Below are positions 1 to 64,000 of a stretch of DNA of 64,000 nucleotides, one piece after another. Every line of letters begins with the position of its first letter. Position 1 is the stretch's first letter. Where the stretch lies: contig CAZSKP010000012.1 in assembly GCA_964607485.1 (NCBI GenBank), forward strand, positions 57,142 to 121,141, given 5' to 3'. Below the pieces are notes generated by a model. The model worked only from the letters and a program-made list of their open reading frames with translations. It searched no databases and was not told where the DNA came from. The translations under genes and the position numbers were made by a program. This DNA comes from an uncultured bacterium (lineage in GTDB: Bacteria; Abyssobacteria; SURF-5).

Positions 1-28
1 CTTGCAGCTCTTTGCTCCTCGCAATGAC
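1..28. repeat. Truncated REP-like element (…GCTCCTCGCAATGAC family) at the window edge
   Basis: Ends in gctcctcgcaatgac, like the widespread GTCATTGCGAG-type extragenic palindromes; cut off by the window start. Confidence 0.45.
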
Positions 29-256
29 GAGGCAGGGAACATTGGAGGGTGAGGAACTAATTGGACAGCAGTCCATATAGTCCCGGCAGTCGTATGACGT
101 AGGATGACGCTCCGATGAATGTCAAACGGTCACGAGGGAAGTGCCTCTCCTGTGGCTGACCGCGGGCGGTCAGGTGGGAGCCGGCCGCAGCGGCGCTCTC
201 TCGATTACTTCTACTACCATATTTAATCATGGCGAAATTAAGTGTGAATAAAACTC

Positions 257-285
257 TTGACAAACAATAGACGCCGTGGTACAAT
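257..285 (+). promoter_or_regulatory. Sigma70-type promoter for the polysaccharide locus
   Basis: TTGACA (257-262), 17-nt spacer, TGn extended -10 and TACAAT (280-285), in an AT-rich intergenic region. Confidence 0.75.
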
Positions 286-392
286 CTCCTAAACCTCAAC
301 ATAGTGCATTATTGTAAACAGGCCATACCACATGTTGGAGAGACGAATTCAAAACCAACGGGGACTGAAGACCAGAGAAAGGGAGGGTTCCA

Positions 393-845
393 ATGCGCTA
401 TAGGTCAATTGTTGTGCCGGCGCTCGCACTATGCCTGTCGCTGTGTATGACGCCGGAACCGGTCGGCGCGGCTCAGAAGCGGGTAACGCAGGGTGAGTAT
501 GCCGTGGCGCTCGCGAAAAAGCTTGAGATTGCCGAGTCTCCGACCGTCGCCGAAGCCGTCAGCCGACTCAAGCATTTGGGTGTCGAACCCGACAAGGGTT
601 GGAAGTCGGACGCGGAAATGACCCCGGAGCTGGTTGAGCAGCTTTACCGTCGGTTGGTCGACGCAGTCGAGGAGGGCAAGCTCGATTTCTCGGTCGATCA
701 GCTGAAGAAAATACTTCGCGACCTGGCTGTGAGCTTCGACCTGCCTTTCCCGTCAAAGCTGCCTCGCAGTTCGGGGGCGCCGCCGGCCCCATCTCCATCC
801 AGTATCGGCGTGGGCGGCGGCGGGGGCGCGAGCGTATCCGAGTGA
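393..845 (+). CDS. Secreted hypothetical protein, weak SLH-like motifs, Pro/Ser/Gly-rich tail
   Basis: GGAGG RBS; signal peptide (…PEPVGA|AQ); VTQGEYAVALAKKL; tail PPAPSPSSIGVGGGGGASVSE. Confidence 0.75.
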   Translation: MRYRSIVVPALALCLSLCMTPEPVGAAQKRVTQGEYAVALAKKLEIAESPTVAEAVSRLKHLGVEPDKGWKSDAEMTPELVEQLYRRLVDAVEEGKLDFSVDQLKKILRDLAVSFDLPFPSKLPRSSGAPPAPSPSSIGVGGGGGASVSE

Positions 846-910
846 GTGCGCGGGCGCTGTGAGAAGACTCTCCGTTTGCATTTCTCATAGATAAGGAAAA
901 GGAGAGCGAA

Positions 911-2176
911 ATGACCAGAAAAGCATTCTTTCTCCGGTCACACGGATTGAGTCACTGCGTCTTGGCTGCGGCAGTTGTCGGTCTCCTCGCGACGGTGAGC
1001 GCCCGCGCTCACGCGCAGGGGCCCATCGTGTATCCGGGCTATGTTCCGCCGCTCGAGCTTCGGGAGTATCCGGGCAACATACGGTGCGGGCCGGTTCGCA
1101 TCTATTCCGGGCTGGCATTGTCGGAAGAATACACCGACAACGCCTTCCTGACCGCCAACAACGAGAAAGAAGATTTCCTCAGCATCTTCAGCCCTTCGCT
1201 CGCGCTGCAATTGCCCATGCGGCGGCACGAGTTGCAGTTGGAGTACCGCATCGACGTGATACGGCGCGGGACCTATGAGCGCTACGATACCGAAGATCAC
1301 TACGCGCAGGCTCTGGCGAACTTGCGCTTCGGTCGCGGGCTGACGCTCAAGCTGGGCGACACGTTCCTCCGCACCGCGACGCCCCCGGATTTTTTGGGCG
1401 ACACGCTCGACGAGTTCAACTTCAATGCGTCAACCGTCCAGGCGACCTACGAGTTCGGCACGCGCTACAGGCTCCAAGCCGACTACACGTATTCGGTCAA
1501 GGACTACGACAGGTCGGCGGCGGAGATAGACAATTTTCGGGAACATGCCGCCAGCACGACGCTGTACTATCGCTTCCTGCCGAAGACGTGGGCGCTGGTG
1601 GAATACTATTTCTCCCGCGTTGACAACAACGATAAGGGCGGCCCCTCGACGGACAACGACAATCACAGAGTGTGGGCGGGGCTGTCGTGGGAGCCGACGG
1701 CGAAGATTCGGGGAACGGCAAAGGGCGGATACATCGAGCGGGATTACGACCGAGGCATAAGCAGCCGCGACAGCTTCGGGATGCAGGCGGCGGTGCAGTA
1801 CTCGCTCACGAACCGAACGACGTTCGACCTCTCTGCCTCGCGCGAGATCATCCAGACCGAGTTCACCCGCGAAGAGCAGTTTTACGGTGTGGACTACTAT
1901 CGCACCGGGGGAACGCTCGTGCTGAGGCAAAAGATGGCGTCGAAAATATACGGTGTTGCCGAAGGCTCTTTTTTCACTGACGACTACAACTCAAAGGGGG
2001 TCATCGGGAAGAAGAGGGAAGACGACCGGGTCTCCGTCGGGCTGGGTCTGGAATACCACCTCAGAAACTCGATGGCCCTGATATTCAAGTACTTGTATAT
2101 CGACAACGATTCAAACGTAGCAAGCGAGGATTACACCGAAAACCAAGCCTTTGTCTCGTTATCGCTGGCGTTCTGA
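911..2176 (+). CDS. Outer-membrane beta-barrel of polysaccharide export (EpsX/VpsM-like)
   Basis: Signal peptide AHA|Q, amphipathic Tyr-rich beta strands, C-terminal Phe (VSLSLAF), directly upstream of OPX. Confidence 0.8.
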   Translation: MTRKAFFLRSHGLSHCVLAAAVVGLLATVSARAHAQGPIVYPGYVPPLELREYPGNIRCGPVRIYSGLALSEEYTDNAFLTANNEKEDFLSIFSPSLALQLPMRRHELQLEYRIDVIRRGTYERYDTEDHYAQALANLRFGRGLTLKLGDTFLRTATPPDFLGDTLDEFNFNASTVQATYEFGTRYRLQADYTYSVKDYDRSAAEIDNFREHAASTTLYYRFLPKTWALVEYYFSRVDNNDKGGPSTDNDNHRVWAGLSWEPTAKIRGTAKGGYIERDYDRGISSRDSFGMQAAVQYSLTNRTTFDLSASREIIQTEFTREEQFYGVDYYRTGGTLVLRQKMASKIYGVAEGSFFTDDYNSKGVIGKKREDDRVSVGLGLEYHLRNSMALIFKYLYIDNDSNVASEDYTENQAFVSLSLAF

Positions 2177-2198
2177 TGCAACGCTGAAAGGAATGGCG

Positions 2199-3155
2199 AT
2201 GCGGCTGAAATCGTTGCTCCCCATAGTCCTGGCGGCAGTCTTGTTCGGATGCGCGCGGTATCCCACTATACCTGCCGTTCCCGAACCGGCCGAGACCGCG
2301 GCCGACGCCGCCCAGGATGTTCCGGCCGAATTTTCAGGCGGGTTGCCCGAGTTGAAGGGGGTCGCCCTCAGCCGGGCGGATTCGGACTACGTCGTCGGCC
2401 CGGGGGACAGTCTGAAGATAACCGTGTGGGGCCATGACGATCTCACCCGCACGGTGCAAGTGTCGGAAGAGGGAAATTTCTCGTACCCGCTCATTGGCAA
2501 AGTTCACGCCGACGAGCTGTCGGTCTCGCAGATCGAACAGGAGATAACCCGGCGGCTCGACGGAAAGTATCTCATCAATCCTCAGGTCACGATCGTGGTG
2601 GAGGAGTTCAGAAGCAAACGAGTGTTCGTCCTTGGAGAGGTCGGCGGACCCCAGGGCCACGGCAAGGGCCCCGGAGCCTATCCGCTGACCGGGCAAACCT
2701 CGTTGATCGAGATTCTGTCGGCCGCGGGCGGTCTCACGTCCGAGGCCGGAGGCGAGGTCGTCGTCGTGCGTCCCATCTCCGACAAGAAGAGCGACCAGCC
2801 TCTGCCGCCGCAGGAATCGGAGACGGCGAAGGTGATCAGGCTCAACGTGAAGCACCTGCTCGGAGGGGATGCGACCCAGAACATCCTGCTCGAGGACGGC
2901 GACACGATTTACGTTCCGTCGGCGCAATATTTCTTCGTCTTCGGACAGGTGAAGAATCCGGGCCGATACGTGCTCGAGTCGGAGACCACCGTGCTGAAGG
3001 CCATCACCATGGCGGGCGGTCTCACCGAGATTGCGGCGGTCAAGAAGACTCGAATCCTCCGGGAAGAGAGCGGAGCGCGGATAGAAAGGCGCGTTGAGAT
3101 GACCAGCAGGGTGATGCCCCAGGACATCATAATGGTTCCCGAAAGTTTCTTCTAA
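2199..3155 (+). CDS. wza: OPX/Wza-family polysaccharide export lipoprotein (Poly_export + 2 SLBB)
   Basis: Lipobox LFGC; YVVGPGDSLKITVWG, GNFSYPLIG, VFVLGEV and GQVKNPG SLBB repeats; start set at ATG 2199 after AAAGGA. Confidence 0.9.
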   Translation: MRLKSLLPIVLAAVLFGCARYPTIPAVPEPAETAADAAQDVPAEFSGGLPELKGVALSRADSDYVVGPGDSLKITVWGHDDLTRTVQVSEEGNFSYPLIGKVHADELSVSQIEQEITRRLDGKYLINPQVTIVVEEFRSKRVFVLGEVGGPQGHGKGPGAYPLTGQTSLIEILSAAGGLTSEAGGEVVVVRPISDKKSDQPLPPQESETAKVIRLNVKHLLGGDATQNILLEDGDTIYVPSAQYFFVFGQVKNPGRYVLESETTVLKAITMAGGLTEIAAVKKTRILREESGARIERRVEMTSRVMPQDIIMVPESFF

Positions 3156-3169
3156 ACAATGAGGAGAGC

Positions 3170-5458
3170 ATGAACGAACGGACTGTCAGCAGAGGCGGAA
3201 ATAAGCTTGCATCTTTGCCCGAGCCTTTTGACGTGGGGGTAGTGCTCCGAACGCTGTGGAAGCGTCGATGGGCTGTTGCATCGATATTCCTCGTGACCGT
3301 CACCGCGGCGGCGATACGGTCTTTCGGCGCGACGCCCATCTACAGGGCGACGACTCAAGTGCTCATCGACCGCGAGAACCCCAACATCGTGAACGTACAG
3401 GAGGTGCTGGCCATCGACACGGCCGACACCGACTATTACCTGACCCAATACGAGATATTGAAGAGCCGCTCGCTCGCACAGCGGGTCATAAAATCTCTGA
3501 AGCTGGACTCCGACGAAGTATTCAACCCGTCACCCAGGAGAACCTCGCTGAGCAAACGTCTGGGTTTGACGGGGCTCATCGAGTCTGTTCGCGGTGCCTT
3601 TCGGAAACAGGAAGAGAAGCCCGGCGCCGAAGAATCCCAGCTCCAGGCCCTCACAGACCGGTATCTTCGTTCCCTCAGCATCGAACCCGTCAGGAACAGC
3701 AGGCTGGTCGACATAAGTTTCGAGTGCCCGGACCCACGCCTGGCGGCCCGCATCGCCGACGCTCACGGCCGACTCTACATAGAGGCATCGCTCGACAGGA
3801 AGTTTTCCGCCTCACAGGATGCGGTCGAATGGCTCAAGGGGCGAATCACCGCCATCCAGGCAAAACTTGAGGCGTCCGAGCGGGCGCTCCAAAAATACCG
3901 GCAGGAGAACAATCTCGTGTCGGTGGACTTCGAAGAACGCCACAACATAATCGTTCAGAAGCTGGGCGACCTCAATGCCGCCCTCACACGGGCGAGAACC
4001 GACTCCATCGAAAAAGAGAACCTTTACGCGGAATTTGGAAAGGCGCGTTCAGACCCTCGCATGCTCGAATCCATTCCTGCCGTGGTCAACAACTCACTCA
4101 TCCAGCGATTGAAATCCGAAAAGGTGGACCTCGAAACGAAGGAATCGGAGCTCGCGCAGAAGTTCGGGCCGGAACATCCCAAAATGATAAGCGTACGCTC
4201 GGAGCTGGAGGAGTTGAAGAAGAAGATCAACATGGAGATGTACAAGATCGGGGAGAGCATCGAGCTGGAGTACAGAATGGCGCTCGCGAAAGAAAAGTCG
4301 CTCCTGGCGGCGCTCGAGGAACAGAAACGCGAGGCGCTCGAATTGAACCAGAAGGAGATTCACTACAACGTGCTCAAACGCGAGACCGAGACGGAACGGC
4401 TGATGTATGAAAACCTGCTCAAGAGGGCCAAGGAAGCCAGTCTGACGGGCGGCATACGCGCCTCGAACATCGCCATTGTGGACCCCGCGTACGTCCCCGG
4501 CACGCCCGTGCGTCCGCGCCGCGCGCTCAACATGTTCATCGCGGTCGTCGGCGGATTGGCTCTGGGCCTGGGGCTGGCGGCGCTTCTGGAATATCTGGAC
4601 AACACCATCAAGAACAGCGAAGACGTGGAGCTGTCCGTTGAAGTGCCCTTCCTCGGCACGGTCAGGCACTTCAAGAAGAGCAGCGACAGCAAGGTGGACG
4701 GTGAACTCGTCACGGCGTCTCATCCCAAGTCTGCGGTGTCGGAGGCGTTCCGAAACATCCGAACCAACGTGCTCTTCTCCACGCTGGGGACCCGAGGACA
4801 GACGCTGCTGGTCACCTCCGCAAGCATGCTGGAGGGGAAGACGGTTTTCACTTGCAACCTTGCAGTCACGCTGGCCCAGTTGCAGAAGAAGGTGTTGCTC
4901 GTGGACGCAGACCTCCGGCGCCCCCGCATCCACAAGGTCTTCGGCATAAAGGACACGCCCGGACTCAGCGATATCCTGACCGGACAGATGCCGCTCGACA
5001 AGTGCGTTCGTCAGACCACCGGCGGGAACCTCTCGATACTCCCGTGCGGGCCGATCCCGCCCAATCCGTCCGAGCTTCTTTCCTTGAAAGTCATGGATGA
5101 GTTCATTGAAGAAGCGAGACAACTATATGACATCGTGCTGCTCGATTCGCCGCCGGTGTTGTTTGTGACCGACCCCGTCATAATCTCCAAGAAGGTGGAC
5201 GGGACCATTGCCATCGTCAGAAGCGGCAGGACACCGCGCCAAGCTCTCCGAAGGATTATCTCGACGCTGCAGGAGATCGAGGCGCGCGTGATCGGGGTCG
5301 TGCTCAACAACGTGGATGTGGACACCGAGTCCTACTATTATCCCTACTATTACCGGTATGGGAAGCACGGATATTACGAGCAGGATGACAGCGAAAAGGA
5401 GCGCACCGCTTCAACGAGAAAGCGAAAAGCTTCGGAGAAACCATACGCAAAGGTTTGA
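3170..5458 (+). CDS. wzc: Wzc-type polysaccharide co-polymerase / BY-kinase
   Basis: Two TMs flanking a coiled coil; Walker A EGKT, DADLRRP, DSPP; C-terminal Tyr cluster YYYPYYYRYGKHGYY. Confidence 0.93.
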   Translation: MNERTVSRGGNKLASLPEPFDVGVVLRTLWKRRWAVASIFLVTVTAAAIRSFGATPIYRATTQVLIDRENPNIVNVQEVLAIDTADTDYYLTQYEILKSRSLAQRVIKSLKLDSDEVFNPSPRRTSLSKRLGLTGLIESVRGAFRKQEEKPGAEESQLQALTDRYLRSLSIEPVRNSRLVDISFECPDPRLAARIADAHGRLYIEASLDRKFSASQDAVEWLKGRITAIQAKLEASERALQKYRQENNLVSVDFEERHNIIVQKLGDLNAALTRARTDSIEKENLYAEFGKARSDPRMLESIPAVVNNSLIQRLKSEKVDLETKESELAQKFGPEHPKMISVRSELEELKKKINMEMYKIGESIELEYRMALAKEKSLLAALEEQKREALELNQKEIHYNVLKRETETERLMYENLLKRAKEASLTGGIRASNIAIVDPAYVPGTPVRPRRALNMFIAVVGGLALGLGLAALLEYLDNTIKNSEDVELSVEVPFLGTVRHFKKSSDSKVDGELVTASHPKSAVSEAFRNIRTNVLFSTLGTRGQTLLVTSASMLEGKTVFTCNLAVTLAQLQKKVLLVDADLRRPRIHKVFGIKDTPGLSDILTGQMPLDKCVRQTTGGNLSILPCGPIPPNPSELLSLKVMDEFIEEARQLYDIVLLDSPPVLFVTDPVIISKKVDGTIAIVRSGRTPRQALRRIISTLQEIEARVIGVVLNNVDVDTESYYYPYYYRYGKHGYYEQDDSEKERTASTRKRKASEKPYAKV

Positions 5459-5570
5459 GGCGGTGTTCGCGGAGGCCGCGGGGTCGCTTGCGCCTGTCTG
5501 GGTGTGCGAGCGTGAACCTGAGTTAAGCGTCTCGCCGGTAGGAGGCTGACGAGACGAATAGAGGAGGACA

Positions 5571-7622
5571 ATGGTTGGTTCAACCTTTTGTTCCGAGTCT
5601 CAGCAGCGGCGGCCTCCGCAGCTGTCTCGCAGGGTGGACGAATCGAACACTACTTCTCCCCTCGCCGCTATGAACTCCGGCCGGTGCAACCGGACGCTGA
5701 CCAGGGGCGTGATTGTACTCCTCGTGTTTATGCCGTTGGCCCTCGGCTCCGTTCACATGTGGTCTTCCTCACTTTCCTTAACAGTTGTGTTTCTGATGAC
5801 GGCCGTGTTTCTCGCCCGAAGGGTGCTCGACGGCGGCCTCGTGATTCCGGCGGTTCCTGCGTGGCCGTTTCTTGGTCTGATCTTCCTAGTCGCGTCGGTC
5901 CAGATCCTGCCCATGCCGCTTCGCGTGTTGGAAGTTATATCTCCGGAGAAGGCATCGCTCGGGCAGGCCGCTGCCGTGCCGTTCGCCGTCGGCGGGCTGC
6001 ACTCCTTGAGCCTGTACCCCCGCGCCACGATCGGGGCCGTCTTGAAATTGTCGGCGTTCGTCGCGCTGTTTCTGCTTGTCACCAACCTCTTCCGCACCGA
6101 CCGAGCCCTCAAGAAGCTGGCGCTCGCCATCGCGTGCACGGGATTCGCAGTGGCGCTGGTCGGACTCCTCCAGCACGCAGCCGGTACAGACGGCATCTAC
6201 GGATTCTGGCGGTCAAGATACTGGAAAGCCGGCGAGGGCAGCTTCTTCGGGTCGTTCGTGAACAAGAATCACTTTGCCGGGTACATGGAGATGTCGATTC
6301 CGCTGACGCTCGCGCTGGGGGTCGGCCGGCGTTCGCGCAGGCGCGTGAAAACGCTGTCACGCCGATTCGTCGATGCCGAGTCGGGAATATTCCGGACTTT
6401 GTTTGTGTTGTTCTGCGCGTCGGTCATGTTCTGGGCGTTACTGTGCTCAGGTTCGATAGGGGGAATCGCGAGCCTCGCGCTGGCCGCGGCGATTGTGGTT
6501 CTCACGCCCGCGCTGCGAAGGGGCTCATGGAAATTCCGGTTCTTCGCGATCGTCGGAGTCCTGCTCGCCTGTGCGGGAATCAGCGCTTACGTCGGAGACG
6601 CATCGCCCTTGGCGTTCGCGGGAATCGATTCCTCCCGCGCGCACGTGTGGCAGGACTCACTCACGATGGGCTCGAAACACCCGTGGATGGGAACGGGCCT
6701 CGGCACGTTTGAGCACGTGTTTCCCGTCTATAGCACGCTTCATGACGGCGTCACATACAGACACGCGCACAACGAATACGTGCAGTTTTTCGCGGAGATG
6801 GGCATCTTCGGCCTGATAGGTCTGGCCGGCGTCTTCGTCGTTCTTGCTTTCCTGTCCCTGTCCTCCCTCCGCCGAAATATTCGCTTGCGCTCATCGTCGT
6901 TGGCGATTGCGTCGCTCACGGGCGCGCTCTCACTGACGCTTCACGGAATCGTCGATTTTAATTTTCACATAACAGCCAACGCGCTGACGCTCGCAGTCGT
7001 GGCGGGCATCGCGCTGAATTCCATGCTTCCGTTTTCCGACTCTCCGTCTCCGTTTCGCGAAATTCAGATAGACCTTTCGGAAAGGCTGCCGAAGCGGTGC
7101 TGTATTGCAGGCATATCGTTTTGCATTCTCCTCTCGCTGCTGGCTGCTTCGGCCGCCACCGCCGGGATGTACCGTTCGCGCGCAGAATCCATTGTCGCGG
7201 AACGAGGCGGACGACCGGAGACGGCGCTGGACCACCTCAAGAAAGCAAGGAGATTCGACCCGCTCAACTCCAAATACGCGTACATGCGTGGGAGAATCTA
7301 CGAGATGCTCGCAATGCGAGAACGTTGGGACGAAGCTTCGAGAGAACGGCTCTTCAATTTGGCGACGAAGGAATACGCCCGCGCGACGACACTGGAGCCG
7401 ACGAGCGCTTTGTATCACCTCAGCGTTGCCTACGCGCTCGCGGGCGGCGATCCCGCGGCGACGACTCCCGCCGTCGAAAAGGAGTTCGAGGTGGCGCGTC
7501 TGCTCGACCCGTCGAGTCCGAAGGTCAGCGAGTACATCGCACAGTGGAGCCGCATTCGGGACGGCGCTCCCGACAAATGGGGGAAAGCGCATGGTATCGA
7601 TACTGGCTTACCACGGAGTTGA
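5571..7622 (+). CDS. O-antigen ligase (Wzy_C) family membrane protein with C-terminal TPR
   Basis: Many TMs; GSFVNKNHFAGY, R..VW, GTGLGTF, HAHNEYVQ; TPR-like helical tail; GAGGAGG RBS. Confidence 0.85.
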   Translation: MVGSTFCSESQQRRPPQLSRRVDESNTTSPLAAMNSGRCNRTLTRGVIVLLVFMPLALGSVHMWSSSLSLTVVFLMTAVFLARRVLDGGLVIPAVPAWPFLGLIFLVASVQILPMPLRVLEVISPEKASLGQAAAVPFAVGGLHSLSLYPRATIGAVLKLSAFVALFLLVTNLFRTDRALKKLALAIACTGFAVALVGLLQHAAGTDGIYGFWRSRYWKAGEGSFFGSFVNKNHFAGYMEMSIPLTLALGVGRRSRRRVKTLSRRFVDAESGIFRTLFVLFCASVMFWALLCSGSIGGIASLALAAAIVVLTPALRRGSWKFRFFAIVGVLLACAGISAYVGDASPLAFAGIDSSRAHVWQDSLTMGSKHPWMGTGLGTFEHVFPVYSTLHDGVTYRHAHNEYVQFFAEMGIFGLIGLAGVFVVLAFLSLSSLRRNIRLRSSSLAIASLTGALSLTLHGIVDFNFHITANALTLAVVAGIALNSMLPFSDSPSPFREIQIDLSERLPKRCCIAGISFCILLSLLAASAATAGMYRSRAESIVAERGGRPETALDHLKKARRFDPLNSKYAYMRGRIYEMLAMRERWDEASRERLFNLATKEYARATTLEPTSALYHLSVAYALAGGDPAATTPAVEKEFEVARLLDPSSPKVSEYIAQWSRIRDGAPDKWGKAHGIDTGLPRS

Positions 7623-8379
7623 ACAGACAATTCCGGAGAGACAGACCGTCTGTTTCGCCGGTATGGAGTTCAGGTTGAACTCGCTCCGCGTGAAGCTCGA
7701 CTCGTTCAGAAGCCAACTGCAGTATCTTCGTCGAAAAGGGTATCGAAGCGTCGGGCTGGATGAGGTGCTGCGCGCGAGAGAATCGGGCGACGACGCGAAG
7801 GCCAAGATTGTGGCGATAACGTTCGACGACGGCTTCAGCGACCTGCACCTTCCCACCAGGTATATCCTCGAAGAGTTCGGTTTCACGGCGACCGTGTTTC
7901 TCGTGGTCGGAAGGATAACCGACCAAGGACGCAACGGCTTTCTGACGTGGCGTCAAGTACGCGAAATGAAGCGCTCCGGGTTTTCCTTCGGCGCGCACAC
8001 GCTCACCCATCCGTTCCTCACGTCGCTCAGTCCTGAGGAGGCCTTCCACGAAATATCCGAATCGAAGCGGATAATCGAAGAAGAGATTCAGACCGAAGTG
8101 AGATTCTTCTGCTACCCGTTCGGCGATTTCAACCCGCAGGTGGTGGAGCTTGTGAGACGAGCGGGCTTCAAAGGAGCGGTCGTCACACCCACGCGGCCCG
8201 GCATCGCGGAGACCGCCTTTACCATGAAGCGGGTCGGAGTGAACAGGGGCAATTCGATGCTCACTTTCAAGCTGAAGCTGAACGGCGACTACGACGTGTT
8301 CAGAGACAGCCCCGTGCTGTCTCAGTTCAGTCATCTCAGGAGACGGATTCTTTTGTCGTTGGCAAGGGAGGCCCTATGA
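7591..8379 (+). CDS. Polysaccharide deacetylase (CE4/NodB, IcaB-like)
   Basis: ILAYHGV, ITFDDGF, GAHTLTHP, FCYPFG; start MVSIL at 7591. Confidence 0.9.
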   Translation: MVSILAYHGVEQTIPERQTVCFAGMEFRLNSLRVKLDSFRSQLQYLRRKGYRSVGLDEVLRARESGDDAKAKIVAITFDDGFSDLHLPTRYILEEFGFTATVFLVVGRITDQGRNGFLTWRQVREMKRSGFSFGAHTLTHPFLTSLSPEEAFHEISESKRIIEEEIQTEVRFFCYPFGDFNPQVVELVRRAGFKGAVVTPTRPGIAETAFTMKRVGVNRGNSMLTFKLKLNGDYDVFRDSPVLSQFSHLRRRILLSLAREAL

Positions 8380-9917
8380 CCATGCGCGTGTGTCTCATCA
8401 ATCCTCTCATCCAGAATTCGATGTGGGAAAACGATCTCGCCGCAAAGTGGCCGCCGCTGGGAATCGCCTACATCGCCGCCGTGCTCGAGAGAGCCGGACA
8501 CGAGGTGAAGATAGTGGAGAGACGTTGGCTCATCGGGGGGCGCAAGCGAACGCGCGAGAATGTGCAGGCTCTCGACGACGCCACGCGCTCGCTTCTCTCC
8601 CAGTTCAAACCTCAGATAGTCGGAATCACCGCCACGACTCCCCAGATATCCGACGCATACAGGACCGCCAGGGTCGCGAAACTTGCCGACTCTTCCACGC
8701 AGGTGGTCGTCGGAGGCTGCCACGCAACCGTGGAGCCCGAACGCACGCTCGAACAGTGCCCGCACATCGACATAGTCGTCAGAGGCGAGGGAGAAGAGGC
8801 AATGACCGAACTGGCCGCGGGCGTGCCACCGGCCGTCGTGCAAGGTCTGACGCTGCGGGACGGAATCGGATTCGTTCACAATCCGCCCAGGTCGTTTGTG
8901 AAGGATCTCGACTGCCTTCCCTACCCCGCACGGCACCTGCTCGACCGCAGGACGTATTTCACGCCCACCGCCACGACACTGCGCGGATTCTTCCTGAACG
9001 CAACGAACGTGTTCACCACGCGCGGATGCCCCTATTCGTGCTCGTTCTGCGCGAGGGACTGCCTGGCGGCGTCGAACTCCGGCGCTTACGTGCGCTTCCA
9101 GTCGCCCGAGTACGTGACGGGCGAGATCGAGTACCTGATTTCCGATTACGGCGTCAACGGCATACTGTTCGCCGAAGACATCTTCGCACTTCGCAAGGCG
9201 CGCGTGGAGGACCTCTGCGCGAAGATGCTGAGCTCGGGCATCTCCGAAAAAATACGCTGGGGCACGAACCTGCGCGTCGATTTTGCGGACCCTGCGCTGC
9301 TGAAACTCATGCAGAGAGCGGGATGCGTTCGAATCATCTACGGGTGCGAGAGCGGCTCGCAGCGAATACTCAAGCTGCTTGGCAAGAAGGTCACCGTAGA
9401 GCAGAACGAGGCGGCGGTGAGGCTAACGAAGGAGGCGGGTATATCGTGCGAGGTCAACATGATGCTCGGCCTTCCCACTGAGACCGACGAGGACATACTC
9501 GCGACGATAGGATTTCTGAAGAAGTGCCAGCCCGACCGCATCAACAAGGGAAAGCTTTACCCGATCCCCGGCACTCAACTTTACAAGGAGTTCCTTGAGA
9601 ATGGGACGATACGCGAGCCGGAAAACTGGGATGAGCTGTGGGACAAGTACGTCGCGGCCGACTTCACGTTCGCCGATATGACACCCCGGAGGTTCAACGA
9701 ACTGTTCGCGAAATTCGAGCGGGAAGTTTCCCTTCCCATCAACTACAAATTTCATATATCCACCAACCTCTGGAAGCATCCATTGTATGCGCTCCAGCAG
9801 TCGTTCCTGATGGCCGGACATCTTGCGGTCATGCACACGTTTTCAACCAAGGCGCAGCGTCGTGCCAGAAAAGCGGCGGAACTGTTCCGAATGAAATCGC
9901 GACTGGTAGCGAGGTGA
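8376..9917 (+). CDS. Cobalamin-binding radical SAM protein
   Basis: PPLGIAYIAA and GGCHAT B12 domain; TRGCPYSCSFC (CxxxCxxC); GCESGS. Confidence 0.9.
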   Translation: MTMRVCLINPLIQNSMWENDLAAKWPPLGIAYIAAVLERAGHEVKIVERRWLIGGRKRTRENVQALDDATRSLLSQFKPQIVGITATTPQISDAYRTARVAKLADSSTQVVVGGCHATVEPERTLEQCPHIDIVVRGEGEEAMTELAAGVPPAVVQGLTLRDGIGFVHNPPRSFVKDLDCLPYPARHLLDRRTYFTPTATTLRGFFLNATNVFTTRGCPYSCSFCARDCLAASNSGAYVRFQSPEYVTGEIEYLISDYGVNGILFAEDIFALRKARVEDLCAKMLSSGISEKIRWGTNLRVDFADPALLKLMQRAGCVRIIYGCESGSQRILKLLGKKVTVEQNEAAVRLTKEAGISCEVNMMLGLPTETDEDILATIGFLKKCQPDRINKGKLYPIPGTQLYKEFLENGTIREPENWDELWDKYVAADFTFADMTPRRFNELFAKFEREVSLPINYKFHISTNLWKHPLYALQQSFLMAGHLAVMHTFSTKAQRRARKAAELFRMKSRLVAR

Positions 9918-9920
9918 GGT

Positions 9921-11090
9921 GTGAGAATCTGCTTGGTCACAAGCGTGTTTCCGCCTCGGATAAGCGGGCCCTCGACGCAGACGTATCATCTCGCGCTCTC
10001 CCTCAGGCAGAGGGGCCTCGACACGTTTGTCATAACGTTCGGCAAGGAGAACGCGCTCGAATTCGTCGAGGGAATTCCCGTCCATCGGCTGCGCGAATTC
10101 GGCGGGGGCGCCGCCTCGCTAAAATACGCGAACGCATTCTTCGAGTCCAGGAGAATCCTGCTCGAAAGACGGCCCGACGTGCTGCATCACGTCTCCGGGA
10201 TGAACTACCTCTGCTGTGTGTCGGGACGGCTGGCAAGGCGGCTGGCAATTCCGAGCGTGGTTAAGTACGCCGGAGACCTCGTGTGGGAAAGGATCGCGTC
10301 CAACGGCTACACCGGTGAATACGCCGACGTTTTCACAAGCTCCGTTTCGGCCCGCGCTCTCACTCGGCTTCAGAGGTACTGCTTTTCCCTGTTCGATGTC
10401 ATCTGGTCCACGTCGAACTTTCAGACCCGCTCACTCATGCGGTTCGTCCGTGGTCCGTCCGACAAGGTTGTCACGATGCCCAATTTCATCAGGCTGAACG
10501 GGCGGCCAAAGGCGAAGTCCGGTTCCGAACAAAACGGAAAGTTGACAATACTCTCCGCATGCAGGTTCGCCCGCTGGAAAAGGGTCGAGGACACTATACA
10601 CGCTTTCAGTTTGCTCGACAGAAGCCGGGTGAAACTGAAGATTGTCGGCGGCGAGGACGCCCGCATCGCTTCCGAGCTAAAGGAAATGACGAGGGAGATG
10701 GGGTTGGAAAACTGCGTTCAATTTGTCGGACCCGAGTCGCCGACGCAGATGCTCGAGCATTTCGAGAACGCGCACATCTTTTGCTCCTCCAGCCGCTATG
10801 AGCCGTTCGGCATCGCGCTCGTCGAGGCGATGGCGGCAGGGCTGCCCGTCGTGGCGGTCAACACAGGCGGAGTTCCCGAGGTCGTCCCGCACAACAGCGC
10901 GGGCTACCTTGTCAAAGCCGGCGACACGGCGGAGATGGCCGCGCGCTTGCAGACGCTGGCCGACACCGACGAGCTTCGCCGAAGCATGGGACGGTTCGCG
11001 GCCGAACACGCGAGAAAGTTCGACATCGAAGACAATTTAGAGAAAATCATCGACCTCTATCGACTGGCCATAGAGAGGATGAAGGCGTAA
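9921..11090 (+). CDS. Glycosyltransferase family 4
   Basis: FPPRISG, RFARWKR, EPFGIALVEAMAAG (EX7E). Confidence 0.9.
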   Translation: MRICLVTSVFPPRISGPSTQTYHLALSLRQRGLDTFVITFGKENALEFVEGIPVHRLREFGGGAASLKYANAFFESRRILLERRPDVLHHVSGMNYLCCVSGRLARRLAIPSVVKYAGDLVWERIASNGYTGEYADVFTSSVSARALTRLQRYCFSLFDVIWSTSNFQTRSLMRFVRGPSDKVVTMPNFIRLNGRPKAKSGSEQNGKLTILSACRFARWKRVEDTIHAFSLLDRSRVKLKIVGGEDARIASELKEMTREMGLENCVQFVGPESPTQMLEHFENAHIFCSSSRYEPFGIALVEAMAAGLPVVAVNTGGVPEVVPHNSAGYLVKAGDTAEMAARLQTLADTDELRRSMGRFAAEHARKFDIEDNLEKIIDLYRLAIERMKA

Positions 11091-11092
11091 CG

Positions 11093-12334
11093 ATGAAGCC
11101 AATCGGAAAAAGCCGCGGCAACGCCTTGCCGAACGTTCTCGCCATAAGCCTCGACTCCAACCTGGCCTTGGGCACGGAGGCGCGGCTGGGCGATTCGACG
11201 CGGCGGGTGCTGGCGGTCGCGTCCGTGTGCCAGACGTATCACATCGTGATGAGAACGTTCCGGCCCGGATCCCGATCGATAATTCCCCTTGGAGACAATT
11301 GCTTCTTGTATCCTGCCAATTCGCGCAATCGCATGAGCTTTATAGGCGACGCGATAACAATTGGCTCAAGAATAATCCGCAGCAATCCGATAGATGTCCT
11401 CTACACTCAGGACCCGTTCTCGTCCGGGCTCGCAGGCTACGCGCTGAAAAGAAGGTTCCGAAAACCACTCGCGCTGTCATTCGCCGGCGACATGATCGAC
11501 AATCCCCATTGGTGCGGAGAGTCGCCCCGGAACAGAGTCATGAACCGCTTCGGCAAATGGCTGATAAGGAGAGCCGACGCGTTCAGAGTCTGCAGCACGT
11601 CCGAGCGCGCGAAGCTCATCGCGAGGGGAGTTCCGGCAGGGCGCATCCACAACATCGGGTGGCTCAGCGATTTTTCGCGGTTCGAGAATGCGGACGGCAA
11701 AAGGCTGCGCGAGCGGTTCCTCTCGAATGGCTTCGACCGGCTCTTGCTGTTTGTGGGACGGCTGGTGAAACAGAAGAACCTCCCGAACCTCATCGCGGCC
11801 ATGAAGATTGTTACTGAAGCCCAAGGCTCGGTTCTGCTCCTCGTCGTCGGCGACGGAGAAGAATCGGCCCGAGTCAAGGAGCTCGCCCGGCGATTGAGAG
11901 TCGAGAAGAATGTCCTCTTCCTCGGCGCCGTTGAACATGAAAGACTGCCCGACTATTTCGCCGCCTGCGACGCGTTCGTTCTGCCTTCATTCTATGAGGG
12001 AAACGCCATTGCGGTCATGGAGGCCGCAGCGGCGGGCCGCCCCTCGGTTTCAACCGATGTCAGCGGCGCGTCCGACACGATCATCGACGGAGTAACCGGC
12101 TTCATCGTTGAAAACAACAATCCTGTTCGCCTGGCCGAAAGGCTGATCGCGCTCTTGAATGACCCCGCAAAGGCGCGCGACATGGGACGGAGCGCCCGCA
12201 GCCGTGTCACGAGAAAATACGCCGAGGAGACGATTCTCAAACAGTTTCGGGAAATGTTCATGCAGGCAAAGGAGTCGAATGCAAGTTACGAGAGAGAGCC
12301 TTCATCGATACTACTCTCAGCAAGAGGACGATGA
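11093..12334 (+). CDS. Glycosyltransferase family 4
   Basis: FVGRLVKQKN, EGNAIAVMEA. Confidence 0.9.
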   Translation: MKPIGKSRGNALPNVLAISLDSNLALGTEARLGDSTRRVLAVASVCQTYHIVMRTFRPGSRSIIPLGDNCFLYPANSRNRMSFIGDAITIGSRIIRSNPIDVLYTQDPFSSGLAGYALKRRFRKPLALSFAGDMIDNPHWCGESPRNRVMNRFGKWLIRRADAFRVCSTSERAKLIARGVPAGRIHNIGWLSDFSRFENADGKRLRERFLSNGFDRLLLFVGRLVKQKNLPNLIAAMKIVTEAQGSVLLLVVGDGEESARVKELARRLRVEKNVLFLGAVEHERLPDYFAACDAFVLPSFYEGNAIAVMEAAAAGRPSVSTDVSGASDTIIDGVTGFIVENNNPVRLAERLIALLNDPAKARDMGRSARSRVTRKYAEETILKQFREMFMQAKESNASYEREPSSILLSARGR

Positions 12335-13067
12335 GCGGAGGATGTACAGGGCCGACCGGTTGCGCGCTTACGCGCAATCGCATCGGCTGCGGGAGATAGC
12401 CAGCCTTGCCGCCCGGTATCTCCCGTTTTCACCCGATGCCCGCGTGCTCGACCTCGGCTGCGGCGACGGATTTGCGACCGACCGCGTGCTCGACGGCCTG
12501 CCGCGCTCGATGTGCCTCGGTATCGACCTGTCGGTTCACAAATTGAAAGTGATGCGTGCCAAACTCGCGCGATGTTGCGCCACGGTCGCCGACGCAGAGC
12601 GCGTTCCTCTGAAGAGCGCTTCGTTCGACATCGTCCTTTGTCTGGAGCTAATCGAGCACGTGCTCGACCCCCTGTCGGTTCTCAAAGAGGTAAGGCGGCT
12701 CTTGCGTCCGAACGGAAGGTGCCTGATAAGCACGCCCGCCGATTCGTTCATGCAGCCGACACTAGTTCGGACGCTTTCCAAACTCAAGCACCGGAACGGA
12801 CGCGGAAAGAAGTTCAACGAACATCTCCACTTTACCAGCATCGCCTTACTGCGACCCATGTTTCAGGAGGCCCGGCTCGGAATCGTTGCCCAGCAACCCG
12901 TCGGATTCCAGCACCCGCTTCGCGCTTTCGTCGCAGGCAGAGTGCGCAGCGAAAGGCTGATCGAATTCGAACGATGGCTTTCCAGGGGGTTGCCATTCGG
13001 CTCGTTCGGCGCCGGACCGCTCACGTTCGGAAACGAATACCTGGTTCTTTGTGCGAGGCCTCTTTGA
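12279..13067 (+). CDS. Class I SAM-dependent methyltransferase
   Basis: VLDLGCGDG, FDIVLCLELIEHV, LRPNGR; start after GGAG. Confidence 0.85.
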   Translation: MQVTRESLHRYYSQQEDDERRMYRADRLRAYAQSHRLREIASLAARYLPFSPDARVLDLGCGDGFATDRVLDGLPRSMCLGIDLSVHKLKVMRAKLARCCATVADAERVPLKSASFDIVLCLELIEHVLDPLSVLKEVRRLLRPNGRCLISTPADSFMQPTLVRTLSKLKHRNGRGKKFNEHLHFTSIALLRPMFQEARLGIVAQQPVGFQHPLRAFVAGRVRSERLIEFERWLSRGLPFGSFGAGPLTFGNEYLVLCARPL

Positions 13068-14167
13068 TGGCGGACATTGGAGACAAGAACGGGAAAATCT
13101 GCTGCTACCTGCCCGAATACAACCGGCAGACGACGGGCCATCTCGCGCATGTGTATGACCTTCTGGCACAGGTTGCCGGCAGGCGCGACATCTTCCTTGT
13201 CGTGACGAGATCGTGCGAGGAAACTCCTCCGGAATTTGCGCACCTTTTCTATGCGAGCAAATTTCCGCTCAAGCCGATTCGGATGCTGGAAACATTCGTT
13301 GTTTTCCTCACGGCGCGCCTGCGGGGATACAAAACCTTCTATGTACACTACTCGCTGTGGAATGCCCTGCTGGCCAGTATGGTCACAAGCGTGCTGGGTG
13401 GAACCGTCCACCAGTGGCACTGCCACTGCGGCGATCTGAAAGCTCCTTCTAACGGCCACGCGCGACCCTGGTTCGCGGGCACGCTGCATCCGTGGGTGAA
13501 AAAAACGTCGCTCCGGCTTTCGGATTCCGTGGTGGTGGCCTCGCCGTCGGTGGCGAGATGGTACCAGAGAAGATTCGGGCTGGCCGATGAGAAGCTCGTT
13601 GTCATGCCTCCGTTTGTGTCCGCCGAAAGGTTCGTCACCGGCGCGCGGGCGAACGGCCGAAAAAAGCGAGTGCTTTTCGTTCACACTCTTTCAAAAGAAA
13701 AGGGCGCTCATCATCTTCTCCGGATAATTCCCCGCATCTTGGAATCGCTGCCGGAGACGCAGTTCCCCGTGGCGGGTGATGGAAGATACAGGGATGAGAT
13801 CGGCAAACTCCCCAACGTCACCATGCTCGGCGCGGTGCCGAATGTTCAGGTCCCCCGGCTCTATGCCGAGTCGGACCTCATCATTTTGCCGTCGGAGGAA
13901 GAAGGGGTGCCGCATGTACTGCTCGAGGCAATGGCGATGGGCGTCCCGTTCGTCGCCACCGATGTCGGCGGAGTGGCAGACCTTGTAGGAGAGTCGCTCA
14001 AGGACACCCTCGTGTCTCCCGGCGACATCGATGCGTTCGTCGAGCGTTCGGTCGAGATACTCACAAACGAGAAGCTCGCCGCAGACCTGAGCAGACGCTG
14101 CCTGGCCCGGGCGAGCGACTTTACGCTCGAAAACGCCGCAGACCGGTTTTTGGAAAAGATACGGTGA
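13067..14167 (+). CDS. Glycosyltransferase family 4
   Basis: TGATG coupling; LFVHTLSKEKG, EGVPHVLLEAMAMG. Confidence 0.88.
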   Translation: MADIGDKNGKICCYLPEYNRQTTGHLAHVYDLLAQVAGRRDIFLVVTRSCEETPPEFAHLFYASKFPLKPIRMLETFVVFLTARLRGYKTFYVHYSLWNALLASMVTSVLGGTVHQWHCHCGDLKAPSNGHARPWFAGTLHPWVKKTSLRLSDSVVVASPSVARWYQRRFGLADEKLVVMPPFVSAERFVTGARANGRKKRVLFVHTLSKEKGAHHLLRIIPRILESLPETQFPVAGDGRYRDEIGKLPNVTMLGAVPNVQVPRLYAESDLIILPSEEEGVPHVLLEAMAMGVPFVATDVGGVADLVGESLKDTLVSPGDIDAFVERSVEILTNEKLAADLSRRCLARASDFTLENAADRFLEKIR

Positions 14168-15471
14168 ATATGAGATTGACGCTCGAACAAAATGAGAGAG
14201 AATCCTTCACCTCCGCCGGGACATCTCCGCCGAAGACGTTGTTTTCAATCATCTATCCGTACACAAACATCGGGTTCCCTTCGCAGATGGCGAACATGAT
14301 ACAGACGCTGAACACGTGCGACGCCCTTGCGCGGACCGGACGAGCGCGGGTGAGCCTCATCCTACGCAACTCGTCCGGCTGGAGCCCGGAGAGAATTCGC
14401 TCCTATTACGGCCTGGATGAGAACCCGGCGTTCGAGCTCCATTCGATTCCGCTCGGCCATTCGCTGCGCCCGGTCATCGGAAAGCTCGACAACCTGCTGT
14501 ACCGCGTTTTGCTTGTGCGCGCCGTGCGAAGAATCGCCAGTCGATCCGACAACGTCGTCATATACGCGAGAGACGCTTCCATCCTCGCTCTGCTCGCTTC
14601 GGCGGCGGGTCTCGGAAAGTCGGCCAGGTTCGCATTCGAAGCTCACAACATCGTCGGCACATCGCTTGGTCACAGCCACAGATGGTACGGCGGCACGAAG
14701 CCGGTCGGTTCGCGAAAGATACGGTTCTACGCCTCCCTCGAGCGCCGCGCCTTGAAACGCGCGGAGGTCGTGTTCGCGCTCACGCACAGGCTCAAGGAAA
14801 TGCTCGCGGACGAACACGGCGTTCGAAAGGAAAAGATTTTCGTTGTGCCCGACGCCGCCAGAAGAATCCGGTTCGACAAACGCCCCGCAGAAGGCAACGG
14901 ACATGAGCCTCTCGTCGGTTACGTCGGTCAGCTTTTCCCGTCGAGGGGAGTGCACGTGCTCATTCGGGCGATGCAGCTGCTCGACAGCTCCGTCAAGCTT
15001 CTCATCGTGGGCGGAAGCAGCCACAGGAACGACATCGACCAGCTTTCAGCGCTGGCGCGGGCGGTGGGCGTGGGGGACAGAGTGACTTTCTCGGGATTCG
15101 TCGAGCCTTCACGCGTCGGCCCGTTTCTGTCGAGGCCCGACGTGCTCGTCATGCCGCTTATCGACGACGCGGTCACACGCAACTTCGCGTCTTCCATGAA
15201 ACAATTCGAGTACATGGCCGCGCGCAGGCCGATAGTGGCATCCGACCTTCCTTCGACGAGGGAGATACTTCGCCACCGGGAGACGGCGATACTCGTGCAG
15301 CCCGACTCCCCCGCCGCGCTCGCCGAAGGGATATCACTCGCGCTCAACGATAGACAGCTCGCGCACAGCATCAGCGAAGCCGCCTACCGCGAGGTGAACG
15401 AAAAATACACCTTTCCCGTGAGGGCACAGAAAATTATCAGCGCCCTGGAGGAAGTATGCAATCGGGATTGA
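14164..15471 (+). CDS. Glycosyltransferase family 4
   Basis: YVGQLFPSRG, SSMKQFEYMAA. Confidence 0.88.
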   Translation: MNMRLTLEQNERESFTSAGTSPPKTLFSIIYPYTNIGFPSQMANMIQTLNTCDALARTGRARVSLILRNSSGWSPERIRSYYGLDENPAFELHSIPLGHSLRPVIGKLDNLLYRVLLVRAVRRIASRSDNVVIYARDASILALLASAAGLGKSARFAFEAHNIVGTSLGHSHRWYGGTKPVGSRKIRFYASLERRALKRAEVVFALTHRLKEMLADEHGVRKEKIFVVPDAARRIRFDKRPAEGNGHEPLVGYVGQLFPSRGVHVLIRAMQLLDSSVKLLIVGGSSHRNDIDQLSALARAVGVGDRVTFSGFVEPSRVGPFLSRPDVLVMPLIDDAVTRNFASSMKQFEYMAARRPIVASDLPSTREILRHRETAILVQPDSPAALAEGISLALNDRQLAHSISEAAYREVNEKYTFPVRAQKIISALEEVCNRD

Positions 15472-16160
15472 CGAAGAAGATCGCAACGCGCCTGCTGCCG
15501 GGCTTCGAATACGTGAAGAAGCCGCGATACGCGACGACGGCTCTCGATTACGACGACTACTGGCGGCGGCTCGAGGCGAAGACGCACTTGAAACAGCGCC
15601 ACCTGCTCCTCGCGCGCCAAATACCCGACAGCTCGCGCGTGCTGGAGGTCGGGTGCGGCACGGGCGATTTTTCCTGCTATCTCATGCGCAAGAAAAACTG
15701 CGAGGTGCTCGCGACCGACATATCGGAGCGAGCAGTTTGCGTGGCGCGCCGGAAGGGAGTGAACGCGATGGTTCGCGACATCGCGCGCGAGCCGCTTGGG
15801 AACGGAGACGGGCGCTTCGATTTCGCCGTGCTCAGCGAAGTTGTCGAGCATTGCGTCGGGGCGGAGGAGCTCCTTAACTCCGCCTCCCGCTGCGCCGACA
15901 TCTTGCTGGTGTCCGTTCCAAATGCGGCTTATGTACTGAACCGGTTGTGCCTGATGTTCGCCGGACGCTTCCCTGCGCAGTGGGTATGTCACCCGGCTGA
16001 ACACGTGCGCTTCTGGAGCGTCACCGATTTCAGGCGGTGGACGCGGCACCTGGGCTTCGAGATTCTGTGGGAGAGAGCGGCGACAGGTGTGCCCATTTTC
16101 AAAAACATTATGCCGAACCTGTTCGCTCAACAGACATGCTTTACGCTAAGAAAAAAGTAG
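15456..16160 (+). CDS. Class I SAM-dependent methyltransferase (MetW-like)
   Basis: VLEVGCGTG, FDFAVLSEVVEH, VSVPN. Confidence 0.85.
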   Translation: MQSGLTKKIATRLLPGFEYVKKPRYATTALDYDDYWRRLEAKTHLKQRHLLLARQIPDSSRVLEVGCGTGDFSCYLMRKKNCEVLATDISERAVCVARRKGVNAMVRDIAREPLGNGDGRFDFAVLSEVVEHCVGAEELLNSASRCADILLVSVPNAAYVLNRLCLMFAGRFPAQWVCHPAEHVRFWSVTDFRRWTRHLGFEILWERAATGVPIFKNIMPNLFAQQTCFTLRKK

Positions 16161-17605
16161 AGCCGCAGCGCGGCGGCGTCCGTCTCGGCAACAGCGTCCT
16201 GTGGGCGTCGTCGGCCAGCGTGCTTGCGAAGGTCATCGACCTGGCCGGTCTGGTTCTGCTTGCCCGCCTGCTCGACCCGGAGAGCTTCGGGCTCGTGGCG
16301 ATGGCGCTGTTGGTGATAAACGCGCTCGAGCTCTTGATGGACTTCGGGCTGGGACAGGCGCTGGTGCAAAGGGGCAGCATGGACAACAATGCCGCCGAGA
16401 CAACGCTCTACATCGTCCCGGCGATTGGAATCGTCCTCTTTGCGGTCGCCTTCTTCCTTGCCGGCCCGACGGCTGCGTTTTTTCGCTCATCCGAGTTGAC
16501 GAATATCATACGCGCGCTTTCGCTTGTGCTGGTGGTGCAATCGGTGGGCGCCGTGCCGGGAGCGCTTCTCGAGAGGAAACTGCTGTACCGGAAAATGACC
16601 GTTGCGGAGTCGCTCAGCTCGCTCTGCTATCTCGCGGTCGCGGCGCCGCTCGCGTACGCGGGATGGGGCGTATGGAGCTTGGTGTACGGTAAGCTTGCGC
16701 GTAGTTTTGTCAAGTCGGCAATCATGTGGGTCGTGGCCGGATGGAAGCCCGCCGGCAAATTCAATCTTCTGGCTGCAAGAGAGCTCTACAGGTTCGGCCG
16801 CCACATCGTCGTGCTGGGCCTAATCTCGTTCGCGCTAAAGAACCTGGACAATGCGATTATCGGACGGTACCTCAACCCTACTCAATTGGGTCTGTACTCT
16901 GTGGCCTATGCCATCGGCAACCTTCTGCCGACGTTCGTGAAGATGACGCTCGGCCGTGTCACCTTCCCCTACTACTCGCGCATACGGGAGAATCCGGATG
17001 AGCTGCGCGAGAAATTTCTGACCATCAACAAGGCCAACGTTGTCCTCTGCGTGTGGCTAACGCTGATGCTGGCCGGCGCGTTTCCGCCCGTGGCGGGCTC
17101 GATCCTCGGCGATCAGTGGAAGGAAATCGGGCCGCTGATTCAGGTGCTTGCATTCTTCGGGCTGCAGAGGTCCATCGGCTCGGTGTGCGCACCCGCTCTG
17201 AACGCGCTGGGTGTTCCCCAGGCGCAGAGAGAGCCGATGCTCCTCAATGCCGCGATATTCGTTCCGCTTGCCATACCCGTCGCAAAGCTGGGCGGCGCTC
17301 CCGCGATCGCTCTGCTGGCTACGCTCAGCATCGTTCCCGGTTTCGTCTGGACCCTGCGCCGCACTTTCGCTCTGCTGGAGCTCGATTCCGAGCTGCCGAG
17401 GCTGCTCGTCCCGTGCGCAATCGGAGTCGCCTGCATGGCGCTGCAAAAAATGGTAGGGCACCCTTTCGGGCTCGAGGATTACAGGTACGCCGTCTTCGCG
17501 GTGGCGAGCCTGTCGATTGCTTTCTTGGTGCTGATCCGGTTGTTTGAGCCGAAATCGTTCTCGACGCTGGGCGCTTTCGGGCGAATGCTGTTGGAGACGA
17601 CATGA
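16136..17605 (+). CDS. wzx: Wzx flippase (WzxC/PST family)
   Basis: LARLLDPESFGLVAMA, DFGLGQALVQ, LGLYSVAY; about 12-14 TMs; start codon uncertain. Confidence 0.88.
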   Translation: MLYAKKKVEPQRGGVRLGNSVLWASSASVLAKVIDLAGLVLLARLLDPESFGLVAMALLVINALELLMDFGLGQALVQRGSMDNNAAETTLYIVPAIGIVLFAVAFFLAGPTAAFFRSSELTNIIRALSLVLVVQSVGAVPGALLERKLLYRKMTVAESLSSLCYLAVAAPLAYAGWGVWSLVYGKLARSFVKSAIMWVVAGWKPAGKFNLLAARELYRFGRHIVVLGLISFALKNLDNAIIGRYLNPTQLGLYSVAYAIGNLLPTFVKMTLGRVTFPYYSRIRENPDELREKFLTINKANVVLCVWLTLMLAGAFPPVAGSILGDQWKEIGPLIQVLAFFGLQRSIGSVCAPALNALGVPQAQREPMLLNAAIFVPLAIPVAKLGGAPAIALLATLSIVPGFVWTLRRTFALLELDSELPRLLVPCAIGVACMALQKMVGHPFGLEDYRYAVFAVASLSIAFLVLIRLFEPKSFSTLGAFGRMLLETT

Positions 17606-18690
17606 AGGTTCTGTTTTTCGGTTCGTACTCTCGCGAGTATCCGCGGAATAAAATTATCCGCGAGGGGCTCAGCCTGGCGGGAGTGGAAGTGCTCGAGTGC
17701 AACGTTCCGTTCGAGGAAAACCGGCGGTTCTATGACCGCTACCTGACACTTTTGCGCAACCTCAAGAGCATCGGCAACGGATGGGAAGTAATGGTGGCGC
17801 CCGAATTCAACCACAAGAACATGCCGCTTGCGTTTGCCGCGGCACGCCTGTGCCGCCGTCCTCTCATCTTCGACCCGCTCGTCTCCTCATACAACACCAA
17901 CGTCGAGGACAGAAAGCGCGTGAGCCCGAACGGAAGTGCCGCCTTGATGCAGCGTGCGCTCGACAGGACCGGCTTCATGCTCGCCGACAGAGTGTGGGCC
18001 GACACCGGCGAACATCTGAGATATTTTCACGAGACATTTCAGGTGCCACTTCGGAAGCTGTGCGTCGTGCCGGTCGGCGTCGACGACGAGGTCTTCCATC
18101 CATATCCCGACCGCAAAGAGAAAGAAGGGTTTGTCGTCGCCTTCTGGGGAAGCTACGTTCCGCTCCACGGATTGGAACACATCCTTGGAGCCGCGTCCCT
18201 CTTGAAGTGCTACAGCGAAATACGGTTCAAGCTCGTCGGCAATGGTCAGACATTTGAACACATCAAAGGCCTCTGCCGCCGCGAAAATCTGCACAACGTG
18301 GCGCTGATGCCGCCTGTGCCGTACAGGAGACTCCCCGAAGTTCTGTCCGACGCCGACATCTGCCTCGGCATCTTCGGCGGCACGGACAAGGCGGGGCGGG
18401 TCGTTCCGAACAAGGTATATCAGGCGCTGGCGATGCGCAAGCCGGTGATAACGGGCGACTCGCCCGCCATTAGGGAAGCGTTCGAGAGCGGGGTCCACCT
18501 GCTCACCTGCAAGATGGCCGACCCGTCATCGCTTGCGCGTGCGATACAGACCCTCTTGAATGCCTCCGAACTTCGCGGGAAGCTTGCTTCTGAAGGCCAT
18601 GAGCTCGTCATGAAAAAGTTCTCACGGAAAGCCATCGGCGAAAAGGTCAAGAGAATTTTGAAACAAATAATCGAGGAAGAGAGCACATGA
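17602..18690 (+). CDS. Glycosyltransferase family 4
   Basis: FWGSYVPLHG, VPNKVYQALAMRKPVIT. Confidence 0.88.
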   Translation: MKVLFFGSYSREYPRNKIIREGLSLAGVEVLECNVPFEENRRFYDRYLTLLRNLKSIGNGWEVMVAPEFNHKNMPLAFAAARLCRRPLIFDPLVSSYNTNVEDRKRVSPNGSAALMQRALDRTGFMLADRVWADTGEHLRYFHETFQVPLRKLCVVPVGVDDEVFHPYPDRKEKEGFVVAFWGSYVPLHGLEHILGAASLLKCYSEIRFKLVGNGQTFEHIKGLCRRENLHNVALMPPVPYRRLPEVLSDADICLGIFGGTDKAGRVVPNKVYQALAMRKPVITGDSPAIREAFESGVHLLTCKMADPSSLARAIQTLLNASELRGKLASEGHELVMKKFSRKAIGEKVKRILKQIIEEEST

Positions 18691-20075
18691 GGGTTCTACT
18701 CGTAAAGCCGCATTCGTGGTTCAGCGCCAAAGGCGTCGGTCTGCCTCTTGGACTTGCCTACCTCGGCGGCGAGCTGATTCGTTCCGGCCATGAGGTGAGC
18801 GGACTCGACCTCATGTTGTCCGACCCGAAGGAAGCGCCCGGTGTGTTTTCCCGGCGCATCTCGGAGTTCAGGCCCGACCTTGTCGGCATCACGTGCAACT
18901 CTCACGAGAGGCTGGCAGCCTTCGAGGCCGCCCGCTGGACGAAGAAGCTCGGCGACATCCCGGTCGTCATGGGAGGGCCGCACGTCACGTTCACAGCGGA
19001 GCAGACGCTCGAGCATGTGCGCGAAGTGGACATGGTGGTCCTCCACGAGGGCGAGCACACTCTCCTCGACCTCTGCAACGCGCTCGCCTCCGGCGGTCGG
19101 CTCGCAGATGTTGATGGCATCGTTTTCCGCGAGAGCGGCAGCGTGGTCAGAACCGAACCTCGCCAATTTATCAAAGACCTCGATACCCTGCCGATGCCCG
19201 CGCGTCACCTGTTTGAAGCCGACCGGTACGACCTTTATCTGCCCATCGCTGGCAGGCCGAAGGCGGTCCATCTCGTGTCTAGCCGCGGATGTCCCTACTC
19301 CTGCTTTTTTTGCTCGGCGACTCAGATGGCGGGCGGCAAGGCGCGTATGAGGTCGGCTGAGCACGTGATTCGCGAGATAGAGATAATCGCCGACAGCTAC
19401 CCCTCGTGCAACTGGATATTTTTCTATGACGACCACTTCACGTTGTTGAAGAAACGCGTCGTGGAAATCTGCGATCGCATGATAGAGCGGGGGCTCAGGT
19501 TGAACTGGGGATGCTACGGGCGCGCCGATTCGCTTGATGAAGAACTGCTGGGCCACATGAAGGCGGCCGGCTGCAGGATGATTTCCTTCGGAATCGAGTC
19601 GGGCAGCGACCGCGTGCTTCGCCTGATGGGGAAAAAGGTGACGCGGCAAAGGATAGAGAGAGCCATCGCGCTTACAAAGGCGAAGGGGATAGTCACACGC
19701 TGCTCGTTTTTCTTCGGCTATCCCGGCGAGCGGCTGAGAGACGCGGCCGCTACTCTGGACTTCATAAAGAAGATGCGCCTGGAAAAAGACGAGGTCGTGT
19801 GGAGCCGGTGCCCCGTGCTCTATCCCGGTACCGCGCTGTTCGAAAGGCTCTCGCACGATGGAATCATTCCTCGGGATTTCAACTGGGCCGTCCCGCCGAA
19901 TGTCCCGGCGTACAAGGACGTGCCCATCTATGTGTCCCGGCATTCCAAACTGCGGGAAGTCATGGTCAGAGGCTACTTGAAATTTTTCGTCGAAAACCGG
20001 GGAAGGCCGCTCATAGTCTCATTCCCCGAGTATTTCATTTCGCGCCTCACGAGGAGCGGATATGTCGAGAGTTGA
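18687..20075 (+). CDS. Cobalamin-binding radical SAM protein
   Basis: LPLGLAYL, GGPHVT, SRGCPYSCFFC, GIESGS. Confidence 0.9.
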   Translation: MRVLLVKPHSWFSAKGVGLPLGLAYLGGELIRSGHEVSGLDLMLSDPKEAPGVFSRRISEFRPDLVGITCNSHERLAAFEAARWTKKLGDIPVVMGGPHVTFTAEQTLEHVREVDMVVLHEGEHTLLDLCNALASGGRLADVDGIVFRESGSVVRTEPRQFIKDLDTLPMPARHLFEADRYDLYLPIAGRPKAVHLVSSRGCPYSCFFCSATQMAGGKARMRSAEHVIREIEIIADSYPSCNWIFFYDDHFTLLKKRVVEICDRMIERGLRLNWGCYGRADSLDEELLGHMKAAGCRMISFGIESGSDRVLRLMGKKVTRQRIERAIALTKAKGIVTRCSFFFGYPGERLRDAAATLDFIKKMRLEKDEVVWSRCPVLYPGTALFERLSHDGIIPRDFNWAVPPNVPAYKDVPIYVSRHSKLREVMVRGYLKFFVENRGRPLIVSFPEYFISRLTRSGYVES

Positions 20076-21555
20076 GCATACCATTTCGAGGCTCTTGCCC
20101 GGCAACATCACCCTCTGGGGAATGTGGTCTCTGGGCCTGGTCGCAGCATATTTCATCGCGCTGTCGCTGTGCGACGCCCCTCCGCTGCAAGCGCTCAGCC
20201 TTGTCGGAACCGGTATCGCCCTTGTCGCGATGCGCCGACTGGATCATTTGTTGATCCTCCTGATGATTTCGTCGTTGGTCACCCGGGGTCCCGTCAATAT
20301 CGTAGGCGATGTGACGCCGTTCGACGTGCTCGTGTTGTTGATCGCGCTTCACGTCGTCTTTCGTATCGCCTACAAACGCGCTCATTTCATTCTCTCGACC
20401 GAAGCGAAACTCATGTCGGTTCTTCTGGGTATTGTGTGCTTCTCCGAGCTGCTGGGTTTCCTGTATTTGCCCCGACATCTCTTTCTGGAGGTTTCCGCAA
20501 AACCGTTCATTCAATTGATTGAATTCCAGGTGGTTCTGTTCGCGGTCGTGCTCTGTCTGGACAGCAAAGAGCAGATGGAGAGAATCGTGAGGTGGCAGAT
20601 ATTCTGCGCCGTTGTCTTTGCGGCAGTCGCGATATACGAATCGCATCTGGGAGTGATTTACATCGGCCCGCAAAGCCTCTTCGGCAACACTGAATACGTG
20701 TTGCGGGGCGAGGTCAAGAGCAATCCGAATTCCCTCCTGTTGATAATTCCGGCGATCGCGTTCCTGATTTACGGCAAATGGCCTCGATGGTCACGGCTGG
20801 CGCTCGTCTCTTTCGTTCTCTATCCGTTCATCCCCCAGGGCACACGCACCTTCTACCTGGCGCTGTGCGGGGCGGTGTGCGGAATGATATGGCTCAGAAA
20901 CACGCGCAAACCGATATGGATTATTTTTATAGCTTTGCTCGCGATTTTCGTTAATTCGAGCGTTGTTTTCCCGAAAGTCGAGGAGATATTTCGGGGCGTT
21001 CACGGGTATTTTGTCGCGCCCTATTCGGCCGACGAATCGAGCACGTTCGGTCGCCTGGTCCTGTGGAAAACGGCGCCGAAAATCCTGCTGAAGCACCCGC
21101 TCTGGGGATACGGTGTGAACGGATACGGGATGGAGCTTTACCTCGACCCGTCGGTGTTCATGACCGAGCGCATCACCTTTTCAAGCTGGGCGAGAGGAGC
21201 GATGAATCCCGCAGGCAAGACCCACAACGAATATCTGCAGATACTTCTCGACCACGGTTTGATAGCATTCGCAATTGCCGTGTATCTGCTCTTCCGCACG
21301 TGGCGACGGTGCCGCGCAAAGGCCGGGCTTCAAGGGGACAAAGTCCTGACGGGCATTTACCGCGCGCTGTTCGTGTCGTTCGTGGCGTTCGTGCTGGCGT
21401 TCATGAGCATATCCCTTCTCAGCTATCACGGCAACAATTTTCTCCAGATGTTCTTCTGGTTAAACATCGGGCTGATATATGCGCCGGTAGATGCGTCTCC
21501 GGCTCATGTTTCAGAACCTGAGCGCAAAGCAAACGAGAGAAGGGTCGGCAATTGA
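20062..21555 (+). CDS. wzy: Wzy polymerase / O-antigen ligase family membrane protein
   Basis: Polytopic; STFGRLVLW, HPLWGYG, THNEYLQ; embedded among the GTs. Confidence 0.75.
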   Translation: MSRVEHTISRLLPGNITLWGMWSLGLVAAYFIALSLCDAPPLQALSLVGTGIALVAMRRLDHLLILLMISSLVTRGPVNIVGDVTPFDVLVLLIALHVVFRIAYKRAHFILSTEAKLMSVLLGIVCFSELLGFLYLPRHLFLEVSAKPFIQLIEFQVVLFAVVLCLDSKEQMERIVRWQIFCAVVFAAVAIYESHLGVIYIGPQSLFGNTEYVLRGEVKSNPNSLLLIIPAIAFLIYGKWPRWSRLALVSFVLYPFIPQGTRTFYLALCGAVCGMIWLRNTRKPIWIIFIALLAIFVNSSVVFPKVEEIFRGVHGYFVAPYSADESSTFGRLVLWKTAPKILLKHPLWGYGVNGYGMELYLDPSVFMTERITFSSWARGAMNPAGKTHNEYLQILLDHGLIAFAIAVYLLFRTWRRCRAKAGLQGDKVLTGIYRALFVSFVAFVLAFMSISLLSYHGNNFLQMFFWLNIGLIYAPVDASPAHVSEPERKANERRVGN

Positions 21556-22682
21556 GAGCAAGAACGATTCACAGCATGGGCGAGATGGCGGCTCTGGAAC
21601 CGGCGTGGGAGGAATTCGCTCGGACGACCGGACGCCAAACGCCGTTCACCAACAGTCTCTGGATACGAGAGTGGTTCAGGCATGTCGGCGCCGAAGCCGC
21701 CCCGATGCTCATATCCGTCTGGGACAACGGACAACTTGCAGGTCTCGCGCCGCTGGCCGTGACCCGGCGCTTCCCCGGAACAAGAGTGCTCACGACGGCC
21801 GGAGCGCCGCACGCCGCCCTGTGCGATTTCGCTGCCGCGAGCGGGCGCGAAAGCGAAGTCGCCGAGAAGATCGTCTCCGAGATCGCCCTCAACGGAAACC
21901 GTTGGGATTTGGGCGACATCGCCGACTTCGACCCGCTGTCCCGGCTGCCGCGTGCGCTGTCCGGCCGTGCCGACGATTTTGTTTTCGCGTCGAAGACGAT
22001 TCCCGAAGAACCGTTCTTCAGCCTCGATTTGCGGTCGACCGGAACCGGCGGAAAACCGTCGCGAAAGCACAGATACAATCTCAAGCGCGCACGAAAACGA
22101 TTGGGCGATTTCGCCAGCGTGGAATTCAGGGTCGTGAGCGATGCGGACGCCCTCCGCGCATACATGCCGCAGGTGTTTGATATTCACAGGCGCCGCTGGA
22201 ACGGCTACTACATCGGCTCGCTCATGAACGATGCCGGCGGCAGGGCCTTCCTCAAAGAAATCGCGAAGCTCTATCTTGAAAGGGACTGGCTCTATCTCGC
22301 GCTGCTCACGTTGAACGAGAAGACGGTGGCGTATGCACTCTGCTTCCGGTTCGGCGACACGCTGTACTACTACAATCCGGCGTTCGACCCCCGGTTCGCG
22401 AGCTTCTCCCCCGGCTCGCTGCTGTTGCAAGACATTTTAGAGGACTGCCGCCAGCGGGGCGTCTCGAAAATCGAGATGGGCAAGGGCCGGCTCCAGTACA
22501 AGGAGAGATTGGCGGCTTCTCCGACCGAAGCAGAACGAATCATATTCGCAAAGCGGAGCCCGGGCGCGTCCCTCACGCTGCGCTCGTATCTCGCGTGGCA
22601 TTCAATGAGGCATGCCGCCCGCAGGTCCGAGCTCGTCCGAAAGCTGGCGGGCCGGGTCAAAAGGACACGGGTCGAGGTTTGA
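21552..22682 (+). CDS. GNAT acyltransferase (CelD/BcsL-like)
   Basis: TPF…W..EW, LAGLAPL, SPGSLLL, GKGRLQYK. Confidence 0.8.
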   Translation: MRARTIHSMGEMAALEPAWEEFARTTGRQTPFTNSLWIREWFRHVGAEAAPMLISVWDNGQLAGLAPLAVTRRFPGTRVLTTAGAPHAALCDFAAASGRESEVAEKIVSEIALNGNRWDLGDIADFDPLSRLPRALSGRADDFVFASKTIPEEPFFSLDLRSTGTGGKPSRKHRYNLKRARKRLGDFASVEFRVVSDADALRAYMPQVFDIHRRRWNGYYIGSLMNDAGGRAFLKEIAKLYLERDWLYLALLTLNEKTVAYALCFRFGDTLYYYNPAFDPRFASFSPGSLLLQDILEDCRQRGVSKIEMGKGRLQYKERLAASPTEAERIIFAKRSPGASLTLRSYLAWHSMRHAARRSELVRKLAGRVKRTRVEV

Positions 22683-22693
22683 CAGGAACGGCC

Positions 22694-23812
22694 ATGAAAA
22701 CCATCGTGACACCCGAACCGGCGCCAACTCTCGGCGACCTGTTCGGGGGGAAGAATCGCGTCGGCACTCTCTTGAGACCCGACGTAACGCTGACCTGCAC
22801 GGGCAGGTGCGCATACATGCTCGGGCTGCGGATGCTCCGGCTGTCAGGAACTGCGAAAGTTCTTCTGCCCGCGCTGTGCTGCACGGCGCTTGTGTCGGCG
22901 ACGAGGGCCGCGGGCGCAGTTCCGATTTTCTACGACATCAAAGACGACCTGCGTCCCGACCTGGATGGGCTTGAGAAAAGGGCGACAGAAGCTGAGGCGC
23001 TTGTCGTCATTCACTACCTCGGGTTCCCGCAGCCGCTTGAGGAGATACTGGAATTCTGCAAACGAACCGGCATTCGATTGATAGAAGACTGCGCCCATTC
23101 ACTTTACTCACGGGTCGATGGAAAGCTCCTCGGCTCGTTCGGAGTGTTTTCATTCTTCAGCGCGAGCAAGATTCTGCCGGTCCCAAACGGCGGCGCGGCC
23201 GTGTGGAATAACGGTCTCTGCTCGCCGCCATTCTCTTTGCCGCGTTCGCGCACGTTCGAACTGCTCTCAGCATCGAAATGCCTGCTGAGGTGCGCCGAGA
23301 ATCTATTACGGCTTTCTCCGCGCGCGTGGCTGCTCAGCTCGGACAATCTGCGCCGTGCCATCGCCGGGAAAGATGCAACGGCCAGACCCGCCTCTTTCGC
23401 ATCCGCAAGATTATCCGAGAAGGCGCTCTTGAACGCCGACCCGGACGCAATCGTCACGAGGCGAAGAGAAAACTACACCTTCCTGTTGAGCGAAACCCGC
23501 GGCCTGCTCGACGGGTCCCTGCCGGGGCCGCTTGCAGATGGCGTCAGCCCGATGGGTTTCCCCTTGCTGGTGCGAGACCGCCGTTCGTTCATGCGGCGGA
23601 TGCTTCGCGAAAAAATAGTCGTGAGGCCGCTGTGGTCGGAGCTTCCCGACGGGGTCGATGCGAGGAGTCACCCGACCGCCGCCAGGGTCGGCCGGCATCT
23701 CGTGTATGTTCCCGTTCATCAAGCTCTGCGGCGCGCGCAGGTCGAGCGCATCGGCGCCGCTCTCAAAAAATCACTGCGCGAGGACGCCTGTGAAAAGATT
23801 TTTGATAGTTAA
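22694..23812 (+). CDS. DegT/DnrJ/EryC1/StrS-like PLP-dependent aminotransferase
   Basis: IHYLG, IEDCAH, FSASK (PLP Lys), PVPNGG, VPVHQ. Confidence 0.8.
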   Translation: MKTIVTPEPAPTLGDLFGGKNRVGTLLRPDVTLTCTGRCAYMLGLRMLRLSGTAKVLLPALCCTALVSATRAAGAVPIFYDIKDDLRPDLDGLEKRATEAEALVVIHYLGFPQPLEEILEFCKRTGIRLIEDCAHSLYSRVDGKLLGSFGVFSFFSASKILPVPNGGAAVWNNGLCSPPFSLPRSRTFELLSASKCLLRCAENLLRLSPRAWLLSSDNLRRAIAGKDATARPASFASARLSEKALLNADPDAIVTRRRENYTFLLSETRGLLDGSLPGPLADGVSPMGFPLLVRDRRSFMRRMLREKIVVRPLWSELPDGVDARSHPTAARVGRHLVYVPVHQALRRAQVERIGAALKKSLREDACEKIFDS

Positions 23813-24689
23813 CGCCGACGAGTTCGGACTCACCGAGGGAGTGAACGAAGCGATTGTGGACTGCCATCGAAACGGAATTGTCACCAGCACAACGTTGATG
23901 GCGAACGCGTGGGCCTTTGAAGAGGCCGTGTCGCGGGCCGCAGAGAATGCCGGCCTCGGCGTGGGAATACACGTCAATCTGACCTTCGGCTCTCCCGTTG
24001 CGCCGGCGGGCGGCGTTCGGTCGCTGATGGGCCGCGACGGGCGGCTCCTCCCGCGGCCCCTTCTCCTGCGGCGGTGGATTTCGAGCGGCCTCAGGATGGA
24101 AGAGGTCGAGACGGAACTGAGGGCGCAGGTGGAAAAGGTGCTGGCCGCTGGACTAAAGCCGAGCCACCTCGACAGTCATCAGAACACGATGATGATTCCG
24201 GGCGTGCTCAAGCTCTTTCTGAAGGTGGCGGGCGAATTCGGAATACCCATACGGCTGCCCTACGAGCCGCCCAATTTCGACGGGATTTCGAGCGTTCTAA
24301 AAAATTTCGCCACGTGGCGTCACGCCAAGAAGAGGCTCACGAGCCGTCTGTGCGACCTCGGCCGCTCTTCGCTGCGTGAGTGCGGCGTGAGAACGATCGA
24401 TCGGATTTACAGTCTGCCGAGTTGTTTCATGCCTCCCGCTCTTGGCATGTGTGGGCGGTACGAGGCGCTCATATCGCGCATCGGGCCGGGCGTGTCTGAG
24501 CTGTTGACGCACCCCGGTTGGTCGGACCACCGGCTCGAAGAATTCCTCGGGGGGTCGAAGACGCGAGCAGAGGACAGAGAGAGGGAGCGCGCGGCACTGG
24601 TAAGCGAGCGGCTGAAAGAAGCCGTCCGAAGACACGACATTCATCTCATCAACTACAGGGAGCTCGCGGGATGTCCGGCAAAAGGCTGA
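23790..24689 (+). CDS. ChbG/YdjC (HpnK-like) carbohydrate deacetylase
   Basis: LIVNADEFG, TSTTLMAN, GIHVNL, HLDSHQ, ELLTHPG; GTG start. Confidence 0.85.
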   Translation: MKRFLIVNADEFGLTEGVNEAIVDCHRNGIVTSTTLMANAWAFEEAVSRAAENAGLGVGIHVNLTFGSPVAPAGGVRSLMGRDGRLLPRPLLLRRWISSGLRMEEVETELRAQVEKVLAAGLKPSHLDSHQNTMMIPGVLKLFLKVAGEFGIPIRLPYEPPNFDGISSVLKNFATWRHAKKRLTSRLCDLGRSSLRECGVRTIDRIYSLPSCFMPPALGMCGRYEALISRIGPGVSELLTHPGWSDHRLEEFLGGSKTRAEDRERERAALVSERLKEAVRRHDIHLINYRELAGCPAKG

Positions 24690-25822
24690 GAATCCTTCAT
24701 CTGACAAACAGCTCCACGATGGGCGGTGTCGAGGCGCACCTGCTTTCGCTGCTCAGCCGGCTCGACCGAAACGAGTTCGACCCGGTCTTCGGATTCCTTG
24801 ACGATTCGGCCCATCTGCCCGACTCGCTCGCTCCCCGGTTTGCGGAAAACCGCGTCCCGGCTATCGGCCTGAAGGCAACCTCGCGCCTGGACGTGCGCGC
24901 CTTCGCGCGACTCGCCTCGCTGATGAGGGCGGGCGGGTTCGACATCGTCCACGTTCATCTCTTGCTGTCGGAACTGTGGGGAATCCCGCTTGCACGCCTG
25001 AGCCGCGTGCCGGCGGCAATCGTGTCGGTGCACAACAGGAGCCGCCGATATGCGAGGTTCCCGACCAGTCTTCTGGCCGGCCTCAACTTCAGGCTGGCCG
25101 ACAGGGTGATTGCGATTTCGAATTCCGTGGCCCGGCACCTGAGCGACCACACAAGGGTACCTCAACACAAACTGCGCGTGATCCATTATGGGTTCGATGT
25201 TCCGCCGCCTGTCAGCGCGGGCGCCGACGGCCTGCATTCGGAGCTTTGTCTCCCGCCCGACACGAAGCTCATCGGTGTGGTTGCCAGGCTGGTTCCGGAA
25301 AAAGGGCACGTCCACCTCTTCGACGCGATGCCCGACGTTTTCAGGACGAACAGGAACTCTCACCTGCTCGTCATAGGCAGCGACGACGCGGGGCTCGCAG
25401 GCGGGTTCAAGGCGCAGGCACAGAGGCTTGGGATAGGCGACAGGGTCACGTTCCTCGGATACCGTTCCGACGTTGCCGCGATTCTCCCGCAACTGGCCCT
25501 TTTCGTGCTGCCGTCGCTCACCGAAGGATTCGGGCTGGCGATACTGGAGGCAATGGCCGCGGGTTTGCCGGTCGTATCGACGAGCGCCGGCGCGATACCC
25601 GAGATTGTGGAGGACGGCGTGACGGGTTCGCTGGTGCCTCCGGCTCAGCCCCGGCCGCTGGCCGAGGCGATCAATCTCGCGCTCGCCCGCAGCGACCGGT
25701 CGCGAGAGATGGGTCTGGCCGGACGCAGCCGCGCGACGGAGCGATTCAGCCTCACGAAAATGGTGTCGGCGACGGAGGACCTCTACCGCGAAGTGTCGCG
25801 AGAAAAGGGGCTGGTCCGATGA
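24671..25822 (+). CDS. Glycosyltransferase family 4
   Basis: MGGVE, VARLVPEKG, EGFGLAILEAMAAG. Confidence 0.9.
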   Translation: MSGKRLRILHLTNSSTMGGVEAHLLSLLSRLDRNEFDPVFGFLDDSAHLPDSLAPRFAENRVPAIGLKATSRLDVRAFARLASLMRAGGFDIVHVHLLLSELWGIPLARLSRVPAAIVSVHNRSRRYARFPTSLLAGLNFRLADRVIAISNSVARHLSDHTRVPQHKLRVIHYGFDVPPPVSAGADGLHSELCLPPDTKLIGVVARLVPEKGHVHLFDAMPDVFRTNRNSHLLVIGSDDAGLAGGFKAQAQRLGIGDRVTFLGYRSDVAAILPQLALFVLPSLTEGFGLAILEAMAAGLPVVSTSAGAIPEIVEDGVTGSLVPPAQPRPLAEAINLALARSDRSREMGLAGRSRATERFSLTKMVSATEDLYREVSREKGLVR

Positions 25823-26961
25823 AGCGCTACAAGATACTCCGAATCATCACCAACTCGGAGGCCGAGCCGGGAGGAGCCGCCAATCACGTGTATCAGCTTT
25901 CGAGCCGGCTCAACTCGGTCTTCGAGACGATGGTCGTGTGCGGGACGGGCAGGCGCCTCGTCAAGAGGCTCAAGAAGGCGCGCGTGCCGGTCCTGACCCT
26001 GCCGCTCATGAAAAGGTCCCCGTCTCCCCTGCTGGACATCGCCTGTGTGTGCGAGCTGCGCCGAATAATCAAGGAGGGAAAGTTCGACATCGTGGCAGCG
26101 CACAGCACCAAGGCGGGCCTCATCGGGAGGGTGGCCGCGGCGCTGGCGGGCGCTCCGCTGGTCGTATTCACCGCCCACGGGTTCTCGTTCAACGAGCCGT
26201 CCGGGATGGTGAAGCACCGTCTCATGCTGTGGCAGGAACGACTCGGGGCTCGTCTGGGCGACCACATCGTAGCCGTCTCGGAGTATGACCGTCGCGCGGC
26301 TCTCGCCGAAAAGGTTTGCGGGGAGGACGGGATAACCACCATCCACAACGGAATCGACCTGGCGAAGTTCGACCTCGAGAACGGCTCGACAAAGCAAAAG
26401 CTCGGCTTTAGCACAGCCGACCGCGTGGTCGGAACCATCGCGAATTTCTATCCGAACAAGGGACTTGGCTTCTTCATCGACGCCTTCGAGGTCGTTTCGC
26501 GCGAGCTGAAAGACGCGCATGCCGTCATCATCGGGGACGGGCCGACCATGCCGGCGGTCCGCGCGCGGGCGAAGGCGAAAGGGCTCGCGGGAAAGGTTCG
26601 ATTCCTCGGGTACAGGGACGACGCCGCCCGCTTCCTGCACGCATTCGATGTGTTCGCGCTTTCATCGGTGAAGGAGGGATTCCCGTGGGCATTGCTCGAA
26701 GCGATGGCCGTCGCGAGGCCCATAGCCGCGACCTCCGTCGGAGGGGTGTCGGAAATGGTCGGCGAGACGGCGCTGCTCGTCCCACCCCGCGAGCCGGCCT
26801 CGCTCGGCTCGGCGATACTCGGGCTGTTGAGCGGGCGAGAACGGGCTTTCAGCCTGGGGGCGGCGGCAAGAGAGAGGGTGGCCGGCAATTTTACGATTGA
26901 ACGAATGATACAGAAAACGGAGAAGCTGTACCTGAACCTGCTCGAAAGGAAGGACAGATGA
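25819..26961 (+). CDS. Glycosyltransferase family 4
   Basis: HSTKAG, FTAHG, EGFPWALLEAMA; ATGA overlap. Confidence 0.9.
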   Translation: MKRYKILRIITNSEAEPGGAANHVYQLSSRLNSVFETMVVCGTGRRLVKRLKKARVPVLTLPLMKRSPSPLLDIACVCELRRIIKEGKFDIVAAHSTKAGLIGRVAAALAGAPLVVFTAHGFSFNEPSGMVKHRLMLWQERLGARLGDHIVAVSEYDRRAALAEKVCGEDGITTIHNGIDLAKFDLENGSTKQKLGFSTADRVVGTIANFYPNKGLGFFIDAFEVVSRELKDAHAVIIGDGPTMPAVRARAKAKGLAGKVRFLGYRDDAARFLHAFDVFALSSVKEGFPWALLEAMAVARPIAATSVGGVSEMVGETALLVPPREPASLGSAILGLLSGRERAFSLGAAARERVAGNFTIERMIQKTEKLYLNLLERKDR

Positions 26962-28433
26962 GAATACTCCTGATAGACCCCCCCTTCCAGAGATTCATGC
27001 ATTTCAAGTGCGACTGGTTTCCGCTGGGGCTGGGCTACCTCGCGGCGGTGCTCGCGCGGCATGGACACGAAGTGAAGGTGTACAACGCCGAGTTTCACGA
27101 CCGCCAGCGCTATCTGCGCTCGTCCGAGCTGATCGATTCGTTCGACCTGTATCTCGACGCGCTCAAAAAAGGCGAACACGAGGTCTGGACCGAGATAGGG
27201 CACACCATCGGATACTTCGCGCCAGACGTCGTGGGAATAACGGCCGCAAGCGTGAAGTTCGCCTCGGCTGCGGCGATTGCGGCAATATCCAAGACGCTCT
27301 TTCCCGAGACTCCCGTGATCCTCGGCGGGGCGCACGCCACCAACTGCGCGCGAGAGGTTCTCTCGAAAGAACACGTGGACATCGTGGTTCACGGCGAGGG
27401 CGAGGAAACAGTAGTCGAACTCATCGAGGCATTGGGCGGACATCGGGACCTCCGCGACGTGGCGGGAATTTCATTCAGGAACGGGGACGGCTCCATCGTG
27501 CACAACCGCAACCGCGGGCTCATAGACGACCTCGACGCGCTGCCGTTCCCCGCCCGCGAGCACCTATTGGATGGAGAAAAACTCGAATCCGAGAGCATGG
27601 GCAACATGATAACCAGCCGCGGATGCCCGTTTTCGTGCGCCTATTGCGCCGCGCACACGATCTGGACGCGCAAGGTGCGGTATCGCTCCGTCGAAAACAT
27701 CGTGGAGGAAATCAAGCTGATACGGAAGAAATTCGGGACGCTTCAATTCACGTTCTGGGACGACTGTTTTACGCTGAAAAAAAGCAGGGTGTTGCATCTC
27801 TGTGAAATGCTCCGTGGCGAGGGGTTGGATATCGGCTGGGGATGCAACACCCGCTTTGATTTGCTCGACGAGGAACTCATCAGGGAGATGAAAGACGCCG
27901 GCTGCAACAACATCGAGGTGGGGGTGGAAAGCGGCAGCCCGAGGATACTCGAGAAGGTCAAAAAGGGCGAATCGGTCGAAAAGATGCAGCATGTGGCCTC
28001 GCTGCTCAACCGCAACCGGCTGTACTGGTCGGCGTTCTTTATGATCGGATTCCCGGACGAGGACACGAGCGACATCGCGAAGACGCTCGACCTGATGAAC
28101 GACCTGAAGCCGTGCTGGTGCACGTTCAGCATTTTCACTCCGTATCCCGGCACGGAACTCTACGAGACTTCCGTCAAGAGGGGTCTGTTTCCGAGCGATT
28201 GCGACTGGAGCGAATTCGGCCATCAGAGCCCCCACAACAGTTTCACGTTCAACATGAGTCGGCGCGAGTTTGCGGAGGTCGCGAAGGTTGTCGCAAAAAA
28301 GTTCGACGGGTACAACCGCAAGCCATCTCTGCTGCTGAAGAAGGCGATGACGCGCACGTCGCTCTATTACAGTTCTCCAAAGACGCTGGTGGGAGACTCG
28401 AAGAAGCTGCTCGACTGGCTGGGCATAGCTTGA
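26958..28433 (+). CDS. Cobalamin-binding radical SAM protein
   Basis: FPLGLGYLAA, GGAHAT, SRGCPFSCAYC, GVESGS, TPYPGT. Confidence 0.9.
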   Translation: MRILLIDPPFQRFMHFKCDWFPLGLGYLAAVLARHGHEVKVYNAEFHDRQRYLRSSELIDSFDLYLDALKKGEHEVWTEIGHTIGYFAPDVVGITAASVKFASAAAIAAISKTLFPETPVILGGAHATNCAREVLSKEHVDIVVHGEGEETVVELIEALGGHRDLRDVAGISFRNGDGSIVHNRNRGLIDDLDALPFPAREHLLDGEKLESESMGNMITSRGCPFSCAYCAAHTIWTRKVRYRSVENIVEEIKLIRKKFGTLQFTFWDDCFTLKKSRVLHLCEMLRGEGLDIGWGCNTRFDLLDEELIREMKDAGCNNIEVGVESGSPRILEKVKKGESVEKMQHVASLLNRNRLYWSAFFMIGFPDEDTSDIAKTLDLMNDLKPCWCTFSIFTPYPGTELYETSVKRGLFPSDCDWSEFGHQSPHNSFTFNMSRREFAEVAKVVAKKFDGYNRKPSLLLKKAMTRTSLYYSSPKTLVGDSKKLLDWLGIA

Positions 28434-28473
28434 GCATGTTCGGCGCGCCCAGGCCCTGCAGCCTGAGACACAC

Positions 28474-29901
28474 ATGCGGATATTGAGCCACACGGTCTCA
28501 AGGCGCAAGCTGCTGCTGGTCTTCGCCGACCAGGTTGTCATCTGGGTGGCGCTCCTTGGGTCGGCGACGCTCAGGCTCGGGAGCGAAGAGGGCGCCCTGT
28601 ACATCCGCACACATCTGTACTCCTTCTTTCTGCTCTCGTTCCTTTACGCCGTCACGTTTTACGTGGCCGACCTGTACAACCCCGGCAAGGACATCCGGAG
28701 CTATCGCACGATTCTCATCGTCGCGCTGGCCTCGTGCACACCCCTTCTCCTCTCGACCGTCTTCTTCTATGCGCACTCCCCCCTGAGGCTCGGAAGAACG
28801 ATTCTCGTCCTCATCGGCGCGTTCGTGTTCGTCGAGACGACCGCGTTTCGGTGGGTGATTTCAAAGGCGGGAAGGAGAGGCCCGCTGAAGACAAAGATCT
28901 TCGTCATGGGGACGGGACAGGCCGGCCAGACCCTGCTCGAAGACATCGAGCGTAACCCATGGAACGGCGTCGAGGCGCTTGGGGCGCTGAACAATCCCAC
29001 CTCGGTCAGCGAGACAGTCGTCTGTGAAAGAAACATCCTCGGCGGGGGGAACGAGGTCGAGGACCTGTCGAGGAGGATGTCGGCCGACGGTGTGGTCATC
29101 GCGTCCACATATGAGAGATTGACCAGCGAGATGAAGCGGACGCTGGTGAAATGCCGGCTCAACGGGATGCGCGTGATCGACAGGTTCACCTTCTACAGCG
29201 AGTTCTTCGGAAAAATTCCCTGCGATTACCTCACTCCGGAGTGGCTGTTGTATCGAACCGAAAGGCTGACGAGTTCGTTTCACCGGCGCGTCAAGCGCCT
29301 CTTCGATGCGGCGGTGGCGGCCGCAGGGCTGGTCGCCACCTCTCCCCTGCTGTCGCTGGTGGCCGTCGCGGTCAGATTCGATTCCCCCGGGCCGATACTT
29401 TACCGCCAGAAGCGCGTTGGAAAAGACGGCCGCGAATTTACTCTGCTGAAGTTTCGCTCGATGTACGAAGACGCCGAAAGAGACGGGCGGGCCGTTTTCT
29501 CGCACAAGAACGACCCGCGCATAACTCGTGTGGGCAAACTCATTCGCAAAACGCGGCTGGATGAGCTGCCTCAGTTGTTGAATGTGCTGAGGGGCGAAAT
29601 GAGTATCATCGGTCCCCGTCCCGAGCGCGCGGCATTTGTCGAAGAATACATGCGCCGTGTGGACGAGGGCGTCGAAGAGGATGACTACCAGGAGAACATT
29701 CCCAATTATTCCCTCCGCCTGCTCGTGAAGCCCGGCATCACGGGATGGGCACAGATTACCTGCGGCTACGCCGATTCGCTGGCCGCCTCCAAGGAAAAGT
29801 TGGAATACGACCTCTTCTATATAGTCAATCAATCCTTCCTGCTCGACCTCGTGATTCTGCTCAAGACAATCAACGTGGTCCTCTTCGGCAAGGGCGTCTG
29901 A
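28474..29901 (+). CDS. Priming polyprenyl-phosphate sugar-1-phosphate transferase (WcaJ/WbaP-like)
   Basis: 4 N-terminal TMs + CoA-binding-like domain; KRLFD, KFRSM, DPRITRVG, DELPQL, GPRPE, KPGITGWAQ. Confidence 0.93.
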   Translation: MRILSHTVSRRKLLLVFADQVVIWVALLGSATLRLGSEEGALYIRTHLYSFFLLSFLYAVTFYVADLYNPGKDIRSYRTILIVALASCTPLLLSTVFFYAHSPLRLGRTILVLIGAFVFVETTAFRWVISKAGRRGPLKTKIFVMGTGQAGQTLLEDIERNPWNGVEALGALNNPTSVSETVVCERNILGGGNEVEDLSRRMSADGVVIASTYERLTSEMKRTLVKCRLNGMRVIDRFTFYSEFFGKIPCDYLTPEWLLYRTERLTSSFHRRVKRLFDAAVAAAGLVATSPLLSLVAVAVRFDSPGPILYRQKRVGKDGREFTLLKFRSMYEDAERDGRAVFSHKNDPRITRVGKLIRKTRLDELPQLLNVLRGEMSIIGPRPERAAFVEEYMRRVDEGVEEDDYQENIPNYSLRLLVKPGITGWAQITCGYADSLAASKEKLEYDLFYIVNQSFLLDLVILLKTINVVLFGKGV

Positions 29902-29990
29902 GCGTCCCGGCCAAGCTGCCAGAAGGAACTTCTGTTATAATCTCTCCGATTCCTACCGGCGTATTGTCGAATTTCTCGTGTGCGATAGGA

Positions 29991-30087
29991 CTGGATTCCC
30001 GCTTTCGCGGGAATGACAAGAGGAGCGGGAATGACAAAACATCAAGAATTCCAAAGATGTCATTCCCCGGCTCGACCGGGGAATCCA
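29991..30087. repeat. Inverted pair of GGATTCCC…GGGAATGAC REP-like palindromes plus a partial copy
   Basis: ctggattcccgctttcgcgggaatgaca (29991-30018), partial gcgggaatgaca, inverted tgtcattccccggctcgaccggggaatcca (30058-30087). Confidence 0.8.
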
Positions 30088-30199
30088 TAATAATTCATTT
30101 GGGCAATGTGCCGTTCCGAAAGGATGGACTGTCAACTTGTCCGAGCAAGGTAACATCGGTTCTTCAATCCGAACCCGAAGCGCAGAGCGTCTCAAGGGC

Positions 30200-31078
30200 A
30201 TGGGACAGATGCTCGTCGTGACGCTGCTGTGGTCGTCGTCGTTTCCCATTCACAAGGCGCTCATCGCGGGAGGCATGCCCCCGCTGTCACTGGCGGCGTA
30301 CCGCTATTTCTCCGCTTCGCTGATCCTGCTGATTGCGCTCGGACTGAGGACGCACCGAAGAGCGCAAACCGCGGCCCCCGCGACGCGGCCCATCCCCGGC
30401 CAATGGCCGATACTGTTGGGAATCGGCTTCTTCATGTACACCGCGCAGGGCGTTCATCTCACGGCGCTTTCGCTCATCTCGGCGTCCGACTCCGGGCTCG
30501 TGAGCATGACGTTCATGCCGGTGGCCGTGGCGATACTCGCCTCATTCATCGAGAGGACCCCGCCGACACGGGCGCAACTGGCCGGATTGGGGATAATACT
30601 CGCGGGCATCTACATCTACTTCCCACATAACATAGGAGGCGCGCGGCTGGCAGGAGTGCTCCTGAATGTGCTGTCCTCGTCCATGTGGGCGGTCGCGGTC
30701 GTGCTCACCCATATCGCGGTCAGCAGGATGAAGATGACATCGCTCAAACTGACGACTGTCTCTATGATGACGGGCAGTTCCATCCTCCTCCTTGTCGCTC
30801 TCTTGCACGATCGCCTGTACGTTCCCGGCGCCGGTCAGATGCTCGTGCTGGCGTACCTTGCCTTCGTGAATACCGCGTTCGCCTTCGCGTTGTACAACCA
30901 CACGATGAAGTTCCTGGGCGCATTCGAGATCGCGGCGTTTCAAGACTCGATGGTTATTCAGATAGGCATCCTTGCGGCAATATTCCTCGGAGAGTCGATC
31001 TCGCCCCTGATGGCGCTCGGGATGCTTCTGGTTGTGGCGGGTGTGGCGGTGGTGCAATACTTCGCTCCGGAAGGGTAG
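30200..31078 (+). CDS. DMT/EamA family transporter
   Basis: LLWSSSF, PPLSLAAYRY, 10 TMs in two repeats, FLGE; start may be TTG 30137. Confidence 0.85.
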   Translation: MGQMLVVTLLWSSSFPIHKALIAGGMPPLSLAAYRYFSASLILLIALGLRTHRRAQTAAPATRPIPGQWPILLGIGFFMYTAQGVHLTALSLISASDSGLVSMTFMPVAVAILASFIERTPPTRAQLAGLGIILAGIYIYFPHNIGGARLAGVLLNVLSSSMWAVAVVLTHIAVSRMKMTSLKLTTVSMMTGSSILLLVALLHDRLYVPGAGQMLVLAYLAFVNTAFAFALYNHTMKFLGAFEIAAFQDSMVIQIGILAAIFLGESISPLMALGMLLVVAGVAVVQYFAPEG

Positions 31079-31202
31079 CGCCAACCCGCTTCTTTGTTGC
31101 GAAAACAACACGGCTCAGCTACAATACTGTCCAATAAGAAATAACGATGTTGATGATGAGCGCGCTGTCAGGCCTCATGTTGGCCGTCGAAGGAGACAAC
31201 CG

Positions 31203-32513
31203 ATGAGCGCATCGTCCGGCAAGAAAATTGTGTTTTTGGGAGGCGGCAGCAGCCAGTTTGCGCCCGCCCTTATCGGCGATTTCATCCGCACAAAGGAACT
31301 CTACGGAAGCACGATCGTGCTGGTGGACGTGAACGAGGAAAAGCTGAAGGTCGTCTCAGAGCTCGGACGACGCCTGGTCGAAGCGACGGGCGCGGAGTAC
31401 AAGCTGGAGAGCACCCCCGACAGGACCGAGGCGCTGCCGGGAGCCGACTTCGTTATCGTGAGCGTCGAGGTCAACCGCTTCCCGTTGTGGAGGCTGGACC
31501 GGCAGATCCCGAAAGAATTCGGCATCGAACAGGCGCAGGGCGAAAACGGCGGCCCCGGCGGGCTCCTTCACGCGATGCGGCAGATACCCGTCGTGGTCGA
31601 GATCTGCCAGGACGTCGAGCGGCTTTGTCCCGACGCGCTCGTGATCAATCTGGCCAATCCGATGTGCCGCATCCTCCAGGCGGTCCACGATTACACCAAG
31701 GTCAGAAGCATCGGCAGTTGTCACGAAATCGTTGACGGACAGATGTTCCTTTCGTTCCTCCTGGATCTTCCCGAGGAACGACTGAACGTGGTGGCCGCCG
31801 GACTCAACCATTTCACGTGGTATCTGAAAATCCAGGACAATGAGACCGGCGAGGACCTTTACCCGATGGTGCGCGAGCTTGCCCCGGTCAAGGTGAACAT
31901 GGACCGCCTGCTCGTGGCCGAGCTGCTCCGACTCACCGACTACCTGTGCGTGACGAGCGACAGCCACGTCGGTGAATTCCTGGCCGGGGGTCATGTGTGG
32001 AAAAGCGAATGGGCTCCCGACGTCGAGCCGCTGGACTTTTACGAGGTCTATCAGCTATACCTCAAGGACGTCGATGAGCGCGTGAAATCGCTTGCCGATG
32101 GCGTCTTCCCTCCTGAAGAATTCATCAAGAAGCCTTCGGGCGAGATCATTGCGGACATCTTTGCTGCGATCGCCCGGGGACGCAAAGAGCGTTTCAACGC
32201 CCTCAATCTTCCCAACGACGGCTACATTTCCAATCTGCCCGCCGACTGCATCGTGGAAGTGCCCGCCTGGGTCAATGGCGGCAACATAAGCGGCGAAGAG
32301 GTCGGGCCGCTGCCGCCGCTGCTGGCGGGCTGGTGCCATCTGCAGACGACCATCCACCGCCTCAACGCCAAGGCGGCGATGGAGGGCGATCGACAGGCCG
32401 CGCTGGAGGCGTTGCTGCTCGACCCGACGGTGCCCGATGTGTACGTCGCGGGAAAGTGCCTCGACGCGATGCTCGAAGCGAATCGGGCTTATCTGCCCAG
32501 GTTCTTTGGCTGA
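31203..32513 (+). CDS. Family 4 glycoside hydrolase (alpha-galactosidase/glucosidase, MelA-like)
   Basis: KIVFLGGGS, GENGGPGG, NLANP, GSCHE, GLNHFTW; AGGAG RBS. Confidence 0.88.
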   Translation: MSASSGKKIVFLGGGSSQFAPALIGDFIRTKELYGSTIVLVDVNEEKLKVVSELGRRLVEATGAEYKLESTPDRTEALPGADFVIVSVEVNRFPLWRLDRQIPKEFGIEQAQGENGGPGGLLHAMRQIPVVVEICQDVERLCPDALVINLANPMCRILQAVHDYTKVRSIGSCHEIVDGQMFLSFLLDLPEERLNVVAAGLNHFTWYLKIQDNETGEDLYPMVRELAPVKVNMDRLLVAELLRLTDYLCVTSDSHVGEFLAGGHVWKSEWAPDVEPLDFYEVYQLYLKDVDERVKSLADGVFPPEEFIKKPSGEIIADIFAAIARGRKERFNALNLPNDGYISNLPADCIVEVPAWVNGGNISGEEVGPLPPLLAGWCHLQTTIHRLNAKAAMEGDRQAALEALLLDPTVPDVYVAGKCLDAMLEANRAYLPRFFG

Positions 32514-32548
32514 GGGAACGGGGGCGTCGGGAGCGGGAGGCTTGGGCG

Positions 32549-34051
32549 TCAAGCGAACTTCGCCGGGTCGTACTCGGGCACGTAGTCTTCCATGAGAGGA
32601 AAGTCGTCCAGGTTTCGCGCGAACGCCGCCCGCAGGAATGAATCCAGCCACCAGAAGATATCCGTTTGCCGGATGATGGCCCTGAGCCTCTTCATCCGCG
32701 ACCGTCGTTCCTCAATGCCCATCTCGACCGCCTGGTGGATTGCGTTCGACACTTCCTCGATGCTGTACGGGTTCACCAGCAGCGCCCCCTTCTGCAACTG
32801 GACCGCCGCGCCGGCAAACTCACTGAGAATCAGCACGCAGTTTTCCTCGATGCTGCACGCGCAATACTCCTTGGCCACCAGATTCATGCCGTCCTTCAGC
32901 GGAGTTACGAGGGCGATTTCGGCGACGCGGTAGTAGGCAAGCAGTTCATTATGCTCCAGCTGCCGGTATATGTAGTAGATCGGAACCCATCCGGACATGG
33001 TAAACTGACCGTTGATTTCGCCCACGAGCCGTTCGATATCCTTCTTGAGGCCGCGGTATTCGGGGATTTCCTCACGGCTCGGCACGACGACCTGAATGAA
33101 GGTGAGCTTCTCGCGCAGCTCCGGGAAGCGTTCCATCGCATCCCTGAACGCTTCGAGCCTGTTGGTGATGCCCTTGGTGTAATCCAGACGGTCGATGCCG
33201 AGGATAAGCTGGCGGTTTGGCAGGTCCTCGTGGACGAACCACGCCTGCTCGGCGACTTCCCGGCTCGACGCCTGTTTCGCAAACGTGTTGTAGTCGATGC
33301 TGATGGGGAAGCTGCCGAGGCGCACCTCCCTGTCTTCTACCCGGCCGGTGAGAACCTGACCTTTTCCCCTTATTGGAACATCTTTGCGAAGAGCGCGGGT
33401 GCACTGAACGAAGTTGCGTCTGTCACGCAGCGTCTGAAATCCGATGAGGTCATGCTCGAGCAGCGCGCCGAGAATCTCGAATCGCCATGGAAGCTTGAGG
33501 AAGAAATCGAGCTGAGGGAAGGGAATGTGCAGAAAAAAGCCGATCCTGTTCTTGACGCCCATGCCGCGTAATTCACGCGCCACGGTCAAGAGATGATAGT
33601 CGTGAATCCAGATATAATCGTCCTTCCTGATGTTCTTTGCGATTACCTCTGCGAACTTGCGGTTGACCTTGCGGTAGGCCGACCAACATTCCGGGTCGGG
33701 GATTTTGCGAGGCTGAAAATCATGGAAGACGGGCCACAGAATTTCGTTGGAGAATCCATAATAGAATTTGTTCTTTTCCTCGGTGGTCAATGTGACCGGC
33801 TTGAATGTGTATCCTTCCCTCCTGGTCGCCTCGGCCAGAACATCCTCGACCTCTATTCCCTCTTCCGCCAATGTCCCCGGCCAGCCGATCCATAATCCTC
33901 CGCGGTTTTTCAACACGGGGGCCATCGCGGTGACCAACCCGCCGGAGCCGGATTTGACCTCTAATTGACCGTCATGGCTCCTGTTCACCACTATCGGCAG
34001 GCGATTGGATACGATGACAAGCCGACTGTCGGACAATTTCGTCAACGGCAT
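32549..34051 (-). CDS. otsA: Trehalose-6-phosphate synthase (GT20)
   Basis: VSNRLP, GGLVTA, WIHDYHL, FFLHIPFP, DRLDYTKG, DGMNLVAKEY, LSEFAGAA. Confidence 0.93.
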   Translation of the reverse strand: MPLTKLSDSRLVIVSNRLPIVVNRSHDGQLEVKSGSGGLVTAMAPVLKNRGGLWIGWPGTLAEEGIEVEDVLAEATRREGYTFKPVTLTTEEKNKFYYGFSNEILWPVFHDFQPRKIPDPECWSAYRKVNRKFAEVIAKNIRKDDYIWIHDYHLLTVARELRGMGVKNRIGFFLHIPFPQLDFFLKLPWRFEILGALLEHDLIGFQTLRDRRNFVQCTRALRKDVPIRGKGQVLTGRVEDREVRLGSFPISIDYNTFAKQASSREVAEQAWFVHEDLPNRQLILGIDRLDYTKGITNRLEAFRDAMERFPELREKLTFIQVVVPSREEIPEYRGLKKDIERLVGEINGQFTMSGWVPIYYIYRQLEHNELLAYYRVAEIALVTPLKDGMNLVAKEYCACSIEENCVLILSEFAGAAVQLQKGALLVNPYSIEEVSNAIHQAVEMGIEERRSRMKRLRAIIRQTDIFWWLDSFLRAAFARNLDDFPLMEDYVPEYDPAKFA

Positions 34052-34106
34052 GAGCTCACCCCCGGAGCTTTTATAGTTTTCTCCAATATTTCCGGCCGAT
34101 GAGACG

Positions 34107-34901
34107 TCATTTATCTATCTCGCACGCTTCCGCCCAATTCGAGAGGAACTCCAAGAGCTCCTCGGGCGGCGTAATCCACAGGTCGGCTGCGGTCGAGCGG
34201 AACTCGTCGCGCACAAGAACGCCCAATCCTCTCCCCTTGATGGCGCCGAACGCATCCTCATCCGTCAAATCATCGCCCAGATAGGCGGCAGCCGTATCCC
34301 CTCCCATTTCGGCAAAGACCATATCGACCGCGAAGCCTTTGTTTCTGCCGGGAATGCGAAGCTCGACGCCTCCGTCGAACTCGTGCAGATCGAGCTCCTC
34401 GTTCCAGGCCGAGAGAGTCCATTTCTTTTGCACTTCGTTGCGAATCGTTTTGACCTCGCCCGCTTCCAATCCCCTCCAATGAACCGCGAGGCAGGCGGGC
34501 TTGTGCTCGACCCGCTCGGCCAGTCCTGCCCTTTCAATCCAGGCGTCGGCTTCGGCAAGTGCTTTCAGGGAGGTTTCCTCCAGTTTGCCAATTTCATACG
34601 TGCCGTCGGGCCTTAGCTGCTCCCAGCCGTGAGACCCCCAGATTTCGGGCAGGCGCTTGAGTCCGAGGAGCGGAATCAAATCCTTCGTCCATCGCCCGGT
34701 GATGAGTATCACGCGGGTACTTTCCGCATCCACGAGCGTCTGCAATATCTCGCGCACGCCGGGATAAGGGGTCGCTCTGTCGCGCTCTACGGTGAAGGGA
34801 GCGAGGGTTCCGTCGTAATCGAGGAGCAGCGCGCGCTTGGCGGCCTCTGAGACGCGCCGGAAAAACCTCTGCGGCTCGAATTCTGGCTTGAGAATTTTCA
34901 T
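34107..34901 (-). CDS. otsB: Trehalose-6-phosphate phosphatase (HAD)
   Basis: LDYDGTLAP, ITGR, GSHG, NKG, GDDLTDEDAF. Confidence 0.92.
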   Translation of the reverse strand: MKILKPEFEPQRFFRRVSEAAKRALLLDYDGTLAPFTVERDRATPYPGVREILQTLVDAESTRVILITGRWTKDLIPLLGLKRLPEIWGSHGWEQLRPDGTYEIGKLEETSLKALAEADAWIERAGLAERVEHKPACLAVHWRGLEAGEVKTIRNEVQKKWTLSAWNEELDLHEFDGGVELRIPGRNKGFAVDMVFAEMGGDTAAAYLGDDLTDEDAFGAIKGRGLGVLVRDEFRSTAADLWITPPEELLEFLSNWAEACEIDK

Positions 34902-35002
34902 GATTCGGCTATCCGTGTCTGTGTTGTTTGTATCGGGTGAATGTCGATTATCCGCAGGAACTTCTCTGCTTCATTCGCCCCTGCGGAGCTAAGAATAAGC
35001 GC

Positions 35003-36244
35003 TCATCCCAACTCGATCCTGCTCTTGTTTCCATACAAGAGCGAGACCATCAGGGTGAGCGACTCGCGCAGTTGCCGGGTAAGGAGGAAGTTGTCCCTGA
35101 CGAAGTGTCTGGCCTTCTCCCCCATCTCGAAAATTTTCTCGCGATGACTGAGCAGGTAGCGAACGCGCAGCGCAACGCCCTCGGCCGAATCGACGCGAAA
35201 ACCGGTGTGGTGGTCAACAACCTGCAGTCGAATGCCTCCGGTGTTTCCCCCAATGACGGGCTTGCCCTTCCACATCGCTTCGGTCACCGTGAGGCCGAAT
35301 CCTTCCTTGATGGATTTTTGCAGCACGATGTCGGCGGCGCGTTGCAACGCGTTTATTATCCGATGCGAGTCGGGGGGCAGCAGCAGGATATGGATGTCAG
35401 GATCATCGGCGCCGGCTTCCCTGACCTCGGCAAGAACGGCGTCTCCCTCGGGATCGTCCGAAGCTCCGCCGCCGGCCAGGACCAATTGCAGGGCCGGGAT
35501 AAATCTCTTGGCCAACTTGTAACCGCGTATGACGCCCACCGGGTCCTTGAACCGGTCGAAACGGGACACCTGAACGATGACGGGCCTCGTGCGGTCGATT
35601 CCGAAACGCTCGCACACCTGCCCGACTTCACCCTCGTCAAGTTCTATGTTCTTTTCGCTCAACGGGTCGATGCTGGGCGGAATAATGAATTGCGGATGGG
35701 AAAGCCTCTGCTCGAAGTCGGCCAGCGAAAAAACGCTCGCGTCGTATCCGGCGACGAACTCGCGTAGATATTTCCACACGGGCCGGAACGGCCGGCTGAT
35801 ATCGATGTGACAACGCCATATCCATTTGCCCTTGCGATTCGGGCACAATTTCAGCAGTGAAGCCGGTTGAGGGTCGTGGATGAACACAAAGTCGGCGCTT
35901 TCGAGAGCCGGCCGGAGCACCTCCGCGTTCTTGGCGTTTGTAACCTCGTATATTTTGAGCAACGCCTGCGGAATTTCGACCTTTTCGCCCTGCAGCCCGT
36001 TATGGAAACCCTTGGTGCATTGGAAGAAATCGCCGTTTCCGGAAATTACTTCCCAATGGGCGTCAACGCCCAGGTCTCCCATGATGGGCACCAGCTTCGT
36101 CAAGATCTCGGCGACTCCTCCGCCTTCACGAGTCGAATTCACGTGAACAACTTTCTTGCCCTCAAGCGGCTTCGCCAATTGCTGGAGGTGGCTGATGACG
36201 TCCTCACCTACAACTTCCGCATATTGTTGCAGAACATTCGTCAT
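35003..36244 (-). CDS. treT: Trehalose glycosyltransferring synthase-like GT4
   Basis: HVNSTREGGGVAEIL, IHDPQP, WRCHID, PSIDPLS, QVSRFDRFKDP, EGFGLTVTEAMWK. Confidence 0.85.
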   Translation of the reverse strand: MTNVLQQYAEVVGEDVISHLQQLAKPLEGKKVVHVNSTREGGGVAEILTKLVPIMGDLGVDAHWEVISGNGDFFQCTKGFHNGLQGEKVEIPQALLKIYEVTNAKNAEVLRPALESADFVFIHDPQPASLLKLCPNRKGKWIWRCHIDISRPFRPVWKYLREFVAGYDASVFSLADFEQRLSHPQFIIPPSIDPLSEKNIELDEGEVGQVCERFGIDRTRPVIVQVSRFDRFKDPVGVIRGYKLAKRFIPALQLVLAGGGASDDPEGDAVLAEVREAGADDPDIHILLLPPDSHRIINALQRAADIVLQKSIKEGFGLTVTEAMWKGKPVIGGNTGGIRLQVVDHHTGFRVDSAEGVALRVRYLLSHREKIFEMGEKARHFVRDNFLLTRQLRESLTLMVSLLYGNKSRIELG

Positions 36245-36918
36245 GACACGGAATCTCCGAAGTAGCCCCTAAATACGGAAGCGAGTTGATCGCGGAGTTC
36301 GCTCAAGGTCGGGAAAAACGGGTCCACGTCGGCAAGCTGGCTGATCAGGACTTTGTATTTCTTTCCATAGCCGGAGAGCCACGCCCTGAAGTCGTCAACC
36401 TTGTCGGGAGTACGCCGGCGCGCATCGATGAAATGGTAAAAAATGCTCCCTATCGACATATGAGGAATCGCGGTGACGAAGTCTTTTGCCGCAGTGAGCT
36501 GGCGATGCGTGTCGAAAACCACCAGATGCGTGGTGATGAAGCTGAACTGCTTATCCGGCCGCGACCATGGGACCATCTCGCTCTCGTCCAGCCTCTCCTC
36601 GATTATGTCAATCAGCTTCTGGCGCAGAGCTTCCAGGTCGTCGAAATCCGTCGGGTCGACCACGCCCAAACGCTCTGCGAGCTTCTCGTCGTGGAGCCCG
36701 CGGTAGGCCCACGCGGCAAAATCGTTGTTGTATTCAGGGTCGTCAAACCGCGGCCGCAGCAGACCTCCCCAAAAATGGTGGTAGATGCTGTCAGGGTCCA
36801 CGGTCAGAAGGTGTTCTCGCAACTCCCTGAGATTATGCGCCTTTTTGCCCGTGGCTATGGCAATCAGCGCACAGTCCTTGACCGCGAACGGCTGGACTTT
36901 TGTCGCCTTGGGAGGCAT
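36241..36918 (-). CDS. DUF5752-like protein (TreT-associated), internally duplicated
   Basis: SIYHHF…NDFAAW…VDP and SIFYHF…DDFRAW…VDP repeats; ATGA coupling to treT. Confidence 0.75.
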   Translation of the reverse strand: MPPKATKVQPFAVKDCALIAIATGKKAHNLRELREHLLTVDPDSIYHHFWGGLLRPRFDDPEYNNDFAAWAYRGLHDEKLAERLGVVDPTDFDDLEALRQKLIDIIEERLDESEMVPWSRPDKQFSFITTHLVVFDTHRQLTAAKDFVTAIPHMSIGSIFYHFIDARRRTPDKVDDFRAWLSGYGKKYKVLISQLADVDPFFPTLSELRDQLASVFRGYFGDSVS

Positions 36919-36987
36919 CTTTCACCCCATTTTGACGATTGACAGTTTCCCGCCTTCCTTTCGTTCTCTCATTAATACTAACAGGCT

Positions 36988-37039
36988 AGCAGGAAAGATG
37001 CCAAGAATACCAGGGAACCTTAGATTTAAGGACTTGATA
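36988..37039 (-). promoter_or_regulatory. Sigma54 -24/-12 promoter with upstream IHF site
   Basis: Minus strand TGGCAT-ctttc-CTGCT (37003-36988, GG-N10-GC); TATCAAgtccTTA (37039-37027) matches WATCAA-N4-TTR. Confidence 0.65.
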
Positions 37040-37189
37040 TGATTGCAGCCCCCGTCCGAAGAGGCACAGAGTCCGAAGATGCTTGATGCCGCCTGCTTTC
37101 CGTCCCAGTTACATAATACACCAAAAAGCGCGATACGGCAACCTTCCGACCGGTTGTGACTCAAATGGCGAAGCGCAATCCGGACGCGT

Positions 37190-38641
37190 TCAGTCCGGCC
37201 CTCCGGATATCCGCTCGCGCGCCTTGCGGAACTGCTCCAACCTCGCCAGTACCAGGCAGGCGGCTCTCACGGAATCGAACGCGGGGACGCCGACCTTGAG
37301 CAGCCTCTGTTTCAGGGTGAGCCGGAACTCTTCCGCGTCCAGTTGGTCGGAATCCCGGGTCAGGGCGAAAACGACCGGTTTGGCGACGCGCGTCTTGACG
37401 CTCTCCAGCGCCCTGACCAGATATTCAAGGGCTTCTTCCAGCGACACGCCGACACGTTTGAGATTCCTGAAGAGGAAATACAACTGGTATGTGAACAGAA
37501 CGCAATCGATGTTGGGGTCGCGGTCGATGATTTCGATGATCCGTGCGATGTTCTGGGGCATGATGCCGTGGGCGCTGGCGTCAACGGGGTTCTTGCGTAT
37601 GGTCCCCGCCTCCCGCAAGACGGTGAGGAGTTTCTGCTGCGTCTCTTGCAGCAGGCTTGGCAACCTCAGGCCGTGCTCGTTGCACTGGTCGGATGCAATC
37701 ACGCTGTTGCCGCCGCCCGTGGTCACGAGGGCCGTGTTCAATCCTTTCGGCGGGGACAGGTGCTTGAGCGCGAGCATCATGTCGATCATCTCGTCGCTGT
37801 CGTCCACCAGAATGGCGCCCGCCTGCTTAATCATTCCCTTCCAGACGTCATAGGAGCCGGCCAGAGCGCCCGTGTGGCCGACGGCCGCGTAGGTGCCGGC
37901 GGGCGTGCGGCCGCCTTTCCAGATGATTACCGGCTTTTCCCTCGCCGATTCCTTCAGCGTTTCGAAGAACACGCGCCCCTCACCCGCCCCCTCGATATAG
38001 ATGCCGATGACGGCGGTCTTCTCATCCTCGGCGAAATACCGGAGAAAATCGCTCGACGAAAGGTCGCTGGCGTTGCCGTAACTGATGGCCTTGCTCAGCC
38101 TCAGCCCGCGCTCCGTCACACACCTGATGAAATTGATGGCGTGGCCGCCGCTTTGCGAGATGAAGGCGACGTCGCCCGCCTCGGTCGTGTGGTTTTCATC
38201 GAAGCCCACCCGCGCCTCGGGACAGTAAACGCCCATGCAGTTCGGCCCTATCAGCCTGATCCTGCCCCGCGCAAGCTCTACCAACTCTCTCTCCAGGCGT
38301 TCCCCCTCCTCGGTCTGCAACTCCTTGAAACCGGCGGTGAAGAAGTGGACGTAGGAGACTCCCTTCTCTATGCAGTCGGCCACCACTCCGGCCGTCGCCG
38401 CCGCGGGCACGCCGATGATCGCGTAATCGACCGGCCCGGGAATATCCGTGACTTTTGTGTATGCGCGAAGGCCCATCACCACCTCGCCCGAGGACGTGTT
38501 GACCGGATAAAGACCGCCCGGATAGCCGAGCGCAATCAGGCTGTGCAGAAACATGCTCGAGCCCTTTGCATAATTGTCCGATGCGCCTATGACCGCGATG
38601 CCACGCGGAAAAAACAGCCGGTCCAGATTATTCTCGTTCAA
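37190..38641 (-). CDS. CoA-binding protein; ADP-forming acyl-CoA synthetase alpha-subunit-like
   Basis: IAVIGAS, IGPNCMG, ISQSGG, KGGRT..G..A..GHTGALAG (phospho-His), NPVD; TTG start. Confidence 0.85.
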   Translation of the reverse strand: MNENNLDRLFFPRGIAVIGASDNYAKGSSMFLHSLIALGYPGGLYPVNTSSGEVVMGLRAYTKVTDIPGPVDYAIIGVPAAATAGVVADCIEKGVSYVHFFTAGFKELQTEEGERLERELVELARGRIRLIGPNCMGVYCPEARVGFDENHTTEAGDVAFISQSGGHAINFIRCVTERGLRLSKAISYGNASDLSSSDFLRYFAEDEKTAVIGIYIEGAGEGRVFFETLKESAREKPVIIWKGGRTPAGTYAAVGHTGALAGSYDVWKGMIKQAGAILVDDSDEMIDMMLALKHLSPPKGLNTALVTTGGGNSVIASDQCNEHGLRLPSLLQETQQKLLTVLREAGTIRKNPVDASAHGIMPQNIARIIEIIDRDPNIDCVLFTYQLYFLFRNLKRVGVSLEEALEYLVRALESVKTRVAKPVVFALTRDSDQLDAEEFRLTLKQRLLKVGVPAFDSVRAACLVLARLEQFRKARERISGGPD

Positions 38642-38832
38642 GACGTTCGAGTCTCCTCCTGCCGGACCTTGTCGGTCCGGCCCTTCGAAACCGTTTGCGG
38701 GTCCGTCGATCGTTTCTTGGTTGACGGGAAGAAGAGCAGGCTGATTTACAGACCAAATGCTCGCTGGGGCGATTTCTCAAGCCGCTATTCTAGCATTGCA
38801 TGACAATCACCGTCAAATAGAAAGTCGATTCG

Positions 38833-38862
38833 TTGACACCCGTTCCGCCGTGTTGCTATACT
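38833..38862 (+). promoter_or_regulatory. Sigma70-type promoter for the cooC pair
   Basis: TTGACA, 18-nt spacer, TGc-TATACT. Confidence 0.7.
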
Positions 38863-38917
38863 GGAATTGGGAAACTACTCGGTAGCCCAATCATATCCCA
38901 GAGGAGCAACGACACTT

Positions 38918-39721
38918 ATGAAGATAGCGATCGTAGGAAAGGGCGGCGTGGGCAAGACGACCATCGCCGGCACGCTTGCGCGTATGCTGGCGGACGACAA
39001 GTACACCGTCATGGCAATCGACGCCGACCCCGACGCAAACCTCGCGTCCGCATTGGGTTGCAAGCCCGAAGTGGCGCGAGAGATAACGCCGATTTCGGAG
39101 ATGAAGGACTTCATTCGAGAGCGAACGGGCGCGGGAGAGGGGTACGGCGTGATGTTCAAGCTGAACCCGAAGGTGGACGACATCCCCGACAAGTTCAGCC
39201 GCGAGGTGGAAGGGGTAAAGTTCCTCGTCATGGGCTCACTCGACACCGGCGGCGCCGGTTGTCTGTGTCCCGAGAACGTCGTGCTGCGCCGGTTCCTCGA
39301 AGAGGTGCTGGAATATCGCGACGAGACGGTCATCCTCGACATGGAGGCGGGCCTCGAACACCTCGGCAGGGGTACGGCGCGGGCCGTTGACCTGCTCGTG
39401 GTCATCGTCGAGCCCGGCCAGCGAAGCATCGAGACCGCACGGGCAATCATCAGGCTTGCGGGCGACCTCGGCATCCAGTCGATACGGCTCGTGATGAACA
39501 AGGTCATCGACGAGGCGGACGCCGAGCTGCTCAGGCAGAATTTTTCCGAAGACCAGATACTCGGCTACGTCTCGTACGACAGGGAGCTGATGAAACTCGA
39601 CCGCGAAGGCAAGGCGCCCTACGACCACTATAGAAACACCGACGCCCGCTTCCTCAACGAGATGAAGGCGATAAAGGAAAAGGTAATCGACCTGATTAAG
39701 TCGGGCAGCAGTGTGGCCTGA
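38918..39721 (+). CDS. cooC: CooC-type nickel-insertion ATPase
   Basis: GKGGVGKTT, DADPDANL, GCLCP, DMEAGLEHLGRGT. Confidence 0.88.
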   Translation: MKIAIVGKGGVGKTTIAGTLARMLADDKYTVMAIDADPDANLASALGCKPEVAREITPISEMKDFIRERTGAGEGYGVMFKLNPKVDDIPDKFSREVEGVKFLVMGSLDTGGAGCLCPENVVLRRFLEEVLEYRDETVILDMEAGLEHLGRGTARAVDLLVVIVEPGQRSIETARAIIRLAGDLGIQSIRLVMNKVIDEADAELLRQNFSEDQILGYVSYDRELMKLDREGKAPYDHYRNTDARFLNEMKAIKEKVIDLIKSGSSVA

Positions 39722-39769
39722 ATATCAGGGGCTTGGGAAGACGCAACCGAATATTTCCGGGTGATATAA

Positions 39770-40525
39770 ATGGGAAAGTTGATAGCTGTCACGGGCAAAG
39801 GCGGCGTGGGCAAGACGACCATCTCGGCCTTGCTCGTGCGATGCATGACAAACAGGGGCAACACGCCGGTCCTCGTCGTCGATGCCGACCCCAACTCGAA
39901 CCTCAATGAAGTGCTCGGATTGAAGGTCGGCGAGACGATTGGCTCCATCCGCGAGGACGCGGCCCAACGCTCGGGCGCCCTGCCCGGCGGCATGGCAAAG
40001 CACGACTACCTCGACATGAAGGTGCAGGAATGCCTGGTCGAGGCGAAGGGATTCGACCTTGTCGTCATGGGCCGTCCGGAAGGGCCGGGCTGCTACTGCT
40101 TCGCCAACAACGTGCTGCGCGACGTGCTCAACATGCTCGGCAAACAGTATCCGCGCATCGTGGTGGACAACGAGGCCGGAATGGAGCACCTGAGCCGCCG
40201 CATCACGACCTCCATCGACCACCTCCTCATCGTCTCCGACGCTTCGCTGCGGGGGATGCTGGCGGCCGAACGGATACGCGACCTCGTGAGCGAGCTCAAG
40301 CTCACGGTCGGAACGATGCACCTGCTCATCAATCGAGTTCACGACGGGCTTCCGGCGGGAGTGGCGGAGAAGGCGGAGGCGATGGGCATCCCTCTGCTTG
40401 CGACCATTCCGGAGGAAGAGTTGGTGCGAGAGTTTGACGGCAACGGCAGACCGCTTATCGAACTGCCCGAGTCGTCCAGCACCGTCCGAAAGGTGGACGA
40501 GATAGCCGACCGCCTGGACATCTGA
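39770..40525 (+). CDS. acsF: CooC2/AcsF-type nickel-insertion ATPase
   Basis: GKGGVGKTT, DADPNSNL, MGRPEGPGCYC, DNEAGMEHLSRR. Confidence 0.75.
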   Translation: MGKLIAVTGKGGVGKTTISALLVRCMTNRGNTPVLVVDADPNSNLNEVLGLKVGETIGSIREDAAQRSGALPGGMAKHDYLDMKVQECLVEAKGFDLVVMGRPEGPGCYCFANNVLRDVLNMLGKQYPRIVVDNEAGMEHLSRRITTSIDHLLIVSDASLRGMLAAERIRDLVSELKLTVGTMHLLINRVHDGLPAGVAEKAEAMGIPLLATIPEEELVREFDGNGRPLIELPESSSTVRKVDEIADRLDI

Positions 40526-40530
40526 CGGCC

Positions 40531-40647
40531 TCAGATTATGCCGAGTTCCTTCAGCGTGGCGACGCCCAGTATCACGACATAGACATACAGCACCGCCAGC
40601 GTTATCTCAGCCCTGTATTTCTTCAGTGTCTCGATTAAGCCTGCCAT
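40531..40647 (-). CDS. Small (38 aa) single-pass membrane protein, absent from the ORF track
   Basis: MAGLIETLKKYRAEITLAVLYVYVVILGVATLKELGII*; host-like codon usage; own promoter; fills the intergenic gap. Confidence 0.65.
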   Translation of the reverse strand: MAGLIETLKKYRAEITLAVLYVYVVILGVATLKELGII

Positions 40648-40692
40648 CGCTTGTTTGGGAAAAGGACTCCGCAAACCGGTTTGTTTTGATAC

Positions 40693-40720
40693 AGTTTACC
40701 ATAAAGCCGGACAAAGTCAA
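40693..40720 (-). promoter_or_regulatory. Sigma70-type promoter for the small membrane protein
   Basis: TTGACT, 16-nt spacer ending TGg, TAAACT. Confidence 0.55.
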
Positions 40721-40810
40721 GAAGAGAAGAGCGCGGAACATCGAAGGGTAAGAGAGACGTCGGGCAAGAGCGGCGGCTGTGAATAAGATGGCTGGGGCGT
40801 CGCCGGCCGG

Positions 40811-41746
40811 TCAGACGGTTTCCAGCTTCTGCGACAGAACGGTCTCGAAGACCTCAACGACTTCCGGGTCGAACTGCTCGCCGCTGCAGCGCCTCAGTTC
40901 CTCTATCGCCTGCCACGGTTGCAGCCCCTTGCGGTATGGTCTGTCGGAAGTCATCGCATCGAAGGAGTCAGCCACGGCGACGATTCGCGTGCCCATGGAA
41001 CTCATCTTCGACGCTGCGTCGATCGGCTTGTCCTGCTGTGAGAAGTAGGTATGATGCTCAAGCACGATGGGTATCGCTTCCTTCAGAACGCCTCCGACGG
41101 AGTGCAGAATCTTCGCGCCTTTCTCCGAATGAGCGGCCACCTGCACCATCTCGTCCTGGCTCAAGCTCGCGGCCTTGCCGATGAGGCTTGCGCTGATCTC
41201 GACCTTGCCGATGTCGTGCAGAAGCGCGGCGACGCGAATGTTTTCGACCTCGTTCCTCGGGAGCCCCATAGCGATGGCGATGTCCATCGCATGCTCGGCG
41301 ACACGTTCCGAATGTCCCTTGGTGTAGCGGTCGGTCGATTCGAGGTATTTCACCAGTATTTCCAGTATGCCGACGTAGGCCTGCTGCAGCTCATCGATCC
41401 TCTTCTGCTTCTGCTCGTACAGCGTCCCGACAATGTAGCTGGTCAGCAGGAGGAATCCGCTCCAGCCGCTCAGGCCGCTCACGAGATAGCCTATCCCCCT
41501 CCCCGCGGTGAAGGCGCCGGTGTTCAGAATGGCAAAGAAGATGACCGTCAGGATGCTGAACATGGCAACGAGGACTGACGCCCTCTTGCCGATGAAGTAG
41601 CCGGCCATCAACACCGGCAAATAGAAGAAGTTAAGCATCATCATCCTCTCGTCAACAGTGTAGCTGATGCAGATGATGCCCAAAAGAACCACCAGAACGG
41701 TTATATTCTCGAAATTGGACGTGACGTAGGCTTTGAACTTCTGCAT
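40811..41746 (-). CDS. Membrane-anchored HD-GYP-family protein (GYP motif degenerate)
   Basis: About 4 N-terminal TMs; YTKGHSERVA, LLHDIGK, HH, VADSFDAMTSDRPYR, GEQFDP. Confidence 0.85.
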   Translation of the reverse strand: MQKFKAYVTSNFENITVLVVLLGIICISYTVDERMMMLNFFYLPVLMAGYFIGKRASVLVAMFSILTVIFFAILNTGAFTAGRGIGYLVSGLSGWSGFLLLTSYIVGTLYEQKQKRIDELQQAYVGILEILVKYLESTDRYTKGHSERVAEHAMDIAIAMGLPRNEVENIRVAALLHDIGKVEISASLIGKAASLSQDEMVQVAAHSEKGAKILHSVGGVLKEAIPIVLEHHTYFSQQDKPIDAASKMSSMGTRIVAVADSFDAMTSDRPYRKGLQPWQAIEELRRCSGEQFDPEVVEVFETVLSQKLETV

Positions 41747-41817
41747 ACGGTTTTACTCCTCCGGTTTCAAGAAGCCCATCGGGCGACAGCAAGGCAATAA
41801 CGACCGTTCGCGAGGGC

Positions 41818-41833
41818 AGCAAGATTTGTGCCG
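41818..41833 (-). promoter_or_regulatory. Sigma54 -24/-12 promoter for the HD-GYP gene
   Basis: Minus strand CGGCAC-aaatc-TTGCT, about 70 nt upstream of the ATG. Confidence 0.55.
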
Positions 41834-42214
41834 CTCAATGTAGGCCTGCGACCTTTCTGAATGCCCGGCGGCGCATCAAGGGCCCACTCGCCCGCCCGTC
41901 GGCCGGGGTGTCATAACTCATTTTTTCACGACATGTTCTGCCGTCCGCACCCCGCCGGGATACGTCTACCCTGTTTTGGAGAAAAAGAGGAATCGCCTCG
42001 CCGCGTACGAGGGGCCCCCTGATGCAATGCCCAAAGCGTCCCGGAATGTTCGCAAATTGTTCGCAATCCGCCCAGAATGTCCTTGACACACTTGAGCGAC
42101 AAATGATACAAATACGTTCGGAGCGAGGAAGTAGAGGCAAATGACCCCGATGACTTGCTCTATCTTCCGACAGCGTGTCCGGCTCTCATGGGGCGGAGAA
42201 CGCAGGTTTTTTTC

Positions 42215-42754
42215 ATGAAATCATTCAACAAAAAGGGAGACGGCGGAACCACGAGCCTGCTGTTCGGCCACCGCGTGCCGAAGCATTCCCCCCGCACGGA
42301 GGCTTACGGCGCGATAGACGAGGCGAACTCAGCGCTTGGGCTGGCCCGTGCGCTGGTCTCCGACAAGAAGCTGAAACAGATAATCCTTGACATACAGAAA
42401 GAACTTTTCATCGTGGGCACCGAGTTGGCCGCGCTGCCCGATGAGAGCTCGAAGCTGAAGAACAGGGTTTCGGAAGCACACACATTGAGGCTCGAAAGGC
42501 TGATTGAGGACCATGAAAAGCTCTTTGAGATGCCTAGGGCTTTCGTTCCACCGGGCGGCACTCCCGGCGCGGGGGCGCTCGACCTCGCACGTTCGACAAT
42601 CAGGCGGGCGGAACGCCGCATCGTGAAACTCCTCGACGAGGGAGAAGTGGAAAATCCCGAACTGCTTTGCTACTGCAACCGTTTGGGCGACCTGCTGTTT
42701 ACGCTGGCGCGATATGAGGAGCTGAGCGAGAGCTCGACCGATTCCTCGTTGTGA
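42215..42754 (+). CDS. pduO: PduO-type ATP:cob(I)alamin adenosyltransferase
   Basis: KKGDGGTTSL, EAYGAIDEANSALG, RSTIRRAER, NRLGDLLF. Confidence 0.88.
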   Translation: MKSFNKKGDGGTTSLLFGHRVPKHSPRTEAYGAIDEANSALGLARALVSDKKLKQIILDIQKELFIVGTELAALPDESSKLKNRVSEAHTLRLERLIEDHEKLFEMPRAFVPPGGTPGAGALDLARSTIRRAERRIVKLLDEGEVENPELLCYCNRLGDLLFTLARYEELSESSTDSSL

Positions 42755-42771
42755 CGAAAGGGAGGGTATCG

Positions 42772-43542
42772 ATGGACCTGTTGCTGAAAGGGAAAGTTGC
42801 GGTTGTGACGGGTGGCGGCCGGGGTATCGGCACCGCCATCGCGATGGGGCTCGCCGAAGAAGGCGCACACATTGCCATCGCCGAGATCGACGAGAAGAGC
42901 GCCGGGAAGGCGGCAGAGGAAATCGGGAAGAAAGGCGTGAAGGCCATCGGCATCACCACCGACGTGACCGACCCGGCAAGCGTGGAGGCGATGGTGAAAC
43001 GGGTCGAGTCCGAGCTCGGGCCGGTGCAGATACTCGTCAACAACGCCGCCAAGCTTCCCGCGTTCATGACGTTCGTCGAGGAAAAGAACAGCGGCCAGTC
43101 TGAGCAATTCTGGGAAAAAGTCGTCGATGTCTGCTACCACGGCACCGTCAACTGCACCGCCGCCGTCATCGAGGGAATGATAGAGCGACAGTATGGCAAG
43201 ATAATCAACATGGCGTCCGACGCGGGCAAAGTCGGGGAACCGCGTCAGGCCGTGTATGCGGGCGCGAAGGGCGCGATAATATCGTTCACAAAATCGATCG
43301 CGAAGGAAGCCGGAAGGTACAGCATCAACGTCAACGCCGTCTGCCCCAGCATGACCAAGACCGAGGCAGTTCGCGAAATGCTTTCCGACGAATTCGAAAA
43401 GAAGGTCGTGAAGGCTTATCCCATGCGGCGGCTGGGCGAGCCACAGGACATCGCGAATCTCGTCGTGTTCCTCGCCTCCGACCGGGCGTCATGGATCACG
43501 GGGCAGGCAATCAGCGTGAACGGCGGATACGCCACCGCATGA
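42772..43542 (+). CDS. Short-chain dehydrogenase/reductase (3-oxoacyl reductase-like)
   Basis: TGGGRGIG, NNA, S…YAGAK. Confidence 0.9.
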   Translation: MDLLLKGKVAVVTGGGRGIGTAIAMGLAEEGAHIAIAEIDEKSAGKAAEEIGKKGVKAIGITTDVTDPASVEAMVKRVESELGPVQILVNNAAKLPAFMTFVEEKNSGQSEQFWEKVVDVCYHGTVNCTAAVIEGMIERQYGKIINMASDAGKVGEPRQAVYAGAKGAIISFTKSIAKEAGRYSINVNAVCPSMTKTEAVREMLSDEFEKKVVKAYPMRRLGEPQDIANLVVFLASDRASWITGQAISVNGGYATA

Positions 43543-43555
43543 GGAGAGCGCGCTA

Positions 43556-44707
43556 GTGGACTTCGAGATTCCGGAAGAAACCCGCCAGCTCCGCGACGCC
43601 GTGAGGCGGTTCATCGAGCGGGAAATCGCGCCTCTGGACGAGCAGATCAAGGACGAGGACGTCATACCCATTGACCTCATCACCGAGGCCAGACGCCGGG
43701 GAGTCGCGGCGGGCTTCTACGGAATGTACATGCCGGAGGAAGTCGGCGGAGGCGGGCTCGGGCTGGAGCCGACCGTTCTCGTGCTCGAGGACGTGGCGAA
43801 GCAGGGCTCGCGGCTGGCTCGTTTCGCGCTGGGAGGGCTGGGCGGGCCCACACCCATCCTGCTCGGATGCAACGAGGAGCAAAGGGAGCATTTTCTGCTG
43901 CCCGTCATGCGGGGCGAGAAGACCAACTGCTTTGCGCTCACCGAGCCGGGAGCCGGCTCCGATGTCGCCTCTATCCAGACGGCCGCCGTCAAGGACGGCG
44001 ACAACTACGTACTCAACGGAGTGAAGCACTTCATCACGAACGGCCCCTATGCCGACTTCGCGATGGTATTCGCCGTCACCGACAAATCGCTCGGCGCCCG
44101 TGGCGGCGTCACCTGCTTCCTTGTGGAAAAGGGGACGCCGGGCTTCTCCGTCGCCCGTGTTCAGAAGACGATGGCCGGAGACGAGCTCCAGGCCGAGCTT
44201 GCGTTTGAGGACTGCGTCGTCCCCTCGAAGAACATCCTCGGCGAGGTCGGGCAGGGATTCCTCCTCGCGATGCAGTGGATCGGACATGGACGCCTGATCA
44301 TCGGCGCGATGTGCGTCGGCACCGCCGACATGCTCCTGGGGATGTCCGTAGATTACGCCAAGCAGCGGGTGCAGTTCGGCAAGCCGATCGCCACCAAGCA
44401 GGCAATCCAGTGGATGCTCGCCGATTCGGCCACCGAGATATATGCGGCCCGGATGATGCTCTACAACGCCGCATGGAAGGCCGACCGTGGAGAGAACATT
44501 ATCAAGGAAACCTCGATGGTGAAGCTGTACGCCACCGAAATGGTCAACCGAGTGGCCGACCGCGCGCTTCAGATTCACGGCGGCATGGGCTACATGCGCG
44601 AGTTTCCCATCGAACGAATCTATCGCGAGGTGCGCGTCCTGCGCATTGTCGAGGGCACATCCGAAATTCAGCGCTTCATCATCTCGCGGTTTCTTTTGAA
44701 CGAATAA
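43556..44707 (+). CDS. Acyl-CoA dehydrogenase
   Basis: FALTEPGAGSD, NGVKHFITNG, RVQFGKPI, QIHGGMGY, RIVEGTSEIQR. Confidence 0.93.
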   Translation: MDFEIPEETRQLRDAVRRFIEREIAPLDEQIKDEDVIPIDLITEARRRGVAAGFYGMYMPEEVGGGGLGLEPTVLVLEDVAKQGSRLARFALGGLGGPTPILLGCNEEQREHFLLPVMRGEKTNCFALTEPGAGSDVASIQTAAVKDGDNYVLNGVKHFITNGPYADFAMVFAVTDKSLGARGGVTCFLVEKGTPGFSVARVQKTMAGDELQAELAFEDCVVPSKNILGEVGQGFLLAMQWIGHGRLIIGAMCVGTADMLLGMSVDYAKQRVQFGKPIATKQAIQWMLADSATEIYAARMMLYNAAWKADRGENIIKETSMVKLYATEMVNRVADRALQIHGGMGYMREFPIERIYREVRVLRIVEGTSEIQRFIISRFLLNE

Positions 44708-44758
44708 TGCGCGGCGCAGACCGGGGACAGAGAAGCTGTCCGACAATTAAGTTGCGGC

Positions 44759-44810
44759 GGGGACTGTCCCGGAATTACGGATGCGAAGCGTCGTAGATTC
44801 GGGACTGTCC
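44759..44810. repeat. GGGACTGTCC direct repeats flanking a hairpin (REP-like)
   Basis: ggggactgtccc (44759-44770), imperfect hairpin, gggactgtcc (44801-44810). Confidence 0.5.
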
Positions 44811-44853
44811 TCATCGCGCGCCTCCCCACCTTAATCGTCGTGGGGATATTTCT

Positions 44854-44881
44854 GTAGGGGCGCACGGCCGTGCGCCCCTAC
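44854..44881. repeat. GTAG-type REP palindrome, copy 1
   Basis: Perfect palindrome gtaggggcgcacggccgtgcgcccctac; identical copy at 54596. Confidence 0.85.
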
Positions 44882-44906
44882 AGAATAATATGTGACGAGG
44901 TAGCAA

Positions 44907-46910
44907 ATGAATTTTCTGTTGCGCGAAGGCCGTATCGGCCAGATGGCGCTCCGCAATCGGATCGTCATGGCGGCCATGCACCTGGGCTACGCCGAGGACG
45001 GCTTTGTCACCGAACGCTTCGTCCAATACTACGAAGAGTGCGCCAAGGGGGAAACCGGCCTGATAGTCCTCGGCGGGTTCAAAGTCCACAGGCTCGGCGG
45101 CGGCGGCATGGGATTCCTCAGCATCGACGACGACAAATACATCCCAAACCTGAAGGAACTCAACTCGCGCCTTCAATCGCACGGCACGAAAACCGCCGCC
45201 CAGCTCTTTCACGCTGGACGGTATGCGTTCTCGTTCCTAATGGATGGCGAGCAGTCTGTGTCGGCGTCGGCGGTCCCGTCCAAACTCACGCGGGAGACTC
45301 CGCGCGCACTGTCCATCCCGGAAATAAAGGAAATCATTGAGCACTTCGCCTCGGCGGCGGTCAGGGCGCGCGAGGCGGGCTTCGACGCGGTCGAGCTCAT
45401 CGGTTCCACCGGCTACCTCATCAGCCAGTTTCTCTCCCCGCTCTCGAACAAGCGCGACGACGAATACGGCGGCTCGCTCGAAAACCGCGCCCGCTTCGGC
45501 GTCGAGGTCATTCAGGCCGTCAAGCGCGCGTGCGGCGCCGATTATCCCGTCATCATGCGTCATTCCGGCGCAGAACTGATGGAGGGCGGAAACTCGATCG
45601 ACGATTCCGTCGAGATCGCCCGGCTGTTTGAAAAGGCAGGAGCCGACGCCATCAGCATTCAGGTGGGCTGGCACGAGTCGCGGGTGCCCACCGTGGCCAC
45701 GTCGGTCCCGCGCGGAGCGTTCGTGTTCCTGGCCGACAAGATGCGGCCCGCGCTCGAAGTGCCCATCATCACCTGCAACCGCATCAACGACCCGTCGCTG
45801 GCGGAGCGGATTCTTGCCGAGGGCAACGCCGACTTCGTCGCGATGGCGCGCGCCCTCAACGCCGACCCCCACTTTCCCAAGAAGGTGCGCGAGGGACGGC
45901 TCGACGACATCATCCCGTGCACCGGCTGCAACGAGGGGTGTCTCGACATGATTTTCTTGGGCCAGCCTTCGACCTGCATGAACAATCCCATCAGGGGACG
46001 CGAGGCGGAACTCGCGTTGACCAGGGCGACCAGGTCGAAAAAGGTTGTCATCGTCGTCGGGGGCGGCCCGGGTGGATTGGAGGCGGCGCGCGTGCTCGCC
46101 GAGCGCAGACACAAGGTGACCCTTTATGAAAAGGGCGACCGGCTCGGCGGGCGGCTCGCACTGAGCGCGATACCGCATGGCCGTGAGGAGTTCGAGAACA
46201 CCGTGCGATACCTCGAGAGGGCGGCGCGGAAGGCGGGCGTCGAAATCGTCCTTGGAACGGAGATGACTCCCGAACTGGCCAAGAAGGAGAAGCCCGACGC
46301 CCTCGTGCTCGCGATGGGCGCCACTCCGCGCGTGCCCGACATTCCCGGAATCGACGGCGCCAACGTGGTTCTGGCCGAGGACGTGCTGGCGGGCGCTGCG
46401 CCGCTCGGCCGCAAAGTTGTCGTCATAGGCGCCGGTGGAGTCGCGTGCGAGGTGGGCATCTATGCGGCGCGCAGGGGCTGCGTTCCGCCGGAGGTCGCCG
46501 TGTTTCTGGCCGAAAACGGCGTCCTTTCGGCCGAGGATGCGCTCGGCATGGCGCGCAGGGGTCCGCGCACGGTCACCCTCGTTCGCCGAGGCATGAAGGT
46601 CGGCGATTCGCTCGGTCGGAGCACAAGATGGGTGGTCCTGCAGGAACTGGAAAAGCTCGGTGTAAGGGCGATAACCGAGGCGCAATACATACGAGTCACC
46701 GACGGCGGCCTGCTGATAGAGGTCGGAGGCCAGAGGGAACTGCTCGAGGCCGACACGGTCGTGCTCGCCGCCGGTTACGAGACCTACCCTCGGCTCAAGG
46801 AGAAGTGGCAGGGAGCCGCAGCGGAGATTCACTTTGTCGGCGACGCTCACGTGCCCCGGAAAGGCATCGACGCAATTTACGAAGGCACGCTCGTGGGCCG
46901 GCGCATATGA
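44907..46910 (+). CDS. fadH: 2,4-dienoyl-CoA reductase (FadH-like OYE + FeS + FAD)
   Basis: NRIVMAAMH, QLFHAGR, GYLISQFLSP, YGGSLENRAR, GWHESRVPT, CTGCNEGCLD, VGGGPGG. Confidence 0.8.
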   Translation: MNFLLREGRIGQMALRNRIVMAAMHLGYAEDGFVTERFVQYYEECAKGETGLIVLGGFKVHRLGGGGMGFLSIDDDKYIPNLKELNSRLQSHGTKTAAQLFHAGRYAFSFLMDGEQSVSASAVPSKLTRETPRALSIPEIKEIIEHFASAAVRAREAGFDAVELIGSTGYLISQFLSPLSNKRDDEYGGSLENRARFGVEVIQAVKRACGADYPVIMRHSGAELMEGGNSIDDSVEIARLFEKAGADAISIQVGWHESRVPTVATSVPRGAFVFLADKMRPALEVPIITCNRINDPSLAERILAEGNADFVAMARALNADPHFPKKVREGRLDDIIPCTGCNEGCLDMIFLGQPSTCMNNPIRGREAELALTRATRSKKVVIVVGGGPGGLEAARVLAERRHKVTLYEKGDRLGGRLALSAIPHGREEFENTVRYLERAARKAGVEIVLGTEMTPELAKKEKPDALVLAMGATPRVPDIPGIDGANVVLAEDVLAGAAPLGRKVVVIGAGGVACEVGIYAARRGCVPPEVAVFLAENGVLSAEDALGMARRGPRTVTLVRRGMKVGDSLGRSTRWVVLQELEKLGVRAITEAQYIRVTDGGLLIEVGGQRELLEADTVVLAAGYETYPRLKEKWQGAAAEIHFVGDAHVPRKGIDAIYEGTLVGRRI

Positions 46911-46964
46911 TTCGAGGAAGAAACAAGTACGTGTACGACAAGGGCATTTTATAAGAGGAAGCAA

Positions 46965-47732
46965 ATGGCCGAAGACAGATTCTCGCTGGAAGGCAAAGTT
47001 GCAATTATCACCGGCGGCAGCCGTGGCATAGGCCGCGCAATCGCGCTCGAATACGCCGGGGCGGGAGCCGACGTGGTCGTGGCGAGCCGCAAGCTGGACG
47101 CGTGCAAGACGGCCGCCGGGGAAATCAAAAAACTGGGCGGACGCGCGCTGGCCGTCGCGGCCCACACGGGCAAGCCGGAGCAACTCGAAAAGCTCGTCGA
47201 CGAAACGCTCAAACAGTTCGGCAAAGTCGATATCCTGGTGAACAACGCGGGCACCAATCCCCACTTCGGCGCCACGATCGATATAGAAAAGGGAGCGTGG
47301 GACAAGACGTTCGAGGTGAACGTTGACGGCGTCTTCTTTCTCACCCAGCTCGTGGTCAACAAATGGATGCGCGAGCACGGCGGCGTGATAATCAACATGG
47401 CGTCGGTGGCCGGACTGAGGCCCGCGCCCATGACGGGAACGTACTCGGTCACGAAGGCGGCGCTGATAATGCTCACCGAAGTGCTCGCCGCCGAGCTTGG
47501 CGTGTTCGGCATCCGCGTGAACGCCATCGCGCCCGGCTTCATCAGGACCGACATGAGCAAGGCCGTCTGGACGAGCGACATGTTCAAGGTGCGGTCGAAG
47601 ATGTTCCCCGTCCCGCGCCTGGGCGAAACCGAGGACATCGTCGGCGCGGCGCTTTATCTTGCTTCCGACGCGTCGGCCTTCATGACGGGCGAAACCATCG
47701 TCATCGACGGCGGCGCGCGTCACGTCGGCTGA
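46965..47732 (+). CDS. Short-chain dehydrogenase/reductase (DHRS4-like)
   Basis: TGGSRGIG, NNAGTNP, YSVTK. Confidence 0.9.
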   Translation: MAEDRFSLEGKVAIITGGSRGIGRAIALEYAGAGADVVVASRKLDACKTAAGEIKKLGGRALAVAAHTGKPEQLEKLVDETLKQFGKVDILVNNAGTNPHFGATIDIEKGAWDKTFEVNVDGVFFLTQLVVNKWMREHGGVIINMASVAGLRPAPMTGTYSVTKAALIMLTEVLAAELGVFGIRVNAIAPGFIRTDMSKAVWTSDMFKVRSKMFPVPRLGETEDIVGAALYLASDASAFMTGETIVIDGGARHVG

Positions 47733-47749
47733 ACGACCCAACGGGATAG

Positions 47750-49753
47750 ATGCGAAGATACCTATACGCGACGAGCTGCTATGCGCTGTTTATCGTTGCC
47801 CTGCATTTCTTGAGCGGCCGCTTTTCGCCGCTGTCCAGTTGGGGTTTCTACCACCTGAACGAATTCCCGAAGTCGGTCCGCATACTCCTCTGTCTTGTCG
47901 GCGCAGTGGTCTGTCTGCCGCCGATAAATTCGCTGCTGTCGGCCGCGCTGTCGAAGATGGCGGACAGAGCGGCAAAGCTGAAAGCCGGATTCCCCCCGCA
48001 CGTCGCATACATCCTGATAAGCGCGCTCTTCGCCGTGCTGTTCTGGTGGCTGCGCAGCGGGAACATCTTCCTCGGCGACGGCGTAACGCTGGCGCAGATC
48101 GTCCGCAGCGACGAGGCGTTGAAACACTACGTGGGCGGCTGGGCCGGACACGTGACTTCCCACCAGATACTTGATTTCTGGATCGGCCGCAACCTGCACA
48201 GGATTCTTTCGGGCGTTCTGAAATTCGAGCCGTACGACACCATTGCGCTCCTGAGCTGCGTTGCGGGAGCGCTCTTCTGCTTTGCCGCGCTCGAAATCGG
48301 ACATTTGCTCTGGGACGACTGGCCGCACAGGCTCGGCTTCGCGAGCGTCGTCTTCACCACTGGAGCGATGCAGCTTTTCTTCGGCTATGTGGAGACGTAC
48401 GGACTCTCGGCTGCGGCCCTCGCGCTCTTCTGCCTCACAACTTTGCTGTACGCGCGCGGCCGGTGCGGCATATGGCTTCCCGCCGCGCTGCTTGCGCTGA
48501 GCGCGTCGCTGCACCTGCTCACCTTCGGCGCGGGGCTCGCGCTGCTGTTCGCGTGGGTGCACCGTTCCCGCGAGCGGGGGAAGTACTGCATGGTTGAGTT
48601 CGCCCTTATGGCATGTGTGCCTCTCGTGGTGGTGGCAATATATTTCGTCATCCTGCACTCGCTCGGATTCTCGGTTAATGAAATCTTCTTCTCAGGCGCT
48701 CGCGGAGAATACGAGGGCGTCTTTTTCCTCGCGCTGTCCAGGAGGGGTTTACCGCTGGAACGATACTCCCTTTTCTCGGTCGCCCACCTGATCGACATAT
48801 TCAACGAGATTGTGCTGGTTTCGCCGTTCGGGCTTTTCCTGTGTGTTGTGTCGCTTCCCCGATTCCTGAAGGCGGACCGCGTCGCAAGGCCGGAGGCGCT
48901 GATCCTTCTCCTCACGTGTGTCGTTTACCTTGGGGTGACGTTGACGGCCGCGCCGCTGTTGGGCGCGCGAAAGGATTGGGATGTGTTCGCTCCGCCGTGG
49001 ATTTTCATCACGATGCTGGGCGCGTACATGCTGATGCGGGCAATTCCCGACGGCGCCGCGGTGCGCAGAATACTCATCATCGTCGTGGCGGTGTCGCTGG
49101 TGCACTCCGTCCCGTGGATACTTTCCAACGCGCGCATCGACCTCGAAAAATATCTGGAGTACAGGGGCGAGGGCAAATCGTTCGAGCAGGAGGGCCTGAT
49201 TGAACAGGCGAGCGAAAACTACGAGAAGGCGCTCGCGATAAACTTCACGCCGGAACTCGCCTACAAGGTCGCGGGGCTTCAGATAAGAAGCGGCCGGTTG
49301 TTTGAGGCGGTTGACCTTCTGAAGAAGGCGATTCGCGAGGAAAACCGATCGGAGCTGGCAATATTTCTCGAACAGGAGGATGCGCACTACCTGCTCGGCT
49401 CGACTTTCTTGGGACTGGGAAAAACCGATGAGGCCATCGCGGAATTCAAGAAGGCGATTGACCTGTGGGAGTTCCGGCACAACAAGAGCTTCCGCCACTT
49501 GCCCGATGCCTACTACCATCTCGGCGTGGCATACATGAAGGCGGGCAACTACGCGGCCGCCGAGAAGGCGTTCCTTTCGGCGCTGGAGACGGGCGGCGAT
49601 ATTCCGCTCGCGCACCTCGCGCTGGGCGAACTGTACGCTCGCTATCTGAACAAGCCCGACGCCGCGCGGGAGCACCTCCGGAAATATCTCGAAACGAATC
49701 CAGGTGACGAGCAGGCGACGGAATTGCTCGAAGGACTGAAATCCGATGCCTGA
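47750..49753 (+). CDS. Polytopic membrane protein with C-terminal TPRs; possible GT-C glycosyltransferase
   Basis: About 13 TMs, FLGDG loop, GYVETYG, several TPR motifs. Confidence 0.7.
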   Translation: MRRYLYATSCYALFIVALHFLSGRFSPLSSWGFYHLNEFPKSVRILLCLVGAVVCLPPINSLLSAALSKMADRAAKLKAGFPPHVAYILISALFAVLFWWLRSGNIFLGDGVTLAQIVRSDEALKHYVGGWAGHVTSHQILDFWIGRNLHRILSGVLKFEPYDTIALLSCVAGALFCFAALEIGHLLWDDWPHRLGFASVVFTTGAMQLFFGYVETYGLSAAALALFCLTTLLYARGRCGIWLPAALLALSASLHLLTFGAGLALLFAWVHRSRERGKYCMVEFALMACVPLVVVAIYFVILHSLGFSVNEIFFSGARGEYEGVFFLALSRRGLPLERYSLFSVAHLIDIFNEIVLVSPFGLFLCVVSLPRFLKADRVARPEALILLLTCVVYLGVTLTAAPLLGARKDWDVFAPPWIFITMLGAYMLMRAIPDGAAVRRILIIVVAVSLVHSVPWILSNARIDLEKYLEYRGEGKSFEQEGLIEQASENYEKALAINFTPELAYKVAGLQIRSGRLFEAVDLLKKAIREENRSELAIFLEQEDAHYLLGSTFLGLGKTDEAIAEFKKAIDLWEFRHNKSFRHLPDAYYHLGVAYMKAGNYAAAEKAFLSALETGGDIPLAHLALGELYARYLNKPDAAREHLRKYLETNPGDEQATELLEGLKSDA

Positions 49754-49865
49754 GAAAGTTGGTTCCTGCAACGCATGAGGTCGAGCGGGTCGCACAGTTG
49801 AGCCGGCGTAGTGCTCCTGCTGGGAACCGCCTGCAACTCCGGACTGCTCAGGAGAAAGGCGCAGA

Positions 49866-51344
49866 ATGACAAAAATCAAGATAGACATCGACCGCAAAAT
49901 CGGCGTCATAAACTCGAATATTTACGGCGGGTTTATCGAGCATATGGGCCGGTGCATCTATGGCGGAATATACGAGGAACACTCGCCTCTGTCCTACGAA
50001 CGCGGCTTCCGCAAAGACGTGCTGGAAGCGGTTAGGGCGCTGCGTCCGGCGCATCTCCGATATCCGGGCGGCAACTTCGTCTCCGGCTACCACTGGCGGG
50101 ACGGAATCGGGCCGAAGGACCAGCGTCCGCGACGAAGAGAGCTTGCATGGCATACGGTCGAGCCGAATCGATTCGGCACCGACGAGTTCATCGAATATTG
50201 CCGCGCCGTCGGCACGGAGCCGTTCCTGTGCGTGAATCTGGGAACGGGCGCCCCCGAGGAAGCGGCGGCGTGGGTCGAGTACTGCAACGAAACCGCCGAT
50301 TCGTTCTATGCCAACCTGCGCCGAGCCAACGGTCATCCGGAGCCGTATGATGTGAAGTACTGGGGACTCGGAAACGAGATGGGAGGATTCTGGCAAATCT
50401 GCGCCAAGAACGCCGAGGATTACGCGAAGATTGCGGTCGAAGCCGCAAAGATGATGCGCTGGATCGACCCGTCCATTAAGCTGGTTGCGGTCGGCGCACT
50501 CGCCATTGCCAACCCGCTCACGTGGAACCTCACGGTCCTCGACAGGCTCGCCGGTTTCGCGGATTATATCGCGCTCCACATTTACGTCGGCAACTCCGAC
50601 TATTACAACAACGTGGCATCCCCCTTGGTTGCGCAGAAACAGATAGACCTGTTCAACGCCACCATCACGGTCGCGCTTGCCGACAAGAAGGTGCCCCCGA
50701 CCGAGATCGCGATGGACGAATGGAACGTCTGGTATCGGACGTTTGGCTCGGAGTTGGAGGAGCGGTACAATCTGGCAGACGCGCTGGTTGTCGCCGGATT
50801 CCTCAACGTGATGCACCGCAATTGCACGACCGTAACGCTCGCAAACCTTGCGCAGATGGTGAACGTGATCGCTCCGATCGTCACCAGCGAAGGGGGCATG
50901 TTCCTCCAGACGATTTATTATCCTCTGAAGCTGTACCGCGACCACTGCCTCGAAATATCTCTGGACGCGTTTGTGAATTCGCCCTCCTATCAGACGAAGA
51001 TATTCAACGAAATGGAGTCCACGGGCGAGGGCGCTCCGCTCGAAACGGTCCCCTATCTCGATGCTTCTGCGACCACCGATACGACCGGAACCCGGCTGAG
51101 CCTGGCCGTGATAAACCGGCACATGGAAGAACCCATCGAAGCCGAGGTCGGACTCGGAGGCTTTCAACCGAAAAAGAAGGCCGTCGTGTACGAGATAAAC
51201 GGGCCCGATGTGAAAGCGGAGAATTCATTTGAGAGGCCCAACAACGTGAACATTCGGGAGAAGGATTTTTCGGATGTCTCGCGTGAGTTCACGTACTCGT
51301 TTCCGGCACATTCCATCACGCTCATGAAACTCACGCAGGCTTGA
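49866..51344 (+). CDS. abfA: GH51 alpha-L-arabinofuranosidase
   Basis: FIEHMGRCIYGG, RYPGGNF, FGTDEF, LGNE (acid/base), DEWN (nucleophile), AQMVNVI. Confidence 0.92.
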   Translation: MTKIKIDIDRKIGVINSNIYGGFIEHMGRCIYGGIYEEHSPLSYERGFRKDVLEAVRALRPAHLRYPGGNFVSGYHWRDGIGPKDQRPRRRELAWHTVEPNRFGTDEFIEYCRAVGTEPFLCVNLGTGAPEEAAAWVEYCNETADSFYANLRRANGHPEPYDVKYWGLGNEMGGFWQICAKNAEDYAKIAVEAAKMMRWIDPSIKLVAVGALAIANPLTWNLTVLDRLAGFADYIALHIYVGNSDYYNNVASPLVAQKQIDLFNATITVALADKKVPPTEIAMDEWNVWYRTFGSELEERYNLADALVVAGFLNVMHRNCTTVTLANLAQMVNVIAPIVTSEGGMFLQTIYYPLKLYRDHCLEISLDAFVNSPSYQTKIFNEMESTGEGAPLETVPYLDASATTDTTGTRLSLAVINRHMEEPIEAEVGLGGFQPKKKAVVYEINGPDVKAENSFERPNNVNIREKDFSDVSREFTYSFPAHSITLMKLTQA

Positions 51345-51435
51345 TTGAGTCAGCTCCTGAGACGTGACCCGACAGGCGGCAGATTACGCGCACCAGAAAT
51401 CAGACATGGGGAGCATGGGATCCGACCTCGAACGA

Positions 51436-52257
51436 CTACAGCTCGACTTTGAAGAGGCCTTTGAGCGAGTAGCCGGCGGCTATCGAGGCGACGAAGAAAA
51501 CGACGAGCCAGTGCACGTTCCAGCCGAGCACCTTGATCGTCTGCGGTGGAAAATCGACCCGTATTTCCTCCAGTCCCGACCCTTTCGGCAGCGGGTCCTG
51601 GCCGGGGGCAAAAAGCATCGCCTCTAGGCCCGGCTGCGTCCTCGCGGTGTACACGCGCCGAACCTCGTCGGAAACAAGTATGGGCTCGTCCACGCGCTCG
51701 TCTCCGACGAGAATCGAAAGCTTGTGCTCGCCCTCCCGAACGGCGCCGATGCGGAAGTTGACCTCCTCTCCTCCCATGCGAAGAAGCGGCGTCTCCATGC
51801 GCAGCCCGTCGTCGGTCTCGACCGAGACGGGGAGTTTCTCGGCGGCTGCGGTTTCAATGAGTTTCAGCTTGACCAGCGCGGTCTCGCCGGGCCTGAGCGG
51901 CCTGGAGGCGTAGCGTATTCCCAGTTGGACCAGGATCAGAACGACGGGGACAATCATGACCAGCATCGGGACGACCGAGTATTTCATGTACGTCAGGTTG
52001 GTTCGGAGAATCCGCTTCTGCGCGTCGAGCATAAGGCCGAGGTCGTCTTTGAACAGACGCACCTCCAGGAAGTAGGCGCTGATCTTGTCCTTTGTCCTCC
52101 TGATGGCCGATTGGTTGGAGGTGTATTTGAAAATCACGACCATCACGATTCCCGTCAGGACGGAGACCGCCAGCAGCCCCCATATGGGGGAAAGGTCTCT
52201 GAACGGCAGAAAGACCAGGTCGAACGCCGCCGTGATGATTCCGTTGACAGCCTGCAT
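51436..52257 (-). CDS. Membrane protein, DUF106/EMC3-TMCO1 (Oxa1 superfamily)-like, with soluble beta-rich insertion
   Basis: Amphipathic N-helix, TM1, coiled segment, TM2 (PMLVMIVPVVLI), beta domain, terminal TM (HWLVVFFVAS…LKGLF). Confidence 0.55.
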   Translation of the reverse strand: MQAVNGIITAAFDLVFLPFRDLSPIWGLLAVSVLTGIVMVVIFKYTSNQSAIRRTKDKISAYFLEVRLFKDDLGLMLDAQKRILRTNLTYMKYSVVPMLVMIVPVVLILVQLGIRYASRPLRPGETALVKLKLIETAAAEKLPVSVETDDGLRMETPLLRMGGEEVNFRIGAVREGEHKLSILVGDERVDEPILVSDEVRRVYTARTQPGLEAMLFAPGQDPLPKGSGLEEIRVDFPPQTIKVLGWNVHWLVVFFVASIAAGYSLKGLFKVEL

Positions 52258-52278
52258 GTTTTCTCCGGAACGAAGCGC

Positions 52279-52470
52279 TCAGGAAATGTAGCCCAGCCCC
52301 TGAAGCTTCTTCTTGATTTCCTCTTCCGAGTCGGATTCCTCGAGACGCTCGATTTCGCGTTCGAGCGCGTGCGTGATGAATTCTTCGACCGAGGAATATC
52401 CGGCCAGATCGGAATAGTGCTTGACCTTCTTGAGCAGTTCCTTGTCGAGTTTTATCTTAGAGCCGAACAT
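52279..52470 (-). CDS. 63-aa protein, ribbon-helix-helix-like N-terminus and LxxLGYI tail
   Basis: GGGAGG RBS; KIKLDKELL…GYSSVEEFITHALE; ends EEEIKKKLQGLGYIS. Confidence 0.8.
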   Translation of the reverse strand: MFGSKIKLDKELLKKVKHYSDLAGYSSVEEFITHALEREIERLEESDSEEEIKKKLQGLGYIS

Positions 52471-52560
52471 TTAACCTCCCCGTACGGGTTCAGGGTTCGG
52501 GATTCGAGCTAATTCTTCTCCCTTTTCCCCTCTTGACCCTTTCGCCTTTTCCCCTTTCTA

Positions 52561-54546
52561 TTAAAACACCGGCCTGCCGGTCATGTTGGCCGGCGGCGTT
52601 ATGCCGAACTCCATCAATATCGTGGGCGTGAGGTCGCGCAGGCGCGGGTCGGCGATCTTCAGCTTGCGGTTCGCCAGAAACACGCCCGGAACCACTTCGG
52701 CGGCGATGCAGTGGTCGCCGCTCCACCTGTCGTCGTTGTCGGTGAACAGTTGTTTCGGAAACGAGCCGATGGCGGTCTCCCACGACGCGCGATACCCACG
52801 GTTGTAGCCGATGATGGCGTCGGGAACGATTCTCTCGTCGGGATTCGTGTACACCTCCCTCGTCTTGTACACGCGCAGTATCGCCTGCTCGCCCGTCTTC
52901 GGGTCTCGAACTTCGAGCAGCTTTCGGGCGATCTCGTCCAGCAGCGCATCCTTTTCCGATGGATCGACCACTCCCCTGCCCTCGCGTCCTCTTTCGTTGA
53001 TGTACAGTCCGTTGAGGCCGAGCGCGTAGGCGCGGGTGCCCGCCCAATTGACGTTCGAGTAGAACTCCCCCTCGGTGTCCTTGGTGAGGGCGATGTATCC
53101 GTTATCCTTGAGCCAGGTGCCCAGGTTGAAGGCGCGATAAAACGGAGCGAACCCGTGGTCGGACATCACGATGACCGTGGTATCGGAATCGGCCTTCGCG
53201 AGCGCCTTGCCGAGCACTTTGTCCATCTCCATATAGATGTCATACAGCACATGCCCGTACTTCTGGGCGACTTCCTTGTCATAGAGGGGATGCTTCGGAT
53301 CGATCAGCCACCACAGCATGTGCGAGTTCTGGTCGAGGCTGCAGAAGTAGAAGAAGAGGAGACCCGAATCGAAATTCTCGAGCACGTAGTCATACATCGC
53401 CAGGCGTTCGCGGAGCACGATGCCGGTCTGTCCGAGGTAGTCTTCTACGCCGAGCACGTCGGAGGAAAACGCCTTCGTGTCCTCAGGCATCCCCTGCGTG
53501 TAGAAACAGCCTACCTTCTTCGCCAGTTTGGCGGCATAATCGTCGGGCGTGGATATGGGCAGAGCCGGGTCGAGGGGGTCGATGTTTATCGGGGAGACGT
53601 ACAGGCCGAAGCTGGGCCTGACCTCTTTCAGGTAAAACCGGCATATCCCGCTCACGCTCTGAAGAAACGGAACGGCCACGAATTTCACATGCACCCAATC
53701 GCTCCATTCGCCGACGTTAAGCAGTACTTCGCTGTCCTGAACGACTATCTTCGCAACGGAATTTTCCGGGTCGACGTGGACGGTGAAGTCCACGGTCAGC
53801 TTCGGCTGCTCCTTCTTGAACGTGTTCTTGGGGCCGACGAGCTGGGCCTCGACCGTGTTGTTGCGAACGTCCACCGGATAGATTTTTCCGCCGGAGACGT
53901 CGTCCTCTTTAAATCGTTCGGGCGCGTCGGTGTAAAAGGAGAACGTTCCATACGTGCCGAGGATGTCGGGCGTGCCCATTCCGGAGAGCGAGCGCCCCTC
54001 GCATTCCACCGGCGGAAAATTCGCGGGTATCTTGATGACCGTCGTCGGCACTCCGTTTTCTTCCAGAATCTGCCAGAAGGCCTTGCCCCTGCGCAGCAGC
54101 GTTGTCTTGCCGCCGGAGAGCGGTATCACCCAGTCGCCGAGCGATATGGTGCGCTTGGGGTCCTCGGTCTTGCTGGTGGAGAGATACGGCAGGTATGTTT
54201 CGGGCTCGCGATGAATGAAATCGAAGATGCCGTGCCCGCCGGGGTCCATGCCGGTGATGAAATCCGACCACGCCACCGGACTCTGGGGCGGAATGCTCGT
54301 GCCGAGGGGTACGAAGAAGCCTTGTCGGGCGAACTCGGCGAAGTTGGGCATCTTGCCGTCGGCGATCATTCGTTTCAGAATGTTCGGGTCCATCCCGTCG
54401 ATGCCGAGCACAATCACTTTCTTCTTCGGAGGGGCCGCGTGTCCGACTCCGCATGAGACGAGCGACACGCAAAGGATGAAAAGTAAACTGAGCGCGGCGG
54501 CCGCGACCAATGTATGCTTCTTAACGCCGTTCATCGACGATGTCAC
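52561..54546 (-). CDS. Alkaline phosphatase/NPP-superfamily protein, exported (signal peptide or lipoprotein)
   Basis: Signal (…LVSC / GHA|A); GIDG, PPQSPVAW (Ser nucleophile), DQNSH, SDHG, GDH. Confidence 0.85.
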   Translation of the reverse strand: MTSSMNGVKKHTLVAAAALSLLFILCVSLVSCGVGHAAPPKKKVIVLGIDGMDPNILKRMIADGKMPNFAEFARQGFFVPLGTSIPPQSPVAWSDFITGMDPGGHGIFDFIHREPETYLPYLSTSKTEDPKRTISLGDWVIPLSGGKTTLLRRGKAFWQILEENGVPTTVIKIPANFPPVECEGRSLSGMGTPDILGTYGTFSFYTDAPERFKEDDVSGGKIYPVDVRNNTVEAQLVGPKNTFKKEQPKLTVDFTVHVDPENSVAKIVVQDSEVLLNVGEWSDWVHVKFVAVPFLQSVSGICRFYLKEVRPSFGLYVSPINIDPLDPALPISTPDDYAAKLAKKVGCFYTQGMPEDTKAFSSDVLGVEDYLGQTGIVLRERLAMYDYVLENFDSGLLFFYFCSLDQNSHMLWWLIDPKHPLYDKEVAQKYGHVLYDIYMEMDKVLGKALAKADSDTTVIVMSDHGFAPFYRAFNLGTWLKDNGYIALTKDTEGEFYSNVNWAGTRAYALGLNGLYINERGREGRGVVDPSEKDALLDEIARKLLEVRDPKTGEQAILRVYKTREVYTNPDERIVPDAIIGYNRGYRASWETAIGSFPKQLFTDNDDRWSGDHCIAAEVVPGVFLANRKLKIADPRLRDLTPTILMEFGITPPANMTGRPVF

Positions 54547-54595
54547 CCCCTAGTGGATGGTAATAATTGTAGTTGTCAGTGTGATGCAAGATTCC

Positions 54596-54623
54596 GTAGG
54601 GGCGCACGGCCGTGCGCCCCTAC
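54596..54623. repeat. GTAG-type REP palindrome, copy 2
   Basis: Identical to 44854-44881; lies between two operon genes. Confidence 0.85.
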
Positions 54624-54653
54624 AAGGACCCACAATACAAAGTCAAAAGGCTC

Positions 54654-56840
54654 CTAGCTATCCGCCTTCGCAGCGGTTTCGGATTCCTCGAGAAGCGATG
54701 TGCCGTCCATGTGTGCGGGGATTGGAATTCCGAAAACATCCAGCACGGTAGGCGCGACATCCGTCATGTGCACGTTTTCGCCGCGCATTTTCCGGTTGGA
54801 GAAGAACACTCCGGGAACAAGCGAGGGGTCTATGCAGTGGTCCCCGCTCCAGCTCTTGGTGTTGTCGTCAAAGACGACCTCGCTGACCATCCCGGTCACG
54901 GAATCCCATGAGGCCCGATAGCCGGCATTGTAGCCCACAATGATGTCGGGCGCGTTCTCTTTGTAAGGACCCGAATATATGCGCGCGCTGTCGTACAGCT
55001 TGGTGATTCCAACCTCGCCGGTTTCTTCGTCCCTCAGACCGGAAAGCTTCTGGATAAGCTCCTTCTTCAACGCATCGGCCTGTTCGCCCGGCTCGACGGT
55101 TCCCTTTGCCTCGCGTCCCTTTACGTTCAGAAAAATGCCGCCCAGCCCAATTGCAAAGGCCTTTGTCTTTGTCCAGTCAACTCCCTTGAACCACTGACCG
55201 GCGGCCTCGCCGTCTTTCAGGTGGAGATATCCATTCAGGTAGAGCCAGGAGTTGAGGTTGACGCCCCGACGGAACGAGTTGAATCCGTGGTCCGACATAA
55301 TCACGAGCACGTCGTTCTCACGCATCTTTTCGAGCACCCGGCCCACGAGGCCGTCCATCTTCATGTAGAGGTTTACGATGGCTTCCTTGAAGTTTTCGGT
55401 GTCCTTGTCGCGGTTGGCCGGATGACGCTCGTCGAGGTAGCGCCAGAAGAGGTGTTGAATCCTGTCGGTGATGTCGAAGACGCACACGCACAGGCCGCGC
55501 CGCGTCTTATCCAGCGCGTTGAAGAACATCTTCTCGCGTTCCTCGTGGATGAGGTAACACTGCTCTTCGAATTCCTTTTCGCCGATGATGCGCTCGTTGA
55601 TGGCCCACGTGTCCTCGGCGAGCCCCAGCGTCGCATATCGGCCGAGCAGTTTCGAGAGATAAATCGAGTAGATGAACGGGTGCGAGATCGGCAGCGCCGG
55701 CTTGGACGGGTCGATGTTTATCGGCGTCACATACAGCTCGAAATGCGGCTCGGTCTCCTTGAGCAGGAAGCGGCAGACGCCATACACCTTGATGCCGGGA
55801 GCGGCCTTGAACCCGAGCCGGACCCAATCGGAATATTCCCCCTTCCGGAGGTTAATCGCCTGACCGTCGATTCTGAGCTTGGCTGCCTCCGAATCGGCCC
55901 CGAGCGTGACCTCGAACGGAATCCTCATCTCCGAGGACTTCTTGAGAAACGTGTTTTCCGGACCGCCGATGAAAGAGCGCACCGTGTTGCCGTTTCGCTC
56001 CACCCGAATCTCCGTGCCGCCGGTGTATCCGCCTTCGCCCCGCTCGTGGGTCGTGTAATGGGTGAACGACCCCTGCGTGCCCTTGAGGTCGGGAACGCAC
56101 ATGGCGGAAAGCATCACGCCCCTGAACTTCTCGGGCGGAAACGTGATGGGAACCCTGAGCACGGTGGAAAAAATTCCGTGCTCGCCCAAGATGCTCCAGA
56201 AGGGCTTGCTCTTGCGCAGGAGTCTTATTTCCGGCTTGCCCAACGGAATCGCATATTTGCCCAGCGACAATGTCCTGCGCGCCTTCCCGATGTGCGCGGA
56301 GGAGAGGTCGGGCAGGTACGTCCTCTTGTCGCGCGTGAGAAAGTCGTAAATATTGTGGCGGCCGGGATTGACGCCCGTCATGAACGAAGACCAGGCCACG
56401 GGCGAAATGGGAGGACAGGTGGTGTTGAGCCTCGCATACGTGCCCGTCTCTTTGAGCCTGGCGAAGTTGGGCAGCTTTCCCTCGGAGATGAGTCTGTCCA
56501 CCATGTTGGGGTCGAGGCCGTCCAGTCCGACGATGAACATCCGGTCGGCGCTGCTGCGGCCATACGCCTTTTTCTTCCGCAGCCCCCTGAACAGGTATCG
56601 CACCGGCCATGTCAGCATCAGGAAGAACGCGAAGAACACGGCGAGGAAGACCACGAAGAACGACGTGAGAAACGCAAAGCCGGCGCCCGGGCCGATGTAG
56701 GCGTGTGCGTCGCGGGGAAATGCGACCAGCCACGCTGCGGCCAGCACAAGCGCGGCCGCCGCCCGCGCGGCCCTTTGCCGCGTTCCAGCCTCGACGGGCC
56801 TCTCAGCTTTCCATGTATTGAAGAATGATTTCGGCGACAT
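54654..56840 (-). CDS. Alkaline phosphatase/NPP-superfamily protein with N-terminal AHA-YIGPG + TM anchor
   Basis: AHAYIGPGAG, TM, RKKK; GLDG, PPISPVAW, DRIQH, SDHG, GDH; start set at ATG 56840 (uncertain). Confidence 0.85.
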   Translation of the reverse strand: MSPKSFFNTWKAERPVEAGTRQRAARAAAALVLAAAWLVAFPRDAHAYIGPGAGFAFLTSFFVVFLAVFFAFFLMLTWPVRYLFRGLRKKKAYGRSSADRMFIVGLDGLDPNMVDRLISEGKLPNFARLKETGTYARLNTTCPPISPVAWSSFMTGVNPGRHNIYDFLTRDKRTYLPDLSSAHIGKARRTLSLGKYAIPLGKPEIRLLRKSKPFWSILGEHGIFSTVLRVPITFPPEKFRGVMLSAMCVPDLKGTQGSFTHYTTHERGEGGYTGGTEIRVERNGNTVRSFIGGPENTFLKKSSEMRIPFEVTLGADSEAAKLRIDGQAINLRKGEYSDWVRLGFKAAPGIKVYGVCRFLLKETEPHFELYVTPINIDPSKPALPISHPFIYSIYLSKLLGRYATLGLAEDTWAINERIIGEKEFEEQCYLIHEEREKMFFNALDKTRRGLCVCVFDITDRIQHLFWRYLDERHPANRDKDTENFKEAIVNLYMKMDGLVGRVLEKMRENDVLVIMSDHGFNSFRRGVNLNSWLYLNGYLHLKDGEAAGQWFKGVDWTKTKAFAIGLGGIFLNVKGREAKGTVEPGEQADALKKELIQKLSGLRDEETGEVGITKLYDSARIYSGPYKENAPDIIVGYNAGYRASWDSVTGMVSEVVFDDNTKSWSGDHCIDPSLVPGVFFSNRKMRGENVHMTDVAPTVLDVFGIPIPAHMDGTSLLEESETAAKADS

Positions 56841-58119
56841 CGGTGATGTTAAGGTCTTCCTTCGGTTGTTGCGCCGACCACAGGAACGCGTCGTCCCACG
56901 TATGCATACCCGTGAGCGCGCTTCGTCCGAAAAGCTCCTTCCGCTTCGGCGAGCCCTTGATGTCGAACCCGTATTTCGAGACAGCCACGAGGTTCGGCCC
57001 GCGCTCGGCGAAGGGGCCGTCGTATGCCTCGTCCCTCTCAAAAACTCTGTCTATTACGCGCTCACCGTCGCAGGTGAGCTCGGCCAGCCCGGCCGCGATG
57101 TCGGCGGTGATGGGCTTCACGTCCTCCGGTTTCACGCAGCCCTTGGGAAATTTCCCGACGAGGTTGAGGTATATGCGCGACGGGTCGAGCGCGAACGCGC
57201 GCGTGCCCTCGCCTATCGCCTCGATAGTGTCGGCTTCGTCCGATTCGAGCGTCAGGAACCCCTCCTGCTTGAGCCATGCGCTGAGATAAAACTCGTTCTT
57301 CACCCCGACGAAGCCGTGGTCGGAGAGGATGAAGAAACCGGGCGTGGGCTCCTCGGCGTCCACAAGCCGCTTGAATCGTGAATGAATCCGCCCGATGAAG
57401 GAATCGACTGTGCGGTAGTAGTTCAAGAACGCATCGTGACACGGATGCGTCGTGTCGTCGAGCGCGTCCCACAGGTAGTGGTGAAGCCTGTCGGTCCCCG
57501 TGACGACGACCTCGAAGTAATCCCATGCCTCGTTATCCCAGAGGAAGTTGACGGCGCGCTCGCGGGCTTCGAGGGTCCTGGCGAGTTCGGTTATCAGGTA
57601 CGAGTGGTCGTCGCGCGCGCGGAGCGTGTCGATGTCGATGATGTAGCCGCCCTGTTCCAGTTTCGGAAGAAGCGAGGGCGGATGAACCGCCTTGCGCAGG
57701 CTGAGCGCGACGAATCCGGAGATAAGAGCGCCCTCTATCGGACGGGCGGGATAGGTTGAGGGCTGATTGACGACGACGCTCCTCTTTTTCCTCTCCGCGA
57801 GCCTGTCCCAGATGGTGGGAGCGCGAAGGTCCTTGAACGACGGGAATCGCAGGCTGTAGGATTCGGGCTTGAGGTCGGTGAACCCGAAGATCGAATGCCC
57901 TCCCGGATTCTTTCCCGTCATGAAGCTCGGCCAACTGACGGCAGAGATTTCCGGCAAGGTGACCCGCATCTTGCTCAGATGGCCGGCGCGGACGATTTCG
58001 GCCAGTTCCGGCATGGTGCCGTCTTCGGTGAAGCGTTTCAAGAGCGTATGGGGAACTCCGTCGAGTCCGACCACACACGCTCGCTTTTTTTTCTTACTCC
58101 AAAATGGCGCCACAAGCAA
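56803..58119 (-). CDS. Alkaline phosphatase/NPP-superfamily protein, cytoplasmic
   Basis: GLDG, PEISAVSW, DRLHH, SDHG, GMH; no signal peptide. Confidence 0.85.
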   Translation of the reverse strand: MLVAPFWSKKKKRACVVGLDGVPHTLLKRFTEDGTMPELAEIVRAGHLSKMRVTLPEISAVSWPSFMTGKNPGGHSIFGFTDLKPESYSLRFPSFKDLRAPTIWDRLAERKKRSVVVNQPSTYPARPIEGALISGFVALSLRKAVHPPSLLPKLEQGGYIIDIDTLRARDDHSYLITELARTLEARERAVNFLWDNEAWDYFEVVVTGTDRLHHYLWDALDDTTHPCHDAFLNYYRTVDSFIGRIHSRFKRLVDAEEPTPGFFILSDHGFVGVKNEFYLSAWLKQEGFLTLESDEADTIEAIGEGTRAFALDPSRIYLNLVGKFPKGCVKPEDVKPITADIAAGLAELTCDGERVIDRVFERDEAYDGPFAERGPNLVAVSKYGFDIKGSPKRKELFGRSALTGMHTWDDAFLWSAQQPKEDLNITDVAEIILQYMES

Positions 58120-58128
58120 TTCGACCGC

Positions 58129-58731
58129 TTAGATATAACCAAGAGAACGCAGTCGTTCCTTAATTTTTTCCTCTTCTTCCTCGGTGTATTCCTCTTCGGT
58201 CCCTGACGGGGGAATGTGATTCATGAGCTCGAGCGTCCTAAGAATCTTGTTCACGCTCTCCTCGACGGATTCCTTATCGGTCTCGACGACTATCTCCGCG
58301 TTCTCCGGTTCTTCATACGGGTCGTCCACGCCGGTGAAATTCTTGATCTCGCCCCGCTCGGCCTTCTCGTAAAGGCCCTTCGGGTCGCGCTCCTTCAGAA
58401 CCTTAAGCGGGCACTTGCAGAACACCTCGACGTATGAGCCGATGAGTTTGCGGTTTTCCGCACGTATGTTGCTGTAGGGCGAGATTGCGGCGGCGATGGC
58501 GACGACATCGTTGCGGGTCAGCAGGTGGCACACGAAGCCGATGCGCCTGATGTTGATGTCGCGGTCTTCCTTCGAGAATCCCAGCCCTTTGCTCAAGTTT
58601 GTGCGAATCACGTCGCCGTCGAGCACTTCCACCTTCAGGCCTCGTTCGAGCAGTACCCCCTTCAGTTCGCGAGAAAGCGTCGTCTTGCCGGAGCCCGATA
58701 GACCCGTGAACCAGAGCGTGAAACCTTTCAT
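58129..58731 (-). CDS. cysC: Adenylyl-sulfate (APS) kinase with acidic LxxLGYI C-terminal extension
   Basis: WFTGLSGSGKTT, LDGD..R, LGFS, ISPY, RDPKGLY, FTGVDDPYE; tail EEEYTEEEEEKIKERLRSLGYI. Confidence 0.95.
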   Translation of the reverse strand: MKGFTLWFTGLSGSGKTTLSRELKGVLLERGLKVEVLDGDVIRTNLSKGLGFSKEDRDINIRRIGFVCHLLTRNDVVAIAAAISPYSNIRAENRKLIGSYVEVFCKCPLKVLKERDPKGLYEKAERGEIKNFTGVDDPYEEPENAEIVVETDKESVEESVNKILRTLELMNHIPPSGTEEEYTEEEEEKIKERLRSLGYI

Positions 58732-58750
58732 CGGTTAGTGCCTCCTTTGA

Positions 58751-60127
58751 CTAGATGATGGATTTGCCGATCATGTTGTCAGGAATGTCAATGTCGAAAT
58801 ATTTCAGCACCGATGGGGCGATATCGTATATGGAATAGGTTTTCGGGCCGCCGGGCTTTTCCCCGGGGATGTGCCAGATGAAGATGCCCTCCTCGGCATG
58901 GTTGGCGTCGTCGGGGCCGGTATCGTTCTCGTACATGTACACCGAACCCACGCCGACCGATCCGGCCGAGCGCCAGTCGAGGTTGCCCAGGTACACGATG
59001 AGGTCGGGCGGGATGTTGTTCGTGACCCGGTACACCTCCTCGGGCTTGAAGACCTTGGTGTTGATGCACCTTCCGTTTTCGTCCTCGATGGCTTCAAGGC
59101 GCGCCTTGAGTTCGTCGCGGGCGGTCTCGTACTGTTCTTTGGGTATGACTCCATCGGGCTCGCGGCCCTGAACGTTCATGAAGATGCGGCTGTAGTATCC
59201 CCCCTCACCCCATACCTTTGTCTTGCTCCAATCGACCATGTCAACCTTGAATCTCTTTCGCTCGCTCGGGCGTTCCTTGAGCGTAAGGTAGCCCTCGCGC
59301 TGAAGCCACTCGTTTATGCATATCGCTCCGACCATCGTCTTTGCGCCGTGGTCGGAGACGACCATGACCGACGTGTCGGACGGCAGCGCGTCGAGCGTCC
59401 TCCCAATCTCGGCGTCGAGGCTCACGTAGTAATCGTGTATCACGTTCTCGTACTTGTTGCCGGGCTCATACAGCCGGTGGTTCTTGTCGGAGTAGCGCCA
59501 GAACCCGTGGTGTATGCGGTCGATGCCCATCTCGACCATGATTGCGAAGTCGTACGAATCCTTCTGAAGGAAGTGTCGAAACGCCTTGAAGCGGCGCTCG
59601 GTCATCACGTAGATGGCGCTCAGAAGCTCGTCCTTGCGGTCGGTTCGGAAGTTCTCGACGTCTATGATGTAATTGCCGTCGGCGACCTGGTCGAGCTCGG
59701 CCTTGACCTCGTCGGGATACGTGAACGAGACGTCCTTGCCGGGAGTGAGGAAGCTGGCAACGAGCATGCCGTTGAGCGGCTTGGGCGGATATGTCTGCGG
59801 CACGCCGAAGACCAGTGAACGCATCCGGTTGCGGGAGAGATGGTTCCACAGCGTCTTCGCCTTGACATACTTGGCGTTGGCGAAATACAGGTCTTCGTAG
59901 CCGTAGCTGCGGCGGTTGCGGAAGCCGTAGAAGCCGAGCATGCCCGGGTCGTGCGAGGTCATCATCGACGTCCACGCGGGCACGGTGATGGGCGGCAGGG
60001 TCGATTTGAGCGGCCCATGAAGCCCGTCGCCGACCAGACGCTTTATGTTCGGCAGGTCGCTTATCCACTTGTCGAAAACGAGGCTCGGCTCGGCGCAGTC
60101 GAGCCCCAGTATCACCAATTTTCCCAA
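58751..60127 (-). CDS. Alkaline phosphatase/NPP-superfamily protein, cytoplasmic
   Basis: GLDC, PPITVPAW (Thr nucleophile), DRIHH, SDHG, ANH; AGGAG + TTG start. Confidence 0.88.
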   Translation of the reverse strand: MGKLVILGLDCAEPSLVFDKWISDLPNIKRLVGDGLHGPLKSTLPPITVPAWTSMMTSHDPGMLGFYGFRNRRSYGYEDLYFANAKYVKAKTLWNHLSRNRMRSLVFGVPQTYPPKPLNGMLVASFLTPGKDVSFTYPDEVKAELDQVADGNYIIDVENFRTDRKDELLSAIYVMTERRFKAFRHFLQKDSYDFAIMVEMGIDRIHHGFWRYSDKNHRLYEPGNKYENVIHDYYVSLDAEIGRTLDALPSDTSVMVVSDHGAKTMVGAICINEWLQREGYLTLKERPSERKRFKVDMVDWSKTKVWGEGGYYSRIFMNVQGREPDGVIPKEQYETARDELKARLEAIEDENGRCINTKVFKPEEVYRVTNNIPPDLIVYLGNLDWRSAGSVGVGSVYMYENDTGPDDANHAEEGIFIWHIPGEKPGGPKTYSIYDIAPSVLKYFDIDIPDNMIGKSII

Positions 60128-60138
60128 AGAATCGGCTC

Positions 60139-61293
60139 CTATTCTCCGTTGCGGAAAGCCTTGAGCAGGATTTCGGCCACCTCAGGCCTTGTGAACTCCG
60201 GCGGCGGCGTCTGGCCGCGTCGGAGCATTTCGCGCACCTTCGTTCCGCTGAAGACGATGTGGTCGCGCGAGCTGTGCGGACACGTTTTCATCGAGGCCAT
60301 ACTGTCGCATGTATTGCAATAGAACGCGTTATCGAAAAACAGCGGGGTGATCCCGATTTCGTCCGGCTCGAATTCGCGGAAGATATGGTGCGCGTCGTAA
60401 GCCCCGTAATACGAGCCGACGCCCGCATGGTCCCTGCCCACGATGAAGTGGGTGCATCCGTAGTTCTTCCTGATGATGGCGTGGAATATCGCTTCCCTGG
60501 GGCCGGCATAACGCATCGCGGCCGGGAAGACGGACAGCGCGACCCGCGTTCTCGGATAATATTTTTCCAGCAACGCCTCGTAACATTTCATCCGCACTTC
60601 CGGCGAAATATCATCATCCTTGGTCGCTCCGACGAGCGGATGAATGAGGATGGCATCGACGATTTCGAGCGCGCATTTTTGGAGATATTCGTGGGCGCGA
60701 TGAATCGGATTACGCGTCTGGAAGGCCGCTACCTGACGCCAGCCCTTCGCCTTGAAGAGCACGCGCATTTCCTTCGGGTCGAGCCTGTAGTTGTTCAGGA
60801 CTTTGTGTTTCGGACGGTTGATGAGACTCACCTTCCCGCCCAGGTACACGTCGCCGAGGCTCTGAAGGTACTGGTTGCCCGGGTGCGCGACGTCGGCTGT
60901 TCGCAGAACGGTCAGCGCCTCGTGCTGCTTGTCAACCTCGAACTTGTCCTCGAGATGGAGAACGCCCAGGAGACCGTCGCTTTCGTCCAGCAGGGCGACC
61001 TCGCCGCCGACCTCGTACTCATCTCCCCTCCCCTGCTTGATGGAAAGGGTGACGGGGATGGTCCAGGGCAACCCCTTCGACAGCCTCATGAGGTCGAGGA
61101 CGCTGACGTAGTCCTCTCTCGTCATGAAGCCCTCGAGCGGGCTCATGGCGCCGGTGGCGATCATCTCGAGGTCGCAAACTTCCCGGGCGTTGAGCACGAC
61201 GGCGGGCATGTGCGACGCTCGTTTTTCCAGAGCCTCGCGCTCCTGTCCCTCCGCGGTTCGATTCACGAGTTGTCCGCCGTGCGGCTTAATCAT
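60139..61293 (-). CDS. sat: Sulfate adenylyltransferase (homo-oligomeric Sat type)
   Basis: PHGG, SPLEGFM, AFQTRNPIHRAHE, MRYAGPREA, GRDHAG, SGTKVR. Confidence 0.95.
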   Translation of the reverse strand: MIKPHGGQLVNRTAEGQEREALEKRASHMPAVVLNAREVCDLEMIATGAMSPLEGFMTREDYVSVLDLMRLSKGLPWTIPVTLSIKQGRGDEYEVGGEVALLDESDGLLGVLHLEDKFEVDKQHEALTVLRTADVAHPGNQYLQSLGDVYLGGKVSLINRPKHKVLNNYRLDPKEMRVLFKAKGWRQVAAFQTRNPIHRAHEYLQKCALEIVDAILIHPLVGATKDDDISPEVRMKCYEALLEKYYPRTRVALSVFPAAMRYAGPREAIFHAIIRKNYGCTHFIVGRDHAGVGSYYGAYDAHHIFREFEPDEIGITPLFFDNAFYCNTCDSMASMKTCPHSSRDHIVFSGTKVREMLRRGQTPPPEFTRPEVAEILLKAFRNGE

Positions 61294-61356
61294 ATAGAAA
61301 GACCGTGTTCGCAAACAGAGTTATCGTATCTTCTTCCTAACTCAAGATAACATATT

Positions 61357-61386
61357 ATTTTACTTGCATTAGGCTTGCCGTGTCAA
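61357..61386 (-). promoter_or_regulatory. Sigma70-type promoter for the sat operon
   Basis: TTGACA, 18-nt spacer, TAAAAT. Confidence 0.7.
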
Positions 61387-61544
61387 GCTTGCTTCGAGTG
61401 ACAAGCGGGCGGAGGTGAAAGGCATGAATCCGCAGCGGAAAACGCATTGGAGGGTCGAGTCGATTGCAGGTCGCTGGGTGTGCCTGAAGCACGGCCTCGA
61501 CGGGCGGCCTTGCGCTGCCCTGAAAGACTCGTGTTGCCGAATCG

Positions 61545-62747
61545 TCATCCGAAAAAGAGCGACCTCCTTTTTTTCAGTGCCGAATCCACCATCTCCTGTA
61601 TTGTATTCCGAAGCTGTCTGTTGAGCCGATTGATTATGACATTGTCCTTGAGGGCAGAGTCGTCGTACTTGTCGTACCTGATTATCTCTCCGAATTGAAT
61701 GTACCATTTCGTGGGCATCGGAATGACCCCGAGCGGCCCGAGCCATGGAAACGTGGGCGTGATCGGAAGCAGCGGCAGCCCCACTATCTTGCCCAGCCAG
61801 TTTGCGTAGCCGAGCACGATGTAAATCTCTTCAGCGCCCACGACCGCGCACGGAACCACGGGGGAGCGTGTCCTGATGGCGAGTCGAACGACGCCGCCTC
61901 GGCCGAAGCGGGCGACATTGTAACGATTCTTGAAGCCCTTCGCCATCCCCTTTATGCCTTCGGGAAAAACGCCGACGAGTTGTTCCTGGTTCAGCAGCCT
62001 CTGGGCATTTTCCTGGCATGCCCTGACCTGGCCGACCGCATTCATGAATTCCGTCGCGAACGGAAGCTGGCCGAACCAGTCCTCGATCAGAAAGCGGGCA
62101 TAGCGCCGGGCGGGATGAAACTTCCATATGGCGGTGGCCATCATGGCGCCGTCGAAGGGCAAAACACCGGAATGGTTGGAGACGATGAGAGTGCGTCCCT
62201 CGTTTGGAATGTTTTCGAGCCCCGTGGTGTCCACCCTCCAATATTTTTCGTACAGGAACGTCATGAACGACTCGAACTTGGTCTCGATATCGGGGACTTT
62301 GCCGAATTCGTCCATACGCTCCAACGTATCAATCAGTTCTTCATAATCTCCCGGCCCGGCGCCCGACAGAAACGACAGCACTCGTCCTATAATGCCTCTT
62401 TGTCGGCCTCTGGTTTTCCGAGACTTGGAGGCCGCCGAGCGCCTAATCTTCTTGACCGACACTCCGAGGTCGTCATCGCTCGAGCTGTCTTTCGATTCCT
62501 GGCTTTCCGAAACCTTGGCGGACCGCCTTTTCCTGGTCGATTTCCTCCGCTCGTCAAGCCTGCTTTCGAGCTTTGCAAGCCTTTCCTCGACCCGCTTCTC
62601 GATCTGCTCCGTCATATCGTCTGTGCCCGTCGCGGCACGTGACGATGTGGCGGCCGAGTTGTTCTTGCCGGGCCTTCGAGCTTTCCGGCCCTCGCCGTCG
62701 GATGAATTTCCGTTGGACTTAGTTTGTTTCTCGATTTCTGTTGTCAT
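61545..62747 (-). CDS. PlsC-like lysophospholipid acyltransferase with low-complexity N-terminal extension
   Basis: NHSGVLPFD (HX4D), FPEG, PCAVVGAEE. Confidence 0.88.
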   Translation of the reverse strand: MTTEIEKQTKSNGNSSDGEGRKARRPGKNNSAATSSRAATGTDDMTEQIEKRVEERLAKLESRLDERRKSTRKRRSAKVSESQESKDSSSDDDLGVSVKKIRRSAASKSRKTRGRQRGIIGRVLSFLSGAGPGDYEELIDTLERMDEFGKVPDIETKFESFMTFLYEKYWRVDTTGLENIPNEGRTLIVSNHSGVLPFDGAMMATAIWKFHPARRYARFLIEDWFGQLPFATEFMNAVGQVRACQENAQRLLNQEQLVGVFPEGIKGMAKGFKNRYNVARFGRGGVVRLAIRTRSPVVPCAVVGAEEIYIVLGYANWLGKIVGLPLLPITPTFPWLGPLGVIPMPTKWYIQFGEIIRYDKYDDSALKDNVIINRLNRQLRNTIQEMVDSALKKRRSLFFG

Positions 62748-62788
62748 GAAGGACCTCGTCTCAATTTTCCCCTCGTGGCAGCCGCCGA

Positions 62789-63877
62789 CTACTCCGCAGT
62801 GGAAACGCCCGCCATCTCCTCTGCCATCTCTTCGTTGGGCTCTTCCCCTTCCACCGGACGACCCACGCGGCCGAGGCGCTTGACCTCAAGGAATTCCTCG
62901 AGGGCCTCCCACGCGGCCTTCTTTGCCTCGAACCCCATTACCTCTCTTGCTCTCGCGCCGTCGGCCAGGCAGTGATATTTCAGAAAGTCGAGATGTTCGG
63001 GCGGAAACGGCCCCAGCTTGGCGATCCACAGGGCTCTGAAAAGGTTCTCGGCCACAGGGGTCGGCAACGGAAGCCGGGTCTTGTTGGCGAGCCTGAATAT
63101 CATGCTCAGGGGAATCACCCGTTTGCCCACGATGTTGAACACGCCGGGAAAATCTTCGTCCACGGCCAGCTTGAAGGCGTCTATCACATCCTGCTCGGAG
63201 ATGAACTGTACCAGTGGATTGTATGCGAGAACCGCCGGGCAAACAGGCATCGAGAGATAATGCGTCCAGCAGTTTTCCACCGTCGGCCCCATGATGGAAC
63301 AGTGTCTCAGCACCGTGACGAGGGTTTCGGGATTGTCCTTCCAGAAACGCAGCAATTGTCGCTCGACCTCGACCTTGTCCAACTGAAATTCGTAATCCAT
63401 CCGCGGCCGCGGCTGGTGATTCTCGGTCATATAATGAGGATTATCGAAATGAGCGCCGTATACCAACGTGCGGCTGCCCACCACTATCTTGCGCACGGGC
63501 GATTCAGAGCACGCGGACAGCGTGTGCATGGTCCCGATCGAATTCACTTCGTGCGCATACGTCGTGTCCTCGATGGGCCTTTGATAGAATCCGGTGTGCA
63601 CAACGATGTCGGGTTTTTCTTCGTTCAGTATTTCAAGCATCATTTCGTCGGCGCGGGGATGGGTGAGGTCCACTTTGTAGAATTTCGTTTTCAGGAGCTT
63701 GTAGGGCGGCCTCTCAAGGTCCACCGCAACCAGTCGCTCATAGCGTGCATCCGCTTTCAACCGTTTGAGCAAATTGCTGCCCACGAACCCCGCTGCCCCG
63801 GTCAGCAGAACGCGCCGGCCTCCCGAGGTTTCTCCGGATTCGTTTTTGCGTGATGACTTTTTTGCCCCCTTACCCAT
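62789..63877 (-). CDS. NAD-dependent epimerase/dehydratase (extended SDR)
   Basis: LTGAAGFVG, VNSIGT, VYGA, QFISEQD. Confidence 0.85.
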   Translation of the reverse strand: MGKGAKKSSRKNESGETSGGRRVLLTGAAGFVGSNLLKRLKADARYERLVAVDLERPPYKLLKTKFYKVDLTHPRADEMMLEILNEEKPDIVVHTGFYQRPIEDTTYAHEVNSIGTMHTLSACSESPVRKIVVGSRTLVYGAHFDNPHYMTENHQPRPRMDYEFQLDKVEVERQLLRFWKDNPETLVTVLRHCSIMGPTVENCWTHYLSMPVCPAVLAYNPLVQFISEQDVIDAFKLAVDEDFPGVFNIVGKRVIPLSMIFRLANKTRLPLPTPVAENLFRALWIAKLGPFPPEHLDFLKYHCLADGARAREVMGFEAKKAAWEALEEFLEVKRLGRVGRPVEGEEPNEEMAEEMAGVSTAE

Positions 63878-64000
63878 TTTCCGCTCCGCTCTTTGCCGCT
63901 TTTGTATTCGGTTTATGTGTCAATTACTTTGCCATTTTTGTGAACCGATGTCAAGAGGGACCGTCTCTTGGGGGGTATGGCAGTGCGGATGGTATCTCTA

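Follow-up and report, generated by a model that had tools for sequence, protein, structure and literature searches.

A Sulfate-Activation Operon with Four Alkaline Phosphatase-Superfamily Genes and a Common C-Terminal Tail Predicted to Dock on One of the Encoded Enzymes

To our knowledge, the sulfation of envelope glycans is poorly understood in most bacteria and archaea, and COG3379-type NPP proteins of the alkaline phosphatase (AP) superfamily have no assigned role. As a rule, phosphorus rather than sulfur is the atom attacked by NPP enzymes. LtaS, EptA, and OpgB, which belong to PF00884, work through a covalent intermediate on a Ser or Thr nucleophile when they pass a group from a lipid donor to an envelope polymer; we know of no link between these enzymes and PAPS.

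A sat-NPP-cysC core is already in print. The "sulfate assimilation" cluster of Pyrococcus yayanosii contains copG and the genes of ATP sulfurylase, a DHH pApase, a type I phosphodiesterase/NPP (PYCH_17550), and APS kinase; in the available part of the report, degradation of PPi by the NPP is only speculated, and a tail motif is not mentioned (PMC8268124). This was the sole report found to connect sat and cysC with an NPP gene in a search of open-access main texts. Searches for COG3379 returned nothing relevant, and those joining the AP superfamily or nucleotide pyrophosphatase with sulfotransferase and PAPS returned no such work, the other matches being canonical sulfotransferases. As far as the archaeal cluster is described in that part of the report, the operon presented here resembles it in having an NPP gene between or beside sat and cysC, a small gene that may be CopG-like, and no reductase or sulfotransferase gene. 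It differs in that the DHH pApase gene is missing, AP2, AP3, AP4, and a membrane protein are added, the CopG-like gene lies at the far end, and CysC carries a tail.

ATP sulfurylase has also been described as fused to an inorganic pyrophosphatase in stramenopiles and haptophytes or to an APS reductase in Heterocapsa (PMC2275785, as far as available). In these fusions the partner of Sat removes a product of the Sat reaction, as AP1 may in the Sat-AP1 fusions reported below, although AP1 has an NPP fold and is neither a family I pyrophosphatase nor a reductase. In Halobacterium salinarum, the AP-superfamily proteins Agl30 (VNG1056C, membrane-linked) and Agl31 (VNG1057C, soluble), encoded in a glycosylation cluster, were identified as N-glycan sulfotransferases by deletion and heterologous expression, and their nearest PDB entries are the sulfatases 5G2U and 6HHM (PMC11980604). 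Like the operon studied here, this pair combines membrane-linked and soluble AP-superfamily proteins. However, Agl30 and Agl31 are sulfatase-like and not NPP-like PF01663 proteins, and their donor is not stated in the available text, in which "PAPS" occurs 0 times.

Gene content of the operon and sulfur genes of the genome

The window, that is, the whole stretch of 64,000 nucleotides that was analyzed, was initially annotated as containing an eight-gene minus-strand operon. The open reading frames and the Pfam and NCBIfam profiles confirmed this operon at 51436-61314, in the order sat-AP1-cysC-AP2-AP3-AP4-s63-mem273:

61357..61386 (-), sigma-70-like promoter hexamers upstream of sat; TTGACA-18-TAAAAT, an 11/12 consensus match only
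60139..61314 (-), sat, sulfate adenylyltransferase; PF01747 340.7 bits plus PUA_2, NF003166 554.8 bits
58751..60127 (-), AP1, cytoplasmic NPP-fold enzyme with a Thr48 nucleophile; PF01663 145.2 bits
58129..58731 (-), cysC, APS kinase; PF01583 205.2 bits, C-terminal tail at residues ~179-200
56803..58119 (-), AP2, cytoplasmic AP-superfamily paralogue with a Ser nucleophile; PF01663 126.4 bits
54654..57041 (-, ORF maximum), AP3, membrane-anchored AP-superfamily paralogue; PF01663 102.2 bits in two stretches
52561..54546 (-), AP4, AP-superfamily paralogue predicted to be exported, with a lipoprotein signal; PF01663 118.7 bits in two stretches
52279..52470 (-), s63, small CopG/RHH-like 63-aa protein with the tail; RHH_1 16.1 bits, under the 20.5 cut-off
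51436..52257 (-), mem273, membrane protein with three hydrophobic regions and an Ig-like middle domain

Neighboring genes are 9-107 nt apart or overlap, with gaps of 11 nt between sat and AP1 and of 19 nt between AP1 and cysC. The promoter proposed for the operon was recovered as hexamers 5' of sat, but these match a consensus only; the region contains 8 sigma-70-like sites compared with 3.4 ± 1.8 in shuffled sequence. No RNA family was found by an Rfam search of positions 51000-64000. A large EPS cluster occupies positions 900-30000 of the window.

The absence of a sulfotransferase and of CysH, on which the initial annotation had built, holds for the window, where 48 frames (the 8 operon genes and 40 other ORFs) were scanned and none matched PF00685 or PF13469. 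It does not hold for the genome, which has both. The only P-loop sulfotransferase match of the genome (PF13469) lies on contig C29 beside flagellin genes, and CysH was found by the genome search that had been proposed. The genome's CysH carries CC...CxxC motifs, which we take to be the mark of APS reductases, and therefore cysC would not be needed for assimilation. Contig C70 carries sat-aprB-aprA, so the sat of the operon is the second Sat of the genome; the dissimilatory sat on C70 is not accompanied by AP1. The cysC of the operon is present in a single copy. We suggest that the operon is best explained as a dedicated sulfate-activation unit, in which a second Sat and the only CysC of the genome are wired to AP-superfamily enzymes.

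The AP-superfamily proteins and the distribution of AP1

The genome carries about two dozen AP-superfamily genes. Alignment of the four proteins of the operon agrees with the earlier observation that all of them keep the full bimetal set (D10, D203, H207, D259, H260, and H410 in AP1 numbering). It agrees likewise with the nucleophile described, which is Thr48 in AP1 and Ser in AP2 to AP4, with no CxPxR motif; the corresponding regions are PPITVPAW, PEISAVSW, PPISPVAW, and PPQSPVAW, respectively. All four exceed the cut-off of 23 for the NPP-clade profile PF01663 (102.2-145.2 bits), and AP1 scored 18.6 bits with the type I sulfatase profile PF00884, under its cut-off of 25. Among 45 AP1 orthologues, 52 columns are invariant, including D10, T48, D203, H207, D259, H260, and H410, and many of them are Arg.

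The AF2 model of AP1 (pLDDT 94.7) is nearest in fold to solved NPPs. Its best structural match is the NPP of Xanthomonas (Xac NPP, Z 30.2), followed by ENPP4 (30.0), ENPP7 (29.7), and ENPP6 (29.5), with an rmsd of 3.0-3.2 over 336-346 residues; the fold of ENPP1 matches as well. Lower scores were obtained with PhnA (25.7), sulfatases (21-24), and LtaS/LtaP (18-19); the two sulfatases nearest to Agl30 and Agl31 also scored below the NPPs, with Z 22.3 for 5G2T (BT1596, the protein of 5G2U) and 23.7 for 6HHM. In common with the NPPs, AP1 has a Thr as nucleophile, keeps all six metal ligands, and carries an Asn 23 positions past the nucleophile. However, sequence identity to them does not exceed 12-16%, AP1 is a cytoplasmic protein, and its context is sulfate activation. 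AP1 has the additional invariant residues R70, D156, R161, R204, G309-Y311, and ENDTGPDDANH, which form a predicted groove for the tail discussed below. Sequence searches were less informative: the best PDB match of AP1 had an E value of 5.6e-4, AP2 and AP4 had no PDB match, and the clusters obtained from the ESM Atlas were all of the generic type "alkaline phosphatase family".

Hydrophobicity and TM analysis indicated that AP1 and AP2 are soluble, AP2 having no TM segment. AP3 has hydrophobic segments at 90-109 and 114-151, and in 8 of the 9 orthologues listed an AxA and then Y[IV]GPGAGFA are followed by a TM segment and an Arg/Lys-rich stretch ahead of GLDG, indicating that AP3 is membrane-anchored, with its domain probably inside. 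The 795-aa ORF of AP3 is judged too long because the orthologues align only from about residue 98-114, and the true start probably lies downstream. AP4, which is 41% identical to AP3 and has an insert of ~200 aa in common with it, begins with a hydrophobic segment terminating in LVSC, and its orthologues show either a lipobox or the Tat motif RREFLK; AP4 is thus predicted to be a lipoprotein or Tat-exported. The AP-fold proteins of the operon would accordingly be placed on both sides of the membrane. We also considered AP1 as a pAp phosphatase and hold this to be less likely, since the archaeal cluster, as far as it is described in the available text, has a DHH pApase alongside its NPP gene (PMC8268124). 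No DHH-family match was found among the eight operon genes by profile search.

The module is widespread, with at least 591 AP1 matches among GTDB species genomes. The complete gene order recurs in three loci of relatives from the same family, and the proposed synteny survey found the operon order in several bacterial phyla; sat-AP1-cysC is also seen in two archaeal loci. A record of the cultured Ignavibacterium album carries sat-AP1-cysC-AP2. In the best-scoring 80 of the at least 591 loci, a sample rich in Thermoplasmata and Poribacteria whose fractions are not population estimates, AP1 is accompanied by cysC in 32 and by sat in 25 (no nearby sat in 55), AP2 follows cysC in 17, and AP1-cysC occurs together with AP2, AP3, and AP4 in 11, from other lineages. 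In some of the loci without sat, the neighbors of AP1 are sulfatase-like genes of the Thr type, glycosyltransferase genes, or genes for Wzz or a flippase. There are 268 longer AP1 homologues at E ≤ 1e-30, and all of the at least 120 listed are Sat-AP1 fusions; among these listed matches the partner is always Sat and not CysC.

AP1 orthologues are present in 13 of 41 related genomes, 9 of the 13 belonging to one family and the set being largely kin, and cysC is found in all 13. One relative has neither AP1 nor cysC. In genomes where AP1 is unlinked, cysC is still present (5 of 5), so that AP1 and cysC co-occurred in all 18 genomes checked. In two relatives, further cysC genes adjoin genes of P-loop sulfotransferases, which sets the AP1-linked copy apart. 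Cross-phylum synteny and the Sat-AP1 fusions uphold the proposed tie between the AP paralogues and PAPS synthesis. The absence of a sulfotransferase, however, does not hold for whole genomes: PF13469 was matched in 12 of the 13 AP1-bearing genomes, a co-occurrence set beforehand as speaking against the proposal, although the two relatives just mentioned have separate cysC copies next to those sulfotransferases.

The common C-terminal tail and its predicted docking on AP1

The new element of this work is a common C-terminal tail with the motif Y[ST]xEEEExIKxRLxxLGY[IL], which marks CysC, s63, and at least 13 other proteins, of the AP superfamily, in this genome. A search of the genome with the motif returned 15 frames, namely CysC, s63, and 13 that coincide with PF01663 or PF00884 matches. 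The tail reads EEEYTEEEEEKIKERLRSLGYI in CysC, where 29 of the 38 complete orthologues retain it, and EEEIKKKLQGLGYIS in s63, where all 14 complete orthologues do. Several of the tailed paralogues have a multi-TM layout, as do LtaS, EptA, and OpgB, and some tailed proteins look extracytoplasmic. Three tailed PF01663 paralogues are encoded in a second EPS cluster of the genome.

In the 80 sampled AP1 loci, the tail was found in 60 of 10,803 frames: 22 cysC, 22 s63-like, and 9 AP-like frames. The other 7 had no match by BLAST and comprise three Nitrospinae sulfatase-like frames adjoining AP1 and four ORFs of 81-117 aa. Two AP1 orthologues are themselves tailed. No tail ORF was found nearby in 43 of these loci (the best 80 of at least 591), and a search of a Poribacteria genome gave only a weak match (E 0.1).

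A complex of AP1 with CysC residues 170-200 was modelled with a score of 0.69, compared with 0.01 for the best control, a figure that expresses model confidence and derives from alignments built for this analysis. Of 157 solved complexes, 116 attain the mark used for such scores, compared with 2 of 215 mismatched pairs. At least 81% of the contacts agree between runs, and the pLDDT of the partner is at least 61. In the model, the last Tyr of the tail (CysC Y199) contacts I47, T48, F69, and Y311 of AP1, and CysC L197 contacts D156, F160, R204, and H207; the AP1 residues contacted are invariant or nearly so in the 45 orthologues. AP1 is thus predicted to grip the LGY tail with the last Tyr at the Thr48/His207 metal site. 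Peptides are readily placed into active-site clefts by modelling, and a solved counterpart of the complex was not found in the PDB, the best sequence match to AP1 being the one given above.

Possible roles of AP1 and the tail

Based on the docking model, we tentatively suggest, as a real possibility, that AP1 moves or removes a group derived from APS or PAPS, probably sulfuryl, on the Tyr of the tail, and that the tails couple PAPS synthesis to membrane AP enzymes. With regard to the reaction, the direction of transfer, and the end acceptor, we infer that AP1 would act via a covalent Thr intermediate, taking the group from APS or PAPS and putting it onto the tail Tyr, or taking it off. The tails would link PAPS synthesis to AP3 inside and AP4 outside the membrane, and the substrate of AP3 and AP4 may be an envelope glycan or lipid. 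The initial annotation had proposed that the paralogues relay such a group to the envelope. This is favored in part, by the Tyr of CysC modelled at the AP1 nucleophile, by the predicted placement of AP proteins on both membrane sides, and by the precedent of Agl30 and Agl31; it is weakened by the sulfotransferase of the genome and by the Sat fusion, which also fits a helper that removes PPi. Several observations speak against a reaction of AP1 on the tail Tyr. Sat, and not CysC, is the fusion partner of AP1; the P-loop sulfotransferase found in 12 of the 13 AP1-bearing genomes could consume the PAPS; the extracytoplasmic-looking tailed proteins would be beyond the reach of cytoplasmic AP1 once exported; two AP1 orthologues are tailed, while 43 of the 80 loci have no nearby tail ORF; the usual target of NPP enzymes is phosphorus; and the lack of PF00719 in AP1-bearing genomes fits a pyrophosphatase.

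A bolder version, which we regard as doubtful, is that the LGY tail serves as a protein-borne carrier of sulfuryl groups, with AP1 converting its Tyr to an aryl sulfate at the expense of APS or PAPS. As a flexible and acidic arm, the tail would hand the sulfuryl group to AP-fold enzymes, possibly for envelope glycans, and the recipients would include exported or periplasm-facing enzymes, where PAPS does not exist; the tail of s63 would signal the charge state to transcription. As a variant of equally doubtful standing, AP3, mem273, and AP4 might form a Gtr-like trio, in which AP3 would make a lipid-linked sulfate donor, mem273 would flip it, and AP4 would use it outside the cell.

The main alternative, conceivable though somewhat unlikely, is that AP1 and AP2 are helpers in PAPS supply: AP1 would hydrolyze the PPi of Sat and so pull an unfavorable reaction, AP2 would clear pAp or PAPS in the manner of the archaeal DHH pApase, and ordinary P-loop sulfotransferases encoded elsewhere in the genome would use the PAPS. 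This fits the Sat-AP1 fusions (all of the at least 120 listed), for which the ATPS-pyrophosphatase fusions are a precedent (PMC2275785, in its available part), the speculation on the archaeal NPP gene (PMC8268124, likewise), the many invariant Arg of AP1, and the frequency of PF13469, whose copy in this genome adjoins flagellin genes. Soluble PPase PF00719 was not found by profile search in this genome and is present in 0 of the 13 AP1-bearing relatives versus 9 of the 28 without AP1. However, it is also missing in 19 of those 28, the AP1-bearing genomes are largely kin, this genome has a membrane H+-PPase, and its dissimilatory sat does without AP1. Moreover, 55 of the 80 AP1 loci have no nearby sat, some of them adjoining the sulfatase-like, glycosyltransferase, Wzz, or flippase genes mentioned above, and neither AP3, AP4, s63, mem273, and the common tail nor the predicted docking of the tail at Thr48 is explained.

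The docking itself would be accounted for if the tail were a handle only, tethering CysC as the source of PAPS to AP1 to AP4 and the tailed paralogues, which would themselves be sulfotransferases of the Agl30/Agl31 kind acting on glycans or lipids, with the Tyr left unmodified. We consider this unlikely. The predicted binding of the tail to AP1 and the two EPS clusters, one in the window and one with tailed paralogues, are in its favor, as is the activity of Agl30 and Agl31 (PMC11980604, in its available part). In the model, however, the Tyr on the nucleophile and a metal ligand would block the very active site that is being fed, the two haloarchaeal enzymes are not PF01663 proteins and have no defined donor in that text, and an RHH-like protein and exported-looking proteins are tailed as well. 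Finally, the PF01663 annotation and the abundance of AP-superfamily genes in the genome would suit generic phosphorus-scavenging phosphodiesterases or phosphatases that adjoin sat and cysC by chance. This is highly improbable, considering that the genes stay adjacent in archaea as well as in different bacterial phyla, that Sat-AP1 fusions exist, that AP1 and cysC are jointly missing from one relative, and that AP1 and AP2 are cytoplasmic.

The common tail and its predicted seat on the AP1 nucleophile sharpen a vague link to PAPS into a bench-testable lead on an unexplained microbial sulfation route. If the Tyr is modified, as in the reading we tentatively prefer, AP1 would represent a novel type of enzyme that modifies tyrosines of proteins, and activated sulfate would be delivered by a new logic; if AP1 is merely a pyrophosphatase, a published speculation would be settled and a recurrent false lead removed.

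Within the operon, s63 follows AP4 instead of preceding sat, and the small ORF of one archaeal locus (L043) reaches 19.6 bits with RHH_1, compared with 16.1 bits for s63 and the cut-off of 20.5. For mem273 no claim of an insertase is made, since the Pfam profile EMC3/TMCO1 scored 18.3 bits, below its cut-off of 27.1, and Foldseek against the PDB returned only Ig-like matches to the middle domain, with E values above 2e-3. The AF2 model of mem273 (pLDDT 86.9) shows four helices in the N-terminal part, followed by a beta sandwich at 120-248 and a TM segment at the C terminus, and the gene is syntenic in 9 of the 80 AP1 loci (the best 80 of at least 591).

Layout and active sites of the sat/cysC operon

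Eight genes of the window are arranged head-to-tail on the minus strand, overlapping or spaced by 9-107 nt. Besides sat and cysC, they encode four alkaline-phosphatase (AP)-superfamily paralogues of the NPP type (AP1-AP4), a 63-aa RHH/CopG-like protein (s63), and a membrane protein (mem273):

61386-61357, minus: sigma-70-like site TTGACA-18-TAAAAT (consensus match only)
60139-61314, minus: sat (PF01747, 340.7 bits)
58751-60127, minus: AP1 (PF01663, 145.2 bits)
58129-58731, minus: cysC (PF01583, 205.2 bits)
56803-58119, minus: AP2 (PF01663, 126.4 bits)
54654-57041, minus: ORF of AP3 (PF01663, 102.2 bits)
52561-54546, minus: AP4 (PF01663, 118.7 bits)
52279-52470, minus: s63
51436-52257, minus: mem273

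Sat, CysC, and the four PF01663 proteins were assigned by Pfam and NCBIfam profile searches, which agree with the ORFs and bear out the eight-gene operon proposed in the initial annotation. The 795-aa ORF of AP3 is over-long at its 5' end. Upstream of sat (61545-63877, minus) lie genes for a 400-aa acyltransferase of the PlsC type, whose N-terminus is long and basic, and for an NAD-dependent epimerase/dehydratase. Synteny of these two genes extends to family relatives, and contig C7 carries a paralogous pair.

In an alignment of the four paralogues, the metal ligands D10, D203, H207, D259, H260, and H410 are kept in all, the nucleophile is Thr in AP1 (T48) and Ser in AP2-AP4, and the CxPxR motif occurs in none, as had been read from the sequence earlier. 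AP1 and AP2 contain no hydrophobic segment. In 8 of the 9 AP3 orthologues listed, a signal-like stretch ending in AxA opens the protein and is followed by Y[IV]GPGAGFA, then a TM helix, and, ahead of GLDG, a stretch rich in Arg/Lys; the N-terminal signature is conserved in the orthologues of loci L009-L015, L063, and L070. It looks like a cleaved signal leaving an N-out, C-in anchor, a layout that would place the catalytic domain in the cytoplasm. AP4 has a lipobox (LVSC), with a Tat motif (RREFLK) in two orthologues, and is thus probably exported. AP3 and AP4 have in common an insert of about 200 aa.

Sulfur metabolism of the host and conservation of the gene set

The window corresponds to C12:57142-121141 of the host assembly (4.70 Mb, 93 contigs). 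The suggested search of this genome for cysH, aprAB, and sulfotransferases located a PAPS_reduct protein on contig C16, aprBA on C70, and a PF13469 protein on C29; cysC is present as a single copy. On C70 (L095:1-6968), a second sat truncated at the contig edge adjoins aprB (211.5 bits) and aprA (913 bits) in a dissimilatory-type set, together with two HdrA-like (Qmo-like) genes and two ORFs without assignment. Outside the operon, the organism therefore encodes another Sat plus an APS reductase, which makes the window Sat a dedicated copy. The PAPS_reduct protein, encoded beside an Rrf2 regulator, has the motifs CC...CxxC and ECGIH, which we take to mark an APS reductase; by this rule, assimilation would not need CysC. 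The claim that there is no sulfotransferase holds for the window and not for the genome, whose one P-loop sulfotransferase (121.7 bits; L093:8929-9732, minus) neighbours fliC, flaG, fliD, fliS, and two large TPR-GT2 proteins (one of 1525 aa), suggesting that flagellin carries a sulfated glycan. AP-superfamily genes number about two dozen (27 PF01663 matches and 18 PF00884 loci, overlapping sets).

The sat-NPP-cysC-copG core has already been published as a gene cluster, together with a speculation on its role (PMC8268124, excerpt). Its bacterial extension with AP2-AP4, s63, and mem273 was not found in the literature searched. AP1 orthologues (44-100% identity) occur in 13 of 41 related genomes, and cysC is present in 13/13 of these versus 10/28 relatives without AP1. 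The gene order is kept in G004 and G007 (locus L010 has all eight genes; L011 ends at the contig start after s63). G005 misses sat at its AP1 locus, G028 has the set split into AP1-cysC and AP2-AP3-AP4-s63-mem273, G012 has sat-AP1-cysC-AP2, G023 and G034 have AP1-cysC, and G027 has AP3-mem273-AP4. In G006, of the same family and 91% complete, neither an AP1 orthologue nor cysC was found and two PF13469 matches are kept; this may reflect loss of both together or a gap in the assembly.

Scanning the GTDB species genomes yielded at least 591 relatives, of which the best 80 loci were analysed. Their record titles include Eisenbacteria, Latescibacterota, Krumholzibacteriia, Armatimonadetes, Acidobacteriota, Chloroflexota, Ignavibacterium, Nitrospinae, Poribacteria, Thermoplasmata, Nitrososphaerota, and others. 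Among these 80, cysC is present in 32, sat in 25, both in 22, and neither in 45; AP1, cysC, and AP2 occur together in 17, with AP3 and AP4 as well in 11. Where cysC is not adjacent, Poribacteria have a cytoplasmic sulfatase with CVPAR plus GNAT, PhyH, and DegT genes, Nitrospinae and a Syntrophobacteraceae MAG have Thr-type sulfatase-like genes beside AP1, and other loci have glycosyltransferases, Wzz, Wzy-TPR, or a flippase; cysC was found elsewhere in all five such genomes checked. Among longer homologues (268 at E <= 1e-30), all 120 listed are fusions of PUA_2, ATP-sulfurylase, and PF01663 (826-912 aa).

The shared LGY tail and its predicted docking on AP1

CysC ends in EEEYTEEEEEKIKERLRSLGYI and s63 in EEEIKKKLQGLGYIS, a C-terminal motif (the LGY tail) whose consensus over 73 tails is [YFL][ST]xEEEEx[IV]Kx[RK]LxxLGY[IL]. 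It is retained in 29 of 38 complete CysC orthologues, absences being mainly archaeal, and in 14/14 s63 orthologues. At the Nitrososphaerota locus L043, CysC is tailless, and the tail is found instead on a small RHH-like ORF directly upstream of sat. A regex search of all host frames of at least 40 aa gave 15 matches: CysC, s63, and 13 frames all overlying PF01663/PF00884 matches; AP1-AP4 of the operon lack the tail. Three cytoplasmic-looking PF01663 paralogues on contig C4 (L094:117-15353), each with the tail, are embedded in a second polysaccharide cluster (Wzx/Wzy/Wzc/GT/radical-SAM).

In the best 80 loci, the tail ends 60 of 10,803 frames: 22 cysC, 22 s63-like, 9 AP-like (two of which, in L019 and L038, are AP1 orthologues), and 7 without a BLAST match to window proteins. 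These 7 comprise four small ORFs of 81-117 aa (L020, L030, L041, and L070) and three sulfatase-like proteins of Nitrospinae. A fourth tailed Nitrospinae sulfatase-like protein has AP3 as its best BLAST match. At least one tail ORF is present in 37/80 loci, with none in the Thermoplasmata or Poribacteria loci among them; a search with a tail profile recovered one 98-aa frame (E 3.6e-8) from a Thermoplasmata genome and only a weak match (E 0.1) from a Poribacteria genome. Latescibacterota-like full clusters have an extra small ORF (77-101 aa, tail LKQKLRNLGYLD) directly upstream of sat, a position like that of archaeal copG:

L013:92-379
L063:6504-6806
L070:6386-6634
L071:6571-6804
L073:7698-7961
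L074:6567-6800
L075:7701-7958

At that position the host window has the promoter-like site alone and no small tailed ORF. The tail helix resembles the final core helix of CysC (residues about 160-175, KILRTLELMNHIP; many orthologues read LGYIP), and the tail may thus have arisen by duplication of that core helix.

The AF2 model of AP1 (pLDDT 94.7) is nearest to Xac NPP, ENPP4, ENPP7, and ENPP6 (Z 29.5-30.2), and a PDB sequence search found no close solved relative. When AP1 (45-row alignment) was predicted with CysC residues 170-200 (29 rows), the complex scored 0.69 versus 0.01 for the best of three controls; the score mark was passed by 116/157 solved complexes and 2/215 mismatched pairs, a calibration that is only rough for our own alignments. 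Contact agreement between runs was at least 81%, and partner pLDDT at least 61. In the model, Y199 contacts I47, T48, F69, and Y311 of AP1, L197 contacts D156, F160, R204, and H207, and the acidic part of the tail contacts residues 81-87 and 129-133. Across 45 orthologues, archaeal ones among them, most of the AP1 residues named vary little or not at all, and AP1-specific conserved positions therefore gain a role in the model. The prediction supports, though it does not prove, binding of the CysC tail by AP1. In the literature searched, we found neither this predicted seat on the nucleophile nor a description of the tail as marking CysC, RHH proteins, and AP-superfamily enzymes family-wide.

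Candidate chemistry and its alternatives

In the model, the tail Tyr takes the position expected of a substrate's leaving or accepting oxygen in AP/NPP enzymes. Given this seat and the fixed companions Sat and CysC, we infer that the simplest chemistry would be a ping-pong transfer, in which the sulfuryl group of PAPS or APS would pass to Thr48 of AP1 and then to the tail Tyr; in the alternative direction, AP1 would take it off the Tyr. AP1 might instead help Sat by removing PPi. Its fusion partner is Sat, ATPS-pyrophosphatase fusions are known (PMC2275785, excerpt), and an archaeal NPP gene has been speculated to degrade PPi (PMC8268124, excerpt); this role also fits the distribution of PF00719 (0/13 AP1-bearing genomes versus 9/28 others) and of P-loop sulfotransferase matches (12/13 AP1-bearing genomes). 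However, AP1 frequently lacks linkage to sat and is found in glycan contexts, the host has an H+-PPase, and PPi removal leaves the tail, AP3, AP4, s63, and mem273 unaccounted for.

AP-superfamily sulfotransferases are known (PMC11980604, excerpt), and the tail could be a tether only, with the AP proteins acting as glycan sulfotransferases like the Agl30/31 of that source. That the AP genes and sat/cysC are chance neighbours is hard to hold against the conserved synteny and the fusions.

The window also contains a large EPS cluster (911-29901) with genes for a BBP2 porin, Wza, Wzc, two Wzy-like proteins, a flippase, an Acetyltransf_6 GNAT, DegT, YdjC, three B12-binding radical SAM proteins, seven GT4, and a Bac_transf priming transferase. 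Trehalose genes (GT20 OtsA-like, trehalose phosphatase, and TreT-like) and a DUF5752 gene lie at 32549-36918 (minus).

Follow-up and report, generated by a model that had tools for sequence, protein, structure and literature searches.

A COG3379-type C-terminal peptide on the APS kinase of a Sat-AP-CysC operon and its predicted docking in the active site of an AP-superfamily neighbour

The closest described counterparts of the C-terminal peptide analysed here are the tails of COG3379/PF01663 proteins, an uncharacterised group named 'predicted AlkP superfamily phosphohydrolase/phosphomutase' (JGI). Those tails and the C-terminal extension of the adenylyl-sulfate (APS) kinase CysC have the same 19-residue motif, the same extreme C-terminal position and the same invariant L..LGY. 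The CysC tail differs in that it sits on an APS kinase, behind a short linker of 8 residues, and in that the neighbouring AP enzymes are without a tail. In the literature searched on the tail, on COG3379 and on AP-superfamily sulfotransferases, no printed description of the tail was found.

Consecutive steps of sulfate activation are likewise coupled physically in the fused PAPS synthases (Sat-CysC and CysN-CysC; PDB 2gks, 1x6v). In these, whole domains are coupled by gene fusion, whereas the coupling proposed here runs through a short peptide that docks in a third enzyme. The acidic C-terminal tail of SSB is flexible, has a short hydrophobic or aromatic end with a free carboxylate, and plugs into pockets of its partners. 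Compared with tails of the SSB type, the partner here is a predicted catalytic bimetal site, and the peptide also occurs in cis on paralogues of that partner.

The Tyr 'acyl shuttle' of MBOAT-SGNH pathways (DltX/PatA) is proposed, in the available part of its description, to move between two active sites (PMC12148441). As far as that part describes them, DltX and PatA resemble the CysC tail in having an invariant Tyr near the C-terminus, on a separate small protein or fused to an enzyme, and differ in their FXYXXF motif, membrane embedding, extracytoplasmic location and acyl chemistry (PMC12148441). The initial annotation had drawn this analogy; FXYXXF was absent from the CysC tail, which reads RSLGYI on a soluble kinase. 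For the proposed partner, Agl30 (VNG1056C) and Agl31 (VNG1057C) of Halobacterium salinarum N-glycosylation are AP-superfamily sulfotransferases, shown genetically according to the available part of the source (PMC11980604). Both have the AP fold and sulfate glycans, one as a membrane-bound and the other as a soluble protein, and they give a precedent for PAPS use by the AP paralogues here; they differ in being sulfatase-like rather than PF01663-like and in being active with C-terminal tags, and no tail is mentioned for them, a comparison made from their description only (PMC11980604).

The operon and its two tail carriers

The window (the whole stretch of 64,000 nucleotides that was analysed, positions 57,142 to 121,141 of contig CAZSKP010000012.1, GenBank assembly GCA_964607485.1) contains a minus-strand operon with the order SDR epimerase, PlsC-like acyltransferase, Sat, AP458, tailed CysC, AP438, AP795, AP661, a tailed CopG-like ORF of 63 residues and a membrane protein of 273 residues. 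Positions below are those of the window.

60139..61314, minus strand: Sat, ATP sulfurylase (PUA_2 and ATP-sulfurylase), first gene of the Sat-AP458-CysC module
58751..60127, minus strand: AP458, cytoplasmic, PF01663/COG3379-type, tail-less, ending GKSII; predicted receptor of the tail
58129..58731, minus strand: CysC, adenylyl-sulfate kinase, 200 residues, from profile matches
58198..58221, minus strand: linker NHIPPSGT, CysC residues 171-178, from the last helix of the kinase fold to the tail (pLDDT ~76-77)
58129..58197, minus strand: CysC tail, residues 179-200, EEEYTEEEEEKIKERLRSLGYI, with the stop codon, from the ORF translation
56803..58119, minus strand: AP438, second cytoplasmic PF01663 paralogue, tail-less, ending QYMES
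54654..57041, minus strand: AP795, PF01663 paralogue with two N-terminal hydrophobic segments, tail-less, ending AKADS
52561..54546, minus strand: AP661, PF01663 paralogue with an N-terminal signal or lipobox-like segment, tail-less, ending GRPVF
52279..52470, minus strand: CopG/RHH-like ORF of 63 residues, ending SEEEIKKKLQGLGYIS, the second tail carrier of the operon
51436..52257, minus strand: membrane protein of 273 residues with a weak EMC3/TMCO1 match

The true start of AP795 is uncertain, because its ORF overlaps AP438.

CysC matched PF01583 (APS_kinase, Pfam) over residues 2-150 at 205.2 bits (cut-off 21.1) and NF002059 (NCBIfam) over residues 2-171 at 260.6 bits (cut-off 244), and its AF2 model has the P-loop kinase fold (Foldseek against 5cb8, TM 0.85, rmsd 1.0, 175 columns). 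The alignment with solved APS kinases ends at about residue 171-178, and the tail lay outside every aligned range in the structure comparison with them. Residues 172-200 (~29 residues) are therefore an extension, in agreement with the first reading of the DNA, in which CysC passed its normal end into the tail; the last 22 codons with the stop codon occupy 58129-58197 exactly. For the tail, a helix was predicted at residues 184-197, followed by G198-Y199-I200 and the free carboxylate. CysC of the operon was the one APS kinase found in the window's genome (97.5% complete).

The four AP neighbours were aligned with the four tailed PF01663 paralogues from the window's genome, which extend ~48 residues beyond the core end at which the neighbours stop; that none of the four carries the tail, as had been noted from their last residues, was borne out. 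The 63-residue ORF recurs in 16 loci, each with ..GLGY[IL] terminal or one residue from the end, and the 273-residue membrane protein travels with it in 13 related loci. For neither was a curated family found in Pfam or NCBIfam. The automatic Atlas names were 'putative CopG family' for the ORF and a weak EMC3_TMCO1 for the membrane protein.

Motif, conservation, distribution, synteny and fusions of the tail

Among CysC homologues, the best 120 were inspected (75-95% identity, 198-201 residues; source names include Hydrogenedentota, Abyssubacteria and Poribacteria); 119 had LGYI as their C-terminus, and the remaining sequence was cut two residues short. This count and the AP-superfamily distribution in the window's genome, given below, ruled out a chance origin of the tail. 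LGY alone is not foreign to CysC, because many ordinary CysC proteins close their native last helix with it (..EESxxKIxxKLxELGY[IL], also seen as ..KIxxKLxELGY[IL]). Many tailed CysC proteins hold both a native LGY helix copy and the tail, and the peculiarity of a tailed CysC is this additional second LGY copy. Among 120 listed longer CysC ORFs, the native ..LGY helix was kept in 42 (40 CysC-Sat or Sat-CysC fusions and 2 CysC-only), and the extended tail was seen in none.

For the window's genome, 29,725 ORFs of at least 50 residues were scanned, spurious ones included, and 27 ended in LGYx0-3. Sixteen were judged convincing, and the other 11, mostly short or poorly matching, were removed by eye. 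Besides CysC and the 63-residue ORF, the convincing carriers comprised 14 proteins, all of the AP superfamily (10 PF00884, 4 PF01663); in total, the genome has 18 places that match PF00884 and about 9 genes of the PF01663 family. When the pattern was tightened to [RKE]L..LGY[ILVM], 8 matches were obtained in open frames of at least 100 residues, 7 of them 0-1 residues from the stop. All four tailed COG3379 genes found in this genome belong to Wzx/Wzy/BY-kinase/glycosyltransferase clusters. A polysaccharide cluster resembling such surroundings occupies positions 900-30,000 of the window.

Homologues of L003, a tailed COG3379 paralogue, numbered 5,848 past E 0.001; among the best 120, which were inspected (43-92% identity), 117 end in LG[YF]x0-3 and two more in IGYME or MGYL, and the linker ahead of the tail varies in sequence. 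The CysC set and 119 COG3379 homologues, both anchored on Tyr, gave the common logo Y(-17) [ST] x E E x x x [IV](-9) x x [RK](-6) L(-5) [RK] x L(-2) G Y(0) [ILVM]. Tyr0 was present in 119/119 sequences of each set, with Phe in none of the 238, and L-5, L-2 and G-1 were invariant or nearly invariant. After Y-[ILVM] the chain ends or continues with one D/E, rarely G; from these end-residue tallies, a carboxylate always lies one or two residues beyond Tyr0. The CysC tail matches every conserved position of the COG3379 logo and places the motif 0-2 residues before the stop, with an APS kinase and an 8-residue linker where COG3379 proteins have a PF01663 domain and a variable linker.

The tail had at first been called typical of sulfatases and COG3379 phosphodiesterases together. 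Both families do carry LGY ends in this genome, in the 10 and 4 proteins counted above, but sulfatase-type tails are shorter (..L[KR][AS]LGY[ILVM][QDN]) and without the Y[ST]xEE start, so the CysC tail is of the COG3379 form and the earlier statement was narrowed to it. As the carriers of sulfatase-type tails have signal or TM segments, these tails are probably extracytoplasmic and, being on exported proteins, cannot have the same cytoplasmic partner.

For synteny, 80 CysC loci were scanned across many phyla, with one genome per species. Loci matching through residue 200 were scored as tailed (52) and the rest as being without the extension (28, or 27 after L073, where no CysC ORF was found, was dropped); an AP neighbour was defined as an AP ORF of at least 250 residues within the locus. 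An AP ORF was present at 45/52 tailed-CysC loci vs. 2/27 untailed loci (L080, L086), and no partner gene other than the AP genes was common to the loci. The tailed loci where it was absent were L022, L023, L024, L034, L048, L053 and L065; among them, flanks reach the complete 10 kb in either direction for L024 and L065 only. One of the 100 AP ORFs in the 45 loci carried a tail (L051, 560 residues; fragments of broken genes counted). At two loci the CysC tail has decayed (L042, ..LGHL; L059, ..KKSYL), and these have AP795-/AP661-type genes only, and none of AP458-/AP438-type.

At genome level, four of the exceptional tailed loci were checked. In three genomes, a tail-less AP458-type orthologue (692-805 bits) was found elsewhere, adjoining a second tailed CysC in one of them; in the fourth, the best AP458 match was a paralogue at 186 bits. 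None of five genomes with an untailed CysC had an AP458-type orthologue (best match 118 bits). Within the window's phylum, the AP458 type was present in 9/9 tailed-CysC genomes vs. 0/2 others, counts from close kin that are non-independent. In a sample of 101 genomes from another phylum (one, G057, flagged as unpublished; AP458-type threshold 1e-80), tailed CysC was found in 12, the AP458 type in 16 and both in 6. The 6 of 12 tailed-CysC genomes that had no AP458-type match also had no AP within 5 kb of CysC. All five that were tested among these carry a Sat-AP-AP operon elsewhere, in which the first AP (447-462 residues) is tail-less and the second (542-603 residues) ends ..KLKGWGY[ML]. Conversely, 10 genomes had the AP458 type and no tailed CysC; in the seven examined the AP458 type was tail-less, and another tail-bearing ORF lay within a few kb in three.

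The expectation that an LGY-tailed CysC goes with tail-less AP neighbours was therefore upheld across the scanned loci (45/52 vs. 2/27) and failed in part in the single-phylum sample (6/12 without the AP458 type). Tailed CysC and AP458 do not always go together, and a strict either/or rule, with the tail on the AP enzyme or on CysC, was ruled out by the seven tail-less AP458 types found without a tailed CysC. The Sat-AP-CysC operon itself is conserved in more than 12 bacterial phyla and in one archaeal MAG, and its chemistry is unassigned.

For the fusions, the AP458 homologue search returned 12,738 matches at E 0.001, and the best 149 representatives (33-71% identity) were examined, 17 of which have the tail in cis. 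By Pfam architecture, single proteins combine Sat-AP (P0249), APS_kinase-AP-tail (P0250), AP-pyruvate-kinase barrel-Sat (P0308) and AP-PK barrel-tail (P0366), and other AP458-type fusions join AP to GT2, a nucleotidyltransferase or a methyltransferase. Judging from these fusions, the AP458-type domain and the tail are shuffled together with CysC and Sat, the four forming one functional set.

Predicted complex of the tail with AP458 and the proposed mechanism

The complex was predicted for AP458 (123-row alignment) with CysC residues 171-200, that is, for one paralogue and by one method. Three runs gave ipSAE values of 0.71, 0.78 and 0.83, with a median of 0.78; the highest value among 3 controls was 0.02. 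The mark set for this score was reached by 116/157 solved complexes and 2/215 mismatched pairs, a calibration that is only rough with custom alignments. Contact agreement between runs was at least 75%, with a partner pLDDT of 66-69. A structure prediction of this kind had been suggested with the initial annotation, asking whether the tail Tyr enters the metal site of an AP paralogue; for AP458, for which it was run, the answer was positive, with Tyr199 modelled against Thr48, next to the metal ligand His207. The prediction counts as support for binding, short of proof.

In the predicted pose, Y199 contacts I47, T48, F69, G310 and Y311 of AP458, L197 and G198 contact R204 and H207, and R193 contacts D156. 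The whole AP458 interface comprises I47, T48, F69, R70, Y81, F82, N84, K86, F126, L127, P129, G130, V133, D156, N159-R161, R204, H207, E308-Y311, R386 and D406, and that of the tail E180-Y182, E185-E187, K189-K191, R193, L194 and S196-I200. The contacting tail positions (-9, -6, -5, -2, -1, 0, +1) are the conserved ones, and the non-contacting positions (-4, -7, -11, -15) are variable. The putative catalytic set of AP458 is D10, T48, D203, H207, D259, H260 and H410. Of these, D203..H207 and H410 were assigned by what we take to be the family DxxxH metal pattern. T48, D10 and D259-H260 align with the Xanthomonas NPP 2gsn, with T48 at the position of the nucleophile Thr. All seven residues are invariant in 28 AP458 orthologues and kept in 8/8 paralogues. 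Among the contact residues, 13/25 are invariant in the 28 orthologues vs. 79/458 for AP458 overall, which is partly expected anyway because the contacts line the active site, whatever binds there. A sequence search of solved structures with L003 gave no match, and there was accordingly no solved template from which the tail pose could be copied.

The explanation that we consider on balance probable is that the tail is a portable peptide that docks in trans in the active site of an AP enzyme and so couples PAPS synthesis to a probable AP-fold sulfotransferase. The last 19-22 residues of CysC would be a C-terminal peptide module whose usual home is the end of cytoplasmic COG3379-type (PF01663) AP enzymes, on a variable linker. 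The AP enzymes of this operon would have lost the module, with CysC and the 63-residue CopG-like protein bearing it instead, and its binding site in trans would be the substrate groove of an AP paralogue that has no tail. As modelled with AP458, the amphipathic helix is predicted to follow residues 81-86, 126-133 and 156-161, with Gly-Tyr-Ile-COO- extending to the catalytic residue Thr48 and to the metal site at D203/H207. Docking would keep the PAPS-making CysC at the catalytic centre of an AP-fold enzyme, most likely a user of PAPS, and the Sat-AP458-CysC module would act as one sulfation unit.

The steps of this explanation differ in strength. The motif, the way it is conserved and distributed, the synteny and the fusions are observed. 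That the tail is supplied in trans to a tail-less AP enzyme, as the initial annotation had proposed, is favoured by synteny, the fusions, the tails in cis (17/149) and the AP458 model, four results that are all computational, and is tempered by a link that is not absolute. The docking pose is predicted, and is the new element as regards a candidate partner for the tail. From the pose and the operon we infer that CysC may be tethered at AP458, or its product channelled; simple channelling is not implied by the pose, because a tail in the active site would compete with the substrate. By analogy with Agl30/Agl31, the AP paralogues may be sulfotransferases.

Other readings of the tail and possible significance

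The AF2 monomer models give mixed signals for docking on an AP enzyme. CysC (57 rows) was modelled at pLDDT 91.8, with the tail helix at 184-197 and an average of 90 for the last ten residues, which suggests a possible packing of the helix on CysC itself. The tail could accordingly pack on its own protein or a sister subunit and steady dimers, with no AP partner, being for CysC a duplicate of its own last helix; we consider this unlikely. The confident helix (pLDDT ~90) and the resemblance of the native CysC helix to the tail (in L061, 11/17 positions equal, counted by eye) speak for it. Against it, three folds that are unrelated (kinase, AP, CopG-like) share the 19-residue motif, and in COG3379 proteins a long, variable linker precedes the tail, which the monomer model leaves undocked: L003 (116 rows) was modelled at pLDDT 87.4, with its tail, residues 542-569, at 41-50 and the helix 552-564 unplaced. 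Self-packing also leaves the pairing of tailed CysC with tail-less AP and the CysC-AP-tail fusion unexplained, and an unrelated receptor, used as a control, gave a score of 0.02. The same values for L003 residues 542-569 left docking of the tail in cis on its own AP domain unsupported.

That the residue is always Tyr and never Phe, and that a carboxylate lies close by, is compatible with a plug or regulator as well as with a covalent carrier. For a carrier, the terminal Tyr would be loaded in the AP site, e.g., O-sulfated from PAPS via Thr48, and ferried to another AP enzyme, a possibility that we regard, by analogy, as distinctly unlikely. Stated more fully, and held to be just as doubtful, the tail would be a sulfuryl or phosphoryl swinging arm, loaded on its Tyr by an AP enzyme from the PAPS that the arm-bearing kinase itself produces, with sulfo-Tyr as an aryl-sulfate donor for other APs. 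Such a protein-borne sulfate carrier would be built into the enzyme in COG3379 proteins (in cis) and provided in trans via CysC and the 63-residue protein, and is put forward, again by analogy, with the same strong reserve. It is consistent with a Tyr0 that is never Phe in 238 sequences, with Y199 modelled against the nucleophile T48 beside H207, and with the full catalytic set in 8/8 paralogues. Aryl sulfate esters are natural substrates of AP-fold sulfatases, and the acidic surroundings of Y182 are like those of eukaryotic Tyr-sulfation sites; both are in its favour. A tail in cis, or in trans on an ORF of microprotein size, also parallels DltX/PatA as described in the available part of the source (PMC12148441), but the tail motif is not the FXYXXF of DltX. 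A pseudosubstrate H-bond or metal contact equally explains an invariant Tyr, and AP661 and the tailed sulfatases look exported, beyond the reach of a cytoplasmic arm.

That the tail is a tag bringing its carriers to a common scaffold (a TPR protein, a polysaccharide machine or its tyrosine kinase, a compartment shell) is very unlikely: the tailed COG3379 genes do lie in Wzx/Wzy/BY-kinase/glycosyltransferase clusters, and 4/7 AP458-type loci without a tailed CysC have no nearby tail carrier, but the loci have no common partner gene except the AP genes, 7/8 strict motifs are terminal with none of the 8 ahead of a TPR domain, LGY was not found in the TPR protein at 47750-49750, and the 97.5% complete genome has no BMC shell or encapsulin gene. 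The last result comes from searches for the shell proteins PF00936 and PF04454, which gave no match in the window's genome, and a cargo tag for encapsulation was rejected for this genome. A membrane-targeting helix was set aside, as the stretch ahead of the helix is strongly acidic.

For the preferred reading, a peptide docked in trans in the AP active site, the interest extends beyond this operon, as the AP-superfamily proteins that bear the LGY tail number in the thousands and are uncharacterised (L003 alone has 5,848 homologues past E 0.001). With the AP active site as candidate partner, an anonymous docking tag becomes a testable mechanism. PAPS-dependent AP sulfotransferases tethered to their PAPS source, if real, would explain how envelope glycans are sulfated in many uncultured lineages with few or no canonical sulfotransferases. 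The window's genome has one canonical Sulfotransfer_3 gene, on another contig.

A short tail carrier and the operon's last gene

A CysC-type tail, the C-terminal LGY peptide of the APS kinase, was also found at the end of a second, much shorter product.

52279-52470, minus strand: CopG/RHH-like ORF of 63 aa, C-terminus ..SEEEIKKKLQGLGYIS
51436-52257, minus strand: conserved membrane protein of 273 aa, weak EMC3/TMCO1 (DUF106-like) match

The 63-aa ORF is adjoined in 16 related loci by a gene of the AP661 type (AP661 being a tail-less AP-superfamily neighbor of CysC), and in 13 of these also by the gene for the 273-aa membrane protein, which is the last of the operon. No curated family was found for the ORF, and its Atlas clusters carry the automatic name 'putative CopG family transcriptional regulator'.

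Tail variants and look-alikes

In five tailed-CysC genomes from another phylum (G035, G047, G092, G101 and G110), CysC is encoded away from a Sat-AP-AP operon (L125-L131; Sat, ATP sulfurylase), the second AP of which carries a variant of the tail at its C-terminus, ..SEDEEQLIKDKLKGWGY[ML], where Trp replaces the Leu before Gly-Tyr. In ordinary APS kinases, CysC-Sat fusions included, the native last helix terminates ..KIxxKLxELGY[IL] (loci L061, L062, L067, L072, L074 and L089; proteins P0399-P0502), and by its sequence the portable tail closely resembles this helix.

AP458 fusions and spread beyond bacteria

A domain of the type of AP458, another tail-less neighbor, is joined to a pyruvate-kinase barrel in proteins P0308 and P0366, with Sat as an additional partner in P0308; the barrel may regenerate ATP for PAPS synthesis. 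Tailed CysC with an AP458-type neighbor was present at locus L058 of a MAG labelled Hydrothermarchaeota archaeon, and the module therefore extends beyond bacteria.

Other clusters of the window

900-30000, plus strand: large polysaccharide cluster
32552-36918, minus strand: trehalose block (GT20 OtsA, trehalose phosphatase, TreT-like synthase)

The polysaccharide cluster encodes a Wza-like exporter, Wzz/BY-kinase, Wzx, two Wzy-like proteins and a priming transferase, together with many GT4 enzymes and four B12-binding radical-SAM proteins. The trehalose block is followed by a DUF5752 gene.
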